NCBI GenBank assembly: GCA_034432135.1
Contig: DAOUCO010000116.1
Coordinates: 2,310 to 66,309 of the forward strand
Direction: 5' to 3'
Length of the DNA: 64,000 nt
From: Dehalococcoidales bacterium
GTDB taxonomy: Bacteria; Chloroflexota; Dehalococcoidia; Dehalococcoidales; RBG-16-60-22
In this document: positions 1 through 64,000 of the stretch, in pieces
How positions within the stretch are numbered: the first letter of the stretch is position 1
How the letters are laid out: each line of letters opens with the position of its first letter
Notes under the pieces: model-generated
Told to the model about the DNA's origin: nothing
Databases searched by the model: none
Seen by the model: the letters and a program-made list of their open reading frames with translations, nothing else
Made by a program: the position numbers and the translations under genes

Positions 1-24
1 GGGGTGGGGTTGGGGAATAAAAAA

Positions 25-301
25 TGTCATTCCCGCGCAGGCGGGAATCCAGCGTCCAGACCCAGCCCATTATTTACTCTTATAGGGTCATTCCCGCCCC
101 GTATCGGGGTACGGGGTAAACTCCGGCGGGAATCCAGCGTTCGATTCGCAGGGCAGACTCGTCGCCGATGTGTCATTCCCGCGAAGGCGGGAATCCAGCG
201 GGTCCTATCACCGGCGCCAACATAACGGTTTAGTCATTCACGCGCAGGCTTGAGTCCAGCCCTCCCCTCCTCTGTCATTGCGAGCGCAGCGTGGCAATCT
301 C
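25..301. repeat. Cluster of five REP/MITE-like hairpin repeats with conserved GTCATT...AATC(C/T) ends
   Basis: Copies lie at 25-54, 87-139, 171-200, 233-260 and 274-301. An example is tGTCATTCCCGCgcagGCGGGAATCCagcg, with an 8-bp stem. Copy 87-139 has extra sequence in the loop. Track ORF 4..225 is only a translation of these repeats. Confidence 0.8.
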
Positions 302-469
302 ACTGATTACAGTAAAACATCATCCTTCCTTACAAAGTAGGGACAGGGGGGAGAATCTCCCTCACCCCCACTCAACTTAACATAACTCTATAAATTATTA
401 CCCCCCCTTTTAGCCTCCACTTACCATAACATTAAAAAATAATATAAATAGGTTTTTAAAGCCAATTTA

Positions 470-521
470 ACATAACTCTAAAAACGACTCGCTGAAGCTA
501 TTTAGCTTTGAGTCGTTTCCC
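470..521. repeat. 52-nt element, copy 1 of 2 (second copy at 61127-61178)
   Basis: acataactctaaaaacgactcgctgaagctatttagctttgagtcgtttccc matches 61127-61178 at 50 of 52 positions. It contains a long hairpin, AAACGACTC...GAGTCGTTT. Confidence 0.85.
477..518 (-). terminator. Putative intrinsic terminator of the 558..4805 gene
   Basis: Read on the minus strand, the hairpin at 482-518 is followed by a TTTTT run. It lies about 40 nt downstream of the stop at 558. Confidence 0.5.
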
Positions 522-557
522 AGAAAAAGGTAGGGTGGCGTAATTTAGACTTTTAGG

Positions 558-3500
558 TTATGGTTTTGAGCTTTGAGATTTGACTTTTAAGCTTCCCTTT
601 GCCATATGCTCCCGCGCCTGCTGGATGAAAGCCTCGAACCTGATGCTCTCCCCCGGGTCCTTCGTCCCCTCCACCACCACATTCAGCACGGGCAGACCGT
701 AGTCCTGCCGGAACTGGTGTAATAGCAGGCTCACGATTGTCCCCGGCATACACCCGAACGGTATGATGTTCACAATCCCGTCGAAGCCCTGCTCCGCGTA
801 CTCCACAACCCTCCCCATGCTTAAGATGGCTTCCCCCTCCACCGCCGGCGTCAGGTACTTGTGCCCCCGGTCGATTATCTTCTGCATCGGTAGCTCACGC
901 GTGAATAGCTCTATTGACTTATCAAACTGGCGGCGCAGCCTTTCGACGGTGCTTTCCATGACGATTTCGGTCAGCTTCTGTTTCGTCCAGTCCTTCCACC
1001 CTCCCTCGATGTGCAACCTATAGCGCCTTATCCTCTCATGGTCGATGTAGTCGAACCACTCCTCGATGGGCGGGACGCCCACCTGCGCCCCTAAAGCCTC
1101 CAGCTTCTGGACGAGATTATCGTTGGCGAAGCGGTTGCTCCTCACGAATATCTCCCCCACAATGCCCACCTTCGGTTTGCGTATACTCCTGTCTATCTTT
1201 ACTGCTTCGAAAGCCTCTCTTGCCTCTTTCGATAGTTGTTCCAGCACGCTTACAGGTTGTCCCACGTTCTTGATCAGCCTGTCGAGGTACTCCCTATATA
1301 CGGCATCAATCTCGCCTTTGTTCACCTCGTATGGACGCCTTTCCAGCACCATTTTCATCATCGAGTCGAGGATGATAAAGCCCTTCCAGGCGTTAAGGCG
1401 GAACCCTCTGCCCATCGATATCATGTCACGGTGGTAGCCTCCCGTCTGGTCGAAGACGAGCACCGGAACGTTATGCAGTCCCAGTTCATCAAGCACCAGT
1501 CGGTGGAGTCGGTTATACTGCCCGAAGCGGCATGGCCCACTCGCAGCCGGCATAAAGAAGGCGGAATTATCCGGGTCGAAGTCCGGCGCCATTGTCCTTT
1601 TAACAATATCCCCGGTGGTGATGATGCTCGGATAGCATTCCTTGCCCGTCGTGTATTTCCGCCCTATCTCCAGCGTAAGATTGTCAGATTCCGGCAGTGG
1701 CTGGGCGTTAACGCCGCCGTGGCGCATTGCCGCCGCCAGGATATAGCCGTGGTCTATCATGTAGGGGATATAAACGGTACGCTCGTTGGTGTGGTTGGAC
1801 GATATACTGATAAACGGGATGTGTTTGCTTATGCCTTGCGTTCTGGCATTTCGTATTGTATCGATAAAAGCCTCGCAGCGCGTAATGATACCGGCATCGG
1901 CGGAATGCTCGTCGATTTCTATCGTCAGGAAGGGTTTTCCTTCCGTTTCCTTGCTGAAAAACTTAAGCATGTAGGAATCAGGCCCGCAGTTAAAGTTCGT
2001 TACATACAGCCCGAACAGGCGTCGGTCATTGGCAATCATGCGGGCGGCACCCAGTATCTTTTGCCCCGCCTTCCAGTACATATTGGGGTGTGCTTGAGTG
2101 ATTTCACTGGAGAGCGACTTTAGCGGCAGGAAATCCAATGGTATAGCAAGCATGTTCATATCACGCAGTTTTTCCGGGATATTAAGTGTCATCGCCTCAT
2201 CATAGGTGTTATACGCCCTGCCTATGATTACGATGGCTTTTTCATCGGGCTTAAGTTGGGAGAGGATTTCCTGTCCCCGCTTTTGCTGCCACGCGTTGAA
2301 TTCGTCAAAGGCTTTAAATCCGGCATCAATCGCTTTTTCGATGAGTACAAGAGAGTTTATACCGGCTTTGCGCGCCGTTTTCCTTAAATTCTTTTTCAGC
2401 CACTCACGACCTCTATCCGGGTGAATGACCGGCCGCAATACTATCGGTCGTTTCCCATTCCCGGTATACAGGGCTTCTCTAATGCGCGTAGAACTAAGCA
2501 TGAGATAGGGCAGACTCTGGGTAAGCGGGCAATTCCATGACTTTTTAAAGTCAGCGGACAATTTTTCCATGGTGCACTGCACTGGCAGGAAGATAAAGTC
2601 CGGCTTCTTTTCCAGGAGATTGAGCATGTGCCCGTGCGCCATTTTTATGGGCAGGCATGGCTCTTCTACGATGTTTTCAACTCCCTGGCGGATGATATGA
2701 CGATTAGTGGAGTCAGAGAGGATTACCTGGAAGCCGAGCTCGGTGAAAAAGCCTTTCCAGAGTGGGTAAAGCTCGTGGAAGAATAATACCCTGGGAATGC
2801 CTATGGCCTTGCCGTTGGGTTTATCTGGTTTGTCTTTAGGATAAGCATTCAATAGAGCTTTGGCACGCTCTTCGAATAGACGCGGTATTTTAGAGGATAG
2901 GCGCTTTTCCTTTTTCTCGGGACTGTCCCATTTGCCACAGCGCGAGCCGTAAAAAAGCGGTTTCTCACCTTCAAAGACGACCTTGTGGATTTCACACCGG
3001 TTGGAGCAGCTCTCGCATTCAAACGAGGAAAGCTCGTATTTCCGGCTGACAAGGTCGAAACCTCGGAAGCAGGTCTTCCTGCCGCTGGTTTCCATTTCCT
3101 CTTTAGCTAGCATAGCGACGCCGATAGCGCCGAGGATATCATGCTGGGGTGGTACAGTGACTTTTTTGCCCAGAACAGCCTCGAAGGCGGCTTTAACGGC
3201 GCGATTAAAGGCTGTGCCGCCCTGGAACAAGATATGGTCGCCGATTTTACGGTCTTCAACGACCTTGGTCAAGTAGTTCTTAACGACAGAGTAAGCTAGC
3301 CCACCCACCAGGTCTTCTTTGGCGGCGCCTCGCTGCTTACAGTAGTTCTGCTGGCTCTCCATGAAGACGGTGCAGCGCTCACCCAGGTCCAGCGGATTCT
3401 TTGACGCCAGCCCCAGCTTCCCGAACTCCTCGTTGATATTGATGCCCAGCTTTTCCGCTTGCTCTTCTAGGAAGGAACCAGTGCCGGCGGCGCAGACCTT

Positions 3501-4805
3501 GTTCATCGCAAAGTCGATAATCGTACCGTTTTGCAGACTGATATATTTGGCGTCCTGCCCGCCGATTTCAAAGATAGTATCGACTTCCGGGCAAACGAAG
3601 GAAGCGGCTTTGGCATGGCTGGTGATTTCATTATGAATAACGTCCGCCCCGAAAAACTCGCCGGTCATATACCGACCGGAGCCGGTGGAACCTGTCCCTT
3701 TAATAATTACTTTGTCTCCTAGTTCCTTGCCGACTTCCAGTAAACCCTGCTTGACGGCTTCGATGGGACGGCTAGCAGTCATCAGGTAGCGCCGTGCCAG
3801 CACTCGGTTTTCTCTGTCTATCACGACGACATTAGTGCTGATAGAGCCTATATCCACGCCGATATAGGCTTCGACGGGTCTTTTTGAGTCTAGCTTTACC
3901 GATTCTATTTCAATCGGATAGTTATCGCCCTGCAAAGGGGGAAGCGTGACAAACTCATATTTACGAGCGGAGATGTAGTCTTTTAAGCGCTGGATGGTGT
4001 TATCGGGCAGGGCGCACTCTCGACCTACAAGGGCGGCTCCCACCGCGCCGAGAACGGCAAAATTTACGGGGATAATCAGGTCGGTTTCCTTAAGTTCAAG
4101 TACTTCCAGCAGGGCGCGCCGGATGCCTTTATTAGCTGCTACGCCTCCCTGAAAGGCAATAGGCTTGCCGAGGTCGCGGCCGCGGATGACCTGTCCTTTA
4201 AAGTTGCGTATCATCGCAAAGCACAGTCCGGCGACGATATCATAGACCGGTGTTCCCACCTGTTGCAGGTGAATCATATCGCTTTTAGCGAAGACGCTGC
4301 AGCGGCCGGCTACACGGGGAGGGTGTTCGGACTTTAAAGCAACATCACCGAACTGCTCGATAGGAATGCCCATGCGTGAAGCCTGCTGGTCGAGGAAAGA
4401 GCCAGTGCCGGCAGCACAAACGCCGTTGATGGCAAAGTCGTTTACCTTGGGCAGTTTTTCTCCAGGCTCTTTTTGTAATACGATGAGCTTGGAGTCCTCG
4501 CCGCCTATCTCCAGGATTGTTTGTACTTCCGGATGGAAGCAGGCGGTACCGGCCGCCTGTGCCGTAATTTCATTAACGAAAGGTATATTCAGCAAAGACG
4601 CTATGAGCTGACCGCCCGTGCCAGTTGTTGCCGCCGCTTTAAACTGCTCGGGCGGGAATTTTGCCAGTAAATCTATCAGAATGGACAGGACAGTCTCAAT
4701 GGGCTGTCCCTTTGTGCGAATATATTTCCATTCGACAATATTATTATCATTATCTAGGATAACTGCTTTAGCCGTTACCGAGCCGATATCGATACCCAGT
4801 CTCAT
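558..4805 (-). CDS. Acyl-CoA dehydratase activase-related fusion protein (two BadF/BadG/BcrA/BcrD ATPase domains plus a dehydratase-component-like C-terminal region)
   Basis: The ORF is 1415 aa. It has duplicated acetate/sugar-kinase-fold ATPase modules (GIDIGS.. and GVDIGSIST.., each followed by CAAGTGSFL). A Cys cluster CESCSNRCEIH...SRCGKWD follows, then a long HgdB/DUF2229-like tail. Confidence 0.8.
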   Translation of the reverse strand: MRLGIDIGSVTAKAVILDNDNNIVEWKYIRTKGQPIETVLSILIDLLAKFPPEQFKAAATTGTGGQLIASLLNIPFVNEITAQAAGTACFHPEVQTILEIGGEDSKLIVLQKEPGEKLPKVNDFAINGVCAAGTGSFLDQQASRMGIPIEQFGDVALKSEHPPRVAGRCSVFAKSDMIHLQQVGTPVYDIVAGLCFAMIRNFKGQVIRGRDLGKPIAFQGGVAANKGIRRALLEVLELKETDLIIPVNFAVLGAVGAALVGRECALPDNTIQRLKDYISARKYEFVTLPPLQGDNYPIEIESVKLDSKRPVEAYIGVDIGSISTNVVVIDRENRVLARRYLMTASRPIEAVKQGLLEVGKELGDKVIIKGTGSTGSGRYMTGEFFGADVIHNEITSHAKAASFVCPEVDTIFEIGGQDAKYISLQNGTIIDFAMNKVCAAGTGSFLEEQAEKLGININEEFGKLGLASKNPLDLGERCTVFMESQQNYCKQRGAAKEDLVGGLAYSVVKNYLTKVVEDRKIGDHILFQGGTAFNRAVKAAFEAVLGKKVTVPPQHDILGAIGVAMLAKEEMETSGRKTCFRGFDLVSRKYELSSFECESCSNRCEIHKVVFEGEKPLFYGSRCGKWDSPEKKEKRLSSKIPRLFEERAKALLNAYPKDKPDKPNGKAIGIPRVLFFHELYPLWKGFFTELGFQVILSDSTNRHIIRQGVENIVEEPCLPIKMAHGHMLNLLEKKPDFIFLPVQCTMEKLSADFKKSWNCPLTQSLPYLMLSSTRIREALYTGNGKRPIVLRPVIHPDRGREWLKKNLRKTARKAGINSLVLIEKAIDAGFKAFDEFNAWQQKRGQEILSQLKPDEKAIVIIGRAYNTYDEAMTLNIPEKLRDMNMLAIPLDFLPLKSLSSEITQAHPNMYWKAGQKILGAARMIANDRRLFGLYVTNFNCGPDSYMLKFFSKETEGKPFLTIEIDEHSADAGIITRCEAFIDTIRNARTQGISKHIPFISISSNHTNERTVYIPYMIDHGYILAAAMRHGGVNAQPLPESDNLTLEIGRKYTTGKECYPSIITTGDIVKRTMAPDFDPDNSAFFMPAASGPCRFGQYNRLHRLVLDELGLHNVPVLVFDQTGGYHRDMISMGRGFRLNAWKGFIILDSMMKMVLERRPYEVNKGEIDAVYREYLDRLIKNVGQPVSVLEQLSKEAREAFEAVKIDRSIRKPKVGIVGEIFVRSNRFANDNLVQKLEALGAQVGVPPIEEWFDYIDHERIRRYRLHIEGGWKDWTKQKLTEIVMESTVERLRRQFDKSIELFTRELPMQKIIDRGHKYLTPAVEGEAILSMGRVVEYAEQGFDGIVNIIPFGCMPGTIVSLLLHQFRQDYGLPVLNVVVEGTKDPGESIRFEAFIQQAREHMAKGSLKVKSQSSKP

Positions 4806-5107
4806 TTAAAATTAACCTGTTGTTATTTCAATTAGTGATATTTACACTGATATATATTATAACCTTGTGAAATTTGTGTGTAAACAGGAATTACATCTGG
4901 GAGATGAGGGGGAAGCCGTAATGCCCCCTTACCAGCTTCCCCCACATTTTAGGGAGGAGGGGGAAAATGTCTTGCAGGTTTGAATCCTGCTTTCAAAATT
5001 CTAAGCCTCTCTACTCATACAAATATCGTACAAAATACCTAATATTTAATAATTGAATAGGGAAATCAGACATTAGAAATTGATATATATTTGAATAAAG
5101 AATAATG

Positions 5108-5497
5108 TTAATGTAGCGAGAAATACAGGTCCAATAATATACTTAAAGTCCTGACTGAGTTCACCAGTTTTGCCATTTCAGTCTTAGAGCTAGTCAACGC
5201 ATTAAGTTGCTTTTCAAGGTCGTCCACAAGAGAGGTTATAAGTTTCCGTAAATCTTCAGTACCTGGTTTGTTTTTTAAAGAGGCTACTTTCTGGATTATC
5301 TCAGGTTTAGCCACCGACTTGAGTTGAGTGAGAGCCATGGAAAGATTTAGTTCCTGCAACCCCTGAAGAACGCCCTTTACCTTTCTCCCCTGTTCCTGCC
5401 TCTGGCGTTCCTGTCTTTCGTTGTCTTCTTTTTGCTTGGTGAATTTGCGGGAGAGAGCTAGCAGTTCTTCTAGTCCACTTTCTTCTTCTTTTGGCAT
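5108..5497 (-). CDS. Hypothetical coiled-coil protein
   Basis: 129-aa ORF rich in charged, heptad-like sequence. No motif recognised. Confidence 0.45.
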   Translation of the reverse strand: MPKEEESGLEELLALSRKFTKQKEDNERQERQRQEQGRKVKGVLQGLQELNLSMALTQLKSVAKPEIIQKVASLKNKPGTEDLRKLITSLVDDLEKQLNALTSSKTEMAKLVNSVRTLSILLDLYFSLH

Positions 5498-5512
5498 AGT
5501 ACCTCAATAATA

Positions 5513-5586
5513 TGGCTGGGGAGGAAGGAGTTGAACCTTCGCATACGGATCCAGAGTCCGCTGTCCTACCACTAGACGACTCCCCA
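5513..5586 (-). tRNA. tRNA-Gln (anticodon CTG)
   Basis: The reverse complement reads TGGGGAGTCGTCTAGTGGTAGGACAGCGGACTCTGGATCCGTATGCGAAGGTTCAACTCCTTCCTCCCCAGCCA. It folds as a cloverleaf with anticodon loop CTCTGGA and an encoded CCA. Confidence 0.9.
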
Positions 5587-5693
5587 GCGATACGTAAATT
5601 ATAGCATGAAGTATCATTTGGGACAATAATTACAATTACTATTGACACTATGCCAGCAACGGTCTATTGTTATTATAAAAATGGAGTATTCAC

Positions 5694-6395
5694 GTGCCTG
5701 ATATTAAAGCATTGCAGAAAAGCCTAGGCGTTTCTTTCCACCGGCCCGCTTTACTGGAACAGGCACTAGTGCATAGTTCCTATATCAATGAAAACCCTAC
5801 GTTCACTATGAGCCATAACGAAAGGCTGGAGTTTCTTGGAGACGCTGTCCTTGATTTCATCGTTGCGGATAAGCTTTACCTCGAATTTCCATACCTAAGT
5901 GAAGGTGAAATGACAAAGCTACGTGCTATTCTGGTACGGCGTGACACCTTAGCCAATATTGCCAGGTCTATCAAACTGGGCGATTTTCTCTATATGGGGA
6001 AGGGAGAAGACGCCAGCGGCGGACGTAATAAGACTCCTAACTTGGCTGGAGCGTTGGAAGCTGTTATTGCCGCGGTTTATATTGACCTAGGCATAATCAC
6101 GGTAGCAAAAATGGTCGACGGACTGCTGGCTGAAGAGTGGCAAAAGTTGACCAGCCGCGCCGCCGATGTCGACTATAAATCCAAATTACAAGAATTAACG
6201 CAATCGCGCTTCCGGTCGACGCCAGTTTATCGGCTAGTATCTGAATCTGGCCCCGACCACAGTAAAATTTTTAAGGTGGAAGTAATTATAAATAAAAAGG
6301 TGTTTGGTACCGCTACCGGCAAGAGCAAGAAGCTGGCAGAAACCGAGGCTGCCCGTCTGGCGCTACAGCAGATATCCGACGACTTTACGGAGTAA
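5694..6395 (+). CDS. rnc: Ribonuclease III
   Basis: Has the RNase III signature NERLEFLGDAVL and a C-terminal dsRBD. GTG start with GGAG 7 nt upstream. Confidence 0.9.
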   Translation: MPDIKALQKSLGVSFHRPALLEQALVHSSYINENPTFTMSHNERLEFLGDAVLDFIVADKLYLEFPYLSEGEMTKLRAILVRRDTLANIARSIKLGDFLYMGKGEDASGGRNKTPNLAGALEAVIAAVYIDLGIITVAKMVDGLLAEEWQKLTSRAADVDYKSKLQELTQSRFRSTPVYRLVSESGPDHSKIFKVEVIINKKVFGTATGKSKKLAETEAARLALQQISDDFTE

Positions 6396-6451
6396 ATACT
6401 ATCTGGTAAACTGCTTTATGAATGCCTAAAATACCTTAGAGAGGTGATAAT

Positions 6452-6601
6452 ATGGGTAGGCAAGGAGATTACGCCCGCAAGGAAAAGAAAAAGGCCAAGA
6501 AGAACTTTAAAAAAGTCTCCCCGGTTGTTATTACACAAGCACCGGTAGAGGTTGAGGTGATCAAAAAAGGCAAGAAGAAGCACGAAGAGGAGGAGTGGTA
6601 G
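6452..6601 (+). CDS. Small lysine-rich protein (49 aa), hypothetical
   Basis: ATG is preceded by GAGAGGTGA. Sequence is MGRQGDYARKEKKKAKKNFKKVSPVVITQAPVEVEVIKKGKKKHEEEEW. It is too short for the ORF track. Confidence 0.4.
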   Translation: MGRQGDYARKEKKKAKKNFKKVSPVVITQAPVEVEVIKKGKKKHEEEEW

Positions 6602-6644
6602 TCAAGCCTCGTTAGGCTTTAACCTGTTAGGGGGGAGGGCGCCC

Positions 6645-6926
6645 ATGGCTGAAATGGCATCGCTTCAGGCGATTGTTCAAGGTCGTGTACAGGGCGTTTT
6701 TTTTCGGGCCTATGTCGAAGAATTAGCAAAAAGGCTGAATCTAACAGGATACGTACGTAATCGACCCGGTAGTTCGGTGGAAGTGATTGCCGAAGGCGAA
6801 AAGCCGAAGCTGGAAAAACTGGTTGAATATCTTAAAATCGGCCCACCGGCTGCCAGAGTGATGGAAGTTAATACCACGTGGGGGGAATATAGCGGCGGCT
6901 TTTCAAGCTTTTGTGTTAGGTATTGA
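6645..6926 (+). CDS. acyP: Acylphosphatase
   Basis: Has the VQGRVQGVFFR and GYVRN motifs at the typical size of 93 aa. Confidence 0.85.
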   Translation: MAEMASLQAIVQGRVQGVFFRAYVEELAKRLNLTGYVRNRPGSSVEVIAEGEKPKLEKLVEYLKIGPPAARVMEVNTTWGEYSGGFSSFCVRY

Positions 6927-6953
6927 CCTGTTGGATGTTGGACTGTTGATAAA

Positions 6954-7685
6954 CTAAGTCTGAAGTTCAACCTTAGCTGATTTGATCAAGTCGAGATACC
7001 CGACCTTTAATCCTAGTGTCTCGGCGACCTCGCGGTCGGCATCATATGGCTCCCCGATAAATATCTTGTCATAGTCCTCCACTTCGCCCTCGTTAGGCTC
7101 TTCTTTAACGGCGAATTTTTGCCTCGCCTCGACAATACCCAGGTCAAAGGGGAGGGTAAAATAGAGGTCGGCTAATACCTTATCTATCCCCAGACTGTAC
7201 AGACTTTCCCAACCACCTAAAGTCTCACCGCGGTACTTGCTGCTGGGCAACAGTGACAGCAGGTTAGGGATGGTAAAGCTCCCTGAACCATTATAGGTCT
7301 TTAACGGCGCTACGGTTATCAGGTAATCGCTGGATAAAATCACGTTAGGCACCCAGAAAGTCGGCACCGCAAAAGGCTTGGGCAGTGGATTGTCCACTTC
7401 TACAAAGATGCAATCCTTAACGTCAAGTGTCAATACCCTCGGGAAGTTATAGCCCAGCGCCTGGTAGATAGGCCTAGTTGGTATCCCATCTGGGGTGCCT
7501 TCCAATAAGATGATATCAGCGTCGCTGACTCTCCTGATACTGGAGATAATGGCTGCTAGCATCTCGGCACTGGTAGAAACCGGGTAGGGCAGCGGATAGG
7601 ACGCGGTCGGCTTTATAAGGACGCGCCGCGCTCTAGCTACCACCGAGGGTACTTTAAATACAAAATCTGAGGTATCGAATATCAA
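6954..7685 (-). CDS. DUF362-like domain protein
   Basis: The pattern RRVLIKPTASYP...STSAEMLAAIISSIRR...IILLEG resembles DUF362. Its stop overlaps the upstream mobB gene. Confidence 0.5.
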   Translation of the reverse strand: MIFDTSDFVFKVPSVVARARRVLIKPTASYPLPYPVSTSAEMLAAIISSIRRVSDADIILLEGTPDGIPTRPIYQALGYNFPRVLTLDVKDCIFVEVDNPLPKPFAVPTFWVPNVILSSDYLITVAPLKTYNGSGSFTIPNLLSLLPSSKYRGETLGGWESLYSLGIDKVLADLYFTLPFDLGIVEARQKFAVKEEPNEGEVEDYDKIFIGEPYDADREVAETLGLKVGYLDLIKSAKVELQT

Positions 7686-8332
7686 TGCTTCCTCCTCAAG
7701 GAGATATGTAGGTTTTTAACTTCGCCGTTGTTCTGGGCCGAGGGTATCATTGCGGTAAGAGTACGTGTCAGCAGGTCTTTCAGATATGGGCTTACCGGTA
7801 TGGATTTACCATCGATAACGATTTCTAGGTCGTTGGAGTTATTATGAGAAATTGCCGTTTTTTCGATTATATCAGCTATACCGGTGATGTCGTCATGGGA
7901 AAATTGCGGCACACCCACATCCATCGGCTTATCGGTTACTATAGCCAGTAAAAGCTTGGGGTCAGTCAGTAATTGCGCCCCCTGTTCATTGCGGTGAACT
8001 TCTATCTTAGGGTAGTTGCTGCTTTTAAATCCTTCTGTTAAAAGAATATCAAAGTCCCACAGTACGAAATTGGAAATATCCTGCGGGTCGAAATAACTAT
8101 CCATGCGCCGGTAAATCGCCAGGTGGTCCAGAGAATTGATGGCGGATAGCTCGCTGCCTGCCTTGGTAAAGCGCCAGGTATCCTTGGCGGCAGTATCTAG
8201 GTCATCTTTATGGTGTGAATGCTTGACGATGGCTACCTTATAGCCCCGCTTTTTAAGCTCGGCGATGAGTTTTTCCAGCAAGGTTGTCTTACCAGAATCT
8301 GATTTGCCTACGATAGATATTATCGACCGCAT
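7682..8332 (-). CDS. mobB: Molybdopterin-guanine dinucleotide biosynthesis adapter MobB (with extra C-terminal domain)
   Basis: P-loop IVGKSDSGKTTLLEKLI followed by VAIVKHSHH. Sits next to moeA and mobA. Confidence 0.8.
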   Translation of the reverse strand: MRSIISIVGKSDSGKTTLLEKLIAELKKRGYKVAIVKHSHHKDDLDTAAKDTWRFTKAGSELSAINSLDHLAIYRRMDSYFDPQDISNFVLWDFDILLTEGFKSSNYPKIEVHRNEQGAQLLTDPKLLLAIVTDKPMDVGVPQFSHDDITGIADIIEKTAISHNNSNDLEIVIDGKSIPVSPYLKDLLTRTLTAMIPSAQNNGEVKNLHISLRRKH

Positions 8333-8344
8333 ATTGTTTTTCCG

Positions 8345-9625
8345 CTAAATATTTACTTCTTCGTTCCAGTCCAGCATTAGTACCTGAACAGTATCGCCTT
8401 TGTTCACCAGCTTTTTTTCCTCGGGTATAAGTACCAGCCCGTTAGCCAGGCTCATAGAAGTAAGTATTCCCGAACCCTGCGGGCCGGTCAGCCTGGCATA
8501 GTAATGACCATTGCGTTTTTCGATAATGGCACGGTCGTAAATACGCCGGCCGTCCTCATTTTTAATTGTGTTCTCGATAATCGCCTGGACGGTGGGTTTT
8601 GCCAGATTCTTTTTCCCCATCATTTTTAATAACGCAGGCCGCACGAAAAGCTCGAAGCTGACCATGCAGCTGGCGGCATTGCCGGGCAGTCCAAGATGAG
8701 GTATGCTTTTTGCCTTGCCGTTTTTATCCTTACCCTGTATCTTCCCAAAGGCTAAAGGTTTCCCCGGCTTTACCCGCACTTTCCAAAAAACCATCTCGCC
8801 GTCCCTGGCGATAATATCTTTCACCATATCGTAATCGCCCATAGAAACCCCACCGGTCGTCAGCAGCATGTCCGCATCCTGCGCCTGTTTCAGCTTCTTT
8901 ACCAGTTCTTTTTCGTTGTCGCGGGCTATCCCCAGCATTTTAGGAATGCCTCCGTAGCGCATGACAAGGCCGGCTATACTATAGGCATTGCTATCATATA
9001 TCTTGCCCTTTGGCAGGGGCTTATCGATTTCTATTAACTCATCCCCTGTGGAAAGAACCGCAACCACCGGACGGCGGATGACTTTAACCCGACTTTTTCC
9101 AACAGAAGCTATCATACCTATCTCCGCCGGTCTGATAACTGTATCTTTTTTCAATACTATTTTGCCTTTAGCAATATTTTCTCCAGCCAGCCTGATGTTT
9201 TGACCGGACCTGGTTTCCGCAAAGACACTTACCTGTTCCTGCGGACAATTAGACGAAGCATCTTTGTTCTTTACATCGTCGGTATCCTCAAACTGCACAA
9301 CGCTGTCAGCTCCATAAGGTATCGGCGCGCCAGTCATGATGCGGATAGCTGTTCCCGGGCCTAATTCTTTTTGAGAAATCCCGCCGGCCAGTACCGTATC
9401 AATTACCTTGAGGATTCTAGGAGTTTTTTCAGTGGCGCCTCTGGTGTCCTCCGACCGCACGGCATAGCCGTCCATAGCTGAATTATTCAGAGGTGGCACA
9501 TCGATATCGGAAACAATGTCCTCGGCAAGTACTTGCCCCAACGATTCCATTATGGGGATTGTCTCTGTCTCCAGTATGTTTACTTCGGCGAGTATTTTTT
9601 GCAGCGCCTCTTCGACACTTAGCAT
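8345..9625 (-). CDS. moeA: Molybdopterin molybdenumtransferase MoeA
   Basis: 426 aa with a MoeA-type N-terminus (PLNNSAMDGYAV), STGDEL and TTGGVSMGDYD motifs. Confidence 0.9.
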   Translation of the reverse strand: MLSVEEALQKILAEVNILETETIPIMESLGQVLAEDIVSDIDVPPLNNSAMDGYAVRSEDTRGATEKTPRILKVIDTVLAGGISQKELGPGTAIRIMTGAPIPYGADSVVQFEDTDDVKNKDASSNCPQEQVSVFAETRSGQNIRLAGENIAKGKIVLKKDTVIRPAEIGMIASVGKSRVKVIRRPVVAVLSTGDELIEIDKPLPKGKIYDSNAYSIAGLVMRYGGIPKMLGIARDNEKELVKKLKQAQDADMLLTTGGVSMGDYDMVKDIIARDGEMVFWKVRVKPGKPLAFGKIQGKDKNGKAKSIPHLGLPGNAASCMVSFELFVRPALLKMMGKKNLAKPTVQAIIENTIKNEDGRRIYDRAIIEKRNGHYYARLTGPQGSGILTSMSLANGLVLIPEEKKLVNKGDTVQVLMLDWNEEVNI

Positions 9626-9627
9626 TA

Positions 9628-10296
9628 CTATGTCGCTCCTTCGGCTATTCTTTTCGCTTTTTCCAAATCTTCCTTAGTGTTAATATTGAAGAAACTTAAG
9701 TGCTTCGGGTCGAATTTATCAATTTCGCCAGCTTCGATAAACCTTACCTTCACATAATCAAACAGTTCGACGATTACTTTCTTTCCCTGTTTGAGAATTG
9801 AGTTGATGGGGTCGATACAGTTCTTAGAATATATCGCGTGCAACGGCTCATACCATTTATTGACCCGTGGTAATACAAAATCATATCCTTCGGCAACTTT
9901 TATCATGTATCGTAACAATGTCTCATTTAAAAATGGCATATCTGCAGCCACAACAAGATTATAAAACGACTCCGATTTTAATAGCCCGGTATATATACCG
10001 CCCAAAGAACCCTGCCCGGGGACAATATCATTTACTATTTTTACTCTTGGATGGCTAGACAACCGGGCAAAAGTTCTCTCTTTCGCTGTAACGATAATTA
10101 TTTCTTCACTGATTGGGTCTATGCAGGATATTACTTTTTCGAGTAGACTTGTATTGCCGATTTTTTCTAGAACTTTGTCATGACCGAAGCGGATGCTTTT
10201 GCCGCCAGCCAGGATAATACTGCTTATCTCCAAATTTTTAGCCTGTTTTGAACGCGAACCTAACCCCCTATATACTATTTTACCATAGAAAGTCAA
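9628..10296 (-). CDS. mobA: Molybdenum cofactor guanylyltransferase MobA
   Basis: ILAGGKSIRFGHDK motif. The true start may be the internal TTG near 10230, which gives (M)EISSIILAGG. Confidence 0.8.
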   Translation of the reverse strand: MTFYGKIVYRGLGSRSKQAKNLEISSIILAGGKSIRFGHDKVLEKIGNTSLLEKVISCIDPISEEIIIVTAKERTFARLSSHPRVKIVNDIVPGQGSLGGIYTGLLKSESFYNLVVAADMPFLNETLLRYMIKVAEGYDFVLPRVNKWYEPLHAIYSKNCIDPINSILKQGKKVIVELFDYVKVRFIEAGEIDKFDPKHLSFFNINTKEDLEKAKRIAEGAT

Positions 10297-10446
10297 GAGA
10301 AAATATAGGTGGTAGCTATTTGTTATTGATGATTACAAGCTAAATATCCGTTTAAAGCGTTCAATCCGTCCGCGTGTATTTGAGGCACGGATTTTCCCAA
10401 TTTGTATTATCTATAATCATATCTGCAACTTTAGTAGGGGGATATT

Positions 10447-11115
10447 TTAATAAATGCATTTGCGGTCGAAGATAGAAAGCAGGTCATCGAATTTATTGAT
10501 GGTGATATCCGCCTGCTCTGGTTCCTCCCCGCCGTACCCGAACAACACGCCGATAGACAGTGAACCCGTCTCTCTGGCGGCTTCGATATCATGAGACCTA
10601 TCGCCGACTACCGCCGCCGTTAATCCGCCGAATTTTTGTTTAATTTTATTTACCAGCGCCGGTTTGGTGAGATTATCATCTTGTACACATTCTACGTAGT
10701 CAAAATACTCCCTGATGTCTAGAGTTGACATAACTACATTGAGATACATCGTAGAGGCGTTGGTGTATTGGGCTAATTTATAACCTCGCTTCCTTAAAGT
10801 CTCGAGTGTTTCCTTGACTCTTGGATAAGGCTGCGCCATGTCTCGGAAAGCGCCTTCATATTCATTGCGGACTCTTTCTCTTAGTTCCTCAACTGAAAGC
10901 TGGCTATCTTTGGGCATGATGAACTCATAAAGACTCCCTTTTGTAGAAGCCGTTGTTACTCCGAAAAACTGGTTGATTTCCTCCGGGCTAAAAGTGACCG
11001 ACCATCCCAGCTTGGCAAAAGCCCTCTTTATCGACTCGTAGACCGCGGGGAGGGAGCGAACAATCGTCCCATCCATATCGAAGATAATTAAATTTACGTC
11101 ATTCGGGTTTATCAT
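10447..11115 (-). CDS. HAD-superfamily hydrolase (phosphoglycolate-phosphatase-like)
   Basis: IIFDMDGTIV motif I plus a downstream GD..HD motif. Confidence 0.75.
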   Translation of the reverse strand: MINPNDVNLIIFDMDGTIVRSLPAVYESIKRAFAKLGWSVTFSPEEINQFFGVTTASTKGSLYEFIMPKDSQLSVEELRERVRNEYEGAFRDMAQPYPRVKETLETLRKRGYKLAQYTNASTMYLNVVMSTLDIREYFDYVECVQDDNLTKPALVNKIKQKFGGLTAAVVGDRSHDIEAARETGSLSIGVLFGYGGEEPEQADITINKFDDLLSIFDRKCIY

Positions 11116-11121
11116 CAGATG

Positions 11122-11763
11122 TTATAGTGACTGCTTTAAAACGTAAATTTGTGTAGCGCTTGGCAGCTTGTCTGCCTTGAGTTCTATTTCGCTGTCACTT
11201 GAACGTATGACATTGTTCTTGCCCTTGAGAAAATCATCTACGCCGGCAATCGGGAAGTTAAGCTTATCTGTTTTATAGTGCATCGGCAGAATGACTTTGG
11301 GCTTAAGCTGTTCGCATACTTTCGTCGCTGTCCTGGCGTCGATGGTGAAAAAGCCCCCCACCGGAATCATTAATACATCTACTTTACCGATAGCTTTTAC
11401 CTGGTCAGCGGTCAGTTCATGGCCTAGGTCTCCCGTGTGGCAAACATTTATCCCGTCGATACTAAAACAGAATACTGTATTTTTGCCACGCTGGCTTCCT
11501 CCTTTATCATCGTGAGCCGTAGCTACAGCTTTAATGTTGATGCCGTTGGCTTCCTGGCTGGCTTTGATTATTTTAGGGTTGCCTTTCACCGCGGCAACGT
11601 TATTATGGTCGCCGTGCTCATGGCTGATGGTCACAATGTCTGCCATTTCGTTAATGGCGCCGTGGCTTATTCCCATCGATGTTGCATATGGATCAGTCAG
11701 CAATCTCGTGCCGTTCTCTGAGGTGATTAAAAAAGCGGCATGGGCTAGATATTTAATTTTCAT
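11122..11763 (-). CDS. Metallo-beta-lactamase-fold hydrolase (UPF0173-like)
   Basis: ISHEHGDHNN metal motif, 213 aa. Confidence 0.75.
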   Translation of the reverse strand: MKIKYLAHAAFLITSENGTRLLTDPYATSMGISHGAINEMADIVTISHEHGDHNNVAAVKGNPKIIKASQEANGINIKAVATAHDDKGGSQRGKNTVFCFSIDGINVCHTGDLGHELTADQVKAIGKVDVLMIPVGGFFTIDARTATKVCEQLKPKVILPMHYKTDKLNFPIAGVDDFLKGKNNVIRSSDSEIELKADKLPSATQIYVLKQSL

Positions 11764-11782
11764 TTATGCACCTCCTGTTCTG

Positions 11783-13276
11783 TTATTTTTTGGCTTGTGC
11801 CATGACGAAATTTATCAACGTTCTTACCGGGGAGCCGGTAGCCCCTTTAACTTGGTAGCCTTTTTCTTTATCGTTATCGGGGCCAGTAAGGTCAAGGTGT
11901 ACCCAGGGGATTTTATCTACGAACTCTTCCAGGAACTTAGCGGCGGTTATCGCTCCGCCATATCTATTGCCGGTGTTCTTAATATCGGCGATATCGCTCT
12001 TAATGAACTCCTTATATTCTTCAAACATTGGCATTTGCCAGGTAAATTCACCGGCTTCTTTACCGGCGGCGATTACTTTATCTAAAAGCGGTTGATTGTT
12101 GGTAAAAGCCCCGGTGGTGATTTTCCCTAATGCTATCTGGCAGGCGCCGGTCAGGGTGGCTATATCGACGATGGCTTTAGCGCCGCTTTTTACAGCATAG
12201 CTTAAGGCATCAGCCAGTATCAGCCTGCCTTCGGCGTCCGTATTAAGCACCTCGATAGTCTTGCCGTTCATCGCCTTGATAATATCGCCCGGCTTCATCG
12301 CCGTTCCACTCGGCAGATTCTCCGTCGCTGGTACGAAAGCTGTAACATTAATTGCGGGCTTTAGTTGGGCTATAGCCGCTAGAGTTGCTATTACAGAAGC
12401 ACCGCCTGCCATATCATCCTTCATATCTGCCATATTTTCCGAAGGCTTGATGGAAATACCCCCCGAATCGAAAGTGATGCCCTTACCGACTAATGCTAAG
12501 TCGATTACATCTGATTTTCTGCCTTTATAGCTAAGGATAATGAACTTTGGCGGTTGCTGGCTCCCCTGTGAGACCCCTAATAGTCCTCCCATCCCCAGCT
12601 TTTTCATTTTGTCTCTATCGAAAATTTCTACCTTGAGCCCGTGTTTTTTAGCAAGCTGTCGGGCATTCTCTGCCATACGGGTTGGCGTCATGTAGTTGCC
12701 GGGCTCGTTGACCATGTCCCTAGCGTAATTAGCGGCATCCGCGATGATTTTACCTCTCGCGATGGCTTGTTCCATCTGTTTTTTCACTTTGCCGACTATC
12801 ATGAGTTCTTTTATCTCTTTGGAGTCATCTTCCTTTTTGGTAATATATCGCCGGAAAGTGTAAAGCCCCAGAACAGCGCCTTCGCTCATTGCCTGGACGG
12901 CATCATCGGTTTTTATCTTGTTTATCCCTTCACCCGTAATGACACTGGCTATGCTGCTAGCACCTTTATCCCGCAGGTAGCGGCAGGCTTCGGCGATAGC
13001 ACCACGGACTTTATTAATGGTCAGCTCCTGTTTCTTGCCTAGCCCGAGGACAGCTATTTTATCTGCCGGCAGCCTCCCCATACTGTGCAGGAGGGTAATC
13101 TCATTAAGTTTGCCTTTGATTTCCTTTTGCTTGATTAATTTGGTAATGGCGCCGTTTAGCTTCTTATCGATATCCACTATTATGCCCTCGGGTTGCTTCA
13201 CCCCTTCGTAATGATTGACTATTATTGCGTCGGTTTTAATGCTGGCTATATCGCCGATGGCAGCTTTAATCTCCAT
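11783..13276 (-). CDS. pepA: Leucyl aminopeptidase (M17)
   Basis: VGKGITFDSGG and NTDAEGRL signatures. Confidence 0.9.
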   Translation of the reverse strand: MEIKAAIGDIASIKTDAIIVNHYEGVKQPEGIIVDIDKKLNGAITKLIKQKEIKGKLNEITLLHSMGRLPADKIAVLGLGKKQELTINKVRGAIAEACRYLRDKGASSIASVITGEGINKIKTDDAVQAMSEGAVLGLYTFRRYITKKEDDSKEIKELMIVGKVKKQMEQAIARGKIIADAANYARDMVNEPGNYMTPTRMAENARQLAKKHGLKVEIFDRDKMKKLGMGGLLGVSQGSQQPPKFIILSYKGRKSDVIDLALVGKGITFDSGGISIKPSENMADMKDDMAGGASVIATLAAIAQLKPAINVTAFVPATENLPSGTAMKPGDIIKAMNGKTIEVLNTDAEGRLILADALSYAVKSGAKAIVDIATLTGACQIALGKITTGAFTNNQPLLDKVIAAGKEAGEFTWQMPMFEEYKEFIKSDIADIKNTGNRYGGAITAAKFLEEFVDKIPWVHLDLTGPDNDKEKGYQVKGATGSPVRTLINFVMAQAKK

Positions 13277-13290
13277 TTAAAGGTCTCCTT

Positions 13291-13878
13291 TCATCGTTTG
13301 GTTTCTCTCACTATTTTATCTATGGTGGGCGTAATATCTCGGGACGTGTCCACGGTAAAATGGCGGCGTTTGATTTTCTCTACTTTCGTTTTCATTTTCA
13401 GATAGACTTCCCAGTCCGCGTCAGAGCTTTCAAAGCCGTTCTTGTTTTCCACTCGCTTATTAAGTCGCTGCCGTACCAGTTCCGGTGGCGCTTGAACGCT
13501 TACCAAAATCAACTTTACCTTTAACCTTTCAGCGATATTATAGAAGCGCTCCCGGTGTCTCTCTTCGAGGTTGGTCGCGTCTAGGATGATAGGTATTCCT
13601 TTCTTTAGCAGGTCTTCTATCAGTTTATAAATTGTTTTAAACAGGCAAGCGCTCTCTTCTGCTGAATAGGTCGGTGTGGGGAAGACCTGCTTGCGCAGGG
13701 CATCGCTTTCTAGGACGAGGAAAGGCAAGCGCTTCGCCAGCTTGCGGCAGAAATAGGACTTGCCTGTTCCCGGTAGTCCGCTGACCACGATAATGGTAGG
13801 TTGTGCTTCCGCTTCGGGGAAATTGGTAAAGTTGCTGGCCAGCCGATGTGCATCGGAGATTAACTGTAGCGCTCCCAT
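13291..13878 (-). CDS. P-loop kinase-like ATPase (AAA_33-type)
   Basis: Walker A VSGLPGTGKS, 195 aa. Confidence 0.6.
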   Translation of the reverse strand: MGALQLISDAHRLASNFTNFPEAEAQPTIIVVSGLPGTGKSYFCRKLAKRLPFLVLESDALRKQVFPTPTYSAEESACLFKTIYKLIEDLLKKGIPIILDATNLEERHRERFYNIAERLKVKLILVSVQAPPELVRQRLNKRVENKNGFESSDADWEVYLKMKTKVEKIKRRHFTVDTSRDITPTIDKIVRETKR

Positions 13879-13942
13879 ACCATTTGATTATAGATTGTTT
13901 TGGACGGTTTGGCTAGACGTTGTTTGGAGAGGAGGACGTATT

Positions 13943-14800
13943 TTATTCACCGTAAAAAGCCACGCCTACTAGCCCCGGCCCAGTATGCACCCCCATTACT
14001 GGGGTGAATTCGGTGATGTATATCTCTCTACATTCGAATCGAGACGCAATCCTGTCTCTTAGTGTTGCAGCTTCATCAATGGCGTCAGCATGCATTACGG
14101 CGACATGGAGTTGTTGGCCTTTATTTACCGCCCTCTCCATCAGTCTTAAAATATGGTTAATGGCGCTTTTCATTGTCCTCGGCAGGCCTACAGTACGGGG
14201 ATCGGCGTGGTTCAACGTGAAAACGGGTTTGATGTTAAGCAATGAATTCACCAGCGCAGCAGCCTGCGGTACGCGCCCGCTTCTTGCCAGATAGTGCAGT
14301 GTATCCAGTGTGGCGAACAGGTTTACCTTAAACATGACGCTATAGATGGTTTTTTTAACTTCTTCCAGCGTTTTATCCAGTGCGGCGGCTCTAGCGGCTG
14401 CCAGCGCCACTAGTCCCTGTCCAGCGGCAGCCGTAGTGCATTCTATTACCTCGATGGTCGCATCACGGATAATATTTTTAGCCATTTCTGCCGCCGTTCG
14501 AGCTGAATTGAACATCGCGCTGAACTTTGACGGTTCTGTCAGACAAATAATGTTGCGTGCCTTGCGGCTGGCATTTTGGAAAGCTTCGAGGTAAGGTGTC
14601 GGGGAGGAGGCGGATGTGGTAGGTATTTTCTTCGATTTACGCAACATAGCGTAGAACTCGGTAGGAGTAATATCTATTCCATCCCGATAAGTCTTTTCGT
14701 TAATAATTAGGGGGACCGGCACCACCTCGATGTCAAATGTTTTTACCTGTTCCGGCGGAACACAGGCGGTGGTATCGGTAACGATGCTAACTTTTTTCGT
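13943..14800 (-). CDS. degV: DegV family fatty-acid-binding protein (conserved N-terminus extends beyond the track ORF)
   Basis: The track ORF is 13943..14725. In frame upstream it reads TKKVSIVTDTTACVPPEQVKTFDIEVVPVP, a canonical DegV N-terminus. The only codon in the start position is ACG at 14798-14800, with GAGGTG 5 nt upstream and an in-frame TGA four codons further upstream. Confidence 0.75.
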   Translation of the reverse strand, partial: TKKVSIVTDTTACVPPEQVKTFDIEVVPVPLIINEKTYRDGIDITPTEFYAMLRKSKKIPTTSASSPTPYLEAFQNASRKARNIICLTEPSKFSAMFNSARTAAEMAKNIIRDATIEVIECTTAAAGQGLVALAAARAAALDKTLEEVKKTIYSVMFKVNLFATLDTLHYLARSGRVPQAAALVNSLLNIKPVFTLNHADPRTVGLPRTMKSAINHILRLMERAVNKGQQLHVAVMHADAIDEAATLRDRIASRFECREIYITEFTPVMGVHTGPGLVGVAFYGE

Positions 14801-14843
14801 GGAAGCACCTCTTCACGTAAATATTATATTTTTAGGGATAGTA

Positions 14844-15770
14844 TTAATTCTCTTTTTTCCTTATTCCGGAGACAGTCCTTTTTTTTAGGCGTTTTTCTAG
14901 TAGAAGTGGAATTAAGAGCACTCCCCACATTATTATCAATAGGCCTAGGAAAGCTAGGTTAATCAGATAGCCGGTGGAGTGATAGACGATAAGACTTATC
15001 GTCGGTAGGCTGGAAGCAGCCAACAGGCCGACCCTTAACCAGCGTTGGCGTAAACGGATAAAAACCGCGATAGTCAGCGCCAGTCCCATGAAGCTCAGTC
15101 CTATCCACGGAGCGTAATAATACAATCGTTGTATACTTTCTTCGGAAAATCTGCCCGACGGTGATATCGCTAGCAGCCATCCGATGATTATCGGCAGTGG
15201 TATCAGCATTAACGAACTAAAAAGCCAGTCCCTCTTTATGGTCAATATGATAATACGGAAAAGCCACCACAGAGCCAGTCCTAAATATACCGGCAGTACT
15301 ACAAATGACCATCCTTTAGGCAGATAGAGCAACATCAAACCCACGATAACTACTGGAAACAATGTATACCCCAACCATGGGAAGACCCAGGTTGGTTTGC
15401 CATGACACCAGCCGTAGATTGTCGTAGCGAGAATCAGTATGATAACAATCGATACCCAGCCGGGATAATGCCACCAGTTAAGAACGAATAGCAGCCCGAA
15501 GAGTATATGAGGCATCGAGGCGAGCAATACCTGTTTCCAGCTACCTTGGCTGTATGCCTCGTAAATCTGACGGGAGATTGACTTCGTGCTGCCCATTTGT
15601 TCCAGACATTTTTTAAGTGCCTCTTCTTTTGTAAGCCCTGAACTGGTTAGTTCCTGGACTCTATCTTCAATATGTGCTTCAAGCTCGCTCATAATGATGG
15701 TCTCATCTGAACGTTCGAGCCGGGCGTTCGACCGAATATTTTCTAGATATTGAATTAAGTCCAGTGTCAT
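14844..15770 (-). CDS. Multi-pass membrane protein with PadR-associated N-terminal helical domain
   Basis: 308 aa with a soluble helical N-terminus followed by about 6-8 TM segments. It lies immediately downstream of padR. Confidence 0.6.
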   Translation of the reverse strand: MTLDLIQYLENIRSNARLERSDETIIMSELEAHIEDRVQELTSSGLTKEEALKKCLEQMGSTKSISRQIYEAYSQGSWKQVLLASMPHILFGLLFVLNWWHYPGWVSIVIILILATTIYGWCHGKPTWVFPWLGYTLFPVVIVGLMLLYLPKGWSFVVLPVYLGLALWWLFRIIILTIKRDWLFSSLMLIPLPIIIGWLLAISPSGRFSEESIQRLYYYAPWIGLSFMGLALTIAVFIRLRQRWLRVGLLAASSLPTISLIVYHSTGYLINLAFLGLLIIMWGVLLIPLLLEKRLKKRTVSGIRKKEN

Positions 15771-15782
15771 TTGGTTATCCCT

Positions 15783-16133
15783 TTAAATTCCTTTTGTCTC
15801 TGGTTGGAGTATTAATTTGACCGCGGTGAAAAAGTCCAGCCATTGCGTTTTTTCCATCGCCAGCTTGGCTTGCCCCTTAGCAGTAATGTGATAATAACGC
15901 CTCTGACGTCCGTTGGGCAACATTTCCCAGGCACCGTATATCAAGCCGCTTCTTTCCAATCGATGTAGGGCGGGGTACAGCGTACCCTCTTTAAACTTAA
16001 AATACCCTTGGCTCCTTGTTTCGAGTTCCTTAACTATCTGATAGCCGTACATTGGCTTTCGTTCCAGTAAAGATAAAAGTAGGTAGCTTGAACTGCCTTT
16101 AAGCAGGTCGTTTTTACGTTCCATATACATCAC
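15783..16133 (-). CDS. PadR family transcriptional regulator
   Basis: LLSLLERKPMYGYQIVKELE...GTLYPALHRLERSGLI winged-helix signature. Confidence 0.85.
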   Translation of the reverse strand: MMYMERKNDLLKGSSSYLLLSLLERKPMYGYQIVKELETRSQGYFKFKEGTLYPALHRLERSGLIYGAWEMLPNGRQRRYYHITAKGQAKLAMEKTQWLDFFTAVKLILQPETKGI

Positions 16134-16302
16134 CTCAGTTGCAATATTTACTTAGACACTCTATGTATGTCAATACTATCAAAGAAACTTTATCTTTGCA
16201 AGAGGTTGCTAAAAAAATCATCCCGAAGACGTGAAATTAACATATACTTGAGACTGAATGACCAAAATGTTATAGTTTGGGAGAACGCTTTTTACTGCTA
16301 AT

Positions 16303-16387
16303 GGGGGAGTGCCGGAACTGGCAGACGGGCTGGACTTAGGATCCAGTGCAGCAATGCGTGGGGGTTCGAGTCCCCCCTTCCCCACCA
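16303..16387 (+). tRNA. tRNA-Leu (anticodon TAG)
   Basis: GGGGGAGTGCCGGAACTGGCAGACGGGCTGGACTTAGGATCCAGTGCAGCAATGCGTGGGGGTTCGAGTCCCCCCTTCCCCACCA. It has a long variable arm (class II), anticodon loop CTTAGGA, and an encoded CCA. Confidence 0.9.
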
Positions 16388-18153
16388 TAGGTCACTTTTG
16401 TGAAACTGGGCGGCTCCCCCTTTTCGTTTTCGTTGGTAAGGTTCAACCGGCAAGATATCTTCCTTGATTTTAAATCCTCCGACGGCAGAATCTTAATACC
16501 CAGTTTGGCAACCAGGTCAGCTCTCTCTTCGAAGGTGGACTCCTGAAGATTCCGGTCACGGAGTTCCTTCAGTTCCTGCCGCAGTAGCTCAGCCTCAAAA
16601 ATGCTGAGACCCCGGTGAGACATCTGTTCACGCAGTCTGGCAATCTCTGATTCTGCCCTGGCAATGGCTTCACGGTTCTCGGTAAGCTTGATTTGGACTT
16701 CCTCAGGTGTATAAAAACCCTTCTCCCAACCCTCCTGTACCTTACTGATTCGGAGTTTTGCCTGGCTTATCTTGAGTTGCTCCAGTTTGATGAGCTTTTC
16801 CAGGTCTCTGCTTTGAGATAATTCCGTCGTTAGTTGCTGTTCCAGCCACGCATCACTACTCAGCATAGCGCAGATTTCCTCCCAGATCTCGTTATCCCAT
16901 GTCCCTGGAACAAATTTACTATAGGTGCAGGGGTCTCTCAACCATGAGCAGTAATGTGCCCGACAGTAGTAATACACCTGGTCGCTGCCTTTATTCCGCA
17001 GTAAGACAGACATTGGCTTTCCGCATCGTGGGCAAAGCATCCGATTGCGGAACAGTGCCTGTATCCTTTTGCCCTGCTTGCCCCGGCCGCGCCCTCTCTC
17101 CCTGAGATTGTTATTGGCTCTTAGCCACTGTTCTTCGGTGATAAGAGCCGGTACCTCAAAGGTTACCTTCTCTCCGTCCGGCTTTGGGCGCACCAGAGTT
17201 CTCTTTATACCCAGTGTTAAATCACCCAGAGGTCTCTCAGGGTTGGGAACACGGCCATTGGCATTATACTCAGCCTTCCCCGTGTAACACCGGCGACCGG
17301 CGATCTTTATCACCGTTTTGGGTGCCCATGTTGTTCTTATAGGTGGCTCAATTTCCATTTCATTAAGCTTACGGGCAACCCAGTAGGCAGTGCGGGCTTC
17401 ATCTCCGAGCCAGACGAAAATCTGTTTTACCACCCAGGCAGGGCTTCTGTAAATTGGCTGCCCGTCAGGACCCAGTTCGTCTACTTCCCACCAGGCACGC
17501 AGTACTTTGGCTCTACCCGTACGAGCCTCAATAATCTTTTCAGTACGGTAGATATAGCCGTAGCCCGCTCGGTGGGCCGGCGCCTTGCCTGCCAAAACGC
17601 GGGCAATATTCCCTGCCAAGGCGTTATCGCGGTTACATTTGACCCGTAGAGCGTTTGCCTGGGCCTGGATAAGCCTGGTTGTCTGGCTAGCCCAATCATT
17701 GCCCCCAGGGGCATCACCGTATACCACCCGAATGCCGTAGTAAGCGCACTCTCTTTCGAAGGCTAACTGGTGGAGAGGGTCGGCAGACAGGCGTCCCTGG
17801 AAAGGAATGACTATGCCGGCGATGTGCCTACCCGCTATTAACTCTTTGCGGAGCCAATTCATACCAGGGCGATTTAAGTCTTCGCTGGACTCAGAGTCAT
17901 AGATAACGTATTCCTTCGGCACGATGCCGCCGTGCTGTTTGGCCAGTTTCGCATTGGTAAGCAAGTACTCTCCCAGTCGGTCGTTTTCCGCCTGCTCCCT
18001 GGTGGACTGTCTGTTATACGCTGCCCACCAATGCTGCTGTCTGAGGTCACACCCCGGGATTCCGAACCCTTCCTCATAGCCCGCTATTTTTGCAGCCTCG
18101 CTGATGTAGTGGTCAAGACGCTCGCTGCTCATGACTTCTGCTGTTTGAACCAT
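16336..18153 (-). CDS. Large serine recombinase (integrase)
   Basis: Has the resolvase catalytic motif AAYNRQSTREQ. This is followed by a recombinase domain, a zinc ribbon (CPRCGKPM...YYCRAHYC) and a coiled coil. The last ~17 codons (GGEGGTRTPTHCCTGS) are encoded by the complement of tRNA-Leu. Confidence 0.85.
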   Translation of the reverse strand: MVQTAEVMSSERLDHYISEAAKIAGYEEGFGIPGCDLRQQHWWAAYNRQSTREQAENDRLGEYLLTNAKLAKQHGGIVPKEYVIYDSESSEDLNRPGMNWLRKELIAGRHIAGIVIPFQGRLSADPLHQLAFERECAYYGIRVVYGDAPGGNDWASQTTRLIQAQANALRVKCNRDNALAGNIARVLAGKAPAHRAGYGYIYRTEKIIEARTGRAKVLRAWWEVDELGPDGQPIYRSPAWVVKQIFVWLGDEARTAYWVARKLNEMEIEPPIRTTWAPKTVIKIAGRRCYTGKAEYNANGRVPNPERPLGDLTLGIKRTLVRPKPDGEKVTFEVPALITEEQWLRANNNLRERGRGRGKQGKRIQALFRNRMLCPRCGKPMSVLLRNKGSDQVYYYCRAHYCSWLRDPCTYSKFVPGTWDNEIWEEICAMLSSDAWLEQQLTTELSQSRDLEKLIKLEQLKISQAKLRISKVQEGWEKGFYTPEEVQIKLTENREAIARAESEIARLREQMSHRGLSIFEAELLRQELKELRDRNLQESTFEERADLVAKLGIKILPSEDLKSRKISCRLNLTNENEKGEPPSFTKVTYGGEGGTRTPTHCCTGS

Positions 18154-18156
18154 CTT

Positions 18157-18423
18157 TCACCTCCTGAAAAGCCAGTCTTGTATACTGCCACTATTTTCTC
18201 GTTTGATTGTTGATTCTGGAAACTCCCACGTAGAAATTGCTTCACCAGTCTCCTGCTGCCCTATTCTTACAAAGCGTGACCATAAACAACGCATCGTGAA
18301 AGCCATTTCGAGCACCTGTGTCAAGGACGCGTCACTGTCATCACCAAAGTATTTCAGGGCAAGGTCATGGGTCTTGGCAATCAGGTCATTATCCATCTCA
18401 ATGTCTAGATCTACCATTTCCAC
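18157..18423 (-). CDS. Hypothetical protein (element-borne)
   Basis: 88-aa ORF 3 nt upstream of the recombinase start. No motif recognised. Confidence 0.45.
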   Translation of the reverse strand: MEMVDLDIEMDNDLIAKTHDLALKYFGDDSDASLTQVLEMAFTMRCLWSRFVRIGQQETGEAISTWEFPESTIKRENSGSIQDWLFRR

Positions 18424-18568
18424 TGCAATATCTCCAAAGCCGCCTCAGGCTATCGCGAATCAGTCGTCTAATGGCTATCACACCATTCCCTGGCCAGAGA
18501 AGGTTAGCCTCGGCTACAACCTGCCTCATCAGTTCTTCTGTTATTTTGAACTTTAATCTTGCCATCAT
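18398..18568 (-). CDS. Small ribbon-helix-helix-like protein (56 aa)
   Basis: MMARLKFKITEELMRQVVAEA... has a beta-strand-then-helix pattern typical of CopG/RHH. It overlaps the start of the 18157..18423 gene and is below the track size cutoff. Confidence 0.4.
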   Translation of the reverse strand: MMARLKFKITEELMRQVVAEANLLWPGNGVIAIRRLIRDSLRRLWRYCSGNGRSRH

Positions 18569-18616
18569 CTGCACAATTTGTTAGTTTGTACTGTCCTTGA
18601 AGCAGGACTATTACCC

Positions 18617-18898
18617 TCATCCTTGCCCATTCCCTTCCCTCAGATACCGAACAAGCCACCTGGGCAAGGGCCAGCCTTTATCCTCCCAGGGAAATTGCGG
18701 AAGCCACTGCCAAAACGCTTCCTTAATTAGTTCGATTTCATGTCCGTCCCGACTCGGCTCGATGTCCCTGACGTGGTAAAAAATTGTTTTCTCGTTGCTG
18801 CCGAAAACGCCAGCAATTTCAGCCAGCGAAGCTCCGCACCTGCGAAGCCGTCGCATCCTTTCTATCTCCTCCCGCATGAATTTGCTGTTGGCACCCAT
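18617..18898 (-). CDS. HTH DNA-binding protein (element regulator)
   Basis: RRLRRCGASLAEIAGVFGSNEKTIFYHV is a helix-turn-helix of the resolvase/sigma-70 region-4 type. Confidence 0.55.
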   Translation of the reverse strand: MGANSKFMREEIERMRRLRRCGASLAEIAGVFGSNEKTIFYHVRDIEPSRDGHEIELIKEAFWQWLPQFPWEDKGWPLPRWLVRYLREGNGQG

Positions 18899-19608
18899 TA
18901 GTCTGACTCAGAACAATATTCTAAGAATAATTTTCTCATATTCCATGGAGCTTGTCAAGACCCCGCTCTCGGTAAACAGACCCCCGGGTAGCCCAAGGGT
19001 GCAGTTGTGTTATAAGAGCAGCTTAGAGAAAGAGCAAAGTGATCTCACCCTGGATTTATCCCTCGCCTCGGAGAAAAATCGGGCATCCCCGTTGAAGGGC
19101 AACATCAGCGTTAGGACGCCACTGAACCTGGGCAGCTTTGCGGTATCTGGTCGGTCGTACCTGGAAGGAGATTACGCAGTTGGTGCTGGTTGAAAACTTG
19201 TTCAGCTCGCTGTTCAGGTGTTCGTTCAGTCGTTCAGTCAGTCATATGGTCGGTTCCCAGCCGGGTACTGCATTAAAGAGTCATGGAAGGTGGAGCTTAA
19301 ATTTCTTGCCCAATTTTTCCCTTTTTTGAAGGGAAATTAAGAGGGATTTAAGCTCAATAATCCCCCTGAGTACGCCCTTTTTCAAAGGAAGAAGGAACTT
19401 TTTCGGCAGTCTCTCTTTAGGGTAAAAAGTGCGATGAGGTAACAATGCAAGCAAGTGTGACTTTTATTGAACAAAATATGGACAATAATTGTGCAATAAA
19501 TTTTTTATATTTCACTAGTACTACGTTGTCTAATCCGTTATGTGCTCCCCAAAATAACATGAAACTTGATTATTCTGGGGAGGGCAAGTCATGATTGTGC
19601 TTAAACGC

Positions 19609-19645
19609 AGTTAGGAAGGACGAGAGGCGGGTATCCTTCCTAACT
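19609..19645 (-). terminator. Strong hairpin downstream of the substrate-binding-protein gene
   Basis: A perfect 12-bp inverted repeat, AGTTAGGAAGGA-13 nt-TCCTTCCTAACT, lies 37 nt beyond the stop at 19682. The minus-strand trailing T-run is weak (GCGTTTAAG). Confidence 0.4.
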
Positions 19646-19681
19646 TTGTCGGCTCGCTAACCTGTTAGCTCGACATTACCG

Positions 19682-21841
19682 TTATTCGATTACAATTTGT
19701 GATGGGTCAGTAACGTCTATTTTTGTTCCACCGAACCCATTATCGACAATTTTACCGGTGACCTTAATTATCTTGCCGACAAAGGTCGCTTCAATGTCTG
19801 ATGGGAACTCACTCAAAATATCGTTACTGATAACTACTCCAAACCCAGCCATATCCGTACTGCCTATCTGTAATATATACATTCCAAAATTCACTATGCC
19901 GACGCACGGCCCTTCCACAGTGACAGTTTGATTAAGATAGTCCCTGACATCCTCCCAGTTGATTACAGTCCCTGGAGGTAAGGTTGCTGTTGGAGACTGG
20001 GTAGTCGTCGTAGGCCGAGGGGCAATAGTTGGCGGGGGAGTTGGTTTTATCCCCGTGAGTTCTTCTTTCAAGACCTCGTCAATCCAGATATATTTAGGCC
20101 AGCTAGCATTATAACCTAAAGCGTATTCACCGGAATAATTTTTAACCCAAGGCTGCCAAAAAGTGTATGTAAATGGAACTGGCCGAGGAATATACCATGC
20201 TTGCTCAAGGACATAGGGCATGATTTGACGGTGTAACTCATCGACTTTCGCCTGGTTTAGTAGGTTATATTTCACCATTTCTTGATAGACCTCTTCTACA
20301 TGAGCATCGTTGACCCAACTTCGGTTGAAGGTACTTGACCCTCGGAAAGCAAACAACTGAGCGTAGGGGCCAGGTTGTACATAGAAAGAATACATCATAT
20401 CATCGTACTGCCTGGATAAAGACATGCCCATATAGGCACCAAACTCTAAGGGTTCAATTGTCAGTTCCACCCCGATCTTTTCCCACATATCCTTAACCAA
20501 TGAGAGATAGTCAATATAATCAGGATAGTTCCAGGTAGCTATCTTACATGAAAAACCATCGGCATAGTCCGCTTCTGCCAATAATCTCTTTGCCTCTTCG
20601 ACGTTATGGCTATAGAGTGCCTTCACGGTATCCGGCATTTCGTCCATAGACATGTAGGCGTTTTGATACCCTTTAATGTTGGCTAACGGAAAAGCAAGGA
20701 TCTCAGAATCGCCACCATCTAGCTGCTTTATGGCTTCAAAATCGATAGCCATCGTCAGAGCCTGCCGTACTCTTATATCCTTATATGGTAAATCCTGCTT
20801 ATCTGTTCTCATGCAAATAACCATATTCCCACCCAGAGCCTTATGCCATATAAGTTCCGGGTTGGTTTGCATCAGGCTTACTGCATCATCGTGGGTGAGA
20901 CCTTGAACCACGTCGACTTTTCCGGTGCGTAATGCAGCAAGTTGGGTGGAAACGTCGGGCATAACCAACATCTGTACAGCGTCAATATAGGGTAATTGAT
21001 TCCCCTTTCCCGGACCTACCGGGTCCTTTTCCCAATAATCTGCATTTCTGACAAAGGTACACGAACTACCGGGAACATAATCTGCTACGATGAAAGGCCC
21101 CGTCCCCACCGCATTATGCCAATCTGTAAGGTCACCATATTGTTCAACAACTTCATGAGGTACGACTTCTCGCTCGGGAAGCAACAACCACATTGGGTCC
21201 ACGCAATCTAACGGTGTACGGACCTGTACTGTCCAATCATCGATTTTAGTCACCACTGTTGATTTAGCCATTGCTGGTTCGCTAATAGCCAGGAAAGACG
21301 TCGGCGTTTCAAGGTGCCGTTTAAACGAATAAACTACATCATCGGCCGTGACCTCTCGACCACCAACAAGCTGGCTGGCTGGATTATTAGGGTCAAGAGC
21401 GAAATGTACTCCGTGGCGAATATGGAAAATAAATGTCCCCGGTTCAGGGATCTCAAAACTCTCAGCAATATCACCGGTAGTATACTCAATACGTTTTAAT
21501 GCATTCATATCCCACAGCATGTCACCGGTGCCGGCCGGACCTTTTGACCAATCGCCTATTACGACACTGTTATAAACCAGATACAATTGAAGAAGAAAAC
21601 CGGCCGGGTATTTGGCATTGTCCCAACCCTGTATATCTGTAGTTTGTGCAATGGTTAACGTACCGCCATACTTCGGTAGTTCAACTGTGGGAGTTGTTGT
21701 GGTAGTAACGGCAATCGCCGACGTTGCTGGTGTTGTTGATGTTGTTATTTCCTCTGTAGCACATGTACACGAGCCTGCCAGTAAAGCTACCAGAGTAATG
21801 CAGGTGATGAACCAGGTTCGGAGTAATTTGTTACATTTCAT
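19682..21841 (-). CDS. ABC transporter substrate-binding lipoprotein (family 5, peptide/nickel type) with extra C-terminal domain
   Basis: Signal peptide with a Cys (LLAGSCTC) and a Thr-rich linker, followed by an SBP_bac_5-like body. A second P/T linker (PTPPPTIAPRPTTTTQSPTATLPPG) then leads into a ~95-aa beta-rich terminal domain. Confidence 0.8.
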   Translation of the reverse strand: MKCNKLLRTWFITCITLVALLAGSCTCATEEITTSTTPATSAIAVTTTTTPTVELPKYGGTLTIAQTTDIQGWDNAKYPAGFLLQLYLVYNSVVIGDWSKGPAGTGDMLWDMNALKRIEYTTGDIAESFEIPEPGTFIFHIRHGVHFALDPNNPASQLVGGREVTADDVVYSFKRHLETPTSFLAISEPAMAKSTVVTKIDDWTVQVRTPLDCVDPMWLLLPEREVVPHEVVEQYGDLTDWHNAVGTGPFIVADYVPGSSCTFVRNADYWEKDPVGPGKGNQLPYIDAVQMLVMPDVSTQLAALRTGKVDVVQGLTHDDAVSLMQTNPELIWHKALGGNMVICMRTDKQDLPYKDIRVRQALTMAIDFEAIKQLDGGDSEILAFPLANIKGYQNAYMSMDEMPDTVKALYSHNVEEAKRLLAEADYADGFSCKIATWNYPDYIDYLSLVKDMWEKIGVELTIEPLEFGAYMGMSLSRQYDDMMYSFYVQPGPYAQLFAFRGSSTFNRSWVNDAHVEEVYQEMVKYNLLNQAKVDELHRQIMPYVLEQAWYIPRPVPFTYTFWQPWVKNYSGEYALGYNASWPKYIWIDEVLKEELTGIKPTPPPTIAPRPTTTTQSPTATLPPGTVINWEDVRDYLNQTVTVEGPCVGIVNFGMYILQIGSTDMAGFGVVISNDILSEFPSDIEATFVGKIIKVTGKIVDNGFGGTKIDVTDPSQIVIE

Positions 21842-22284
21842 GGTTTTAGCCTCCTTTTTTATGGTTTTATCTTATAATTTTCTATTGTTACCGCCTTGAT
21901 TAAAAAAGTTGTTTTCCCTCCCTCATGTTTGAATATTATCCATTTAGGCCAATTCTTATCGTCACACTCGGGATAGTCTTCTCTAAAATTTAAACCCTCC
22001 GTTTTTCTTTCTCAATAGTAGATTAAGGCTGAAGGAATATTAATGATTTTGCATATGTTATATGATTTCAATAATAAATTAATATATGAAGTTATAAAAT
22101 ATTATACTATATTTACGATACATGTCAAGTAGTTTTTAATGATTTTCGGTTAAGTTAAAATATGTGTAAAAACAATTGACCTTCTAGATTTGATTTATTA
22201 ATTTATTTATTTTAACTAGCATTTTTAGTTTTATAGCTTGTATATCCTTTATTTCAATTTTCAGAAAAGATTTTTTTAAAATTA

Positions 22285-23265
22285 CTAAATGTTTAGATGG
22301 CAGGCTACCCAGTGATCTCCGCCGATATTTTTAAGTATGGGAATTAATTCGCGACAGGATTCCTTAGCATGAGGGCATCTTGGATGAAAAGAGCAGCCGC
22401 TAGGAGGGTTCATCGGGCTGGGAACATCGCCTGTTAAGATGATACGCTTTCGTAGTCGATCCAATGAAGGTGCGGGGATGGGAACCGCGGAAAGTAATGC
22501 CTGGGTATAAGGATGAAGAGGATTACCGTAGAGTTCGTCACTTTCGGTAATTTCTACGATTTTACCTAGATACATAACAGCAACACGATCGCTAATATGG
22601 CGCACCACAGAAAGGTCATGGGCAATGAATAGATAAGTGAGATTAAGTTCTTCTTTCAGTTTTATTAATAGTCTGATAATCTGTGCCTGTATTGATACGT
22701 CTAGTGCAGATACGGGTTCGTCACAGACAACAAATTTAGGTCTAACAGCTAGTGCCCGGGCAATCCCTATGCGTTGCCGCTGGCCACCACTGAACTCATG
22801 AGGATAACGTACAGCCATTCGTGGCTCAAGCTCGACCATGTTTAAAAGCTCTGCAACACGGTCCCTATATTCTTTACCCTTTGCTACTTTGTGTTCTAAA
22901 AGTGGTTCGCCTATAATGTCACCGGCTGTCATCCGCGGGTCAAGAGACGCGTAAGGGTCTTGGAAAATAAGTTGTATGTAACGGCGCATTTTTCTTAACT
23001 TTTCACCATGAAGTTTGGTAAGGTCTTCACCTTCAAAAATTACTTCTCCTGAGGTAATTTTATATAACTGTAAAATACTTCGTCCGAGAGTAGTTTTACC
23101 GCAACCGCTCTCGCCGACAAGTCCTAATGTTTCTCCCCTACGAATAAAAAAGCTAACATCATCTACTGCCTTGACATCAGCGACTTTCCGACGAAACACA
23201 CCAGCAGTCACCGGGAAAAACATTCGTAAATTTTTAACATCGATTAGCGTATTATTGTCTGCCAT
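22285..23265 (-). CDS. Oligopeptide/dipeptide ABC transporter ATP-binding protein (OppF/DppF-like)
   Basis: Walker [10 protein letters not shown], signature FSGGQRQR, Walker [12 protein letters not shown], and an oligopeptide C-terminal Cys motif. Confidence 0.85.
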
Positions 23266-24269
23266 TATACTGCTACCTCTGCCAGTTGATTCACTTCATT
23301 GCTTCTGAAACAAGCAGCATAATGGTCTTTACCTACCATATTAAGCTCAGGTCTCTCATGCTTGCAACGGTCAACTGCTAATTTGCATCTGGGGCTGAAG
23401 GCACACATATCTTGTGATAACCGAACCAGATTGGGCGGAAGACCATCGATAACACTTAGGCTTTTTTCCCTTGGTAAGTCAAGACGAGGTACTGAGGCGA
23501 TTAATCCTATAGTGTAAGGGTGACGCGGTTCTTCATAAATTGCATTAGTAGGGCCTTTCTCTATTAGTCTACCAGCGTACATTACATTAACACTATCGGC
23601 ATAACGAGCTACAATTCCTAAGTTATGAGTGATAATAATAACCGCCGTATTGAATTGTGTCCGCAGGTTGTTTATCAGATCCAGAAGTTGTGCCTGCACG
23701 GTGACGTCAACTGAAGTTGTCGGTTCGTCAGCGATGATTAGCGAAGGCTTACAGCTTAATGCCATAGCAATCATTATTCTCTGTTGCATTCCGCCGCTAA
23801 ACTGGTGTGGGTAATCGTTTACCCTTCTTTCTGCGTCGGGTATGCCTACCAGTTTAAGTAATTTCACTGCCTCTTCAGCTGCAGATGCTTTATCCATCGA
23901 TAGATGAAGCTCCAGTGATTCGCATATCTGACGGCTGATACTTAATACCGGATTGAGAGAGGTCATCGGCTCTTGGAAAATCATCGCGATGCGCCCCCCT
24001 CTTATTAATCGCATTTCCTCTTCGCTAATTTTTAAGATGTCCCGACCTTCAAAAAAGATTTCACCGCCAACAATAATACCCGGGGGATAGGGGATGAGCC
24101 GCATGATCGATAAAGCACTTACACTCTTACCACATGCGCTTTCTCCCACTAATGCCACGCATTCCCCCTGTTTTACGCTATAAGATAACCCGTCAACAGC
24201 TCTTAATTCGCCTTCCTTCACATAGAAGTAGGTTTTTAAGTTTCTTATGTCTAGTATTACGTCTGCGAT
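23265..24269 (-). CDS. Oligopeptide/dipeptide ABC transporter ATP-binding protein (OppD/DppD-like)
   Basis: The track ORF starts at GTG 24221. The conserved first strand [15 protein letters not shown] lies in frame upstream of that. No ATG, GTG or TTG occurs between the upstream in-frame TGA (24276-24278) and 24221. ATC at 24267-24269 sits 6 nt after AAGAGGTGA. Confidence 0.75.
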
Positions 24270-24275
24270 GGTGGT

Positions 24276-25244
24276 TCACCTCTTTTTTATTTGTGCCGCT
24301 CTACCGTAGCGCCCTAAGCCACCCCTCAATCTTGGATCCCACAAATCACGCAATGCATCTCCAAACATATTTACGCCATATACTGCTAAAGCAAGAGCAA
24401 CACCTGGCCATAAAGCCATCCATGGAGCTTGGAGCATATAACGGCGCGCTGAACCTTGAAGCATACTGCCCCAGGTGGGTGTAGGAGGCGGAATGCCATA
24501 TCCGAGAAAGCTCAACATCGCCTCAGAAAGAATCATACTGCCTACTGTAAGGGTGAATCCAACTATAATCACAGGCATTATGTTAGGCAGAATATGGCGG
24601 AGCAGTATACTCGAAGTTTTAGTTCCGGTGGCTTCCGCTGCTTGGACATACATATTCTGTTTGACTCCTATAACAGCGCTCCTGATGGTTCTTGAAGCCA
24701 TAAATCCGGTGGTAATACCTAACACCAAAATAACCGGCACTAATCCTTGACCGATAATAGCCATTATGGCAATATAAAGGATTAATGATGGGAAACACAT
24801 AATAGCATCAACCAACCTTTGAAATATTATGTCGAACTTTCCTCCAAAATACCCTGAAATACCCCCGACCAGAAACCCAACAACCGCACTAAGGGCTGCC
24901 CCGGCTAGACCGACAATCATTGAGACACGTGCGCCATAAATAATGCGACTAAGCATATCACGCCCCATGTTATCGGTTCCTAAAAGGTGTGTGGCGGAAG
25001 GAGGACTCAAACGCTCGCTTAAACTGGTTTCGTTATATCCATAAGGAGCCAAAAAATCGGCAAATATACCCACCAAGAATAATCCCACAACAATGATTGC
25101 ACCTATTAGACCAAGCGGTTTTTCCTTAACCAGTCTGATGCACAGGTCGACGAATATGCCATGTCTTTTCTCTTCGGTTTTTCCCCCCGGAATTCCTTTT
25201 ACTATCATTGAGGGTGGTATATTTTCGTTTCTCTCGCTCACCAC
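24276..25244 (-). CDS. ABC transporter permease (OppC/DppC-like)
   Basis: 322 aa, multi-TM BPD_transp_1 type, in operon order with the ATPases. Confidence 0.8.
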   Translation of the reverse strand: MVSERNENIPPSMIVKGIPGGKTEEKRHGIFVDLCIRLVKEKPLGLIGAIIVVGLFLVGIFADFLAPYGYNETSLSERLSPPSATHLLGTDNMGRDMLSRIIYGARVSMIVGLAGAALSAVVGFLVGGISGYFGGKFDIIFQRLVDAIMCFPSLILYIAIMAIIGQGLVPVILVLGITTGFMASRTIRSAVIGVKQNMYVQAAEATGTKTSSILLRHILPNIMPVIIVGFTLTVGSMILSEAMLSFLGYGIPPPTPTWGSMLQGSARRYMLQAPWMALWPGVALALAVYGVNMFGDALRDLWDPRLRGGLGRYGRAAQIKKR

Positions 25245-25255
25245 ACACTTTTTCC

Positions 25256-26245
25256 TTATCTATACTGAACTCTAGGGTCTATCCAAGCGTAAAAAAGGTC
25301 AACCACAACATTGGATAATAACACTATGACAGCTAGAAGCATGTTTATTCCTTGAATCAAGGGATAATCTCGCTGGCTCAATGCCTGAAAAGTCAAAATA
25401 CCAACTCCCGGTAGTGCAAATATCTGTTCCATGATCACTTCACCGACAATCACCATTGGAATCATACCCCCTATAATGGTGACTATCGGTAATAAAGCAT
25501 TTTTAAGCGCATGCCTTATAGTAACCGCGCGTTCTTTTAAACCCTTTGCCCAGGCAGTCCTTATATAATCCTGTCTTAATGTTTCCAACATCATTGTTCG
25601 TATCATTCTCATCAGTGTGCCGCCCATTACCATGCCAGTTATGAAGCCCGGAAGTATAAACTGTGCCAAGTTTCCCAAAAAATCTTCAGTAATCGAGATG
25701 TATTCCGTGGGAGGCGACCATCCCCACCAGATAGGTGGATAGACAAATATTAACGTTGCAATCCAAAATGAGGGAACGGAAATGAATATAATCGCAAGGC
25801 TACGGCCAAAATAATCACCTATTGTATCTTGTCGTATCGCTGAATAAATACCGATAGGAAAAGAAATCAGGAGAGCTGTTATGATAGCAATAAGCCCAAG
25901 CTCAATAGAAATTGGAAGTCTTTCAACTATGAGCTTGATTACATCTTCATTTTTCCATAAGGATTTTCCCAGATTCCCTTCAAAAAGGCCTTGGTACTCA
26001 CCTGTCTCTTGGGGTGCTACCCCTAACCATCGGAAAAATTGGATATAGATTGGTGCATCTAATCCCAGTGCTTTTTCAAGGTTCGCTCGGGTCATTTCCG
26101 ATGCCGTTCCGGATGTGTTCATCTGAGCAAGCATCATATCAATAACATCACCTGGTATGAAGCGTGTAGATAAAAAGACTAATACAGCAATTAACAAAAA
26201 GGTGGGTATAATTAAAAACAATCGTCTAATTGCGTAAGCAGTCAT
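25256..26245 (-). CDS. ABC transporter permease (OppB/DppB-like)
   Basis: N-terminus MTAYAIRRLFLIIPTFLLIAVLVF is typical of OppB. 329 aa. Confidence 0.8.
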   Translation of the reverse strand: MTAYAIRRLFLIIPTFLLIAVLVFLSTRFIPGDVIDMMLAQMNTSGTASEMTRANLEKALGLDAPIYIQFFRWLGVAPQETGEYQGLFEGNLGKSLWKNEDVIKLIVERLPISIELGLIAIITALLISFPIGIYSAIRQDTIGDYFGRSLAIIFISVPSFWIATLIFVYPPIWWGWSPPTEYISITEDFLGNLAQFILPGFITGMVMGGTLMRMIRTMMLETLRQDYIRTAWAKGLKERAVTIRHALKNALLPIVTIIGGMIPMVIVGEVIMEQIFALPGVGILTFQALSQRDYPLIQGINMLLAVIVLLSNVVVDLFYAWIDPRVQYR

Positions 26246-26743
26246 TCCGTTCCTTTAACATTACAGTTGAACTCAAGATTAGATTGATATTATATACTTT
26301 TAGATCGAGTTTAATTGCTTATATGAAATATAAAATAATTCATATATAATATCACTTATAATGTCATATGAGAATTTATTTAAAAAATATAATATATTTC
26401 TAAAATAATGTCAAGCGATATTAAACAATACCAAAATATACAGAATAATTTAAAAAATTCCCTTTATTTTTTCTAATATTAATATATTATATATTCGGGA
26501 TATAGTGCCTTTAGTGGTCCAAACTAAGTTTAACTATTACCGGATAAATACACTTTAGGAGACACATCTAAGATATATAAGTTATGAAATAATGGCGCGA
26601 ATATGTTTAAAAAGGATATTTTATGTTAATTATTTAAGATTAAGCTTAAATGAATTATTTACTTTATTAATAAATACTCTAGAAAAGCTTTTTCTACCCG
26701 TACGGTAACTTACTTTATTCAACAAACAATCATTAGTTATTTT

Positions 26744-27247
26744 TTAAGGTAAAAATTGTGGTTTGAAATCCAAACCCAGGAGATTACGCGTAATATCGCG
26801 CACTTTTTTCAATAGATTGTAAAGTTGGTTTTTTTCCTCGACAGAAAGCTGGCTAAATATCAGATGGATTGAATATTCTGTGACTTTCTCATTGTATAAG
26901 AAATCACCTTTTTCAGTTAACGTAATATAATTCTTCAATTCCCCCTTTTTTTTGGCCTTCTTTACTAATCCTTTTTTTTCCATTCGGTTGATGAGAGTGG
27001 AAACTGAATTGAATTCCTTTAAAGTCCACTTCGCCAGCTCGTCTATCGTGATGGGTCTGTTCTCTCGAGAAAGCATATTCATAATTCTAACTTGGGCTTG
27101 GGTAAGCCGCAGATGTTTGAGTTCAAGCTCAACTGCATTATTCACAACACTGTGAGTTTGATCAAGTATGATAAGGAGATTAATATCTGGATCATTTTTT
27201 TTGGAGATTTTGCTTTTTTTATTTTCATCTTGATTGGGTTTATTCAT
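26744..27247 (-). CDS. MarR family transcriptional regulator
   Basis: Winged-HTH pattern LTQAQVRIMNMLSREN.PITIDELAK....NSVSTLINRMEKKGLV. Confidence 0.8.
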   Translation of the reverse strand: MNKPNQDENKKSKISKKNDPDINLLIILDQTHSVVNNAVELELKHLRLTQAQVRIMNMLSRENRPITIDELAKWTLKEFNSVSTLINRMEKKGLVKKAKKKGELKNYITLTEKGDFLYNEKVTEYSIHLIFSQLSVEEKNQLYNLLKKVRDITRNLLGLDFKPQFLP

Positions 27248-27556
27248 TTTACACCTTATTCTGGTAATTTATTTGACTCGTCTTTTTAGCTTAAAACATT
27301 CATATATGTAAATCAAGTAAAAGATAGAGTGAAAGCATATAATTATTTCTTTAAATAAAGAGCTATTACTGTACACTTTCTAATACTCTGCCTAGCCTTT
27401 ACTATTAGTTTTGGAGTATCTCCTTTATTTTTTCTGGCCTTACCCCTGAATTAGCGCACCATATATTCATTAAAATCCACTTCGTACAATTCCGGATACG
27501 GTGTAATACATATCCTCCATCTTATAAAAAAAATCATCAATTTTCAATTTCATTAT

Positions 27557-27939
27557 TTAGTCTTCACTTCGTTTAAAAAGTCTTTTTGAATAGTCCAAAA
27601 CAGATTTTCCAGCGATACGTCCTATTGTAAAAGCAAAACCAAATGATTGTGGCTCTTGATTCACCTATCGATGCTGTACTCTCCAAGGATAATATCTCCT
27701 GCAGCATAGATTCCTGGAATTATTTCCTCTTCCTTGGTTAACACTTTTATACTGCCATTGACTTTAATGCCGACCGAGGTACTATAAGCATTATTAAAAC
27801 TCTTAAACTACAGAATTTTGGTTTTGTTACAAGGCGGAAATATTTGCTATGTTTAGCATAATTATCGTTATAGCCCACCACCGATTCCTAAAACTACCAC
27901 ATCTGCTTTAACACGCTCTATGGTATTTACATGATTCAT
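27557..27939 (-). pseudogene. Remnant of an FAD-dependent oxidoreductase (fumarate-reductase/SdhA-like), internally deleted and frameshifted
   Basis: The N-terminal piece reads MNHVNTIERVKADVVVLGIGGGL followed by a stop. The C-terminal pieces read ...IPGIYAAGDIILGEYS... and, in another frame, GFAFTIGRIAGKSVLDY.... The middle ~400 codons of a normal enzyme are missing. Confidence 0.7.
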
Positions 27940-27980
27940 ATTTTTTATCCTTTACACTCAAGATTAAAGAAAAAATTGCT

Positions 27981-29684
27981 CTAGTTAGTTGGTTTGATTT
28001 TATACTTGTTAATCGGTATGGGTAATGTTGTAAGATTCATCTTCCCGTTGTCTTGTCTAATAATTATCCATTTAAGCCAGTTTTTATCATCACGTTTAGG
28101 AAAATCTTCACGGAAATGGCAACCACGGCTTTCTTCTCTCATCAATGCTGCTCTGAGTGTTAGTTCAGCGCATAAAGCCATACTTCTAATTTCATGGCAT
28201 TTACTTAGGTAATGTAGATCCTTTGCCTGTAAAATTGTTATTTTTCCCTTCAATTCTTCAAGCCTTGCAAGAGCTTCATTCAAGCGTTCTTTGTTACGGC
28301 GAAGATTATATTTCATGGGCGCAGTTATATTTTGCAGGATATTTATGGCGTTATCTGTGGGAAAACCTTTGGAACGCTTTAGAGGGGCGAATATTTCATT
28401 TTTGATAGCCTTTATTTCAGAATCTTTTACAGCAATTGAAGGGGTTTCTTTCGCGTAGCGAGCAGCTGAAGGAACAGCCCAAGCTGCGCTAATAACTGCA
28501 AACATAATCCCTGATCCAGGTGTTATACCTGGGGGTGAATTTACCGCCCCCGCCACTGCCGAACCAGCGTAACTAGCATCACCGATAGCCCATAGTCCTT
28601 CAAGGCTGGTCTTCATATCATGGTCCACCTTGATACATGAGGTTTCACCATGTAAAGGCACTGCTATCTCACGTTTGACATCTGGTGGCAACCCATACTT
28701 TTTTTCTTTTTCAGCTGTTCTTTGCGACCATTCATTTAATTTTGGCAAGTTGATGTGCATTTCACCACTGAATGGAGAGCTTGATGGTGGAGGGGCGAAG
28801 TATATTGGACCTCTTCCTTCGGCTACTTCTTTTTCTAGGCCAACGGCTAACTGCACAGGCAAGAATACGCCGGTAGGCCCTTCATCCGGTAAGTATTTCT
28901 TCGGTAAATTTTCACCTAGAGAATTTACTAGAAATTGATAACCTACCATACCACTATCAGTATCCTGATATACAGTATGGCCGTAGAGGTTACCATATTC
29001 GGCGTTTCTCATCTCTGCACCGGCACGATAAGCTGCGGCAATTCCATCACCAGTACCGGCAATCCAAAATCTCCTTATTTTATATCCACAACTACCATTA
29101 GCCAACACAATAGCTTTAGACTTGAAAACATAGAATTTCCCAGTAATGATATCGAAGCCTACAGCACCGATAATTTTATTCGATTGTTTTACTAAGTCGA
29201 CAATGTGTATTTTATTAAAAAATCTTGTCCCCATTTTACGCGCTTTAGCTGCTAAAGGTAACATTAAATCAATATCGATAAATGTCATTGACCATTCAGG
29301 AGCCCAGAAAGCGGGAATAGTTACAAGTTTACCGTCCGGAGTTTTGGCTAATTTGGCGCCCCACTCACTGAATTGCTCTATTGCCTTATAAGTACTCTGA
29401 ACATATTTTGCGAGTACTTCCTGATCGTTTAAATAATATCCGGAGTTGCGAACCTGAAAATCCATAAATTTATCTGCGTTGTTATTTGGCGAAAGAAAGG
29501 CCAAAATCCCGCCGATTTTCGTGGCTTTCCCAGCCCAGCCGATAGTCTGTTTTTCAACAATTGTGACATCTAAATTCGGGTTTTCCTCTTTCGTCTTGAC
29601 AGCCGCTACAAGGCCACCAACACCACCACCAACAATTATTATGTCTGTAGTAATGGTTTCAACCGAATCATTTATATTAGCCAA
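27981..29684 (-). CDS. FAD-dependent oxidoreductase (SdhA/FrdA/AprA-like flavoprotein)
   Basis: Dinucleotide fold DIIIVGGGVGGLVAA, plus AIGDASYAGSA and the C-terminal ESRGCHFREDFP motif. Confidence 0.8.
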   Translation of the reverse strand: MANINDSVETITTDIIIVGGGVGGLVAAVKTKEENPNLDVTIVEKQTIGWAGKATKIGGILAFLSPNNNADKFMDFQVRNSGYYLNDQEVLAKYVQSTYKAIEQFSEWGAKLAKTPDGKLVTIPAFWAPEWSMTFIDIDLMLPLAAKARKMGTRFFNKIHIVDLVKQSNKIIGAVGFDIITGKFYVFKSKAIVLANGSCGYKIRRFWIAGTGDGIAAAYRAGAEMRNAEYGNLYGHTVYQDTDSGMVGYQFLVNSLGENLPKKYLPDEGPTGVFLPVQLAVGLEKEVAEGRGPIYFAPPPSSSPFSGEMHINLPKLNEWSQRTAEKEKKYGLPPDVKREIAVPLHGETSCIKVDHDMKTSLEGLWAIGDASYAGSAVAGAVNSPPGITPGSGIMFAVISAAWAVPSAARYAKETPSIAVKDSEIKAIKNEIFAPLKRSKGFPTDNAINILQNITAPMKYNLRRNKERLNEALARLEELKGKITILQAKDLHYLSKCHEIRSMALCAELTLRAALMREESRGCHFREDFPKRDDKNWLKWIIIRQDNGKMNLTTLPIPINKYKIKPTN

Positions 29685-29715
29685 ATTAATACTCCTTTCA
29701 TTTAGTTAGTGATGG

Positions 29716-29955
29716 TTAAAATGATGAACGTAAAGGTGCGGGTATATTTGGAACTACTTCAATACATTGAGCCGGACATGCAATTTCACAAGCAAGGCAC
29801 CAGACGCAATCTTCTGGATACGCAACAACCGGTTTATCCTCGATATCGTCCCAGCGGATAACGTCTGCAAAACAAGCCTTCATACAGGATTTACAGCTTT
29901 GGCAACTATCGCGGTCGATTTTAATTTCTTTTACCCAAGTTTTAGGTGTTGCCAT
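29716..29955 (-). CDS. 2x[4Fe-4S] ferredoxin
   Basis: CQSCKSCMKAC and CVWCLACEIACP cluster motifs. 79 aa, lying just downstream (on the minus strand) of the 29967..30632 gene and immediately upstream of the flavoprotein gene. Confidence 0.85.
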   Translation of the reverse strand: MATPKTWVKEIKIDRDSCQSCKSCMKACFADVIRWDDIEDKPVVAYPEDCVWCLACEIACPAQCIEVVPNIPAPLRSSF

Positions 29956-29966
29956 ATTCTCACCTC

Positions 29967-30632
29967 CTATTTAATGTATATAATCTTAGAACCTACCTTT
30001 TTAATTTTTAAAGAACACTGCCGGTTAATAGTTGGGTCAGTTACTGATTGCCACATTTTCCATAAAGCAGGGAGGAAATCTTTGAATGTGCTGACTTCAG
30101 CGATATTATGTGCTCTCCAGCCTCCGCCAGTGGGCTTCTTCCCACTAGGGTGTTTCATTACGGAGCCTGATGGAGGAATACCGCCTGGGGGAGGACCACT
30201 GCCCGGCGGTGGTTCTGGAAATCCATGCATGCAGGAACGCATCTTGCACCCACCGGGAATGGATTCCCATTGATGGGAAAGCATTACCATAGCTCTTGTG
30301 CCCGGCTGTGCGCCAGTTGAACCTGCAGTTAGGAGATGTTCATAAGTCCAGAAATCTTTTTGTTCTTCAGTCCCAATATTAGGATCCACCCACTCGATAC
30401 GGAGATTCATTATGGGACCATAATCAATACTCTCGGTGGCAATCTGGACAGCACCGATATGACCACTTATGGGTGGTTTAATTTCCCATCTGAACCCTTT
30501 GTGTTCATCAGGACACCACAACTCATAGCCTTTTTCCATATTCACCCACCACCAATCAAGCATTTCCGCTGTCACTCCGGGGATTATATGATCGACAACT
30601 ATCCATCCTTCAAGAAATTTTTCTTCACTCAT
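29967..30632 (-). CDS. Hypothetical protein, possibly DAPG/phloretin-hydrolase-like, with Pro/Gly-rich insert
   Basis: 221 aa with a Trp-rich N-terminus (LDWWWVNMEKGYELWCPDEH). It has H58...E89 and an H175-x3-E179 pair. The P/G-rich stretch is PEPPPGSGPPPGGIPPSGS. The family assignment is from memory only. Confidence 0.4.
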   Translation of the reverse strand: MSEEKFLEGWIVVDHIIPGVTAEMLDWWWVNMEKGYELWCPDEHKGFRWEIKPPISGHIGAVQIATESIDYGPIMNLRIEWVDPNIGTEEQKDFWTYEHLLTAGSTGAQPGTRAMVMLSHQWESIPGGCKMRSCMHGFPEPPPGSGPPPGGIPPSGSVMKHPSGKKPTGGGWRAHNIAEVSTFKDFLPALWKMWQSVTDPTINRQCSLKIKKVGSKIIYIK

Positions 30633-31098
30633 TTTTTCTTTACCTCCTCAAATATTTATTCACACACTTAGGTCTAATACTGCTGAAGAATTTACTTGAA
30701 TTATATATATGCCTCGTCTCACGCTTGACAAAAATTTAAAGAGATAATATTATTTTAGATAATCATATAATATTAAATATAATAAATCAAGTATGATATG
30801 CAATGTGACATTTTAATTTAAAAATAAGCAAAATTTTATCTCACCATTCGTGTTGTTATTACCTAAAAACTAAAAAATGTTACTGGATATTCTCCGCATT
30901 AATGACGATGGTTATAGAAATTGTATACACACTGCAGAGCCCAATTCTCGGAAGTATCTTCCAAATAATTCTCAGCTATATATTTTCGCTGAATTTGTGC
31001 TAGGTTAATATTGTTATTTTTTGTTTTCCGCATATAAAAAGAGATGGCGAAAAAAAAGCAATCCTATATATAAATAATACTAAAGGAAGAGGACGAAA

Positions 31099-31863
31099 AT
31101 GAGCAAAATGTTTGATTTAAGCGGTAAGGTAGCCATAGTGGTTGGCGGACACGGCGGCATCGGTAAAGCTATTGCGTTAGGACTTGCAGATGCCGGGACC
31201 GATGTAATCGTTGCCAGCCGCAACTTTGATGCTTTAAAAGCCGTTACTAAAGAAATTGAGGCCAAGGGGAAAAAATCGTTGGCGGTTTCTGTCGACATAG
31301 TAGATGAGAAACAGGTTAGCGCGATGGTGGAAAAAGTCCTAAAAGTTTTTCCCCACATCGATATCCTGGTAAACTCGGCCGGGCTAGCCATTCGCAAACC
31401 GGCTGATACTTTCCCCATCGACGAATGGCAAAAGGTGATGGATATCAATACCCGCGGCACATTCCTCTGTTGCCAAATGGTCGGGCGGGTGATGATAAAA
31501 CAGAAGAGTGGTAAAATAATAAACATTTCTTCTGTCAGGGGTAGATATGGACTGCCGTCCGGTTACGCGGCTTATTGCCCCAGCAAGGGCGCCGTTGATA
31601 CTCTCACCCGTACTTTAGCCTGCGAATGGGCCAAAAGTAACGTACTTGTCAACGCCGTAGCCCCCACGGTGGTAGAAACGGAGCTAACTAAAGATTTACT
31701 CGCCGATCCAGAGTATGCCAAGACGATGAAGTCACGTATCCCGATGGGTAAATGGGCACTTCCAGAAGATATCGTAGGCCCTGTTATTTTCTTTGCTTCT
31801 GATGCATCCAATTTTGTGACTGGGCAGATTCTGTACGTTGATGGTGGTGTAACTACCTGGTAG
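31099..31863 (+). CDS. Short-chain dehydrogenase/reductase
   Basis: GGHGGIGKA cofactor motif, catalytic YxxxK (YCPSKGAV), 254 aa. Confidence 0.85.
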   Translation: MSKMFDLSGKVAIVVGGHGGIGKAIALGLADAGTDVIVASRNFDALKAVTKEIEAKGKKSLAVSVDIVDEKQVSAMVEKVLKVFPHIDILVNSAGLAIRKPADTFPIDEWQKVMDINTRGTFLCCQMVGRVMIKQKSGKIINISSVRGRYGLPSGYAAYCPSKGAVDTLTRTLACEWAKSNVLVNAVAPTVVETELTKDLLADPEYAKTMKSRIPMGKWALPEDIVGPVIFFASDASNFVTGQILYVDGGVTTW

Positions 31864-31895
31864 ACAATAATCATTACCAGAAAAGGAGAGATAAA

Positions 31896-32834
31896 ATGAG
31901 AAAAAAAGTATTTGTTGATTTAACGCATCCCTTTAGTGCAGAAATTCCCCGTTGGCCTTATTTTGATAAGCCAGTAATCGATAACGCCCATACCATGGCT
32001 AAAGGCGGCATTCTAACCCAGAAGATTACCTGCGTCATGCACGCCGGCACACATTGCGATGCTCCCCGTCATGTTATGGAAATTGAGTTTGATGGCAAGA
32101 GAGCACGCTACACCCATGAAATGCCGGTTGATGCTTACACTGGCGATGCCGTCTGCCTTCCCATTGAAATAGAGCGCTGGGGATTGATTGGCCCGAAACA
32201 TCTTGAATCTGCCTGTGAAAAAGTAGGCATCAAGCCGGATGAACTGGAAGGTATGGTCATCTGTCTAAATACAGGTATGCATCGCAAGTTTGATGATTCA
32301 AAAGAGTATTATCATTATTCTTGCGGTACGGGTGTCGAAGCCGGCAGATGGTTTGTAAAGCACAAGGTTAAGTGTGTCGCCATGGATATGCAGGCTTTAG
32401 ACCATCCTCTCCATACTGCTATGGGCAATAACGGTATGACTCGTATGAACTTGATTGGCGCTTCCGGCAAACCTATCACGGAAGAGTACACCGAGCAGTT
32501 CGGTGAAGAGGCTTATGCTGAATTTGATAAGTTTACTTATATCAAGCTTTTCGGCAAAGAAGCTTATGATAAAAAGTTCGGTGATCTGGAAGCCATCGGC
32601 TGCTGGGGTACCTGGGAGCCATGCCATAAATTAATGCTGGGTCATGGGATTGTCGGGATTGAAAATCTCGGCGGTGACTTGGATAAAGTGTCCGGTAAAC
32701 GCTTTAGATTCTATTGTTTCCCTCTCCGCTGGTACATGGGCGACGGTTCGATGGTGCGTTGCGTTGCGGAAATCGATAAAGATGATTTGAATGATGTTCC
32801 TGATAGAACCTATACTTACGGCGGATGCATATGA
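31896..32834 (+). CDS. Cyclase-family metal-dependent hydrolase (kynurenine-formamidase fold)
   Basis: HAGTHCDAPRH matches the HxGTHxDxPxH cyclase-family motif. Confidence 0.75.
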   Translation: MRKKVFVDLTHPFSAEIPRWPYFDKPVIDNAHTMAKGGILTQKITCVMHAGTHCDAPRHVMEIEFDGKRARYTHEMPVDAYTGDAVCLPIEIERWGLIGPKHLESACEKVGIKPDELEGMVICLNTGMHRKFDDSKEYYHYSCGTGVEAGRWFVKHKVKCVAMDMQALDHPLHTAMGNNGMTRMNLIGASGKPITEEYTEQFGEEAYAEFDKFTYIKLFGKEAYDKKFGDLEAIGCWGTWEPCHKLMLGHGIVGIENLGGDLDKVSGKRFRFYCFPLRWYMGDGSMVRCVAEIDKDDLNDVPDRTYTYGGCI

Positions 32835-32891
32835 AGTGACTACATTGCTGTTTATTTACCCCGGGCTTTCAAAACTAAATGCAGAGGATAT

Positions 32892-33230
32892 ATGAAGAAA
32901 TTCAGTTTAACGAATGCAAAGCCTTACACGGCCGCCAAACATTTCAATATGACGGCTATGCGGCTCCAGGGAAAAGATGAGACTGGCATCCAAAAGTTCT
33001 GGGTCGGTTTATCCTATTTCCTACCAGGTGGAGGTGCCGAATGGGCTTATGAAGATAACCCTAATGAGAAGGTTTATCTAGTCTTAGACGGAGAAATCAC
33101 TGTAAGAACTAAAAAAGAAGAAATTACCCTTGGGCCGATGGATTCTGTCTATCTGGCTCCAAACGAAGGCAGGGAAATAATCAATAAGACCAATAAACCA
33201 GTAACGATGCTGGTAATAATAAATTATTAA
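32892..33230 (+). CDS. Cupin domain protein
   Basis: 112-aa beta-barrel pattern with ...FLPGGGAEWAYED...VYLVLDGEITV.... Confidence 0.65.
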   Translation: MKKFSLTNAKPYTAAKHFNMTAMRLQGKDETGIQKFWVGLSYFLPGGGAEWAYEDNPNEKVYLVLDGEITVRTKKEEITLGPMDSVYLAPNEGREIINKTNKPVTMLVIINY

Positions 33231-33257
33231 CGGCCATAATTCCCGTGAGAAATCTTA

Positions 33258-34499
33258 ATGTTAGAAAAGGAAGCTTGCTCGATGGCTGGATTGCTTGAAG
33301 GGGTAAAAGTAATAGCTTTTGACCAGGTAGTAGCAACACCAGCTGCAACAGCAGTATTAGCAGACTGGGGGGCAGAAGTTATAAAAATCGAGCCCATCTG
33401 GGGTGACTGGCAGAGAAGCTTGGTAAGCTTCAACAGGACTCCACTTATTATAAAAAATGAAAAAGGTGAAATTGAACTCCATTTCGAATTCCTTAACCGA
33501 AATAAGAAAAGCGTAGCCCTGAATTTACGTACACTAAAAGGAATGGAGGTAATGTATAAACTTCTCGAGAATGCGGATGTTTTTACTACTAACTATTCCA
33601 TTGATGTGTTGGAGAAATTCAGATTAACTTATACCGACCTCAAGGATAGATTCCCCGGCTTGATACATTGTCTCCTCACTGGCTATGGGACCAAAGGGCC
33701 AAAAGCCAGAGACCGTGGATACGACTACGTCGCTGCCTGGGCATACGGCGGGCTTATGGGCCTAATCACAGCCGACCCTAATGTTCCGCCGGCGATACAA
33801 CGCCCCGGCATGATGGATATGGTGGCATCAGCCCATATGACCAGCGGTATCTGTGCTGCTCTTTATTACAAACAAAAAACAGGCAGGGGGCAATCCTTGG
33901 AGCTTTCGTTATACCATGCGGCTGTCTGGACCATTGGATTGGATACCCAGATAAATCTTTACGGTTATCCCCCGAAGATATGGGATAGGGTTCATAATCC
34001 GAATCCCATGTATAACTCATATAAAGCCAAAGACAGGTGGATGATGCTGGTGCACCCCAATCAAGAATACTGGGCACAGTTCTGTAGAGCGATTGGCAAA
34101 GAGGAATGGATAAATGACCCTCGCTATAATACCATGGAAAAGAGGGATCAACACGCAGAGGAGTTGATTAAAGAGCTAGACGCTCTCTTCGCCACCAAGA
34201 CCTGGGTTGAATGGGAAGAAAGTTTCAAGGCCAACGACCTTATCGCCAGCGGGACACATCCAATTCCTGAAATTCTGGAAGATGAACAAGCCCTCGTTAA
34301 TAATTTTTTCACGGATATCGAACATCCTATAATGGGAGAGGCAAGATTATTGAATAGCCCGATTCAGTTTAGCGAGACCCCGGCCAAGATCACCAGTATC
34401 GCACCCCAATTGGGCATCCACACCGAAGAAGTGTTACTCAACGCTGGTTACACCTGGGAAGACCTGGAAGAAATGAAGCAACAAAAAGTGATCCCTTAA
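33258..34499 (+). CDS. Family III CoA-transferase (CaiB/BaiF type)
   Basis: LEGVKVIAFDQVVATPAATAVLADWGAEVIKIEP is a typical N-terminus for this family. 413 aa. Confidence 0.85.
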   Translation: MLEKEACSMAGLLEGVKVIAFDQVVATPAATAVLADWGAEVIKIEPIWGDWQRSLVSFNRTPLIIKNEKGEIELHFEFLNRNKKSVALNLRTLKGMEVMYKLLENADVFTTNYSIDVLEKFRLTYTDLKDRFPGLIHCLLTGYGTKGPKARDRGYDYVAAWAYGGLMGLITADPNVPPAIQRPGMMDMVASAHMTSGICAALYYKQKTGRGQSLELSLYHAAVWTIGLDTQINLYGYPPKIWDRVHNPNPMYNSYKAKDRWMMLVHPNQEYWAQFCRAIGKEEWINDPRYNTMEKRDQHAEELIKELDALFATKTWVEWEESFKANDLIASGTHPIPEILEDEQALVNNFFTDIEHPIMGEARLLNSPIQFSETPAKITSIAPQLGIHTEEVLLNAGYTWEDLEEMKQQKVIP

Positions 34500-34536
34500 C
34501 TTACCAAACCAAAACCTTTATCAAAGGGGCAAGAAA

Positions 34537-35331
34537 GTGAGGCTAAAAGATAGAGTAGCCTTGGTCACAGGCGCCAGCCGCGGTATCGGCCGGGCCATTG
34601 CTCTGGCATTGGCTAATGAAGGAGCTGATGTAGCGCTTAATTGCTCGACAACTATAGAGGAAGCCAGAAAAGTCGCTAGGGAAATAGAAAAAGTGGGGCG
34701 GAGAATTTTGGTGGTTCAGGCTGACGTATCCGATAAATCAGCGGTTGATAAAATGTTACAGAAAGTACTTGCACAGTTCGGCAGGATTGATATACTTATC
34801 AACAATGCTGGTATGTCAGTTGTTGGTCCTTCGGCGGAACTGAGAGAAGATATCTGGAGGCGGGGTATTGATGTCATGTTGACGGGTGTTTTCTTTTGCA
34901 GTCAAGCTGTGGGCAGGGAGATGATTAAACAGAAAAGTGGTAAAATCATCAATATAGCTTCAATCAACGGCGTAGCAGCTTTCCCGGAGAGGGCCTGTTA
35001 TTGCAGCGCCAAAGCCGGAGTAATTGCTCTTACCAAAGTGTTAGGGATAGAATGGGCAAAATATAACATCAATGTTAACGCGGTAGCTCCAGGATATGTA
35101 GAGACGGAATTGGTTAATAATCTTGTATCTCAGGGTAAATTGAACATCAAAGAACTGGCAGAAAGAACACCCAGCGGTAAGCTTACGGGTGTGGAAGATG
35201 TTACCGAAGCAGTGCTGTTTTTAACTTCAGAATCATCTAAGAATATTAACGGCCAGACAATTGTTATTGATGGCGGTTGGACGGCTTACGGTTACGTTGA
35301 GTCCTGGCTTCGAAACAAGAAAAAAGTCTAA
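34537..35331 (+). CDS. Short-chain dehydrogenase/reductase (FabG-like)
   Basis: TGASRGIGRAIA, NNAG and YCSAKAGV motifs. It is a paralog of the 31099 gene; both share MIKQKSGKIINI. Confidence 0.85.
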   Translation: MRLKDRVALVTGASRGIGRAIALALANEGADVALNCSTTIEEARKVAREIEKVGRRILVVQADVSDKSAVDKMLQKVLAQFGRIDILINNAGMSVVGPSAELREDIWRRGIDVMLTGVFFCSQAVGREMIKQKSGKIINIASINGVAAFPERACYCSAKAGVIALTKVLGIEWAKYNINVNAVAPGYVETELVNNLVSQGKLNIKELAERTPSGKLTGVEDVTEAVLFLTSESSKNINGQTIVIDGGWTAYGYVESWLRNKKKV

Positions 35332-35375
35332 ATGGAAAAAATAAAAAAGATAAAGGTCTTTTAAGGAGGTAAATA

Positions 35376-36203
35376 GTGACCAGATGGCATGACTATGTAA
35401 TAGAACAGGGTTCATTGCCGGATTGGCCCTACCCGATACGCTTCGGCAAGGAACAGGAAATCGAAGTTGATGTCCTTGTAGTGGGGGGTGGTATTGCCGG
35501 CTGCTGGGCAGCCATTGCCGCCGCCAGAGAAGGGTTAAACGTAGCAATTATAGAAAAAGGTGATGTGCAGCGTAGCGGAGCCGGCGGACCAGGCTGTGAT
35601 CACTGGTGCAATGCTCCGGCAAATCCTCTTTCCAACGTAGACCCGGATGAGTGGGCAATACATATGACCGAACGCCCTTACTCCAATGGCATCGGTATTC
35701 AAATACAGTGCAGAGAAAACTGGGACACTTTGCAAGAAATGGAAATGATGGGCGGTAAAATCCGTGATACGAATGATGAATATAAAGGCGCTAAAGGTCG
35801 AGATGAAAAAACTAAGTTAATGATTTCACCGCGTTATACCAAAATACATAGTTATGTTCTTGATTATGAGAAAATCGGCCCGCCCAAGTCAGGTGATAGA
35901 TTGAATAACGTGGTCATCAGGGTCTGGGGAAGCACATTTAAACCGGCGCTTAAGAAAGAATGTAAACGGCTTGGCGTAAAAATATTCGACCGTGTTATGG
36001 GGACAGCATTGCTTAACGAAAACGGTATCCAAGGAGGCAGGGTGATAGGCGCGATGGGTTTTAATAATCGCACTGGCGAATTCATGATTTTTAAAGCCAA
36101 AGCAACTATCTTGTCGACAGGAGGCAGCGGATCAATGTGGATGATGAGCACCGAGTTATGCGGGTACTCCAACATGATGTCTCGTCCTGCCACTGGATGG
36201 TGA
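35376..36203 (+). pseudogene. 5' fragment of an FAD-dependent oxidoreductase (AprA/FrdA-like), truncated at about 36180
   Basis: The N-terminal dinucleotide fold DVLVVGGGIAGCWAA is present, but only about 270 codons remain. The ORF ends in junk (SRPATGW) where it collides with the antisense helicase fragment. Confidence 0.7.
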
Positions 36204-36705
36204 GCGCCGCCGGCACAATTATAAGGACCCGCTCCAGAGCGTTCCTCATCTTGAGCTCTTTCATGAGTAGACCGGTCATAATGGTTTTGCCAGCACCGGG
36301 GTCGTCTGCTAGCAGGAATCGCAGACGAGCCTGAGGTAACATTTTCCCGTATACCGCCTCAATCTGGTGCGGCAGGGAGCGAATACCGGAAAGGCTTACG
36401 GCAAATAGCGGGTCATACGCATATGCCAAGGCGATACGGTGGGATTCAATGAGCAAGCGTAGGTCTTGAGCGGAGGCTAATTGTACTATTTGCTGTGGCG
36501 TAGAGACCAAGGTTTTAAGTAAGCCCTCGGCTTCCTCGGCTGTAAGGAATGTTTCCTTGATTGTGCCATCATCTGCTCGTACCTGGAGTGCCAGCAATTT
36601 CCCCAAAGGCTTTACCGCCTCTACCAGCACCGGGTACGGGAAGTGGCTTTCCAGCATAATCTTCTGGCCGACTAAAGCCTTGGTTCTATCCGCTGTCTCA
36701 GACAC
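36181..36705 (-). pseudogene. 5' fragment of an SNF2/DEAD-like helicase, truncated after motif I/Ia
   Basis: Sequence reads ...LPHQIEAVYGKM...FLLADDPGAGKTIMTGLLMKEL...VLIIVPAALTIQWQDE. Coherent sequence then stops. Track ORF 36106..36705 continues as nonsense through the opposing FAD gene. Confidence 0.7.
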
Positions 36706-36904
36706 TGCTGCGTTTTCTCCCTGGCTTACCCTTCGTATTAACAGGCTGATTTGGTGTGGTTGAGGATGGCAAAGGTGGGTTACGCTCTACATATTCCTCC
36801 AGGGCTTTGACCATTAGCTCTCTCATAGGAATGCCCTCATCAATAGCCCGGCGTTTAAGGTTTTTGTGCAGACTGTCTTCTATACTGATGCGTACGTGCC
36901 CCAT
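36698..36904 (-). CDS. Ribbon-helix-helix (CopG/antitoxin-like) protein
   Basis: MGHVRISIEDSLHKNLKRRAIDEGIPMRELMVKALEEYV is an RHH fold pattern. Its stop overlaps the helicase start by 8 nt. Confidence 0.65.
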   Translation of the reverse strand: MGHVRISIEDSLHKNLKRRAIDEGIPMRELMVKALEEYVERNPPLPSSTTPNQPVNTKGKPGRKRSSV

Positions 36905-36933
36905 TCATATCACCTTTGACACCTTCATCACGA

Positions 36934-36963
36934 ATGTTATGCTCTAGTAGTGGGCTTTGTCAA
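36934..36963 (-). promoter_or_regulatory. Putative sigma-70-type promoter for the RHH-helicase unit
   Basis: On the minus strand: TTGACA (36958-36963), 18-nt spacer, TAACAT (36934-36939). AAGGTGAT precedes the ATG at 36904. Confidence 0.35.
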
Positions 36964-37116
36964 GCACTGAAAGAGAAGCAGACTTTGAATTTTACTGCTG
37001 GTATGACAGCGTGGGCTATGGAAGAATTGTTAATTGTTCTGCAATTATGCTTGGTTTCTACGAAAGATAGAGCATCGTAACTAGAGACCATTAACTGCAA
37101 AAGCTCTCATATGCTC

Positions 37117-37145
37117 TTGTTTTTGTTGAAATCGCTTGCTATAAT
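37117..37145 (+). promoter_or_regulatory. Putative promoter of the HTH-PRTase operon
   Basis: TTGTTT (37117-37122), 17-nt spacer ending in TGc (extended -10), then a perfect TATAAT (37140-37145). AAGGAG (37171-37176) lies 5 nt before the ATG at 37182. Confidence 0.5.
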
Positions 37146-37181
37146 GTAAATACTTCGCCAAAAGTTGACAAAGGAGACCAA

Positions 37182-40013
37182 ATGCTACTGAACGTCATTG
37201 AGGCTGCTAAAAGACTTGGTGTTTCCCCTACGACTATCAGACGAAAGCTAAACGATGACCGGTTTGGCGGTCATGCTGTGCGTGTCGGACAACGCTGGAA
37301 GATACCGGAGGATGTGCTTTACACCTATGAGGAAAAACCAGCGGAGGAAGTATCGGGGCCTCACTGGATGAGTCGTCCAGATGAAGGAGGCGTCTGGGAG
37401 ATAGTAAAGGAGACTCAGATACGCTCGTACGTCGAACGTCTAGTTGCAGAGTTGAAGCCGGATTTTATAATAGTCGGAGTACGGAAGGGCGAGCGAATCT
37501 TCACCATTCTAAAACTGATACCACGAGAGTATCGAGAAAGAGTATTTCACCTCGAATATTTCCAACTGATGCCCAAAGACGAGTTGCAAGAATTACTTGA
37601 GAATAAGACCGTGCTCCTCCTTGATGACACAATGCAGCGTGGTAGAGGCCTAAGACATGTCCGTGAGTGGTTAGAACGACAATTGAGAGGAAGAATTAAA
37701 GTTTATGTAGCCTGTTTATTTCTTAGACTTGCAATGAGGAATGAGGGGAAGGTAGAAATTCCTGACGTAATGGTTTATCAAGAACTGGATGAGCCAACAT
37801 ACCGCTTGGCCACGGCCGAATTGTCATGTTACCACCGATATCTTTGGCCGTTGGACGAGAACCATCCTATGGTATGGGCTGAAATGCCTGGCACCATTCC
37901 GGATGAGCGAATGGCCGTAACTCTTAGCAAGTTGGGCAGATTGCTCGAAATGCCTGCACCGGTGCAGGACCAAAACATTCGAATGTTGGTTGTCGACTTG
38001 GTTACGACTCCAACATGGCAAAGCCTAGGCCTTCCCAGAACTGCACATGAGTGGCAGAACAAGAAGTTGCGATTTATTTGGGATAAAGAGGCAGGTCGCT
38101 TACTGATTGCAGGCATCTGGTTCCCAACACTGAAAGCTACAGCTCGATGGATATCGACTTATCAGACCTCAACCAGCGACCCTTGGTACTCTTATATGAG
38201 TACTCAGGATACGGCGACGTGGCAACGACTTGACTTGGAACAAAAAGCCCTTTCTTTGTTCAACGCTTGGGCTATCTATTGTGGCACTAAGCTAATTTGC
38301 AGGGCAATTACAGAGCTACTGGTCAACTTTCCGCAAGAGGTTCCACGTGACATCAGGAAATGGAACATAGAAGAAGAAGATTTTATCAGGTCATTTGGTA
38401 AGCGATGCGCAGAACGTATAAAGGCTGCAATCCAGTCTGAAATACAAAAAACTTTGGAATTCAACACTCAAACGAGAGTCATGGGGCCAGAATTACCACT
38501 GCAGACTCCTAAGAGTTTGCCTATGATGCAAAAAGCACTCACAATTCATGACCATGTTCGACCCCTAGTAGAGCTGTTCAAGCGATTAGTGAAAGAGACA
38601 GAAAACGAAGAGGATTCTGACTTCCAAGGAGTTAGTTATGAATATCTAAGAAGGGAATTAGGCGAAGAAACTAGCTTTATTCTTGACCTCGCGCTTGATT
38701 ATGGGTTCGCCAAACCAAGCAATCTCATATCCACTGAAGGCAATCTTATAACTGTGCAGAGAGTATATAAGGACACAGAGAATAAAGCAGATGAAAACAC
38801 CAGAGCTTCTAATGCAGCCCAGTTGGACGAACAGCGCCTTTTCTCTGCAACTGACCTCCTTTGTCACACTTACGAGAAATGTAACCCTGGCGACTCACTT
38901 CTTACACTAATTTTCCATAAATTATGTGTAAATGTTCAGGCTAACTTGGCGAAGGGGGACATAAATCCTAGCGAAAGGAGTGGCATAAATCACATATTTG
39001 TTAGAGAGGTTGCGAGGGAATTTGGCCCAATGGCATATACCCCAGCCACTCTTACCCCAACGACTACAATATCCGTGGTCTCATTTCTTTACGATAAAGG
39101 CAAAATAAAGAATCCGCTCAGTGAACAAACACAGTCGTCTCCAATAGTGCTAGTACGGCCAACTCGGTTGGAGCAGGCGCTAATATCCTTCCAAGAGGCA
39201 TGGTCACCTGATGAGGAGAAAGTTAGCAAAGATGTTCGCCTCCTTTGCGAATTGAATGCTAAGGGGACACTTGGACAGGGAAATCCCACTAAGGGGAATC
39301 TTCTCACTGCTTTGGCGGCTTGTTCTTCGGAAAGGCGTTATGTATACTACGGTTTTAACCTTGTGAGAATCTGGAGTTCCAGTGCTAGTATGGTCATGAA
39401 TCGCCTTGAGGAGCAGATAACAAACAAAAGTACCGAAGCCAAGATTGAGCAGGACATCATTCGAATGCTCCGTACAGGTGCCTCTCTAAGCGACAAAACG
39501 AAATGGTATCGAACGTTGTCTAACTGGCGGACGAGCATTGAAAAAGTCCCTATAGAGCCTGACCTTTTGATGGCAAAACAACGTCTTCTGAGCAGAATAG
39601 AGCATGCGCCAAATTTGGAACGGGGAAGCGCAGCTCGTTTTGTTATGGATATCGAGCCGCCCATACGTTTAGTAGGTACACTGCTGAGATATGCTGCGAC
39701 GCAAGCCGGTCTTCTCGCTGATACCCGGTGGGCAAAGAAGCCTGAAGGGGTACGCGTGCGCGATGGGTTTGAACCTATGAATGTAGATGCCGAGCCTCGC
39801 AATTTTGCGGAAGTATGTGTTGCATTGCGCGTACAAGGACCGGTGGAAATTGAGAAGGCATGTGAGGCTCTTGACCGACTCGCTTCTCTTGGCGATAAGG
39901 ATGAGATTAATACTGGTGCGCTTGGTGACCTTAAACAAGTCTGGAATACGCTCCAAGGTGTCATAGATTCCACGGAGAAGAGCTTACAAAAGAGAGGATA
40001 CAAACTGCAATAA
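37182..40013 (+). CDS. Large multidomain protein: excisionase/MerR-type HTH, PRTase-like domain, and ~740 aa of unassigned sequence
   Basis: The N-terminus IEAAKRLGVSPTTIRRKL...VRVGQRWKIPEDVL is an excisionase-family HTH. Residues ~95-190 have a type-I PRTase-like core (FIIVGVRKGERIF...KTVLLLDDTMQRGRGL, nt 37611-37652). No motif was recognised in the remainder. Confidence 0.7.
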   Translation: MLLNVIEAAKRLGVSPTTIRRKLNDDRFGGHAVRVGQRWKIPEDVLYTYEEKPAEEVSGPHWMSRPDEGGVWEIVKETQIRSYVERLVAELKPDFIIVGVRKGERIFTILKLIPREYRERVFHLEYFQLMPKDELQELLENKTVLLLDDTMQRGRGLRHVREWLERQLRGRIKVYVACLFLRLAMRNEGKVEIPDVMVYQELDEPTYRLATAELSCYHRYLWPLDENHPMVWAEMPGTIPDERMAVTLSKLGRLLEMPAPVQDQNIRMLVVDLVTTPTWQSLGLPRTAHEWQNKKLRFIWDKEAGRLLIAGIWFPTLKATARWISTYQTSTSDPWYSYMSTQDTATWQRLDLEQKALSLFNAWAIYCGTKLICRAITELLVNFPQEVPRDIRKWNIEEEDFIRSFGKRCAERIKAAIQSEIQKTLEFNTQTRVMGPELPLQTPKSLPMMQKALTIHDHVRPLVELFKRLVKETENEEDSDFQGVSYEYLRRELGEETSFILDLALDYGFAKPSNLISTEGNLITVQRVYKDTENKADENTRASNAAQLDEQRLFSATDLLCHTYEKCNPGDSLLTLIFHKLCVNVQANLAKGDINPSERSGINHIFVREVAREFGPMAYTPATLTPTTTISVVSFLYDKGKIKNPLSEQTQSSPIVLVRPTRLEQALISFQEAWSPDEEKVSKDVRLLCELNAKGTLGQGNPTKGNLLTALAACSSERRYVYYGFNLVRIWSSSASMVMNRLEEQITNKSTEAKIEQDIIRMLRTGASLSDKTKWYRTLSNWRTSIEKVPIEPDLLMAKQRLLSRIEHAPNLERGSAARFVMDIEPPIRLVGTLLRYAATQAGLLADTRWAKKPEGVRVRDGFEPMNVDAEPRNFAEVCVALRVQGPVEIEKACEALDRLASLGDKDEINTGALGDLKQVWNTLQGVIDSTEKSLQKRGYKLQ

Positions 40014-41056
40014 TGGCGCAGTATATTGCCTTTGGAAGCTATAAGAAGTTTGAATCTTGGTTGGAAGTAAGTTTGAAAGTTGGCTTTGTTCAGGCGGATA
40101 GGATGGTGCAAGCCTTCCTACAAAGTAGTCTGTCATCTTTCGTCCAGGCATTGAAGCTAACGTCAGATGAAGAAGCAGTACTGGAAGATGGTGGGATAAT
40201 ACTTCGGAGTTCCAATATAGAAAGACTACTTGATATTATCGACGCTTTCCGATATAAGGTACCTGTCTCTACTATATTCAGATTTGCTTCATGGGGCATC
40301 TCTATTGAACAGCCGGAGGAAGCCAAGAAGTCAGCGCTTTACACTGACCTTCCCGATAGCGTTGTTGTGGCTAGTGCAACGGTACCTCTTCCTGCTGGCG
40401 TGACTCGCTCAAACATTAGCCTTGCTGGGAGAATGGTACCGTCTGAGCTGACCTATGTATATTCTAAAAGTGATTCCGGCCGGGCGAGAGTGAACACTTG
40501 CTGTGATGATATAGAACTGAATAAGGCAACCGCTTTTGGGGATATTGGTGGATTTAAAGACTGGCTTTTAGCACGCTCAGAATTGCCAAAAGAAATAAGA
40601 GACAAAGTACCTACCAGATTAGCTAATTCGTTACTTTCACTTATTGAGGACGGGAGTGATAGAACTCAGAAAGTGTTACGCCCAGAGAGGTCACTTGGCA
40701 TTGGCACCGACGGAGTTTATCTAACTTCAAGCAGTCATGACTCGTTGTTGCGATTGATTATCTGGGTACAGTGTTCGCTTGCCTGTGAAGGAGTCGCTTT
40801 GAGCGTCTGGGGTTTGAACTCAGGACATCCTCAATACAATAGAAAGCGCCAGCCGAGTGGAGATGATTATTTCAGGCTGCTCGAGATGGTGAAAGGAAAA
40901 ATAAACGGTGATATAGTCGTGACAGAAAGCTTCATACAGCATCTTACACGACCCGAATTATCAAACTTAATTACCTCGCAGCCTGTCGGCGAAGAGGGAA
41001 TTCATAGAGTTCTCTGGTGGGAGTATCCCTTTAGGGTAGCTGCAAGAGGATGTTAG
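40013..41056 (+). CDS. Hypothetical protein (347 aa), translationally coupled to the upstream gene
   Basis: The start ATG overlaps the upstream TAA (caaTAATGg). No recognisable motif. Confidence 0.6.
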   Translation: MAQYIAFGSYKKFESWLEVSLKVGFVQADRMVQAFLQSSLSSFVQALKLTSDEEAVLEDGGIILRSSNIERLLDIIDAFRYKVPVSTIFRFASWGISIEQPEEAKKSALYTDLPDSVVVASATVPLPAGVTRSNISLAGRMVPSELTYVYSKSDSGRARVNTCCDDIELNKATAFGDIGGFKDWLLARSELPKEIRDKVPTRLANSLLSLIEDGSDRTQKVLRPERSLGIGTDGVYLTSSSHDSLLRLIIWVQCSLACEGVALSVWGLNSGHPQYNRKRQPSGDDYFRLLEMVKGKINGDIVVTESFIQHLTRPELSNLITSQPVGEEGIHRVLWWEYPFRVAARGC

Positions 41057-41113
41057 TAAGCCGTTATTATTAAACTGTGACGCGTATCAGAGGGGAGGGA
41101 CGACACGGAATCA

Positions 41114-41863
41114 GTGTACCAGCGAATCATTGTGGCTCTGGATGTCGATTCTGAGAAAGAAGCGATGAGTCTGGTGACAGAGCTCAAGGAGCATGTGGGT
41201 ATCTTCAAAGTGGGTTTGGAACTACTCAATTCTGAGGGTATCAATATAGTTAGGCGGATAAACGAATTGGGCGGGAAGGTATTTCTTGATGCAAAATTCA
41301 AAGATATACCAAACACTGTCGCAGGTGCGTCTCGAGCTGTAACACGGTTGGGAGTCAAGATGTTCAATGTTCATGCTATGGGTGGCCTGGAGATGATGAA
41401 GGCAGCGGTAGTGGCCGCACGCCAAGAAGCATCCAAATTAAGAATCGATTGCCCTCTAATTCTTGGTGTCACTGTTCTCACGAGCATCGACCAAAGAACG
41501 CTAAACGAACAACTCAGAATTCCGGGGAGCGTTCAGGAGCAAGTTGTTCACCTAACTTCTCTTATAATGGAAGCAGGTCTCGATGGCGTAATATGTTCGC
41601 CGCAAGAAATCGAGAGTGTCCTTGCAGCCACGTCTGGAAGATTGCAAGTAGTTACACCCGGAGTTCGACCGCAATGGGCTGCTTTGCAGGACCAAAAGCG
41701 CGTTTTGACACCAGCCGAGGCAATCATCAAAGGTGCTTCCTATCTCGTAATAGGCCGACCTATTATTAGACCACCTAAGGAAATCGGAACGCCTGTTGAA
41801 GCAGCAAAAAAGGTCGAAGAAGAAATTGTGAATGCATTGCACATAAAAGGAGCCCGAAGATGA
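41114..41863 (+). CDS. pyrF: Orotidine-5'-phosphate decarboxylase (type 1)
   Basis: Has IIVALDV, the catalytic FLDAKFKDIPNTV (D-K-x-x-D), VTPGVRP and LVIGRPI motifs. GTG start after GAGGGGAGGGA. Confidence 0.85.
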   Translation: MYQRIIVALDVDSEKEAMSLVTELKEHVGIFKVGLELLNSEGINIVRRINELGGKVFLDAKFKDIPNTVAGASRAVTRLGVKMFNVHAMGGLEMMKAAVVAARQEASKLRIDCPLILGVTVLTSIDQRTLNEQLRIPGSVQEQVVHLTSLIMEAGLDGVICSPQEIESVLAATSGRLQVVTPGVRPQWAALQDQKRVLTPAEAIIKGASYLVIGRPIIRPPKEIGTPVEAAKKVEEEIVNALHIKGARR

Positions 41864-42486
41864 TGACAGATAGACAGAAGACACTGGCCCTCCAGCTATT
41901 CGAGATAGGGGCAGTGAAATTCGGTGCCTTCAAGTTGAAGCTGCATGAAAAGAATCCTGATGCTCCGCCATCTCCCATCTATATCGATTTGCGCATAGTC
42001 AGGTCATTTCCTGATGTCATGGACTCAGTTGTTGAAATGTATATGGAATTAACGCGGGGACTACAGTTTGACTTGTTAGCTGATGTTCCGACGGCCGCTA
42101 CTCCAATCGTAGCCATACTCTCATACAAATTGAGAGCTCCAATGATTTCACCACGTAAGGAAGAAAAAAAACATGGGATTAAGAGACCGATTGATGGTCA
42201 GTTCAAAGCTGGGCAAATTGCTCTCCTAGTCGATGACCTTATTACACTAGCAGAAAGTAAGCTAGAAGCTATTTCGGTTCTTGAAGAGAACGACATTATA
42301 GTTCGTGATGTATTGGTGCTACTTGACCGCGAACAAGGGGGAGTTGATGAGCTTAATCAAAAAGGGTACAAGTGTCATCTTGCTCTTAAGTTAAAAGAAT
42401 TGCTGAAGTTTTATCTGGATTCCGAGAAAATATCTCGGGCGAAATATGACGAAACGCTTACTTATTTGGCAAAGTCACAGACCTAA
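41860..42486 (+). CDS. pyrE: Orotate phosphoribosyltransferase-like protein (atypical PRPP loop)
   Basis: Strongly resembles UMPS-type OPRTase (SPIYIDLR, flexible loop PRKEEKKHGIKRPIDG, VLLDREQGG). However, the PRPP motif reads LLVDDLITLAESK instead of DD-V-x-T-[AS]-G-[TS], and the N-terminal loop has an insertion (KLHEKNPDAPPSP). It overlaps pyrF by 4 nt. Confidence 0.7.
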   Translation: MMTDRQKTLALQLFEIGAVKFGAFKLKLHEKNPDAPPSPIYIDLRIVRSFPDVMDSVVEMYMELTRGLQFDLLADVPTAATPIVAILSYKLRAPMISPRKEEKKHGIKRPIDGQFKAGQIALLVDDLITLAESKLEAISVLEENDIIVRDVLVLLDREQGGVDELNQKGYKCHLALKLKELLKFYLDSEKISRAKYDETLTYLAKSQT

Positions 42487-42855
42487 GTGCGCCACTCAAC
42501 CACGGATAGGCTAGCAGGTGCCCAACGACTAGCAGATGAGATAGTTTAGTTTAGTTATGCGAGCGTTCATGATTCTCGCTGGTTTGGTTGGAATTATTCT
42601 ATCGATTCCGGATAAGACATAGCATTTGCTGCACTGCCGGAATCAGATGTTTCTTCTCAAACAGGAGTTCGGGAACTGTCCCCCAAGGCCCACTAAAGGG
42701 GACGATACCTAGAACCTTTCGCAATCGTTGCCGTCTATCTTCAGAGAGAGTTTTCCCCTCTATTTATTTTTTATTTGTGTTCGGATGGGACACGGCCATC
42801 AGCTCCGGTTTATAGATAGGGGAGCACCGAAAACTCAACTAATAAAGCTTATAAA

Positions 42856-42912
42856 TTTGACAGAGGGAAATCCTTATGATAATATATGCATATATGCAGT
42901 AATATGCATATA
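42856..42912 (+). promoter_or_regulatory. ars operon promoter with tandem palindromic operator
   Basis: TTGACA (42856-42861), 17 nt, TAATAT (42879-42884). Two copies of the 12-bp palindrome ATATGCATATAT lie at 42883-42894 and 42901-42912, 18 bp centre to centre, just upstream of AGGAGG and the arsR ATG. Confidence 0.6.
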
Positions 42913-42928
42913 TTCTTAGGAGGCTTCT

Positions 42929-43309
42929 ATGAAAGACTTGGTTAAGGTCTATAAGGTACTATCCGATGAGTCGAGGCTTAGAATGTTGAATCTTCTTCTG
43001 GAGAGATCTTGTTGTGTCTGCGAGGTGATGCAGGCGTTAGACATCTCGCAATCGAAGGCATCCCGCGGCTTAAGTGCCCTGTATGACGCTGGTATTCTCA
43101 AGCTGCATAAGGAAGGGCTATGGTCGCTCTATTCCATCGATTGGGACGGCATGGAGAAGAATCTCAAGGCTATCGTGGAAGCAACCACCTGGTCTTTTCA
43201 AGAGAATAAAATAATGGCTGCCGACCGTGAGCTCCTGCGGAAGGTAGAGAGGGTGGGGCCCGGTTGCGTTAAAAAAACCTATGGCGAAAAGAATGCCGTA
43301 ACTATCTAA
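42929..43309 (+). CDS. arsR: ArsR/SmtB family metalloregulator
   Basis: LSDESRLRMLNLLLERSCCVCEVMQALDISQSKASRGL is a winged HTH with the CVC As(III)-binding-type motif. Confidence 0.85.
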   Translation: MKDLVKVYKVLSDESRLRMLNLLLERSCCVCEVMQALDISQSKASRGLSALYDAGILKLHKEGLWSLYSIDWDGMEKNLKAIVEATTWSFQENKIMAADRELLRKVERVGPGCVKKTYGEKNAVTI

Positions 43310-43338
43310 TTCTACCCGTTATAAGAGGATAACAATAT

Positions 43339-44376
43339 ATGTCTTATTTCGTAGAATTACTCCAGGGCGGGTGGAATGGACTGCTTTCTTATCTATCAGC
43401 TCATGTTGTAACCTGTCTGGTACCGGCGTTATTCATTGCTGGAGCTATCGCGGCGTTCGTTTCACAAGCGGCGATTCTTAAGTATTTTGGCCCTCAAGCG
43501 AAAAAGTGGCTGTCTTACAGTGTAGCTTCTGTATCGGGCGCGGTGTTAGCTGTTTGCTCCTGCACGGTGCTGCCGCTATTCGCCGGGATTTATAAAAAAG
43601 GCGCCGGACTCGGTCCGGCAATTGCCTTCCTTTTCGCTGGGCCGGCAATCAATATTCTTGCCATTGTTTATTCAGCCAATCTGCTGGGTTATGATATCGG
43701 AATAGGCCGTGCTATTGGCGCTATCGTATTCTCGGTTGTCGTCGGGTTGATTATGGCGCTTATCTACCGTAAAGATAAATCCAAAGCCGATGCCAAGGCT
43801 TTCGCCATGCTCGCCGCCGACCCAGCCGGTAAAAGCATCTGGCAGCAGATTCTTTTTATCGGGTCTCTGGTGGGTGTACTAATCTTCGCCGCTTCTAAGA
43901 ACTGGATTGTAATGGGTGTCTTCCTAGCAGCTATAGCGGTAATCCTATGGCGCTGGTTTACTAAAGGTGAAATAGTGCAATGGCTGAAAGAGACGTTGCA
44001 CTTTACCCGCCTGATTATACCCTGGCTGCTGCTAGGCGTGTTCGTCGCCGGTATCCTGACTGTAGTTATCCCGCCGGACGTGGTGGCAAAATATGTAGGC
44101 GGCAACAGTCTCTTAGCCAATTTCATTGCTTCATTTGCGGGCGCTTTGATGTATTTTGCTACCCTTACCGAAGTGCCCATTGTAAAAGCTTTCATGGAAT
44201 TGGGGATGGGCAAAGGTCCGGCGCTAGCGCTGTTATTGGCTGGCCCAGCTCTTTCGCTACCGGCAATGTTCACTCTTACGAAAATTATGGGATTCAAGAA
44301 AATGATTACCTTTATCGGGGTTGTGGTGATAATGGCGACAATAACAGGCTATATTTTCGGGCTGATAACTGGATAG
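43339..44376 (+). CDS. COG0701-type permease (ArsP-like)
   Basis: 345 aa, multi-TM, with a CSC motif in TM (LAVCSCTVLPLFAG). Typical partner of arsR and a small thioredoxin-like protein. Confidence 0.7.
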   Translation: MSYFVELLQGGWNGLLSYLSAHVVTCLVPALFIAGAIAAFVSQAAILKYFGPQAKKWLSYSVASVSGAVLAVCSCTVLPLFAGIYKKGAGLGPAIAFLFAGPAINILAIVYSANLLGYDIGIGRAIGAIVFSVVVGLIMALIYRKDKSKADAKAFAMLAADPAGKSIWQQILFIGSLVGVLIFAASKNWIVMGVFLAAIAVILWRWFTKGEIVQWLKETLHFTRLIIPWLLLGVFVAGILTVVIPPDVVAKYVGGNSLLANFIASFAGALMYFATLTEVPIVKAFMELGMGKGPALALLLAGPALSLPAMFTLTKIMGFKKMITFIGVVVIMATITGYIFGLITG

Positions 44377-44397
44377 AAAAATATATGGAGGTAGAAA

Positions 44398-44643
44398 ATG
44401 AAAATCAAAATATTAGGGACGGGATGTGCGAAATGCCAGGCACTCGAAAAGACTGTAAATGAAGTGGTTAAAGAGCTTGGCATCGACGCAGAAATCGAGC
44501 ACGTACGGGACATCAAAAAGATTATGGAATACCCTATCCTGACCACGCCGGGATTGGTGATTGATGAGAGTCTGATCTGCTCCGGGCGGGTGCCCACCAA
44601 TGCGGAGGTCACCACTTTCATTACCACAGCTCTGGATAAATAG
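44398..44643 (+). CDS. Thioredoxin-fold redox-active disulfide protein (TIGR00412-like)
   Basis: [17 protein letters not shown] carries a CxxC motif. 81 aa. Confidence 0.8.
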
Positions 44644-44649
44644 GAGGTA

Positions 44650-44988
44650 ATGGATAAAATGCTTAAAAAGCGGCTGGTAAAATCACCATTTGAAGATTAT
44701 AAAGTAACTTTTATTCCCGGCAAGGGCGGCTGAGAGTGAGCAGGCGGGGGACCGACGCGTGCCGTCGTCAAATTAAAAAAAGATATAAGCGGTACTATGC
44801 CAATTATTGCCGGGTTGATAAGCACTGCTGCGTTTAATCCGGATATACCAATAGTGTCCTTCAGGCATAATAACTGGCGGGTAATATTAAACAAGCGTGA
44901 AGTAACGGTTAAAGATATCGTCAAGGAAGCAGATGCGGCAGAATTGATGAAATATCTCAAGGATTTAGTCGAAAAGGGTAATAAATAG
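44650..44988 (+). other. 113-codon reading frame interrupted by TGA-GAG-TGA (candidate selenoprotein or disrupted gene)
   Basis: AGGAGG directly precedes ATG 44650 (second ATG at 44659). The frame is open to 44988 except for TGA at 44731-44733 and 44737-44739. Track ORF 44797..44988 is the in-frame 3' part and has no SD of its own. Confidence 0.35.
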
Positions 44989-45014
44989 AATGTCTAAAGT
45001 GAGGACTTACTGAT

Positions 45015-45296
45015 ATGGCGGAAGAACAACAATTGAAAGCGGGTGTTAATACCCACGAGAATGTGATTTTTACCTGTTACGGTGGAGCTTCTAACACGGG
45101 AATAACCAGCGGGCTGGCTGCTCTGGAAGCGGTCAAGGAGCTGGGATTGAAAAAGGCGGCTATCATGTGCCTAGCGGGGTTGCCAACCAATGTGAAGACA
45201 GTCCTCGGGAAGACCAGAGCGACGAAAAAGAAGCCCTTAAATTTATTAAAAAGTCTCTTTACGAACGTATTTTACATTCCCAGCAGGGCAGGCTGA
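45015..45296 (+). pseudogene. DGC-domain-like protein, N-terminal part only (probable frameshift or truncation)
   Basis: VIFTCYGGASNTGITSGLAALEAV...AIMCLAGL matches the start of DGC-domain proteins. The eponymous D-G-C region is absent and the ORF tail looks out of frame; an alternative frame is open at 45167..45352. Confidence 0.4.
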
Positions 45297-45365
45297 AATC
45301 ACATCTGGATGCCGCCAATCCGGTGGAAGGGTTTATCCAGCGTACAAAATAATAATTCAGGAGTA

Positions 45366-46451
45366 ATGATGAGTAACAAACGAGAAGCAGTGACTGGCAG
45401 ACTTTCCTTCCTCGATAGGTTCCTGACGCTGTGGATTTTCCTGGCGATGGGGATTGGGGTTTTACTGGGGTGGGGCTCGCCAGAAGTGGGCAAGTTCATC
45501 GATTCATTGAGCGTGGGTACGACGTCTATCCCGATTGCCGTCGGGCTTATCCTGATGATGTATCCGCCGCTAGCCAAGGTTAGGTATGAAGAAATGGGTC
45601 ATGTCTTCCGCAACTGGCGGGTGCTGCTTTTATCACTGGTGCAGAACTGGGTTATCGGGCCTATATTGATGTTTTTGCTGGCAATACTGTTTCTAGGTAA
45701 GATATGGCCGAACTACGACTATATGTACGGGCTGATTATGATTGGCTTAGCACGGTGCATCGCCATGGTCATCGTCTGGAACGAGTTGGCTAAAGGCAAT
45801 CGGGAATACGCCGCCGGGCTGGTGGCTTTTAACTCTGTTTTCCAGATTCTTTTCTATACGGTGTATGCCTGGATTTTTATCACGATACTGCCGCAGTGGT
45901 TCGGGCTGGAAGGTTCTACCGTTGAAGTCACCATGGGGGAAATCGCTAAGAGTGTGTTCATCTATCTTGGCATTCCCTTCTTCGGGGGTATGCTAACCAG
46001 GTTCTTTCTTCTCAAAGCTAAAGGCCGTGAATGGTACGAGGGTAAATTCATCCCTAAAATCAGCCCCATCACACTAGCAGCGCTACTGTTTACAATCGTA
46101 GTGATGTTCTCGCTCAAGGGCGAGCTTATCGTGCAAATACCTTTAGATGTGTTAAAAATAGCCGTACCTCTTTTAATCTACTTTGTCTTAATGTTTTTAG
46201 TGTCCTTCTGGATGGGGAAGAAGATAGGAGCCGACTATTCAAAGACTGCGAGTATCGCCTTCACCGCCGCCAGCAACAACTTCGAGCTAGCCATCGCCGT
46301 AGCAGTAGCGGTGTTCGGAATCAGCTCTGGACAGGCGTTCGCCGCGGTTATCGGTCCACTGGTTGAGGTGCCGGTACTCATCAGTCTGGTTAATGTGGCG
46401 CTCTATTTCCAGAAGAGGTATTTCAAGGAGAAGCCTTCGAGTACGATATAA
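45366..46451 (+). CDS. acr3: Arsenite efflux transporter, ACR3 family
   Basis: [23 protein letters not shown] is a typical Acr3 N-terminus, with about 10 TM segments. The start is placed at the ATG after AGGAG (the track ORF begins at 45309). Confidence 0.85.
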
Positions 46452-46467
46452 ACTTGAGATAAAGCCA

Positions 46468-46620
46468 ATGAAGAAATCTGTCACACTAATACTCAATAAT
46501 GAGGAACTGATGGAGCTCCGACGTGTCCTGCTGGATGAAGACGCTGAAGCGGCTCTCCAGTTCTTGAAGATCTACCTGGGCAAGCAGGTAAAAGCGGCAA
46601 TTTCCGGGGAAGGCCACTGA
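46468..46620 (+). CDS. Small hypothetical protein (50 aa)
   Basis: MKKSVTLILNNEELMELRRVLLDEDAEAALQFLKIYLGKQVKAAISGEGH. Starts 17 nt after the acr3 stop, with a weak SD. Confidence 0.3.
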   Translation: MKKSVTLILNNEELMELRRVLLDEDAEAALQFLKIYLGKQVKAAISGEGH

Positions 46621-46747
46621 AAGCCCTGGTTTGAGCTCCCGGGGAGGAGCTTTAGCGATAAACTTGATATTATGTGAGCATAAGTAGAGTTTATTGCCTG
46701 GTTTTGTTTCATAACGTATTATACTAAATAATAATAGGAGGTTAAAC

Positions 46748-46816
46748 ATGGAAATAGTCGTTATTGGAACAGAACCGCCCTGCATCCGTTGCCCCACCAA
46801 CTTCTATTTCCATTGA
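46748..46816 (+). pseudogene. 22-codon stub of a CxxC thioredoxin-like gene
   Basis: AGGAGG precedes MEIVVIGTEPPCIRCPTNFYFH and a stop. The conserved-looking EPPCxRC start is cut off after 22 codons, just before the next gene's start region. Confidence 0.4.
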
Positions 46817-46864
46817 CAATCTATTTTTCCCACTCCTACAATTGAATTAAGAGGAAATGAGAAA

Positions 46865-47860
46865 GTGGTTATTGTAACCGGGGCAACAGGTCATATAGGT
46901 AACGTTCTTGTGCGGGAGCTTCTTGCCAGGGGAACAAGTGTAAAAGCCTTGGTTTTACCCAGCGACGATACGCGCCCGCTCGCTGGATTGGATGTAGAAA
47001 TTGTTCACGGGGATATCACTGACCCGGAAAGCCTGAAATCGGCTTTTAAAGGTGTCGATATCGTTTTCCATCTTGCCGGTATAGTCACTATTATGCCGAG
47101 AATGGCGAGCATACTTGAAAAAGTTAATGTCGGCGGTATACGTAATGTTATTGACGCCTGTCGCTCCTGTAAAGTTCGTCGGCTTGTCTACACCAGCTCC
47201 ATCCATGCCATTGCCGAACCACCTCACGGTACGATTATTGACGAGTCGCAGCCTTTTTCGCCCGACCATGTCCTGGGTGATTATGCCAGGAGCAAAGCCC
47301 GCGCTACATTATTGCTTCTGGATGAAGTAAAAAAAGGTGGCTTGGATGCAGTTATTTGCTGCCCGACGGGCGTTATCGGCCCATGGGATTATGGTATTTC
47401 CAATATCGGTCAGCTTATCATCGATTTTGCCAGCGGACAGTTGAAGTCTTATGTCGGCGGAGCTTATGATTTCGTAGATGTACGCGATGTCGCCCGTGGC
47501 CTCATTCTCGCCGCGGAAAAAGGCCAATCCGGACGTCATTATATCTTCTCCGGCGCGCAGGTCCAAGTTCCGGAGTTGATGAAAGAACTGGAGAAGGATA
47601 TAGGCTATCCTGCGCCCACTTACAGGATACCTACGGTAATCGCACGCGCTGCCGGCGTCCTTGCCAGTGTCTACTATCGGTTGTTACGAATGAAACCGGT
47701 CTTTACCGCTTACTCCATCGATGTACTGCGGAGTAACTCATTAGTCAATTCTGCGCGGGCGCGTGAAGAACTCGGCTTTAGTTCCAGACCTTGGCAGGAA
47801 TCCATCCGCGACCATGTGGCGTGGTTCCGCTCGGAGGGCATGCTACCCACGCGGCGGTAG
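46865..47860 (+). CDS. NAD-dependent epimerase/dehydratase (dihydroflavonol-reductase/HpnA-like)
   Basis: VIVTGATGHIGNVLVREL Rossmann motif and YARSK catalytic motif. GTG start. Confidence 0.8.
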   Translation: MVIVTGATGHIGNVLVRELLARGTSVKALVLPSDDTRPLAGLDVEIVHGDITDPESLKSAFKGVDIVFHLAGIVTIMPRMASILEKVNVGGIRNVIDACRSCKVRRLVYTSSIHAIAEPPHGTIIDESQPFSPDHVLGDYARSKARATLLLLDEVKKGGLDAVICCPTGVIGPWDYGISNIGQLIIDFASGQLKSYVGGAYDFVDVRDVARGLILAAEKGQSGRHYIFSGAQVQVPELMKELEKDIGYPAPTYRIPTVIARAAGVLASVYYRLLRMKPVFTAYSIDVLRSNSLVNSARAREELGFSSRPWQESIRDHVAWFRSEGMLPTRR

Positions 47861-47895
47861 TTTAAATTTGATGTGTTTTAACAGGAGGAAAGCCT

Positions 47896-48633
47896 ATGGA
47901 CCTGCAATTAAAAGATAAAGTGGCTCTGGTGACCGGCGCCGGTAGCCAGATAGGCTACGGTAGGGCAATATGTTTGACTCTCGCGGAAGAAGGCTGCCAT
48001 ATTATCGCCGCGGACATTATTCTTGAAGGAGCTATGAAGACTGCCAAGCAGGTTGAAGCTTTAGGTCGTAAGGCTTTAGCTATAAAAGTCGACGTTACCA
48101 AGCAGAGCGAAGTGGATGCCATGGTGGCGAAGGCGATAAAAAAGTTCGGCAGGATTGATATTCTGGTCAATAACGCCGGTGCTAGCAGTGAGTTGCGACC
48201 CTTTATAGAAATGACGGAGGAAGATTGGCAGTTCGATATCGGTGTAAACCTGATTGGTCAAATGAGGGTCGCCCGCGCTGTGCTGCCGCATATGCTTGCC
48301 CGCAAGTACGGTCGCATTATCAATACTTCCGGCGGGCAGGGCTTCCCTCTCATTTCTATTTACGGGGCTGCTAAGGGCGGCGTCGTCCAGTTCACTAAAG
48401 CCCTGGCGAGAGAAGTCGGCGACAAGGGCATCTTTGTTAATGCCGTGGGTCCTGGACTCGGCAAGACTGGCTTGGTCTGGCGTGCTCCGAAAGAAATGCT
48501 GGAAGGTGAGAAAGAGTCTTCTTTACTCAAACGTCTCTGCGAGCCTTCCGATGTAGCGCCGGTGGTAGCTTTCCTGGCTTCAGACAAGTGTAGCTATATG
48601 ATGGGACAGCTTATTCAGCTTGGCACATCTTAG
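47896..48633 (+). CDS. Short-chain dehydrogenase/reductase
   Basis: TGAGSQIGYGRA, NNAG and YGAAKGGV motifs. Confidence 0.8.
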   Translation: MDLQLKDKVALVTGAGSQIGYGRAICLTLAEEGCHIIAADIILEGAMKTAKQVEALGRKALAIKVDVTKQSEVDAMVAKAIKKFGRIDILVNNAGASSELRPFIEMTEEDWQFDIGVNLIGQMRVARAVLPHMLARKYGRIINTSGGQGFPLISIYGAAKGGVVQFTKALAREVGDKGIFVNAVGPGLGKTGLVWRAPKEMLEGEKESSLLKRLCEPSDVAPVVAFLASDKCSYMMGQLIQLGTS

Positions 48634-50252
48634 TCCTTAATCAGCGCGTCCCACGGCGTTTCTAGCGGTGGCACAGGTATCTCTATGAGCACCGGTCGGT
48701 CGGCTTTAAGGGCTTCGCTAAGTTTTATACCCAATTCCTCTTGTTTTTCCACTCTCATCCCGATAGCCCCAAAAGCCTCGGCAAATTTGACATAATCAGG
48801 GTTATGCAGTTTGTTACCGATATACCTTCCACCGAACTGCTGGCGCTGGATATTGCTGACTGTTCCGTAGGCTTTATCGGTGAAAATCAGGGTAACGACG
48901 TTTATTTTTTCTTGCATGGCTGTTGCCAGCTCCGCAGAAGCGTAAGGAAAGCCCCCGTCCCCGCATACCGCCACCACGGCTTTATCCGGATTGGCAACTT
49001 TGGCCCCGAGGGCGGTGGGAAAGGCGAATCCCAGAGTTGCAAAATAGGATATCTCTATGTACGAATATAGTTTATTAGCAGGGTAAGCGATATCGCACCA
49101 GTAACCGATGTTCGTAATATCCGGCACCAGGATGCCGTCGTCTCCCAGAACGCCGTGAATTGTATCAATAACTGACATTTGAAAAGGGCCGGCTTTTTCC
49201 AGTTTTTTCTTTAAACCCTTGCGTAGTTCATCGATTTCTTTTTCCTGCCATAAACTGGACGTACGGTTGCCTATCGCATTTAAAATCGCTTTCATAGCGA
49301 GACGAGTATCTGTAGAAATTTCTAGGCCCGTGAGGAAGTTCCTCCTTAATTCCCCGGAATTGCAGTCTACCTGGATGACGCGCTGGTCTGACTCCAAATG
49401 GAAACGCGTGTTACCAGCTGCTCTCAACCTCGCCCCGATTACTAGAATAGCATCGGACTTTTTGAAAATAGGATTCAGCCAGAGTGTGGCATTGCCTCCG
49501 CAGAAGGGATGGCTATTAGGTATCAGTCCCAGCGCTTCCGGTGTCATGACAACCGGCGCTTTGAGTTTTTCAGCCAGTGTTCTTACTTCGGTAGAAATTC
49601 CGGACTTAACTGCACCCCGGCCGGCCAGTATCATTGGCCTTCTGGCTTTTTTAAGAGTTTCTACGGTTTTTTCTATATCTGCATCGTTCGGAGGAACCGG
49701 CGCCGATTTTTCCGTGCTCGAGAATACCATTTCGCCCTGTTGTGCCCACAGGTCGAACGGTACTTCGATTTCCACCGGGCGGGGGCAGCCGGTCTTAAGC
49801 TCACGGAGTGCCCGGCAGAGAATATCCGGTATGTCCTCCGGTCGCGTTGCCCGGCCGCAATACTTGGTCAAATAACGGAATATTTCCAGCTGCTCGTCCA
49901 GTTCGTGCAGGACGCCGCGGTTATACCCAAGGTGCTCACTTTCTATCTGTCCGGAGATGAGTAGAACTGGTGCTGATGATGAATAAGCGGTACCGATAGC
50001 GGCTGTCGTATTCAAAGCCCCGGGACCAGGCAGCACCATAGCCACGCCTATTTTACCCGTAGAGAGTGCATAACCGTAAGCCATGTAAGCGGCCGTCTGC
50101 TCATGGCGGACGGATATCCAGCGGATATTTTTATCGCGGTAGATGGCATCGAGAGCACCCATAATCTGCACGCCCGGCAGCCCGAAAATTACCTTTATTC
50201 CGTCACGCACTAATAAGGCTACCAGTGCTTCGGCGCCGCTCATTTTAACCAT
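48630..50252 (-). CDS. Thiamine-diphosphate-dependent enzyme (acetolactate-synthase-like)
   Basis: 540 aa with TPP N-, middle and C-domains. Has the GDGGF...N TPP-binding motif (VCGDGGFPYASAEL...). Confidence 0.8.
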   Translation of the reverse strand: MVKMSGAEALVALLVRDGIKVIFGLPGVQIMGALDAIYRDKNIRWISVRHEQTAAYMAYGYALSTGKIGVAMVLPGPGALNTTAAIGTAYSSSAPVLLISGQIESEHLGYNRGVLHELDEQLEIFRYLTKYCGRATRPEDIPDILCRALRELKTGCPRPVEIEVPFDLWAQQGEMVFSSTEKSAPVPPNDADIEKTVETLKKARRPMILAGRGAVKSGISTEVRTLAEKLKAPVVMTPEALGLIPNSHPFCGGNATLWLNPIFKKSDAILVIGARLRAAGNTRFHLESDQRVIQVDCNSGELRRNFLTGLEISTDTRLAMKAILNAIGNRTSSLWQEKEIDELRKGLKKKLEKAGPFQMSVIDTIHGVLGDDGILVPDITNIGYWCDIAYPANKLYSYIEISYFATLGFAFPTALGAKVANPDKAVVAVCGDGGFPYASAELATAMQEKINVVTLIFTDKAYGTVSNIQRQQFGGRYIGNKLHNPDYVKFAEAFGAIGMRVEKQEELGIKLSEALKADRPVLIEIPVPPLETPWDALIKD

Positions 50253-50363
50253 TATAACCTCCGAGCCATTATCAGGCTTGTGACTTTAATTATATTATAA
50301 AATGTCTGGTTAGGTAACTGGCAAATATTGAAGCTGCCATAAATGTTATGACATAATTGAAAA

Positions 50364-50921
50364 GTGTCAGATACCAGCTTTACCTCTGTTCTCATAATCG
50401 CTATTAGTTTGTCTACCGATTGCTTTGCTGTAGCTTTAAGCTCCAGCATTACCGCCAAGAATTTTACGCTTTACCGGTTTGTTCGTTTACCGCTCAGCTT
50501 TGGTATCTTCCAGGCTTTAATGATAACTATCGGCTGGCTGGCAGGACGCTCTATCATTGATTTTATCTCTGTTTATGACCACTGGGTCGCCTTTGGGCTA
50601 CTAGTTGTTATCGGCGGGAGGATGGTTTATGAATCTTTCCATGAGATAGATAAAAAGAGTGTCAGCGGTTGGCTCAGTCTTTTAGGGCTTTCTCTTGCTA
50701 CCAGCATCGATGCTTTGGCTGTGGGATTAAGTATTTCCTTCCTAAAAACGGGTATTCTTACGCCTGCCGTAACGGTTGGCCTAACCGCGTTTATCATAAC
50801 GGTAGTCGCCCAGTTAATAGGGAATAAAGTGGGCTCTCTGGTTGGCAAGCGAGCGGAGTTAATTGGTGGTCTTATTCTTATAGGCATCGCCATTAAAATC
50901 CTTTTAGAACACTTGCTTTAA
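50364..50921 (+). CDS. mntP: Manganese efflux pump MntP family
   Basis: Duplicated halves with STDCFAVAL and SIDALAVGL motifs. 185 aa, GTG start. Confidence 0.8.
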   Translation: MSDTSFTSVLIIAISLSTDCFAVALSSSITAKNFTLYRFVRLPLSFGIFQALMITIGWLAGRSIIDFISVYDHWVAFGLLVVIGGRMVYESFHEIDKKSVSGWLSLLGLSLATSIDALAVGLSISFLKTGILTPAVTVGLTAFIITVVAQLIGNKVGSLVGKRAELIGGLILIGIAIKILLEHLL

Positions 50922-50965
50922 AACCCTTTGCTACGTATTCTAGCTATGCTAGAATAAGCTTAGAA

Positions 50966-52810
50966 ATGGATAGAGAAAAAGAGTTCAACAACCCCGTTAT
51001 CGCTGAGCAGCTTAAGCGTTTGCCCCACCGCCCCGGTGTCTATATTTATAGAGACGCGGCCAAACATATCCTCTACGTTGGTAAAGCTAAAGACCTCCAC
51101 CACCGCGTGCGATCTTACTTTCAATCGCCACGGAAACTGGCACCTAAGATTCAGCGCATGGTTACCCGGATAGCTGATATCGATTTTTTTATCGCCAGCT
51201 CCGAACAGGAAGCACTCATCATGGAGGGCAACTTCATCAAGCAGTACCGCCCCCGCTATAACGTTTTTCTAAAAGATGATAAATCTTTCCCTTATCTTAA
51301 AATAGATGTTAACGAAAAATGGCCCCGCGTCTATGTTACCCGCCGTTTCGAGCAGGACGGCGGGCGTTACTTCGGTCCTTTTGCTGGTGCCAGTTCAGTC
51401 AAGCAGACCCTCCGTCTGATAAAGCGACTTTTCCCTGTACGTTTTTGTAGTAAGGATATCACCGGCAAGGCACAGCGGCCTTGCCTGGAATACCATCTCG
51501 GCCATTGTCTGGCGCCATGTACGGGCAACGTGCGGCCCGAGGATTATGCCCAGGTCATTAAAGAGGTCACCCTTTTTCTGGAAGGCAAGCGTGATAATGT
51601 AATCAAAGAATTACAGGCGAAAATGAACCGGGCTTCTGAAGCTATGGACTTTGAAAAAGCCGCTCGCATTAGAGACCAAATACAGGCATTATATGAAGTG
51701 ATTGAGGGAGAAAAGATAGCCGCTGTTATCCGTGGTGATGAGGACGTTATTGCTTTCGTCCAGGAAGGCGACTTTGCTTACGTACAGGTATTGTTCGTAC
51801 GCAATAATAAGTTGACGGGTCGCGAGGGCTTTCTTATGCAGGGTGCCAGCCAGGAAGACCCCGTACAGGTCATGTCCGGCTTTATTAAGCAGTATTATAC
51901 TTCTGCTGCCCAGATACCACCGCTTTTACTTATTCAGTATCCTGTGGAGGATAAGGACGTTATCCGCGAATGGCTAAAGACGAGAAGAGGCGCGTCTGTG
52001 AATATCACCGTGCCTCGCCAGGGTGTGAAAAAGCAGCTTATCGATATCGCTGCTGAAAACGCCCGCCAGGGACTGGAACAGGTAAAGATCAAGGAAATCA
52101 CAGCCGGCAAATCGCTGGATATTGCTCTGGCCGAGCTTGAAAAAGAGCTCAAACTAAATGCCCCGCCCCTCCGCATGGAAGCCTACGATATCTCCAATAT
52201 CCAGGGTAGATCAGCGGTCGGCAGTATGGTCGTCTTTGAAAACGGTAAGCCGAAGTCATCTCATTACCGCCGCTTTAGAATTAAGACGGTTGAGGGCGCC
52301 AATGACTACGCCATGCTGCAGGAAGTCCTCCGCCGTCGTTTCAAGCATAGCGGTACTAAAAATGTTTCTACCGCCGATGCCTGGAGTATTTTGCCCGACC
52401 TCGTCCTTATCGATGGCGGCAAGGGGCAGCTTAATGCGGCCTTGGCTGTTATCAAGGAATTAAATGTTGATGTCCCCGTAATCGGTCTGGCTAAAGAAAA
52501 CGAGGAGATATACCTTACCCGCCGGGCTAAGCCTCTGGTCTTGTCCAGGTCTTCCCCGGCGCTCCAGCTTCTCCAACGCTTGAGAGACGAAGCACACCGC
52601 TTTGCCATAAGTTATTTTTCTAACGTGCACCGCAAAAAAGCTTTCGCCTCTATTATGGACGGCATCCCGGGTATCGGGCCCAGGCGTAAAAATGCCCTTC
52701 TGCGTCAATTCGGTTCTGTTCAGCGCATTAGAGAAGCCTCCATCGAAGAGCTGGTCGCCGCAGCGGGTGTATCGACGGCACAGGCTAAAAAGATTAAGGA
52801 GTATCTCTAG
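50966..52810 (+). CDS. uvrC: Excinuclease ABC subunit C
   Basis: GIY-YIG N-terminus (PGVYIYRD...ILYVGKAKDL), a UVR domain, and a C-terminal (HhH)2. Confidence 0.92.
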   Translation: MDREKEFNNPVIAEQLKRLPHRPGVYIYRDAAKHILYVGKAKDLHHRVRSYFQSPRKLAPKIQRMVTRIADIDFFIASSEQEALIMEGNFIKQYRPRYNVFLKDDKSFPYLKIDVNEKWPRVYVTRRFEQDGGRYFGPFAGASSVKQTLRLIKRLFPVRFCSKDITGKAQRPCLEYHLGHCLAPCTGNVRPEDYAQVIKEVTLFLEGKRDNVIKELQAKMNRASEAMDFEKAARIRDQIQALYEVIEGEKIAAVIRGDEDVIAFVQEGDFAYVQVLFVRNNKLTGREGFLMQGASQEDPVQVMSGFIKQYYTSAAQIPPLLLIQYPVEDKDVIREWLKTRRGASVNITVPRQGVKKQLIDIAAENARQGLEQVKIKEITAGKSLDIALAELEKELKLNAPPLRMEAYDISNIQGRSAVGSMVVFENGKPKSSHYRRFRIKTVEGANDYAMLQEVLRRRFKHSGTKNVSTADAWSILPDLVLIDGGKGQLNAALAVIKELNVDVPVIGLAKENEEIYLTRRAKPLVLSRSSPALQLLQRLRDEAHRFAISYFSNVHRKKAFASIMDGIPGIGPRRKNALLRQFGSVQRIREASIEELVAAAGVSTAQAKKIKEYL

Positions 52811-52812
52811 CT

Positions 52813-53790
52813 ATGCCGGCCAACTTAACGCCACAGTATCTTGAGGCAGAAAAGAATTACCGCGCCGCTAAAACCACCCAGGAAAAAATCGCCTGGCTTG
52901 AAGAGATGCTATCAGTCATGCCCAAACATAAGGGCACCGACCACCTCCGCGCCGAACTGCGCACCAAAATCGCCAATTTGACCAAGTCCATGGGTAAAAA
53001 GGCGGCTACTTCTCGCGCTACTACCAAGATTGAGAAGTCAGGCGCCGCTCAAGTGGCGGTTATCGGGCCTCCCAATACCGGCAAGTCACAAATCGTCGCC
53101 GCCGTCACCAATGCCAAACCCACTGTCGCAGCCTACCCATATACCACCCAGTCCGCCACCCCCGGCATGATGAATTTTGAGAACATTCAGGTACAGCTTA
53201 TTGATACTCCGCCCCTCGGGGAACAACCACCGGAGTGGTGGCTCTTGAATATTATCAGGAGGGCGGACGCTCTTTTGCTGGTCGTCGATTTGAGTCAGGA
53301 TGCTTTAACGCAGGCTGATGTTTTAATTACCTTGTTAAAGGAGAAAAATATAGGATTCGGTAAAAATCCCGCGCCGGAGGATGAAGACTCTCCTGTAAGT
53401 TATAAGAAAGCGTTACTGGTTGCTAATAAAGCTGACCTCGACCCGTCCGGCAGAAACTACCGTGATTTACAGGAGATGTATGGTGGGATGTTGCCTACTA
53501 TCGCTATCAATGCCGCCTCCGGTAATCTTGACGACCTTAAGAAACAAATCTTCCATATGCTTGATGTTATCCGCGTCTATACAAAGACCCCCGGCGGTAA
53601 ACCGGATATGACCGAGCCTATTATTTTAGAGAGGGGTAGTACTCTGGAAATGGCGGCCATTGCCATTCATAAGTCTTTTGCCCAGCGCTTGAAATACGCC
53701 CGCATCTGGGGTTCCGGTAAGTTCGACGGCATCATGGTTAAACGCGACCACGTTCTGCAGGACGGGGATATAATAGAATTACACGTTTAG
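52813..53790 (+). CDS. OBG/DRG-family GTPase with C-terminal TGS domain
   Basis: G1 motif GPPNTGKS, G3 DTPP, G4 NKAD, and a TGS-like end (GDIIELHV). Confidence 0.75.
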   Translation: MPANLTPQYLEAEKNYRAAKTTQEKIAWLEEMLSVMPKHKGTDHLRAELRTKIANLTKSMGKKAATSRATTKIEKSGAAQVAVIGPPNTGKSQIVAAVTNAKPTVAAYPYTTQSATPGMMNFENIQVQLIDTPPLGEQPPEWWLLNIIRRADALLLVVDLSQDALTQADVLITLLKEKNIGFGKNPAPEDEDSPVSYKKALLVANKADLDPSGRNYRDLQEMYGGMLPTIAINAASGNLDDLKKQIFHMLDVIRVYTKTPGGKPDMTEPIILERGSTLEMAAIAIHKSFAQRLKYARIWGSGKFDGIMVKRDHVLQDGDIIELHV

Positions 53791-53808
53791 AGTTATGGCT
53801 CTTTTACC

Positions 53809-54537
53809 TTAACTATTTTCCAGGAATTTACGTATCGTCGCTGCATTCTCCAGTGCATACCCTGCAATATCATTATTAAAATAGATATATATAAATTTTA
53901 AGTTCTTCGCCAATCGTTTTATCTTTTTCGCCCAGTCAGCCATTTCTTCATCAGTGTAACGACTGGAATAAAGACTCTCGCTGCCATGAAATCTAACATA
54001 CGTAAAATCGGTCGTAGCGATAATTGGGGAAGTCAGTTTAGGCATATCGAAAACGCAAAACCCAACCTTATACCGGCGCAAAATATCGTAAACTTCATCC
54101 GTAAACCATGAATCGTGCCTGAACTCAATAACATGTTTTAGTCCGCGCGGTAATATTTTTAAGAAATCAGTAAGCCTATCATCATCGCGGTGTAAGCCCG
54201 GCGGTAGCTGGTATAGAAGAGGTCCCAACTTCTCTTTCAGCAGTTCAGCTCTTGATATGAATTTCTTAATTTCTTCTTTACAGTCTTTCAGCCGTTTGAT
54301 ATGCGTGGTATATCGGCTTATCTTTAGTGCGAATGTAAAATCGGGAGGTGATGAACCATACCAGTTTTTAAAGGCATTCTCCGAGGGCAGGTGATAAAAT
54401 GTATTATTCAGTTCCAGCGTATTGAAATGTTGTGCATAAAACTCCAGCCACTTCGCCTTCGCCAGCTTTTCTGGGTAAAACCTGCCGCGCCAGTCGTCGT
54501 AATGCCAGCCTGATGTACCGATGTAATACTGTGTCAT
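53809..54537 (-). CDS. DUF72 family protein
   Basis: YIGTSGWHYDDWRG.FYP...LEFYAQHFNTLELNNTFY is the hallmark DUF72 N-terminus. Confidence 0.8.
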   Translation of the reverse strand: MTQYYIGTSGWHYDDWRGRFYPEKLAKAKWLEFYAQHFNTLELNNTFYHLPSENAFKNWYGSSPPDFTFALKISRYTTHIKRLKDCKEEIKKFISRAELLKEKLGPLLYQLPPGLHRDDDRLTDFLKILPRGLKHVIEFRHDSWFTDEVYDILRRYKVGFCVFDMPKLTSPIIATTDFTYVRFHGSESLYSSRYTDEEMADWAKKIKRLAKNLKFIYIYFNNDIAGYALENAATIRKFLENS

Positions 54538-54634
54538 CTAATCGCTCCAGCGCTCATTCTAACACCGCCGGAGTGGATTTCCAATCATTTTTTTAGGTTG
54601 ACCATTAATCGCATATTCTATATATTGAATATAT

Positions 54635-55288
54635 ATGCAAAAAACCGCCGTTCAGCTGGATTTTGATGGTACGGTAACCGAGGAAGACGTTAGTTTTCTC
54701 CTGCTGGATACATTTGCCGGTAGTAGCTGGCGTAAATATCTTGACGAATACAACACAGGTAGAATTTCGGTCGGTACTTTCAGTAAAAAAGTCTTCGGCA
54801 TGATGATAGCTGACAGAAAAACCATGACCGACTTTGTCCTAAACAATCCCCGGGTAAAGGTACGTTTGGGTTTTAAAGAATTCGTTGATTATTGTAAGGA
54901 TAATGGCATCGAAGTGATTATTGTCAGTAACGGACTCACCTTTTATATCGAGGCGATGCTCGAGAAATTAGGCATAGACGGACTTGATGTCCATGCGGCG
55001 GAGAACATTTTTTCCCCGGCCGGCATGAAGGTTAGGTATCTTGGCCCTAATGGCAAGGAGCTGGAAACCGGCTTTAAACAAGCCTATACCGATATGCTGT
55101 GTAAAATGGGGTATCGGGTTATTTACGTTGGCAACGGCACCTCAGATATAATCCCTTCCCGTAAAGCACAATATGTATGCGCCACCGCCGACCTGCTGGA
55201 ACGCTGCCGGGCGCAAAATCTAAAGTGTTATCCCTTTAATGACTTCTTTGACGTCATCAAGATAATTGATGGGCTCAAACTTGGTTAA
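54635..55288 (+). CDS. HAD-IB phosphatase (MtnX-like)
   Basis: DFDGTVT motif I, a cap insertion, and GNGTSD motif IV. Confidence 0.65.
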   Translation: MQKTAVQLDFDGTVTEEDVSFLLLDTFAGSSWRKYLDEYNTGRISVGTFSKKVFGMMIADRKTMTDFVLNNPRVKVRLGFKEFVDYCKDNGIEVIIVSNGLTFYIEAMLEKLGIDGLDVHAAENIFSPAGMKVRYLGPNGKELETGFKQAYTDMLCKMGYRVIYVGNGTSDIIPSRKAQYVCATADLLERCRAQNLKCYPFNDFFDVIKIIDGLKLG

Positions 55289-56061
55289 TCTATTTTAAGA
55301 GTAATCCCTATCGGGCAGTGGTCAGAACCCATGACTTCCGGTTGTATAAAAGCGTTAGTAACTGCGGGAAGCAGGTTCTTACTCACGAAAAAGTAGTCGA
55401 TTCTCCAGCCTACATTTCTGGCCCTCGCCCCGGTCTTTAAGTCCCAGTAGGTGTACTGCTCTGGCTCTTTATGAAAATGCCGGAATGTATCCACATACCC
55501 ATGGGAAACGAATTTATCCATCCATGCCCGCTCTTCCGGCAGGAAACCGGTATTTTTAACATTTTCCTTGGGCCGCGCTAGATCGATTTCTTTATGGGCG
55601 GTGTTCAAGTCACCGGCAATGATGAGTTTTCGGCCGGCGTTCACCAGTGAATCGGCGTAATTTAGGAAGACGTCATAAAAATCGAGTTTATATGGTACCC
55701 GCTTGTTACCCGCTCCGCCGTTGGGGAAATAAATATTAAACAGCATGAAGACCGGATATTCGGCGATGATGACCCTCCCCTCGAGGTCTAGGTTGACCTT
55801 GCCGAAGTCGTACTTTACATCCCGCGGTTTTTCACGGGTATATACCGCCACTCCCGCATAACCTTTTTTCTCTGGATAATTCCAGTAAACGTTGTAACCC
55901 TCAACTTTCTTAAGGTCGGCGTCCAGCTGGTCGGGCTGGGCTTTAGTTTCTTGCAGACATAGGATATCAGGCGATTCTTTGCGGAACCATTCCAGGAATC
56001 CTTTATTTTTTATCGCCCGTATGCCGTTAACGTTCCAGCAAAGCAGTTTCTTTTCTGACAT
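55285..56061 (-). CDS. xth: Exodeoxyribonuclease III
   Basis: WNVNGIRA, LQETK and SDHCP motifs. Confidence 0.9.
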   Translation of the reverse strand: MSEKKLLCWNVNGIRAIKNKGFLEWFRKESPDILCLQETKAQPDQLDADLKKVEGYNVYWNYPEKKGYAGVAVYTREKPRDVKYDFGKVNLDLEGRVIIAEYPVFMLFNIYFPNGGAGNKRVPYKLDFYDVFLNYADSLVNAGRKLIIAGDLNTAHKEIDLARPKENVKNTGFLPEERAWMDKFVSHGYVDTFRHFHKEPEQYTYWDLKTGARARNVGWRIDYFFVSKNLLPAVTNAFIQPEVMGSDHCPIGITLKID

Positions 56062-56142
56062 TGCTTTATCTCCGTTTGCTATTAAACGTATTTATTTATT
56101 ATACTTTTATATGTAAGAAAATACCATATTAAGGCGAAAATT

Positions 56143-58641
56143 TTGGAGAAAGTCTTTACTAATCTCACTAACGGCGGTCCCGTGCAGGTGTACGTCAATA
56201 ACGGGAAAATCATTCGCGTCCGCCCCCTAATTTTCAATGATAGCGATGCCGCTTCTTGGACTATTACCGCTGGGAGAAAGGAATTCTCACCACTGCGCAA
56301 GGCGTGTGTCGCTCCTTTTACGGTAGTTGAAAAAGCACGCATCTACTCCGATTTACGTCTGAAATACCCCCTTATCAGAGAGGATTTCGACCCCAGAGGA
56401 AAGCGTAATCCGCAAAACCGCGGCAAATCCGGCTACCGGCGCATTAGTTGGGACAAAGCTCTAAATATTGTCGCTGGAGAGATGCAGAGAATCAGGTCTG
56501 CTTATGGCCCCGAAGCTATTATGTCCCGCGCCTCTTCCCATCATAACTGGGGGAATATCGGCTACCGTACCTCGGCCTGGGCGCGCTTTTTTAATCTCAT
56601 CGGTTTTACGGATATTCTAGACAATCCTGATAGCTGGGAAGGCTGGCATTGGGGAGCCACTCATACCTTCGGTTTTTACTGGAGACTCGGTATGCCGGAG
56701 CAGTATGACCTCGTTGAAGACGCTTTAAAAAACACTGACCTCATTATTCACTGGGGTAACGACCCGGACACCACGCGCGGTATCTACGGCGGCCAGGAAT
56801 CGGTTCTCTGGCGCTACTGGCTGCGCGACCTCGGTAAAAAGCAGATTTTTATCGACCCATTTTGCAACTATACCGCCACTATATTAGGCGATAAATGGAT
56901 TACGCCCCGCCCCGGCACGGATGCCGCCCTGGCTGAAGCCATCGCCCATGTCTGGTTGACCGAAGGGACTTATGATAAAGATTATGTTGCCACACATACC
57001 GTAGGCTTTAATGAATTTAAGCAGCACATTCTAGGAGATAATTGCACGCCGGAGTGGGCAGCGGCGATCTGCGATGTTCCCGTGTATATTATTAAAAGTC
57101 TGGCGCGTGAATGGGCAGCCTCCCGGACGATGCTGGCGGCCGGTTCACGCGGTGGCGAATCAGGCGCCTGCCGTCAGGCTTATGGCACCGAGTGGGCGCG
57201 TTTAATGGTCCTACTCCAGGCTATGCAGGGACTGGGCAAGCCGGGCGTAAATATCTGGGGTACCACCATGGGGGCGCCTTTTAACGCCGATTTTCAATTC
57301 CCAGGCTACGCCACTTTCGGGTTCACTTTTCTTAACCGGTTCGCAAAAAAGCAGGCGGTCAATCCGGTCAAGCAGCGTATCTACCGTCTGCTTCTTCCGG
57401 AGGCTATTTTAAGTCCCCCCATAAAATGGCTGGGTGAGACCTTTTGCGGGCAGTCGCTTGAGCAGCAGTTCATCCCCTTTACCTACCCCATCCCCGGCTG
57501 CTCCGAAGTGAAAATGTACTACCGTTACGGAGGTTCTTACCTCGGCACGATGACGGCGACCAACCGCTACATAAAAATGTACCAGAGCCCCAAACTGGAG
57601 TTCATTGTTAACCAGGACTGCTGGTGGTGCACCGAGACCGGCCTCGCGGATATTATCCTCCCTGCCTGCACCAATTTTGAGCGCCCCGATATCGGCGAAT
57701 GGGCAAATACCGGCGGCTATACTCATCATGGCTCCAACGCCTGCAACCACCGCGTTATCGTCTATCAGCATAAGTGTATCGAGCCGTTATTTGAATCTAA
57801 ATCTGATTATCAAATTTTTACCGAACTGGCTGCCCGACTCGGTATTAAAGATGACTTTACCGAAGGCAATACGGAAGAGGACTGGATAGAAAAGGTCTTT
57901 AATGTTTCCGACCTGCCAAAATATATATCTTTCACCGACTTTAAGAAAAAGGGCTATTTCATCGTACCCATACCGAAGAATTATAAACCTGCTCCCGCCC
58001 TGCGGTGGTTTTACGAAGGTCGCGATTGTGATACACCCGACCACTTTAACCCGAAACTCAATACTCCTCGCTCGAAAGAGCTGGGCACCTACAGCGGCAA
58101 AATTGAGTTTGTTTCCCAGAGCTTGAAGAAGCATTTCCCGGATGATAAGGAAAGGCCGCCTTTACCCCGCTACATCCCCTCATGGGAAGGGTATGATTCT
58201 AAACTCATAAAAAAGTATCCCCTCCAACTTATCACGCCCCACCCCAGGTACTCTTTCCATACACACCACGATGCCAATTCTAGCTGGCTCGCTGAGATTC
58301 CGGGCCACCGCGTCTTTAAGGACGGCTATTACTGGCGTCCGGTGCGCCTGAATCCTGTTGATGCTACTGCTCGCGGTATTAAAAGTGGGGATATCGTTAA
58401 GCTTTATAACGACCGCGGCGCGGTGCTCTGTATCGCTGACGTGACCGAAAGAGTACGGCGCGGCGTGGCACACGCTAACTACGGCTCCGCCAGGTACGAC
58501 CCTCTTGAACCCGGCAATCCTGATAGTATCGATAGGGGTGGGTGTGTGGCTATATTGACTCCTTCCCGCATGCTTTCGAAGAACGCCCCCGGCATGGCCC
58601 CCAACTCCTGCCTGGTGGAAATTGAAAAATGGAAAAGCTAA
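56143..58641 (+). CDS. Molybdopterin oxidoreductase, DMSO-reductase family, lacking an N-terminal Fe-S Cys motif (pyrogallol-transhydroxylase-alpha-like)
   Basis: 832 aa with a TTG start. The N-terminus LTNGGPVQVYVNNGKIIRVRPL has no CxxCxxxC or Tat motif. The molybdopterin and MGD-binding domain layout is present. Confidence 0.7.
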   Translation: MEKVFTNLTNGGPVQVYVNNGKIIRVRPLIFNDSDAASWTITAGRKEFSPLRKACVAPFTVVEKARIYSDLRLKYPLIREDFDPRGKRNPQNRGKSGYRRISWDKALNIVAGEMQRIRSAYGPEAIMSRASSHHNWGNIGYRTSAWARFFNLIGFTDILDNPDSWEGWHWGATHTFGFYWRLGMPEQYDLVEDALKNTDLIIHWGNDPDTTRGIYGGQESVLWRYWLRDLGKKQIFIDPFCNYTATILGDKWITPRPGTDAALAEAIAHVWLTEGTYDKDYVATHTVGFNEFKQHILGDNCTPEWAAAICDVPVYIIKSLAREWAASRTMLAAGSRGGESGACRQAYGTEWARLMVLLQAMQGLGKPGVNIWGTTMGAPFNADFQFPGYATFGFTFLNRFAKKQAVNPVKQRIYRLLLPEAILSPPIKWLGETFCGQSLEQQFIPFTYPIPGCSEVKMYYRYGGSYLGTMTATNRYIKMYQSPKLEFIVNQDCWWCTETGLADIILPACTNFERPDIGEWANTGGYTHHGSNACNHRVIVYQHKCIEPLFESKSDYQIFTELAARLGIKDDFTEGNTEEDWIEKVFNVSDLPKYISFTDFKKKGYFIVPIPKNYKPAPALRWFYEGRDCDTPDHFNPKLNTPRSKELGTYSGKIEFVSQSLKKHFPDDKERPPLPRYIPSWEGYDSKLIKKYPLQLITPHPRYSFHTHHDANSSWLAEIPGHRVFKDGYYWRPVRLNPVDATARGIKSGDIVKLYNDRGAVLCIADVTERVRRGVAHANYGSARYDPLEPGNPDSIDRGGCVAILTPSRMLSKNAPGMAPNSCLVEIEKWKS

Positions 58642-58677
58642 TGAATCTAATGCATTAGCGAAAGGACCGGTGAGACT

Positions 58678-59217
58678 ATGAAGGACTTAATGGAAATTAT
58701 CAAGGCTCGTAAAAGCATCCGCGTTTATCAGGCTAAACCCCTCCCGAAAAAAGTCGTTGAAGATATTCTGGAAGCTGCTAAATACGCTCCAACTGCCCGT
58801 AATCTCCAGGAATTAGAGTATAAGGTAATCACCAATAAAACGTTGATTAACAAACTCAACGAAGGCCTCGGAGCTGTCCTAAAAAAAGAAGGTTTTCCAC
58901 TTAAAGGTCCGCCCGGCGCCAAGCCCGATTTTTTCTATGGAGCTCCACTCGTCATTATTATCACCGCGCCAAAAGACAATATGTGGGCTCCGGCAGATGC
59001 AGGTCTGGCAGTGCAGAATATATTGCTTTATGCCACTTCAATTGGCCTGGGTGCGTGCTTTATCGGCATGGCGAAGCTTATCGAGCGGGATAAGAACTTA
59101 CTGACAATGATTCATATCGCTGATAATATGGCTATCGTGGCAGCGGTCATCTGCGGTTATCCGGCGGAAAATCCTCCACCCCGCGAGAAAAAGCTTACCG
59201 TAGAATTCTTTGAATAA
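58678..59217 (+). CDS. Nitroreductase family protein
   Basis: IKARKSIRVYQ and YAPTARNLQ motifs, 179 aa. Confidence 0.8.
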   Translation: MKDLMEIIKARKSIRVYQAKPLPKKVVEDILEAAKYAPTARNLQELEYKVITNKTLINKLNEGLGAVLKKEGFPLKGPPGAKPDFFYGAPLVIIITAPKDNMWAPADAGLAVQNILLYATSIGLGACFIGMAKLIERDKNLLTMIHIADNMAIVAAVICGYPAENPPPREKKLTVEFFE

Positions 59218-59226
59218 TCACCTACT

Positions 59227-59351
59227 GTCATTCTGAGGGAGTCCCGATTTTATCAGGACGACCGTGAGAATCTCTATGATATTCTTTATTGAATAATAGG
59301 GATTGCTACGCGGAGTTTCATCCTTAGCGAAGCGTGAGGACTCGTATTGAC
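59227..59351. repeat. Two further members of the GTCATT...AATC hairpin-repeat family
   Basis: Copy 59227-59274, forward: GTCATTCTGAGGGAGTCCCGATTTTATCAGGACGACCGTGAGAATCTC. Copy 59300-59351, reverse orientation, reads GTCAATACGAG...GTAGCAATCC on the minus strand. Confidence 0.65.
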
Positions 59352-59379
59352 GCAAAGTAAAGCAAAAATGTAGAAAAAA

Positions 59380-59454
59380 TGGAGCGGAAGACGAGATTCG
59401 AACTCGCGACCTCCTCCTTGGCAAGGAGGCATTCTACCACTGAACTACTTCCGC
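59380..59454 (-). tRNA. tRNA-Gly (anticodon GCC)
   Basis: The reverse complement is GCGGAAGTAGTTCAGTGGTAGAATGCCTCCTTGCCAAGGAGGAGGTCGCGAGTTCGAATCTCGTCTTCCGCTCCA. Confidence 0.92.
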
Positions 59455-59466
59455 CCGCCTTTTGCC

Positions 59467-59542
<76 letters not shown>

Positions 59543-59657
59543 AAACAGCTATATTTTACTGGAGATTAGAAGCACAGTCAAGGAATACTTATAAAAAGAC
59601 TTAACTTCACTTATCTTTATTTGACATCCCCTTTCCGCTATGTAAAGATATATCGTA

Positions 59658-60893
59658 ATGTCACAGCAGCTTGATAAAGAATCCTACCACCGCAAAATCT
59701 GGGGCTTGCACCATAATGTTTTTTTCCTTGGTTTGGTTAGCTTTCTTACAGATATATCCTCGGAGATGATTTTCACCCTTATCCCTCTCTTCGTCACCAA
59801 CGTACTCAAGGGCACCGCCATGCAGGTCGGCTTTATCGGTGGCATCTCGGAAAGCTTTGACGCTATCTTCCGTATTTTCTCCGGGCGTATCAGCGACCGT
59901 TTTCAAAAGCGCAAACCGCTGGCTGTTTTCGGCTATGGCTTTTCCACTATCGTCAAGCCTTTCATGCTTTTAGTTACCAGCTGGGGAGGCGCGCTGGGCA
60001 TCCGCTTCGGCGACCGCATCGGCAAAGGCGTGAGGAGCTCCCCGCGCGATGCCCTGATTGCCGACTCCGTTGGTGCCGATAAGCGGGGCAAAGCTTTTGG
60101 TATCCACCGCGCCATGGACACGTCCGGCGCCGTCCTGGGACTGGTTATCGCCGCCATAATCATTTACGCCTTGCAGGGTAGTACCATCAACCTGGCTGAC
60201 AATACCTACCGCTGGATAGTCATTATCGGCGTGGTTCCGGCTGCCCTGGCGGTCATTATCTTGCTGGCTTTCGTCCACGAAAAAGGGCTGCCTTCCCGCG
60301 CCGTTGTGCCCACTGCTGGTACGCTGCCGACGGCGACAAAGCAGGCTTTCAGCAGCCGGTTCAAGCTCTTCCTGCTTATCATGGGCATATGCACCCTCGG
60401 CAACTCCTCCGACTTTTTTATCGTCCTGCGTGCACAGGACCTGAATGTTAACGTTCTTGAAATTACTTTGATGCTTGTACTTTTTAACGTGACTTATGCC
60501 GCTGTGGCTGCGCCCGCGGGCATTCTCTCCGACAGGCTGGGCAGGAGGAAGGTTATTGCTATCGGCTGGACGGTCTATGCGCTAGTCTATCTTGGCTTCG
60601 CCGTATCTGGGTCAGTCTGGCATATGTGGGTACTTTTTGCCGCCTACGGCATCTACTACGGCGTCGCCGAAGGGGTCGCTAAAGCCTTTGTCGCCGACCT
60701 TGTTCCCGCGGAAAGGCGTGGCACAGCTTACGGTTACTATCAGGGTGTGGTCGGGATAATGCTCCTTCCCGCCAGCATTTTAGCCGGCTGGCTCTGGGAT
60801 ACTGTCAGCCCCGCTACACCATTTTATCTTGGCGCCGGCCTCGCTTTCTTAGCTATGCTCGGCCTTCTTTTCCTCCTCAAAGAAAAGAAGTAG
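59658..60893 (+). CDS. MFS transporter
   Basis: 411 aa with about 12 TM segments and an MFS loop motif (GRISDRFQKRKP). Confidence 0.8.
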   Translation: MSQQLDKESYHRKIWGLHHNVFFLGLVSFLTDISSEMIFTLIPLFVTNVLKGTAMQVGFIGGISESFDAIFRIFSGRISDRFQKRKPLAVFGYGFSTIVKPFMLLVTSWGGALGIRFGDRIGKGVRSSPRDALIADSVGADKRGKAFGIHRAMDTSGAVLGLVIAAIIIYALQGSTINLADNTYRWIVIIGVVPAALAVIILLAFVHEKGLPSRAVVPTAGTLPTATKQAFSSRFKLFLLIMGICTLGNSSDFFIVLRAQDLNVNVLEITLMLVLFNVTYAAVAAPAGILSDRLGRRKVIAIGWTVYALVYLGFAVSGSVWHMWVLFAAYGIYYGVAEGVAKAFVADLVPAERRGTAYGYYQGVVGIMLLPASILAGWLWDTVSPATPFYLGAGLAFLAMLGLLFLLKEKK

Positions 60894-60894
60894 T

Positions 60895-60933
60895 GTCCTC
60901 GCGTGCCCTTCTGCAGAAGGACTTGGTAATCTC
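60895..60933. repeat. Hairpin-repeat family member (variant)
   Basis: GTCCTCGCGTGCCCTTCTGCAGAAGGACTTGGTAATCTC has the internal perfect palindrome CCTTCTGCAGAAGG. It starts 2 nt after the MFS stop. Confidence 0.5.
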
Positions 60934-61000
60934 CATCTTTACTTAAATATATATATCAGACTATCAGCATCTATTTCGGATTTGGGGAGAGATTAAGTAA

Positions 61001-61024
61001 GAGGGGCTGCCAGCCCCCTCTTTT
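61001..61024 (+). terminator. Rho-independent terminator after the MFS gene
   Basis: GAGGGGCtgccaGCCCCCTC hairpin followed by TTTT. Confidence 0.6.
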
Positions 61025-61032
61025 AATAAGCA

Positions 61033-61084
61033 CCCTCTCCAACCAATTGATAAATGCTTTAACCAATGATGTGGTTGGAGAGGG
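61033..61084. repeat. 13-bp perfect inverted repeat with 26-nt spacer
   Basis: CCCTCTCCAACCA (61033-61045) pairs with TGGTTGGAGAGGG (61072-61084). The spacer contains AACCAAT twice. Confidence 0.7.
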
Positions 61085-61126
61085 CAGGGTGAGGTGTCAA
61101 ACTATTCATATCTCGGTTGCCACTTC

Positions 61127-61178
61127 ACATAACTCTAAAAACGACTCGCCGAAGCTATTTAGCTTCGAGTCGTTTCCC
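61127..61178. repeat. 52-nt element, copy 2 of 2 (first copy at 470-521)
   Basis: acataactctaaaaacgactcgccgaagctatttagcttcgagtcgtttccc. The two differences from copy 1 both fall inside the hairpin. Confidence 0.85.
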
Positions 61179-61189
61179 TAAAATTAAAA

Positions 61190-61219
61190 TTGACCGTAAC
61201 TACAGCTTTGAGCTATAAT
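61190..61219 (+). promoter_or_regulatory. Putative purF promoter
   Basis: TTGACC (61190-61195), 18-nt spacer, TATAAT (61214-61219). GAGG lies 6 nt before the TTG start at 61266. Confidence 0.5.
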
Positions 61220-61265
61220 TAAAGATGGAACCAGTCAAGACCATCCAAAAAGGTAGAGGTTCATT

Positions 61266-62696
61266 TTGCACGAGTCTTGCGGCATATTCGGTATCTATTC
61301 CCCCAAAGAGGATGTAGCCCGCCTTACCTTTTTCGGTATTTTTGCTCTCCAGCACCGCGGCCAGGAAAGCGCTGGCATTGCTACCGCCGACGGTAAAAAG
61401 ATTAAAGTCTATACTGGCATGGGGCGTGTTTCCAGTGTCTTTACCGAAGAATCCCTGAAAACCATCTCCGGCGGTTACATCGCTATCGGGCATAACCGTT
61501 ATTCAACCACCGGATCCAATCGTACGGCTAACGCTCAACCAATACTGGTCGGCAACGACAGCGTAACCATAGCCATTGCTCATAATGGCAACATCGTCAA
61601 CGCCGCCTATCTTTACCAGGAACTGGTCGAGCAGGGATATGCCTTCCGCGGTTCTACTGACAGCGAAGTAATAGCTAACCTGATATTATCTTCTCCCGCC
61701 GGAACGATGCTGGAAAAAATCAGGTATGCTATGCGTCGGCTACAGGGGGCATATTCGCTCGTTATATTAACACCGCAGGAATTATATGTGGTACGCGACC
61801 CTTTAGGTGTGCGGCCGCTTTGCCTGGGCAGCGTGGATAGCGGCTGGGCGGTTGCTTCAGAGTCCTGCGCTCTCGACCATATCGGTGCGGAGTTTATTCG
61901 AGAGATTGCGCCTGGCGAAATAGTTTTAATAAACGAAAACGGTGTCCAGAGCTACCCGGGAGATTCTGGCAAGCGCGCGACATGCATCTTTGAATATATT
62001 TATTTTGCCCGACCCGATAGCGTGATAAACGGCCGGTTATTGTATCCTGCTCGTCAAGCAATGGGCGCGGGACTGGCGCGCGAATACCCAGTCGATGCCG
62101 ATATAGTTATGGGGATACCTGATTCAGCTACCGCAGCCGGTACGGGATACGCCCGCGAGTCCGGTATTCCTGTTGTTGAGGGACTGATAAAGAACCGCTA
62201 TGTCGGGCGTACTTTTATTGAACCAGACCAGCGCATGAGAGACCTCGGCGTAAAACTAAAGTTTAATCCGCTGCCCCAGGTACTGGATGGAGAAAAAGTC
62301 GTGGTGGTTGACGATAGCATCGTGCGCGGCACGACGACTCCCAGCGTGGTGAATCTGTTGCGTAAAGCAGGAGCTAAAGAGGTCCACATGCGCATCTGTG
62401 CGCCTCCCATAAAATACCCCTGCTTTTTTGGGGTGGATATGGCGACGAGAGCGGAGTTAATTGCTGCCCAGAAAAGCGTTCCGGAAATATGTAAGTTCAT
62501 CGGTGCCGATACATTAGGATATTTAAGCATCGAAGGTTTGATAAAAGCTGTGGCATTACCTAAAGAAATTTTCTGTCTGGCTTGTTTTACCGGCGATTAT
62601 CCCATACCGGTGCAAATAGAGATGGACAAGCTGGCGCTGGAAAACATACCCAATAAACAACCGGTCGATGTCTGCGACGCCGTTGATGAACCATGA
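61266..62696 (+). CDS. purF: Amidophosphoribosyltransferase
   Basis: N-terminal nucleophile (M)HESCGIFGIY, LQHRGQESAGIA, the PRPP motif VVVVDDSIVRGTT, and the C-terminal Cys motif CLACFTGDYP. Confidence 0.9.
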   Translation: MHESCGIFGIYSPKEDVARLTFFGIFALQHRGQESAGIATADGKKIKVYTGMGRVSSVFTEESLKTISGGYIAIGHNRYSTTGSNRTANAQPILVGNDSVTIAIAHNGNIVNAAYLYQELVEQGYAFRGSTDSEVIANLILSSPAGTMLEKIRYAMRRLQGAYSLVILTPQELYVVRDPLGVRPLCLGSVDSGWAVASESCALDHIGAEFIREIAPGEIVLINENGVQSYPGDSGKRATCIFEYIYFARPDSVINGRLLYPARQAMGAGLAREYPVDADIVMGIPDSATAAGTGYARESGIPVVEGLIKNRYVGRTFIEPDQRMRDLGVKLKFNPLPQVLDGEKVVVVDDSIVRGTTTPSVVNLLRKAGAKEVHMRICAPPIKYPCFFGVDMATRAELIAAQKSVPEICKFIGADTLGYLSIEGLIKAVALPKEIFCLACFTGDYPIPVQIEMDKLALENIPNKQPVDVCDAVDEP

Positions 62697-62953
62697 CACG
62701 AACCTTTAAAAACTTCCTGAATATCAGTTAATAATTTATCCCCCTTTATGAACTCAATACACCTATCAAACAGGTGAGAAAATAAGCAATTAAATCAACC
62801 GTGTTCGAGAGGAGTATTGGTTTGGGCATTATGGTCGCCTTAATTATGATAACCAGGAAAAAAGTGGTATCATTAGGCGGGACGAACCATATCCGGTTGT
62901 TATCCTTAAGAAAATGCTTGACTTTTAATCCTTCATGGTAGAAAGACTTTGGA

Positions 62954-64000
62954 ATGCCTGGATTTTTTAGTTTAAGCATTGATATAAAAAAATATCAAGA
63001 CGATTTTCTGGATGACCTATTCGGGCAGACATTCTATCAACAGCATTTAGGCGAAGATTATGCCGGATTGGCAACATGTAATGAAGGGAAAATCAATATT
63101 CGCACCCACCGAGGGCTATTTAGGCCAACCTTTAGCAATGACATGGCGGGACTCGAAGGAACTCTGGGGATTGGTTATTGCGGTGATAATAGAGAGCCGA
63201 TTTTGGTAGATTCTAATTTAGGTGATTTTGCTATTTGTTTTTGCGGCAATATTATTAACCGAAATGAGTTAATTACAGAACTGAAGACCCGTGGACACTC
63301 TTTTGCTTGGGGCGGAGTAGATATTGAGATAATTGCCAAGTTAATAGCTCAGGGGGAAGGATGGGTTGATGGTATTAAAAAGATGAATAACGAAATCGAG
63401 GGAGCATATTCCGTGGCAATACTTACTACCGATGGGATATATATAGCCTCTGATCCCAGTGGTCGCTGGCCTCTTGTTATCGGAGAAAAGAAGGGGGCAG
63501 TGGCAGCCGCGACCGACCCATGCGGTTTTACTAATGGAGGATTTAGCTATAAGCGGGACGTAGAGCCTGGTGAAATCACATTGCTGAAAAATGACGACGC
63601 GGAAGTCGTAAGTAAAATGCCAAGTAATAAAACCCAAATTTGTACGTTCGTCTGGGTTTATACCAATTTCCCCAACTCAATATTTAAAAACGTCCCCGTT
63701 TCAGCCGTGAGAAAAAGACTGGGAGCTATTTTAGCTAGAAGGGATATTAAGCGAGGGTTCATTCCAGATATTGTTGCTCCTGTTCCTGATTCCGGCAGAT
63801 TTTGTGCCATAGGATATCATCAAGAGTTCTGCCGACAGGTGAACGAGAAAAAAATAGATAGAATTCCTGAATACGACGAAATATTAGTGAAATATCCTTA
63901 CTCTGGTAGAAGTTATCCCCGGTCGAGTCAAGCAAAAAGAGACCTGGAAGCTCATATCAAACAGTTGAGAAGCGGTGAGAGTTATTCCGGTAAGAAAGTA
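62954..64000 (+). CDS. PurF-like class-II amidotransferase/PRTase paralog lacking the N-terminal Cys (partial, runs off the window)
   Basis: This open frame of 349 codons is not in the supplied track because it has no stop in the window. It starts MPGFFSLSID.... It has diverged Ntn motifs (QQHLGEDYAGLA, FCGNIINRNEL) but retains the PRTase-side motif DIVAPVPDSGRF. Confidence 0.7.
   Translation, partial: MPGFFSLSIDIKKYQDDFLDDLFGQTFYQQHLGEDYAGLATCNEGKINIRTHRGLFRPTFSNDMAGLEGTLGIGYCGDNREPILVDSNLGDFAICFCGNIINRNELITELKTRGHSFAWGGVDIEIIAKLIAQGEGWVDGIKKMNNEIEGAYSVAILTTDGIYIASDPSGRWPLVIGEKKGAVAAATDPCGFTNGGFSYKRDVEPGEITLLKNDDAEVVSKMPSNKTQICTFVWVYTNFPNSIFKNVPVSAVRKRLGAILARRDIKRGFIPDIVAPVPDSGRFCAIGYHQEFCRQVNEKKIDRIPEYDEILVKYPYSGRSYPRSSQAKRDLEAHIKQLRSGESYSGKKV

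Follow-up and report, generated by a model that had tools for sequence, protein, structure and literature searches.

Does the gene cluster in this stretch of Dehalococcoidales bacterium DNA encode the anaerobic breakdown of phloroglucinol (1,3,5-trihydroxybenzene), and if so, by which lower route? The window, that is, the whole stretch analyzed, spans 64,000 nt of assembly GCA_034432135.1 (contig DAOUCO010000116.1, positions 2,310 to 66,309, forward strand). Exact copies of four of its proteins (CoA-transferase, first short-chain dehydrogenase, hydrolase, and UvrC) are recorded on 74,921-bp NCBI contig(s), and the window therefore matches a real assembly. All ORFs and domains claimed in an earlier note on this DNA were recovered in place by ORF calling and Pfam searches, and the proposal that the region is a polyphenol or phloroglucinol catabolism island is supported by a cyclase with 81% identity to a characterized enzyme and by neighbors that match a conserved cluster. 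Our preferred reading, to which we give a probability of about two in three, is that this island would degrade phloroglucinol through a branch in which a CoA-transferase (CoAT) and a second short-chain dehydrogenase (SDR2) lead to triacetyl-CoA. The block from marR to SDR2 (26744 to 35331) is syntenic in many independent metagenome/MAG loci at 65 to 93% protein identity, with 35331 as the right-hand limit of synteny, and the dN/dS of the cluster genes is 0.03 to 0.14 wherever dS is unsaturated, showing that the cluster is under purifying selection; given this synteny and the low dN/dS, the arrangement reflects more than chance.

Probable ring reduction and ring opening

The key prediction of the earlier note, that ring opening in the phloroglucinol pathway falls to the cyclase at 31896 to 32834 (plus strand; PF04199, E = 4e-30), held up well. 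Rather than falling outside the dihydrophloroglucinol cyclohydrolase (DPGC) clade, this protein represents the canonical long form: it aligns end to end, at 81% identity, with the biochemically characterized CsDPGC of Clostridium scatologenes (reference sequence from the supplement of PMC10470551) and is 84 to 93% identical to homologues in 80 species, including those of known phloroglucinol clusters. Its motif MHAGTHCDAPRH fits HxGTHxDxPxH, and PRWPYF, DHPLHT, WEPCH, and RWYMGDGS are likewise retained, as is every metal-ligand motif and Trp/Tyr substrate position to which Zhou et al. 2023 draw attention. Its assignment as a Mn-dependent, retro-Claisen ring-opening DPGC is thus strongly supported by sequence. 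Counting against our reading, the cyclase of most sister clusters is a shorter paralogue with about 52% identity to DPGC. This short form, too, retains every active-site motif.

Immediately 5' of DPGC, in the slot that phloroglucinol reductase (PGR) occupies in canonical clusters, lies SDR1 (31099 to 31863, plus strand; adh_short, E = 4e-58), a noncanonical "clade B" SDR. Its proposed identity as the PGR is in keeping with this slot and with PGR-specific motifs but not with clade membership, as it is only 33% identical to the crystallized PGR (PDB 5g4k) and scores 220 bits on a canonical-PGR HMM, on which generic SDRs reach at most 152 and members of the canonical clade at least 420. It is also nearer to gluconate-5-dehydrogenase-type SDRs (197 bits versus 146 for PGR) and, at 43% identity, closer to its operon mate SDR2 than to the crystallized PGR, both of which, like the low identity to the crystallized enzyme, count against our reading. 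SDR1 and PGR have in common an Arg three residues past the catalytic Ser (SSVRG/SSARS), a Tyr at Ycat-3, and "PTV" instead of "PG." SDR1 is 69 to 85% identical to the sole SDR of those Dehalococcoidia clusters in which TfD (3-hydroxyacyl-CoA dehydrogenase family) and TAL (BKACE) are present. Proteins of its clade supply the single SDR of clusters from Dehalococcoidia and Proteobacteria (Klebsiella, Martelella, and Brenneria) that are canonical in all other respects; their scores fall between those of true PGRs and generic SDRs, and they have the three PGR-specific motifs. Judged by its position, the motifs it shares with PGR, and the logic of the pathway, SDR1 is presumed to be an NADPH-dependent PGR that would convert phloroglucinol to dihydrophloroglucinol, the ring of which DPGC would then open hydrolytically to give (S)-3-hydroxy-5-oxohexanoate.

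The small cupin that follows (32892 to 33230, plus strand; 112 aa; PF07883) adjoins DPGC in 53/63 loci, with identities of 43 to 88%. The canonical HxH..E..H metal motif was looked for in its sequence and is absent, and the protein is not mentioned in Zhou 2023. It is apparently conserved in phloroglucinol clusters of all types and would play an accessory part in the pathway.

A CoA-transferase and a dehydrogenase in the TfD-TAL slot

The phloroglucinol pathway that has been characterized at the gene level continues downstream with TfD and TAL rather than with a CoA-transferase (Zhou 2023). These two enzymes come after DPGC in about 60 canonical clusters; the canonical order, cupin-PGR-TfD-DPGC-TAL(-thiolase-CtfAB), is found in about 50 Firmicute, proteobacterial, and spirochaete loci, and eight Dehalococcoidia loci (L001, L004, L015, L017, L020, L025, L027, and L029) have SDR-DPGC-cupin-TfD-TAL. 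In contrast to these, CoAT-SDR2 stands in for TfD-TAL in the window and in about 35 Dehalococcoidia loci related to it, and the pair occupies the exact TfD-TAL slot in the window, L006, L013, L023, L082-86, L089, L091-92, L099-109, L112-115, and L121-122. A search across the whole window for TfD, TAL, and thiolase found none of them.

CoAT (33258 to 34499, plus strand) is a full-length family III CoA-transferase (PF02515, E = 2.5e-102), although its homologues suggest a true start 8 codons downstream of the called one. Its GYD motif, the Asp of which is presumably catalytic, aligns with the same motif of the best solved homologue, SUGCT (9br6). We propose that it activates 3-hydroxy-5-oxohexanoate or triacetate to the CoA ester. 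SDR2 (34537 to 35331, plus strand) is FabG-like; its best solved relatives are FabG (2uvd), (3R)-hydroxyacyl-CoA dehydrogenase (2et6), BbsD, and 3-hydroxybutyrate dehydrogenase (6zzq), and it scores 246 bits on the NCBIfam model of the last of these enzymes, slightly below the cutoff of 258. It therefore resembles, in sequence, SDRs that act on thioesters and 3-hydroxy acids, and it contains TGASRGIGRAIA, which we take to be the NADP-type motif of FabG. Its proposed role is the dehydrogenation of 3-hydroxy-5-oxohexanoyl-CoA, or of the free acid, to the 3,5-dioxo compound. Among the loci retrieved by CoAT homology, for which denominators vary (28, 32, or 36), the cupin is immediately 5' of CoAT in 28/32, SDR2 immediately 3' in 34/36, and a DPGC-family cyclase present in 22/28; SDR2, for its part, always comes paired with CoAT in these loci. 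Two sets of loci count against our reading: the CoAT-SDR2 pair stands without phloroglucinol genes in L081, L117, and L125, and SDR1-cupin-CoAT-SDR2 occurs without any cyclase in L087, L088, and L096.

Since CoAT-SDR2 exactly replaces TfD and TAL, we infer that the pair would convert the C6 hydroxy-keto acid to 3,5-dioxohexanoyl-CoA (triacetyl-CoA), either by CoA transfer followed by oxidation of the CoA ester, as in the Eubacterium oxidoreducens scheme, or by oxidation to triacetate followed by CoA transfer, as in that of Pelobacter acidigallici. The product would be triacetyl-CoA, as in both schemes. The earlier note had equated the enzyme order SDR, hydrolase, CoA-transferase, SDR with the classical pathway; this fits the cell-extract scheme but not the gene-level pathway, which uses TfD and TAL. 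The two CoA-transfer schemes and their NADPH balance are discussed in Zhou 2023, at which time no P. acidigallici genome was available; the CoA-transfer scheme rests on cell-extract work only, about 30 years old, and our literature searches found no paper assigning genes to this branch. Because the scheme is known from cell extracts only, the match in enzyme order is a match to a scheme without assigned genes, and the interest of the cluster lies here: CoAT and SDR2 are probably the never-identified genes of that route. As both SDRs carry NADP-type motifs, the NADPH spent on ring reduction could be regenerated by the dehydrogenation step, which, if true, would make the pathway redox neutral, as reported for Pelobacter. 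A thiolase encoded elsewhere would then split triacetyl-CoA to acetyl-CoA units; no CoAT-type cluster examined contains a thiolase, and so this last step depends on a gene outside our view, a point against our reading.

The divergent operon, regulator, and importer

Three genes run from the minus strand. The first (29967 to 30632; 221 aa) had been described as DAPG/phloretin hydrolase-like, and it does match PF18089 (DAPG_hydrolase; 54 bits, cutoff 22.7) and conserves the residues aligned to His129, Glu160, His270, and Glu274, which we take to be the four Zn ligands of PhlG; it belongs, however, to a truncated, divergent subfamily, lacking the N-terminal ~85 aa of Phy/PhlG and carrying a Pro/Gly-rich insert. 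The same type, 213 to 243 aa long, occurs in at least 200 database clusters. Its AF2 model is poor, with 3hwp and 5xe5 as the best fold matches, and we regard it as a putative Zn-dependent C-C hydrolase. The ferredoxin and flavoprotein reported beside it are both present. The ferredoxin (29716 to 29955; 79 aa; 2x[4Fe-4S], with two CxxCxxCxxxC motifs and Fer4 family matches), whose gene always sits between the other two in the loci examined, is presumed to be the electron-transfer partner of the flavoprotein, in an AprB-like role. The flavoprotein, encoded by the last gene (27981 to 29684; 567 aa; FAD_binding_2 and Succ_DH_flav_C), is of the AprA/fumarate reductase type; its best solved relatives are the PAPS reductase alpha subunit (8a8o) and AprA (1jnr), and its identity is 69 to 84% in syntenic loci and 36 to 39% beside canonical Spirochaetia and Clostridia clusters. 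This trio stays together across several phyla, also beside canonical clusters, and might form an upper module in which an acylphloroglucinol-type precursor undergoes redox modification before being cleaved to phloroglucinol. Because it also occurs apart from phloroglucinol genes, adjoining TRAP transporter, PrpD, and URO-D genes, its link to phloroglucinol is loose.

Such a hydrolase would also release an acyl side product (e.g., an arylpropionate or hydroxy acid), and CoAT and SDR2 could conceivably activate and oxidize that product instead, with the lower pathway (TfD/TAL or an aldolase) elsewhere in the genome. Family III CoA-transferases include aryl-lactate/cinnamate and 2-hydroxyisocaproate enzymes, some CoAT homologues are labeled hadA or "(R)-2-hydroxy-4-methylpentanoate CoA-transferase," and CoAT-SDR2 lies 8 kb from the trio in L128 and alone in L081. 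We nevertheless consider this explanation unlikely: the pair follows SDR1-cyclase-cupin in loci that lack the trio (L089, L099-L109, L121, and L122), it fills the precise TfD-TAL slot of sister Dehalococcoidia clusters, and the trio occurs without it in L129 and beside canonical clusters.

The marR gene and ABC importer noted upstream are both present, with Pfam support. The MarR-family regulator (26744 to 27247, minus strand; MarR/MarR_2) has as its nearest NCBIfam model HpaR, a regulator of aromatic catabolism, although it scores well under the cutoff; homologues with 65 to 72% identity are found at this position in L006, L013, L023, L089, and L112. It is presumed to repress the divergent operons and so would regulate the cluster. 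The AT-rich intergenic region between them (30633 to 31098) has promoter-like sites, among them TTGACA-17-TATTAT on the plus strand (30725 to 30753; 11/12 positions matched); no convincing operator palindrome was found in this region. The Opp-type importer (19682 to 26245, minus strand; Pfam and locus comparison) comprises an SBP_bac_5 substrate-binding protein (19682 to 21841; PF00496, E = 8.7e-56), two ATPases (22285 to 23265, ABC_tran and oligo_HPY; 23265 to 24221), and two permeases (24276 to 25244, BPD_transp_1 and OppC_N; 25256 to 26245), the second of each being identified by the size and position of its ORF and by comparison with the genes called in the homologous locus L089. Two ATPases and two permeases likewise precede marR in L089 and L106, and homologues of the binding protein occur beside the cluster in L092 (88% identity) and immediately 3' of the flavoprotein gene in L021 (50%). 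The importer probably takes up the substrate of the cluster. An FAD C-terminal remnant lies at 21862 to 22071, and a serine recombinase is encoded at 16336 to 18153.

The molybdenum enzyme and the borders of the cluster

The pyrogallol transhydroxylase-like Mo enzyme pointed out at 56 kb (56143 to 58641, plus strand), 21 kb from the cluster, is a homologue of the pyrogallol-phloroglucinol transhydroxylase large subunit, with 909 bits to that of P. acidigallici pyrogallol hydroxytransferase (PDB 4v4c) and an AhtL-like first domain, but it has no adjacent beta subunit, and none was found in a search of the whole window. It is 55 to 59% identical to Mo enzymes encoded immediately 5' of SDR1 in L087, L099, L101, L103, L105, L109, and L121. 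Seven loci carry the full operon MoA-MoB-SDR1-cyclase-cupin-CoAT-SDR2, which ties the CoAT module to pyrogallol/phloroglucinol chemistry, and the Mo enzyme of the window may feed phloroglucinol into the pathway.

The enzymes of this Mo family catalyze various transhydroxylations, as work on Pelobacter massiliensis has shown, and the substrate, as set by SDR1, could be not phloroglucinol itself but a relative among the polyphenols or cyclic 1,3-diones, for example a substituted phloroglucinol or a dione derived from resorcinol or hydroxyhydroquinone. The position of SDR1 outside the characterized PGR clade and the shorter cyclase of most sister clusters are in keeping with this, but it too seems improbable to us, as the cyclase of the window is of the long type found in known clusters with its Trp/Tyr positions intact, the SDR1 clade serves otherwise canonical clusters, and even the short cyclase keeps the active-site motifs.

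At the right boundary, a flavoprotein N-terminal fragment (35376 to 36203, plus strand; 275 aa; second Frd/AprA-like, FAD-binding N terminus only) has no continuation in any frame and abuts a truncated SNF2/DrmD-like gene (36106 to 36705); it is a nonfunctional rearrangement scar. These truncated flanking genes, the FAD remnant, the recombinase, the lack of a thiolase and Mo beta subunit in the window, and the unequal dS of the two operons in comparison with L092 might suggest that the island is mobile DNA, in decay or recently shuffled, with no working pathway here. This is very improbable given that each of the 12 ORFs of the cluster is intact over its full length, that dN/dS is low, and that the arrangement persists in many independent lineages.

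The divergent operons and their predicted ring-opening enzyme

All of the ORFs named in the earlier note were present in the window, and their domains were confirmed with Pfam. The plus-strand operon encodes a classical SDR (SDR1, 31099-31863), a PF04199 cyclase-family protein (31896-32834; sequence MHAGTHCDAPRH), a small cupin of 112 amino acids (32892-33230), a full-length family III CoA-transferase (CoAT, 33258-34499), and a second SDR (SDR2, 34537-35331). Divergent from it, the minus strand carries a PF18089 DAPG-hydrolase-domain protein of 221 amino acids (29967-30632), a 79-amino-acid 2x[4Fe-4S] ferredoxin (29716-29955), and a 567-amino-acid FAD flavoprotein of the fumarate-reductase/AprA type (27981-29684), followed on the same strand by marR (26744-27247) and the five genes of an Opp-type ABC importer (19682-26245). 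A search of the divergent intergenic region for a MarR operator palindrome returned only a trivial AT palindrome. The UvrC encoded in the window shows 82 to 84% identity with its counterparts in "Chloroflexi bacterium RBG_13_51_52" and in Dehalococcoidales MAGs, which places the host among uncultured Dehalococcoidales-type bacteria. Taken as a whole, the cluster is likely to serve phloroglucinol degradation.

In Clostridium scatologenes, this pathway comprises a phloroglucinol reductase (PGR; an SDR), dihydrophloroglucinol cyclohydrolase (DPGC), a triacetate-forming dehydrogenase (TfD; 3-hydroxyacyl-CoA dehydrogenase family), and triacetate acetoacetate-lyase (TAL; BKACE family), with DPGC being a Mn-dependent "cyclase"-family retro-Claisen hydrolase (Zhou et al. 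2023, PMC10470551). The cyclase of the window, previously proposed as the ring opener of such a pathway, is indeed a close relative of the characterised enzyme: it is 81% identical (89% positives) to CsDPGC at full length over 311 aligned residues, with the reference sequence taken from the supplementary alignment of Zhou et al. 2023 (PMC10470551). The residues that Fig. S4 of that paper (PMC10470551) marks out are matched in the alignment by MHAGTHCDAPRH, WEPCH, GIENLGG, and PRWPYF. The HxGTHxDxPxH motif and the downstream His/Glu metal ligands are kept, as are Trp20/Tyr22, which stand in for the isatin-hydrolase substrate residues; both the Trp/Tyr pair and the metal ligands were singled out by Zhou et al. 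2023 (PMC10470551). Judged by its sequence, the protein may be called a dihydrophloroglucinol cyclohydrolase, and we consider its function settled short of an assay.

Homologues in 80 species (Clostridia, Spirochaetia, Proteobacteria, and Dehalococcoidia) are 84 to 92% identical to the window protein. Within the DPGC-homologue loci (L001-L080), this 84 to 92% identity extends across Dehalococcoidia, Clostridia, Spirochaetia, Klebsiella, and Martelella, and the neighbouring reductase is much less conserved, at 31 to 51% identity between clades; conservation so far above that of the adjacent gene suggests either extreme constraint or repeated horizontal transfer of the DPGC gene alone.

The reductase and the lower branch

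The earlier note set SDR1 against the reductase step of the classical pathway and named kinship to the PGR clade as a check. SDR1 falls outside the characterised PGR clade (PDB 5g4k and CsPGR; identities within the clade of ~53 to 79%), as it is 33% identical to 5g4k and 43% identical to its operon mate SDR2, and its PDB ranking is headed by gluconate-5-dehydrogenase-type SDRs. We take the 5g4k/5g4l entry to be the crystallised PGR because the canonical cluster SDR from one DPGC-homologue locus (L054) matches it with 351 bits. A tree of DPGC-adjacent SDRs splits into canonical clade A, which holds the characterised PGRs, and clade B, which holds SDR1 and has members in Dehalococcoidia, Klebsiella, Martelella, Brenneria, and one Bacillota MAG; against a clade-A HMM, scores are ≥420 bits within clade A, 200 to 226 within clade B (SDR1, 220), and no higher than 152 for generic SDRs. 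In the alignment, SDR1 has the catalytic Ser-Tyr-Lys of SDRs (SSVRG...YCPSK), and after beta-strand 2 it reads VIVASRN versus FMTGRN in PGR, with a basic Arg in both. Three features are common to clades A and B and missing from SDR2 and another SDR of the window: an Arg at position +3 from the catalytic Ser, a Tyr at position -3 from the catalytic Tyr, and PT(V/I) instead of PG. Clade-B SDRs are also the sole SDR beside DPGC in at least 13 loci with otherwise canonical TfD and TAL. Based on these shared motifs and this placement, SDR1 probably takes the PGR role, an assignment made by context that leaves it outside the characterised PGR clade.

The window cluster resembles those of C. scatologenes, Flavonifractor plautii, and Eubacterium ramulus in having the same DPGC (81%), an SDR directly upstream, and a small cupin as neighbour, and C. 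scatologenes-type PGR-DPGC-TfD-TAL clusters likewise often have a phloretin-hydrolase-family gene associated with them. It differs from them in that a family III CoA-transferase and a FabG-like SDR replace TfD (3HCDH) and TAL (BKACE), the reductase belongs to the other SDR clade, and thiolase and CtfAB are missing from the cluster. To place this difference, ORFs were called in the 80 DPGC loci and clustered, and recurrent families were annotated. The common architecture is cupin-SDR-TfD-DPGC-TAL, often with thiolase and CtfAB next, and most Dehalococcoidia loci read SDR-DPGC-cupin-TfD-TAL, where both subunits (alpha and beta) of a transhydroxylase-like Mo enzyme are often encoded close by. The order SDR-DPGC-cupin-CoAT-SDR2 was found in the window and in three Dehalococcoidaceae MAG loci (L006, L013, and L023), and synteny of the window with these three spans exactly marR to SDR2 (26744-35331). 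No match to TfD or TAL (queries from locus L015) was found in the whole window by tblastn at an E value of ≤1e-3, neither gene occurs in the CoAT-type loci, and no thiolase or canonical Phy was found within the window. Across the genomic contexts of CoAT and the loci of a CoAT-seeded metagenome scan, CoAT is immediately preceded by the cupin in 28 of 32 assessable loci, accompanied by a DPGC-family cyclase in 22 of 28, and immediately followed by an SDR2 homologue in 34 of 36; the complete string MoA-MoB-SDR1-cyclase-cupin-CoAT-SDR2 occurs in seven. Given these counts, the seven complete strings, and the lack of TfD and TAL in the window, TfD+TAL and CoAT+SDR2 behave as alternative cassettes for one slot of one operon type.

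Two variants of this region occur. An extra bicupin of 280 to 307 amino acids lies between the small cupin and CoAT in three of the compared loci (L100:2329-3252, L107:2841-3683, and L121:6120-6962). In a Dehalococcoidales variant (L021:8087-9857), an acetoacetate-CoA ligase (TIGR01217, 600 bits on the C-terminal part) directly follows SDR1-DPGC-cupin, at which point the contig ends; we considered this ligase as evidence of CoA activation of the ring-opening product and rejected it, as it may merely replace CtfAB downstream of TAL.

Almost all phloroglucinol clusters, whether canonical or of the CoAT type, pair DPGC with the small cupin (51 loci among L001-L080). This cupin is without the usual His metal motif and has the invariant blocks FW.G.S.FLPGGGA, EK.Y.VL.GE.T, and P.EGR...N..N. 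Among NCBIfam models it comes closest to the "beta-D-galactosidase" cupin NF050094 (BetDgalsidMYCTU; 89 bits, cut-off 175), which we take to be Mycobacterium tuberculosis Rv1717. Since M. tuberculosis is among the cluster carriers listed by Zhou et al. 2023 (PMC10470551), the beta-D-galactosidase annotation of this cupin may mislead. The cupin goes unmentioned in that pathway-defining paper (PMC10470551).

CoAT resembles SUGCT, formyl-CoA transferase Frc, and benzylsuccinate CoA-transferase BbsEF in having a full-length PF02515 domain (residues 13 to 389, E value of 2.5e-102) and a GYD motif, and SUGCT, Frc, and BbsF are its closest relatives. Its best solved homologue is SUGCT (PDB 9br6, 162 bits), with whose GYD motif its own aligns; the Asp of this motif is presumably the catalytic Asp of family III CoA-transferases. 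Unlike these enzymes, CoAT lies far below all characterised-family NCBIfam cut-offs (equivalog scores of 111 to 198 bits against cut-offs of 413 to 750), so that by NCBIfam it is equivalent to none of the named members (Frc, CaiB, SUGCT, and the mesaconate/glutarate transferases), and it belongs to a separate clade, which at ≥69% identity counts 120 or more database clusters, almost all of them from Dehalococcoidales-type metagenome contigs. SDR2 carries TGASRGIGRAIA, which we take to be the FabG motif. Among PDB entries it scores 196 bits with FabG, 173 with a hydroxyacyl-CoA dehydrogenase, 168 with BbsD, and 157 with 3-hydroxybutyrate dehydrogenase, and it reaches 246 bits with the NCBIfam 3-hydroxybutyrate dehydrogenase model, just under the cut-off of 258; these PDB and NCBIfam scores are too alike to decide between a free acid and a CoA ester as substrate or to order the steps.

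In the pathway we propose, SDR1 would reduce phloroglucinol, DPGC would then yield (S)-3-hydroxy-5-oxohexanoate, and CoAT and SDR2 would turn this acid into 3,5-dioxohexanoyl-CoA (triacetyl-CoA), cleavable by a thiolase; we lean slightly toward this specific role for the CoAT and SDR2 pair. A basic residue after beta-strand 2 marks an SDR as NADPH type, and by such cofactor rules both SDR1 and SDR2 would use NADP(H), with NADPH then being recycled inside the pathway. Comparable chemistry has been deduced from cell extracts: Brune and Schink (1992) reportedly found oxidation to triacetate and then CoA transfer to triacetyl-CoA in Pelobacter acidigallici, and Krumholz and coworkers (1987) are said to have proposed for Eubacterium oxidoreducens a route possibly via 3-hydroxy-5-oxohexanoyl-CoA to triacetyl-CoA. 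The two schemes are taken up in the discussion of Zhou et al. 2023 (PMC10470551). They need an NADPH reductase, a hydrolase, a CoA-transferase, and an NADP-type dehydrogenase, classes that match the window operon. In sister loci, a homologue of pyrogallol transhydroxylase is encoded immediately upstream, and an NADPH balance is predicted; Zhou et al. 2023 (PMC10470551) ascribe NADPH recycling to Pelobacter but not to TfD, which prefers NADH. The scheme, however, has no genes assigned to it in the papers found, with the P. acidigallici genome unavailable as of Zhou et al. 2023 (PMC10470551), E. oxidoreducens itself carries a TfD/TAL cluster (Zhou et al. 2023, PMC10470551), and the host here belongs to Chloroflexota rather than to Desulfobacterota or Firmicutes. 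In Collinsella sp. zg1085, as described where PMC13039779 cites Li et al. 2024, an aldolase cleaves 3-hydroxy-5-oxohexanoate to acetone and malonate semialdehyde; the PGR and DPGC upper part is held in common and the fate of 3-hydroxy-5-oxohexanoate differs, which, on that account, indicates that the lower branch is modular.

Most clusters of the CoAT type have in the DPGC slot a compact paralogue of 268 to 269 amino acids (15 loci, among them L092:3281-4090, L101:5638-6444, and L089:6434-7240), which is ~52% identical to DPGC and has three deletions, with all active-site motifs kept. That the 268-amino-acid cyclase of L089 is a frameshifted DPGC was ruled out, as the same 268- to 269-amino-acid form with intact motifs recurs in the 15 loci. 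L092 is otherwise the nearest relative of the window cluster (72 to 90% per protein), yet it has the compact cyclase, so the gene in this slot has been exchanged among closely related clusters. A different dione as the substrate is disfavoured for the window by the canonical DPGC but may apply to the sister clusters with the short cyclase. It is also improbable that CoAT and SDR2 serve an acid released by the hydrolase, ferredoxin, and flavoprotein trio of the minus strand instead, as the pair tracks the SDR1-cyclase-cupin core in loci that do not have the trio. Decay of the island is contradicted by its intact ORFs and dN/dS of 0.03 to 0.14.

A bolder reading, to which we give a probability of roughly 0.45, is that the CoA-dependent "triacetyl-CoA" branch of anaerobic phloroglucinol fermentation, for which genes have yet to be assigned, is encoded by CoAT-SDR2. 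Alongside the TfD/TAL and aldolase routes, it would make a third lower pathway, allowing NADPH-balanced, acetate-yielding use of tannin- and flavonoid-derived trihydroxybenzenes by anoxic-sediment Dehalococcoidia; this reading further includes three undescribed parts, namely a second PGR clade, a compact DPGC subtype, and a ferredoxin-dependent AprA-like reductase with a "mini-PhlG" hydrolase as a new upstream polyphenol-cleaving module. Phloroglucinol is a funnel intermediate of anaerobic flavonoid and tannin degradation, a process relevant to polyphenol metabolism in the gut and, through the "enzyme latch" debate, to how peat and sediments store carbon. The upper pathway of the window cluster is already of known type. 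Literature searches returned no gene-level account of the CoA-transferase branch or of Dehalococcoidia phloroglucinol clusters, and in the literature searched we found no description of the CoAT-SDR2 lower branch, the clade-B reductase, or the compact cyclase; for sediment Chloroflexi, only transhydroxylase genes were noted earlier (Hug et al. 2013). The annotation scheme CAMPER encodes PGR, DPGC, TfD, and TAL only, so genomes of the CoAT type would score as having an incomplete pathway. If the proposed pathway is real, Dehalococcoidales, an abundant group of anoxic sediments and aquifers, would be complete phloroglucinol and pyrogallol fermenters, the CoA-transferase step of a 30-year-old scheme, measured in Pelobacter extracts in 1992, would gain candidate genes, and the cupin and the minus-strand trio would be defined targets for new polyphenol biochemistry.

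The minus-strand trio

The suggestion that the minus-strand hydrolase (29967-30632) is DAPG/phloretin-hydrolase-like stood for its domain and metal site and failed for its full-length architecture. PF18089 matches with 54.3 bits (gathering score, 22.7) over profile positions 33 to 223 of 223, and the protein shares this domain and four Zn-ligand positions with PhlG (PDB 3hwp) and phloretin hydrolase Phy (5xe5). Unlike these, it has 221 instead of 270 to 300 amino acids, lacks the first ~85 residues and hence the full two-part architecture, and has a Pro/Gly-rich insert and a C-terminal extension; its gene is invariably accompanied by genes for a ferredoxin and an AprA-like flavoprotein. We take the Zn ligands of PhlG to be His129, Glu160, His270, and Glu274 (PhlG numbering); mapped by aligning a canonical family member, F9, to 3hwp and then through the family alignment, these positions correspond to the H of PDEH, the E of ATES, and the H..E of HNIAE in the window protein, and H44, E67, H175, and E179 are invariant in 40 homologues. 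No match to PDB chains was obtained with phmmer, so the link to PhlG/Phy runs only via the canonical family member and the Pfam model. An AF2 model built with 40 close homologues was poor (mean pLDDT, 57.8); its top Foldseek matches, 3hwp (probability, 0.99; TM, 0.43) and 5xe5, are weakly supportive of a PhlG/Phy-like fold. Database clusters of this family number 200 or more, and every one is labelled hypothetical.

The nearest solved relatives of the flavoprotein (27981-29684) are the PAPS-reductase alpha subunit and AprA, and together with the small di-cluster ferredoxin (29716-29955) it resembles an AprAB-like pair. The hydrolase-ferredoxin-flavoprotein order is kept in syntenic Dehalococcoidia loci, and it recurs, with a canonical Phy-type protein as the hydrolase, next to canonical clusters of Spirochaetia and Clostridia. 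The trio also occurs away from phloroglucinol genes, with a TRAP transporter and PrpD-family and URO-D-family genes in L129 and with MarR, URO-D, IclR, and an SBP5 importer in L128. It is clearly a functional unit; a reasonable though weakly supported reading is that, following a redox step, it cleaves an acylphloroglucinol-type compound and so releases phloroglucinol. Relative to L092, dS is 0.44 to 0.68 for the trio (27981-30632), whereas it is saturated or far higher for the compared plus-strand genes (31099-35331; SDR2, 1.31), pointing to different histories of the two operons through recombination or transfer of the trio. Elsewhere (L129:9001-17478, L128:9001-18555, L081, and L087), the mini-PhlG trio also adjoins TRAP transporter and MmgE/PrpD-family genes, and URO-D-family genes recur close to both the trio and CoAT-SDR2 pairs, a hint that Dehalococcoidia may have a broader, as yet uncharacterised network for aromatic acids.

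The Mo enzyme and the edges of the island

Of the pyrogallol-transhydroxylase-like Mo enzyme described in the earlier note (56143-58641, plus strand), the large subunit was upheld: it scores 909 bits over residues 5 to 831 with 4v4c, the P. acidigallici pyrogallol hydroxytransferase large subunit (PgthA/AthL). The adjacent Fe-S beta subunit expected of such an enzyme was not found beside the gene or in the window by tblastn with a cluster beta subunit; a nitroreductase-family gene follows the Mo subunit in its place (56143-59217).

Rearrangement scars flank the island. Downstream of SDR2, an N-terminal fragment of a second AprA/Frd-like flavoprotein (35376-36203, plus strand) abuts an N-terminal fragment of an SNF2/DrmD-like helicase (36106-36705, minus strand). 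On the other side, a flavoprotein C-terminal remnant (21862-22071, minus strand), 39% identical to residues 499 to 565 of the intact flavoprotein, lies just upstream of the SBP gene, an arrangement that echoes the flavoprotein-SBP order of L021, and a serine recombinase is encoded further upstream (16336-18153, minus strand). The window also encodes, at 558-4805 on the minus strand, a 1,415-amino-acid protein that combines two ATPase domains of the BcrAD/BadFG type with a "CoA enzyme activase" domain (DUF2229); activators of this type serve 2-hydroxyacyl-CoA dehydratase or benzoyl-CoA-reductase-like enzymes. Finally, another small gene group, at 46865-50252, consists of a member of the NAD-dependent epimerase/dehydratase family, one more SDR, and a convergently encoded ThDP-dependent enzyme with acetolactate-synthase-like architecture.
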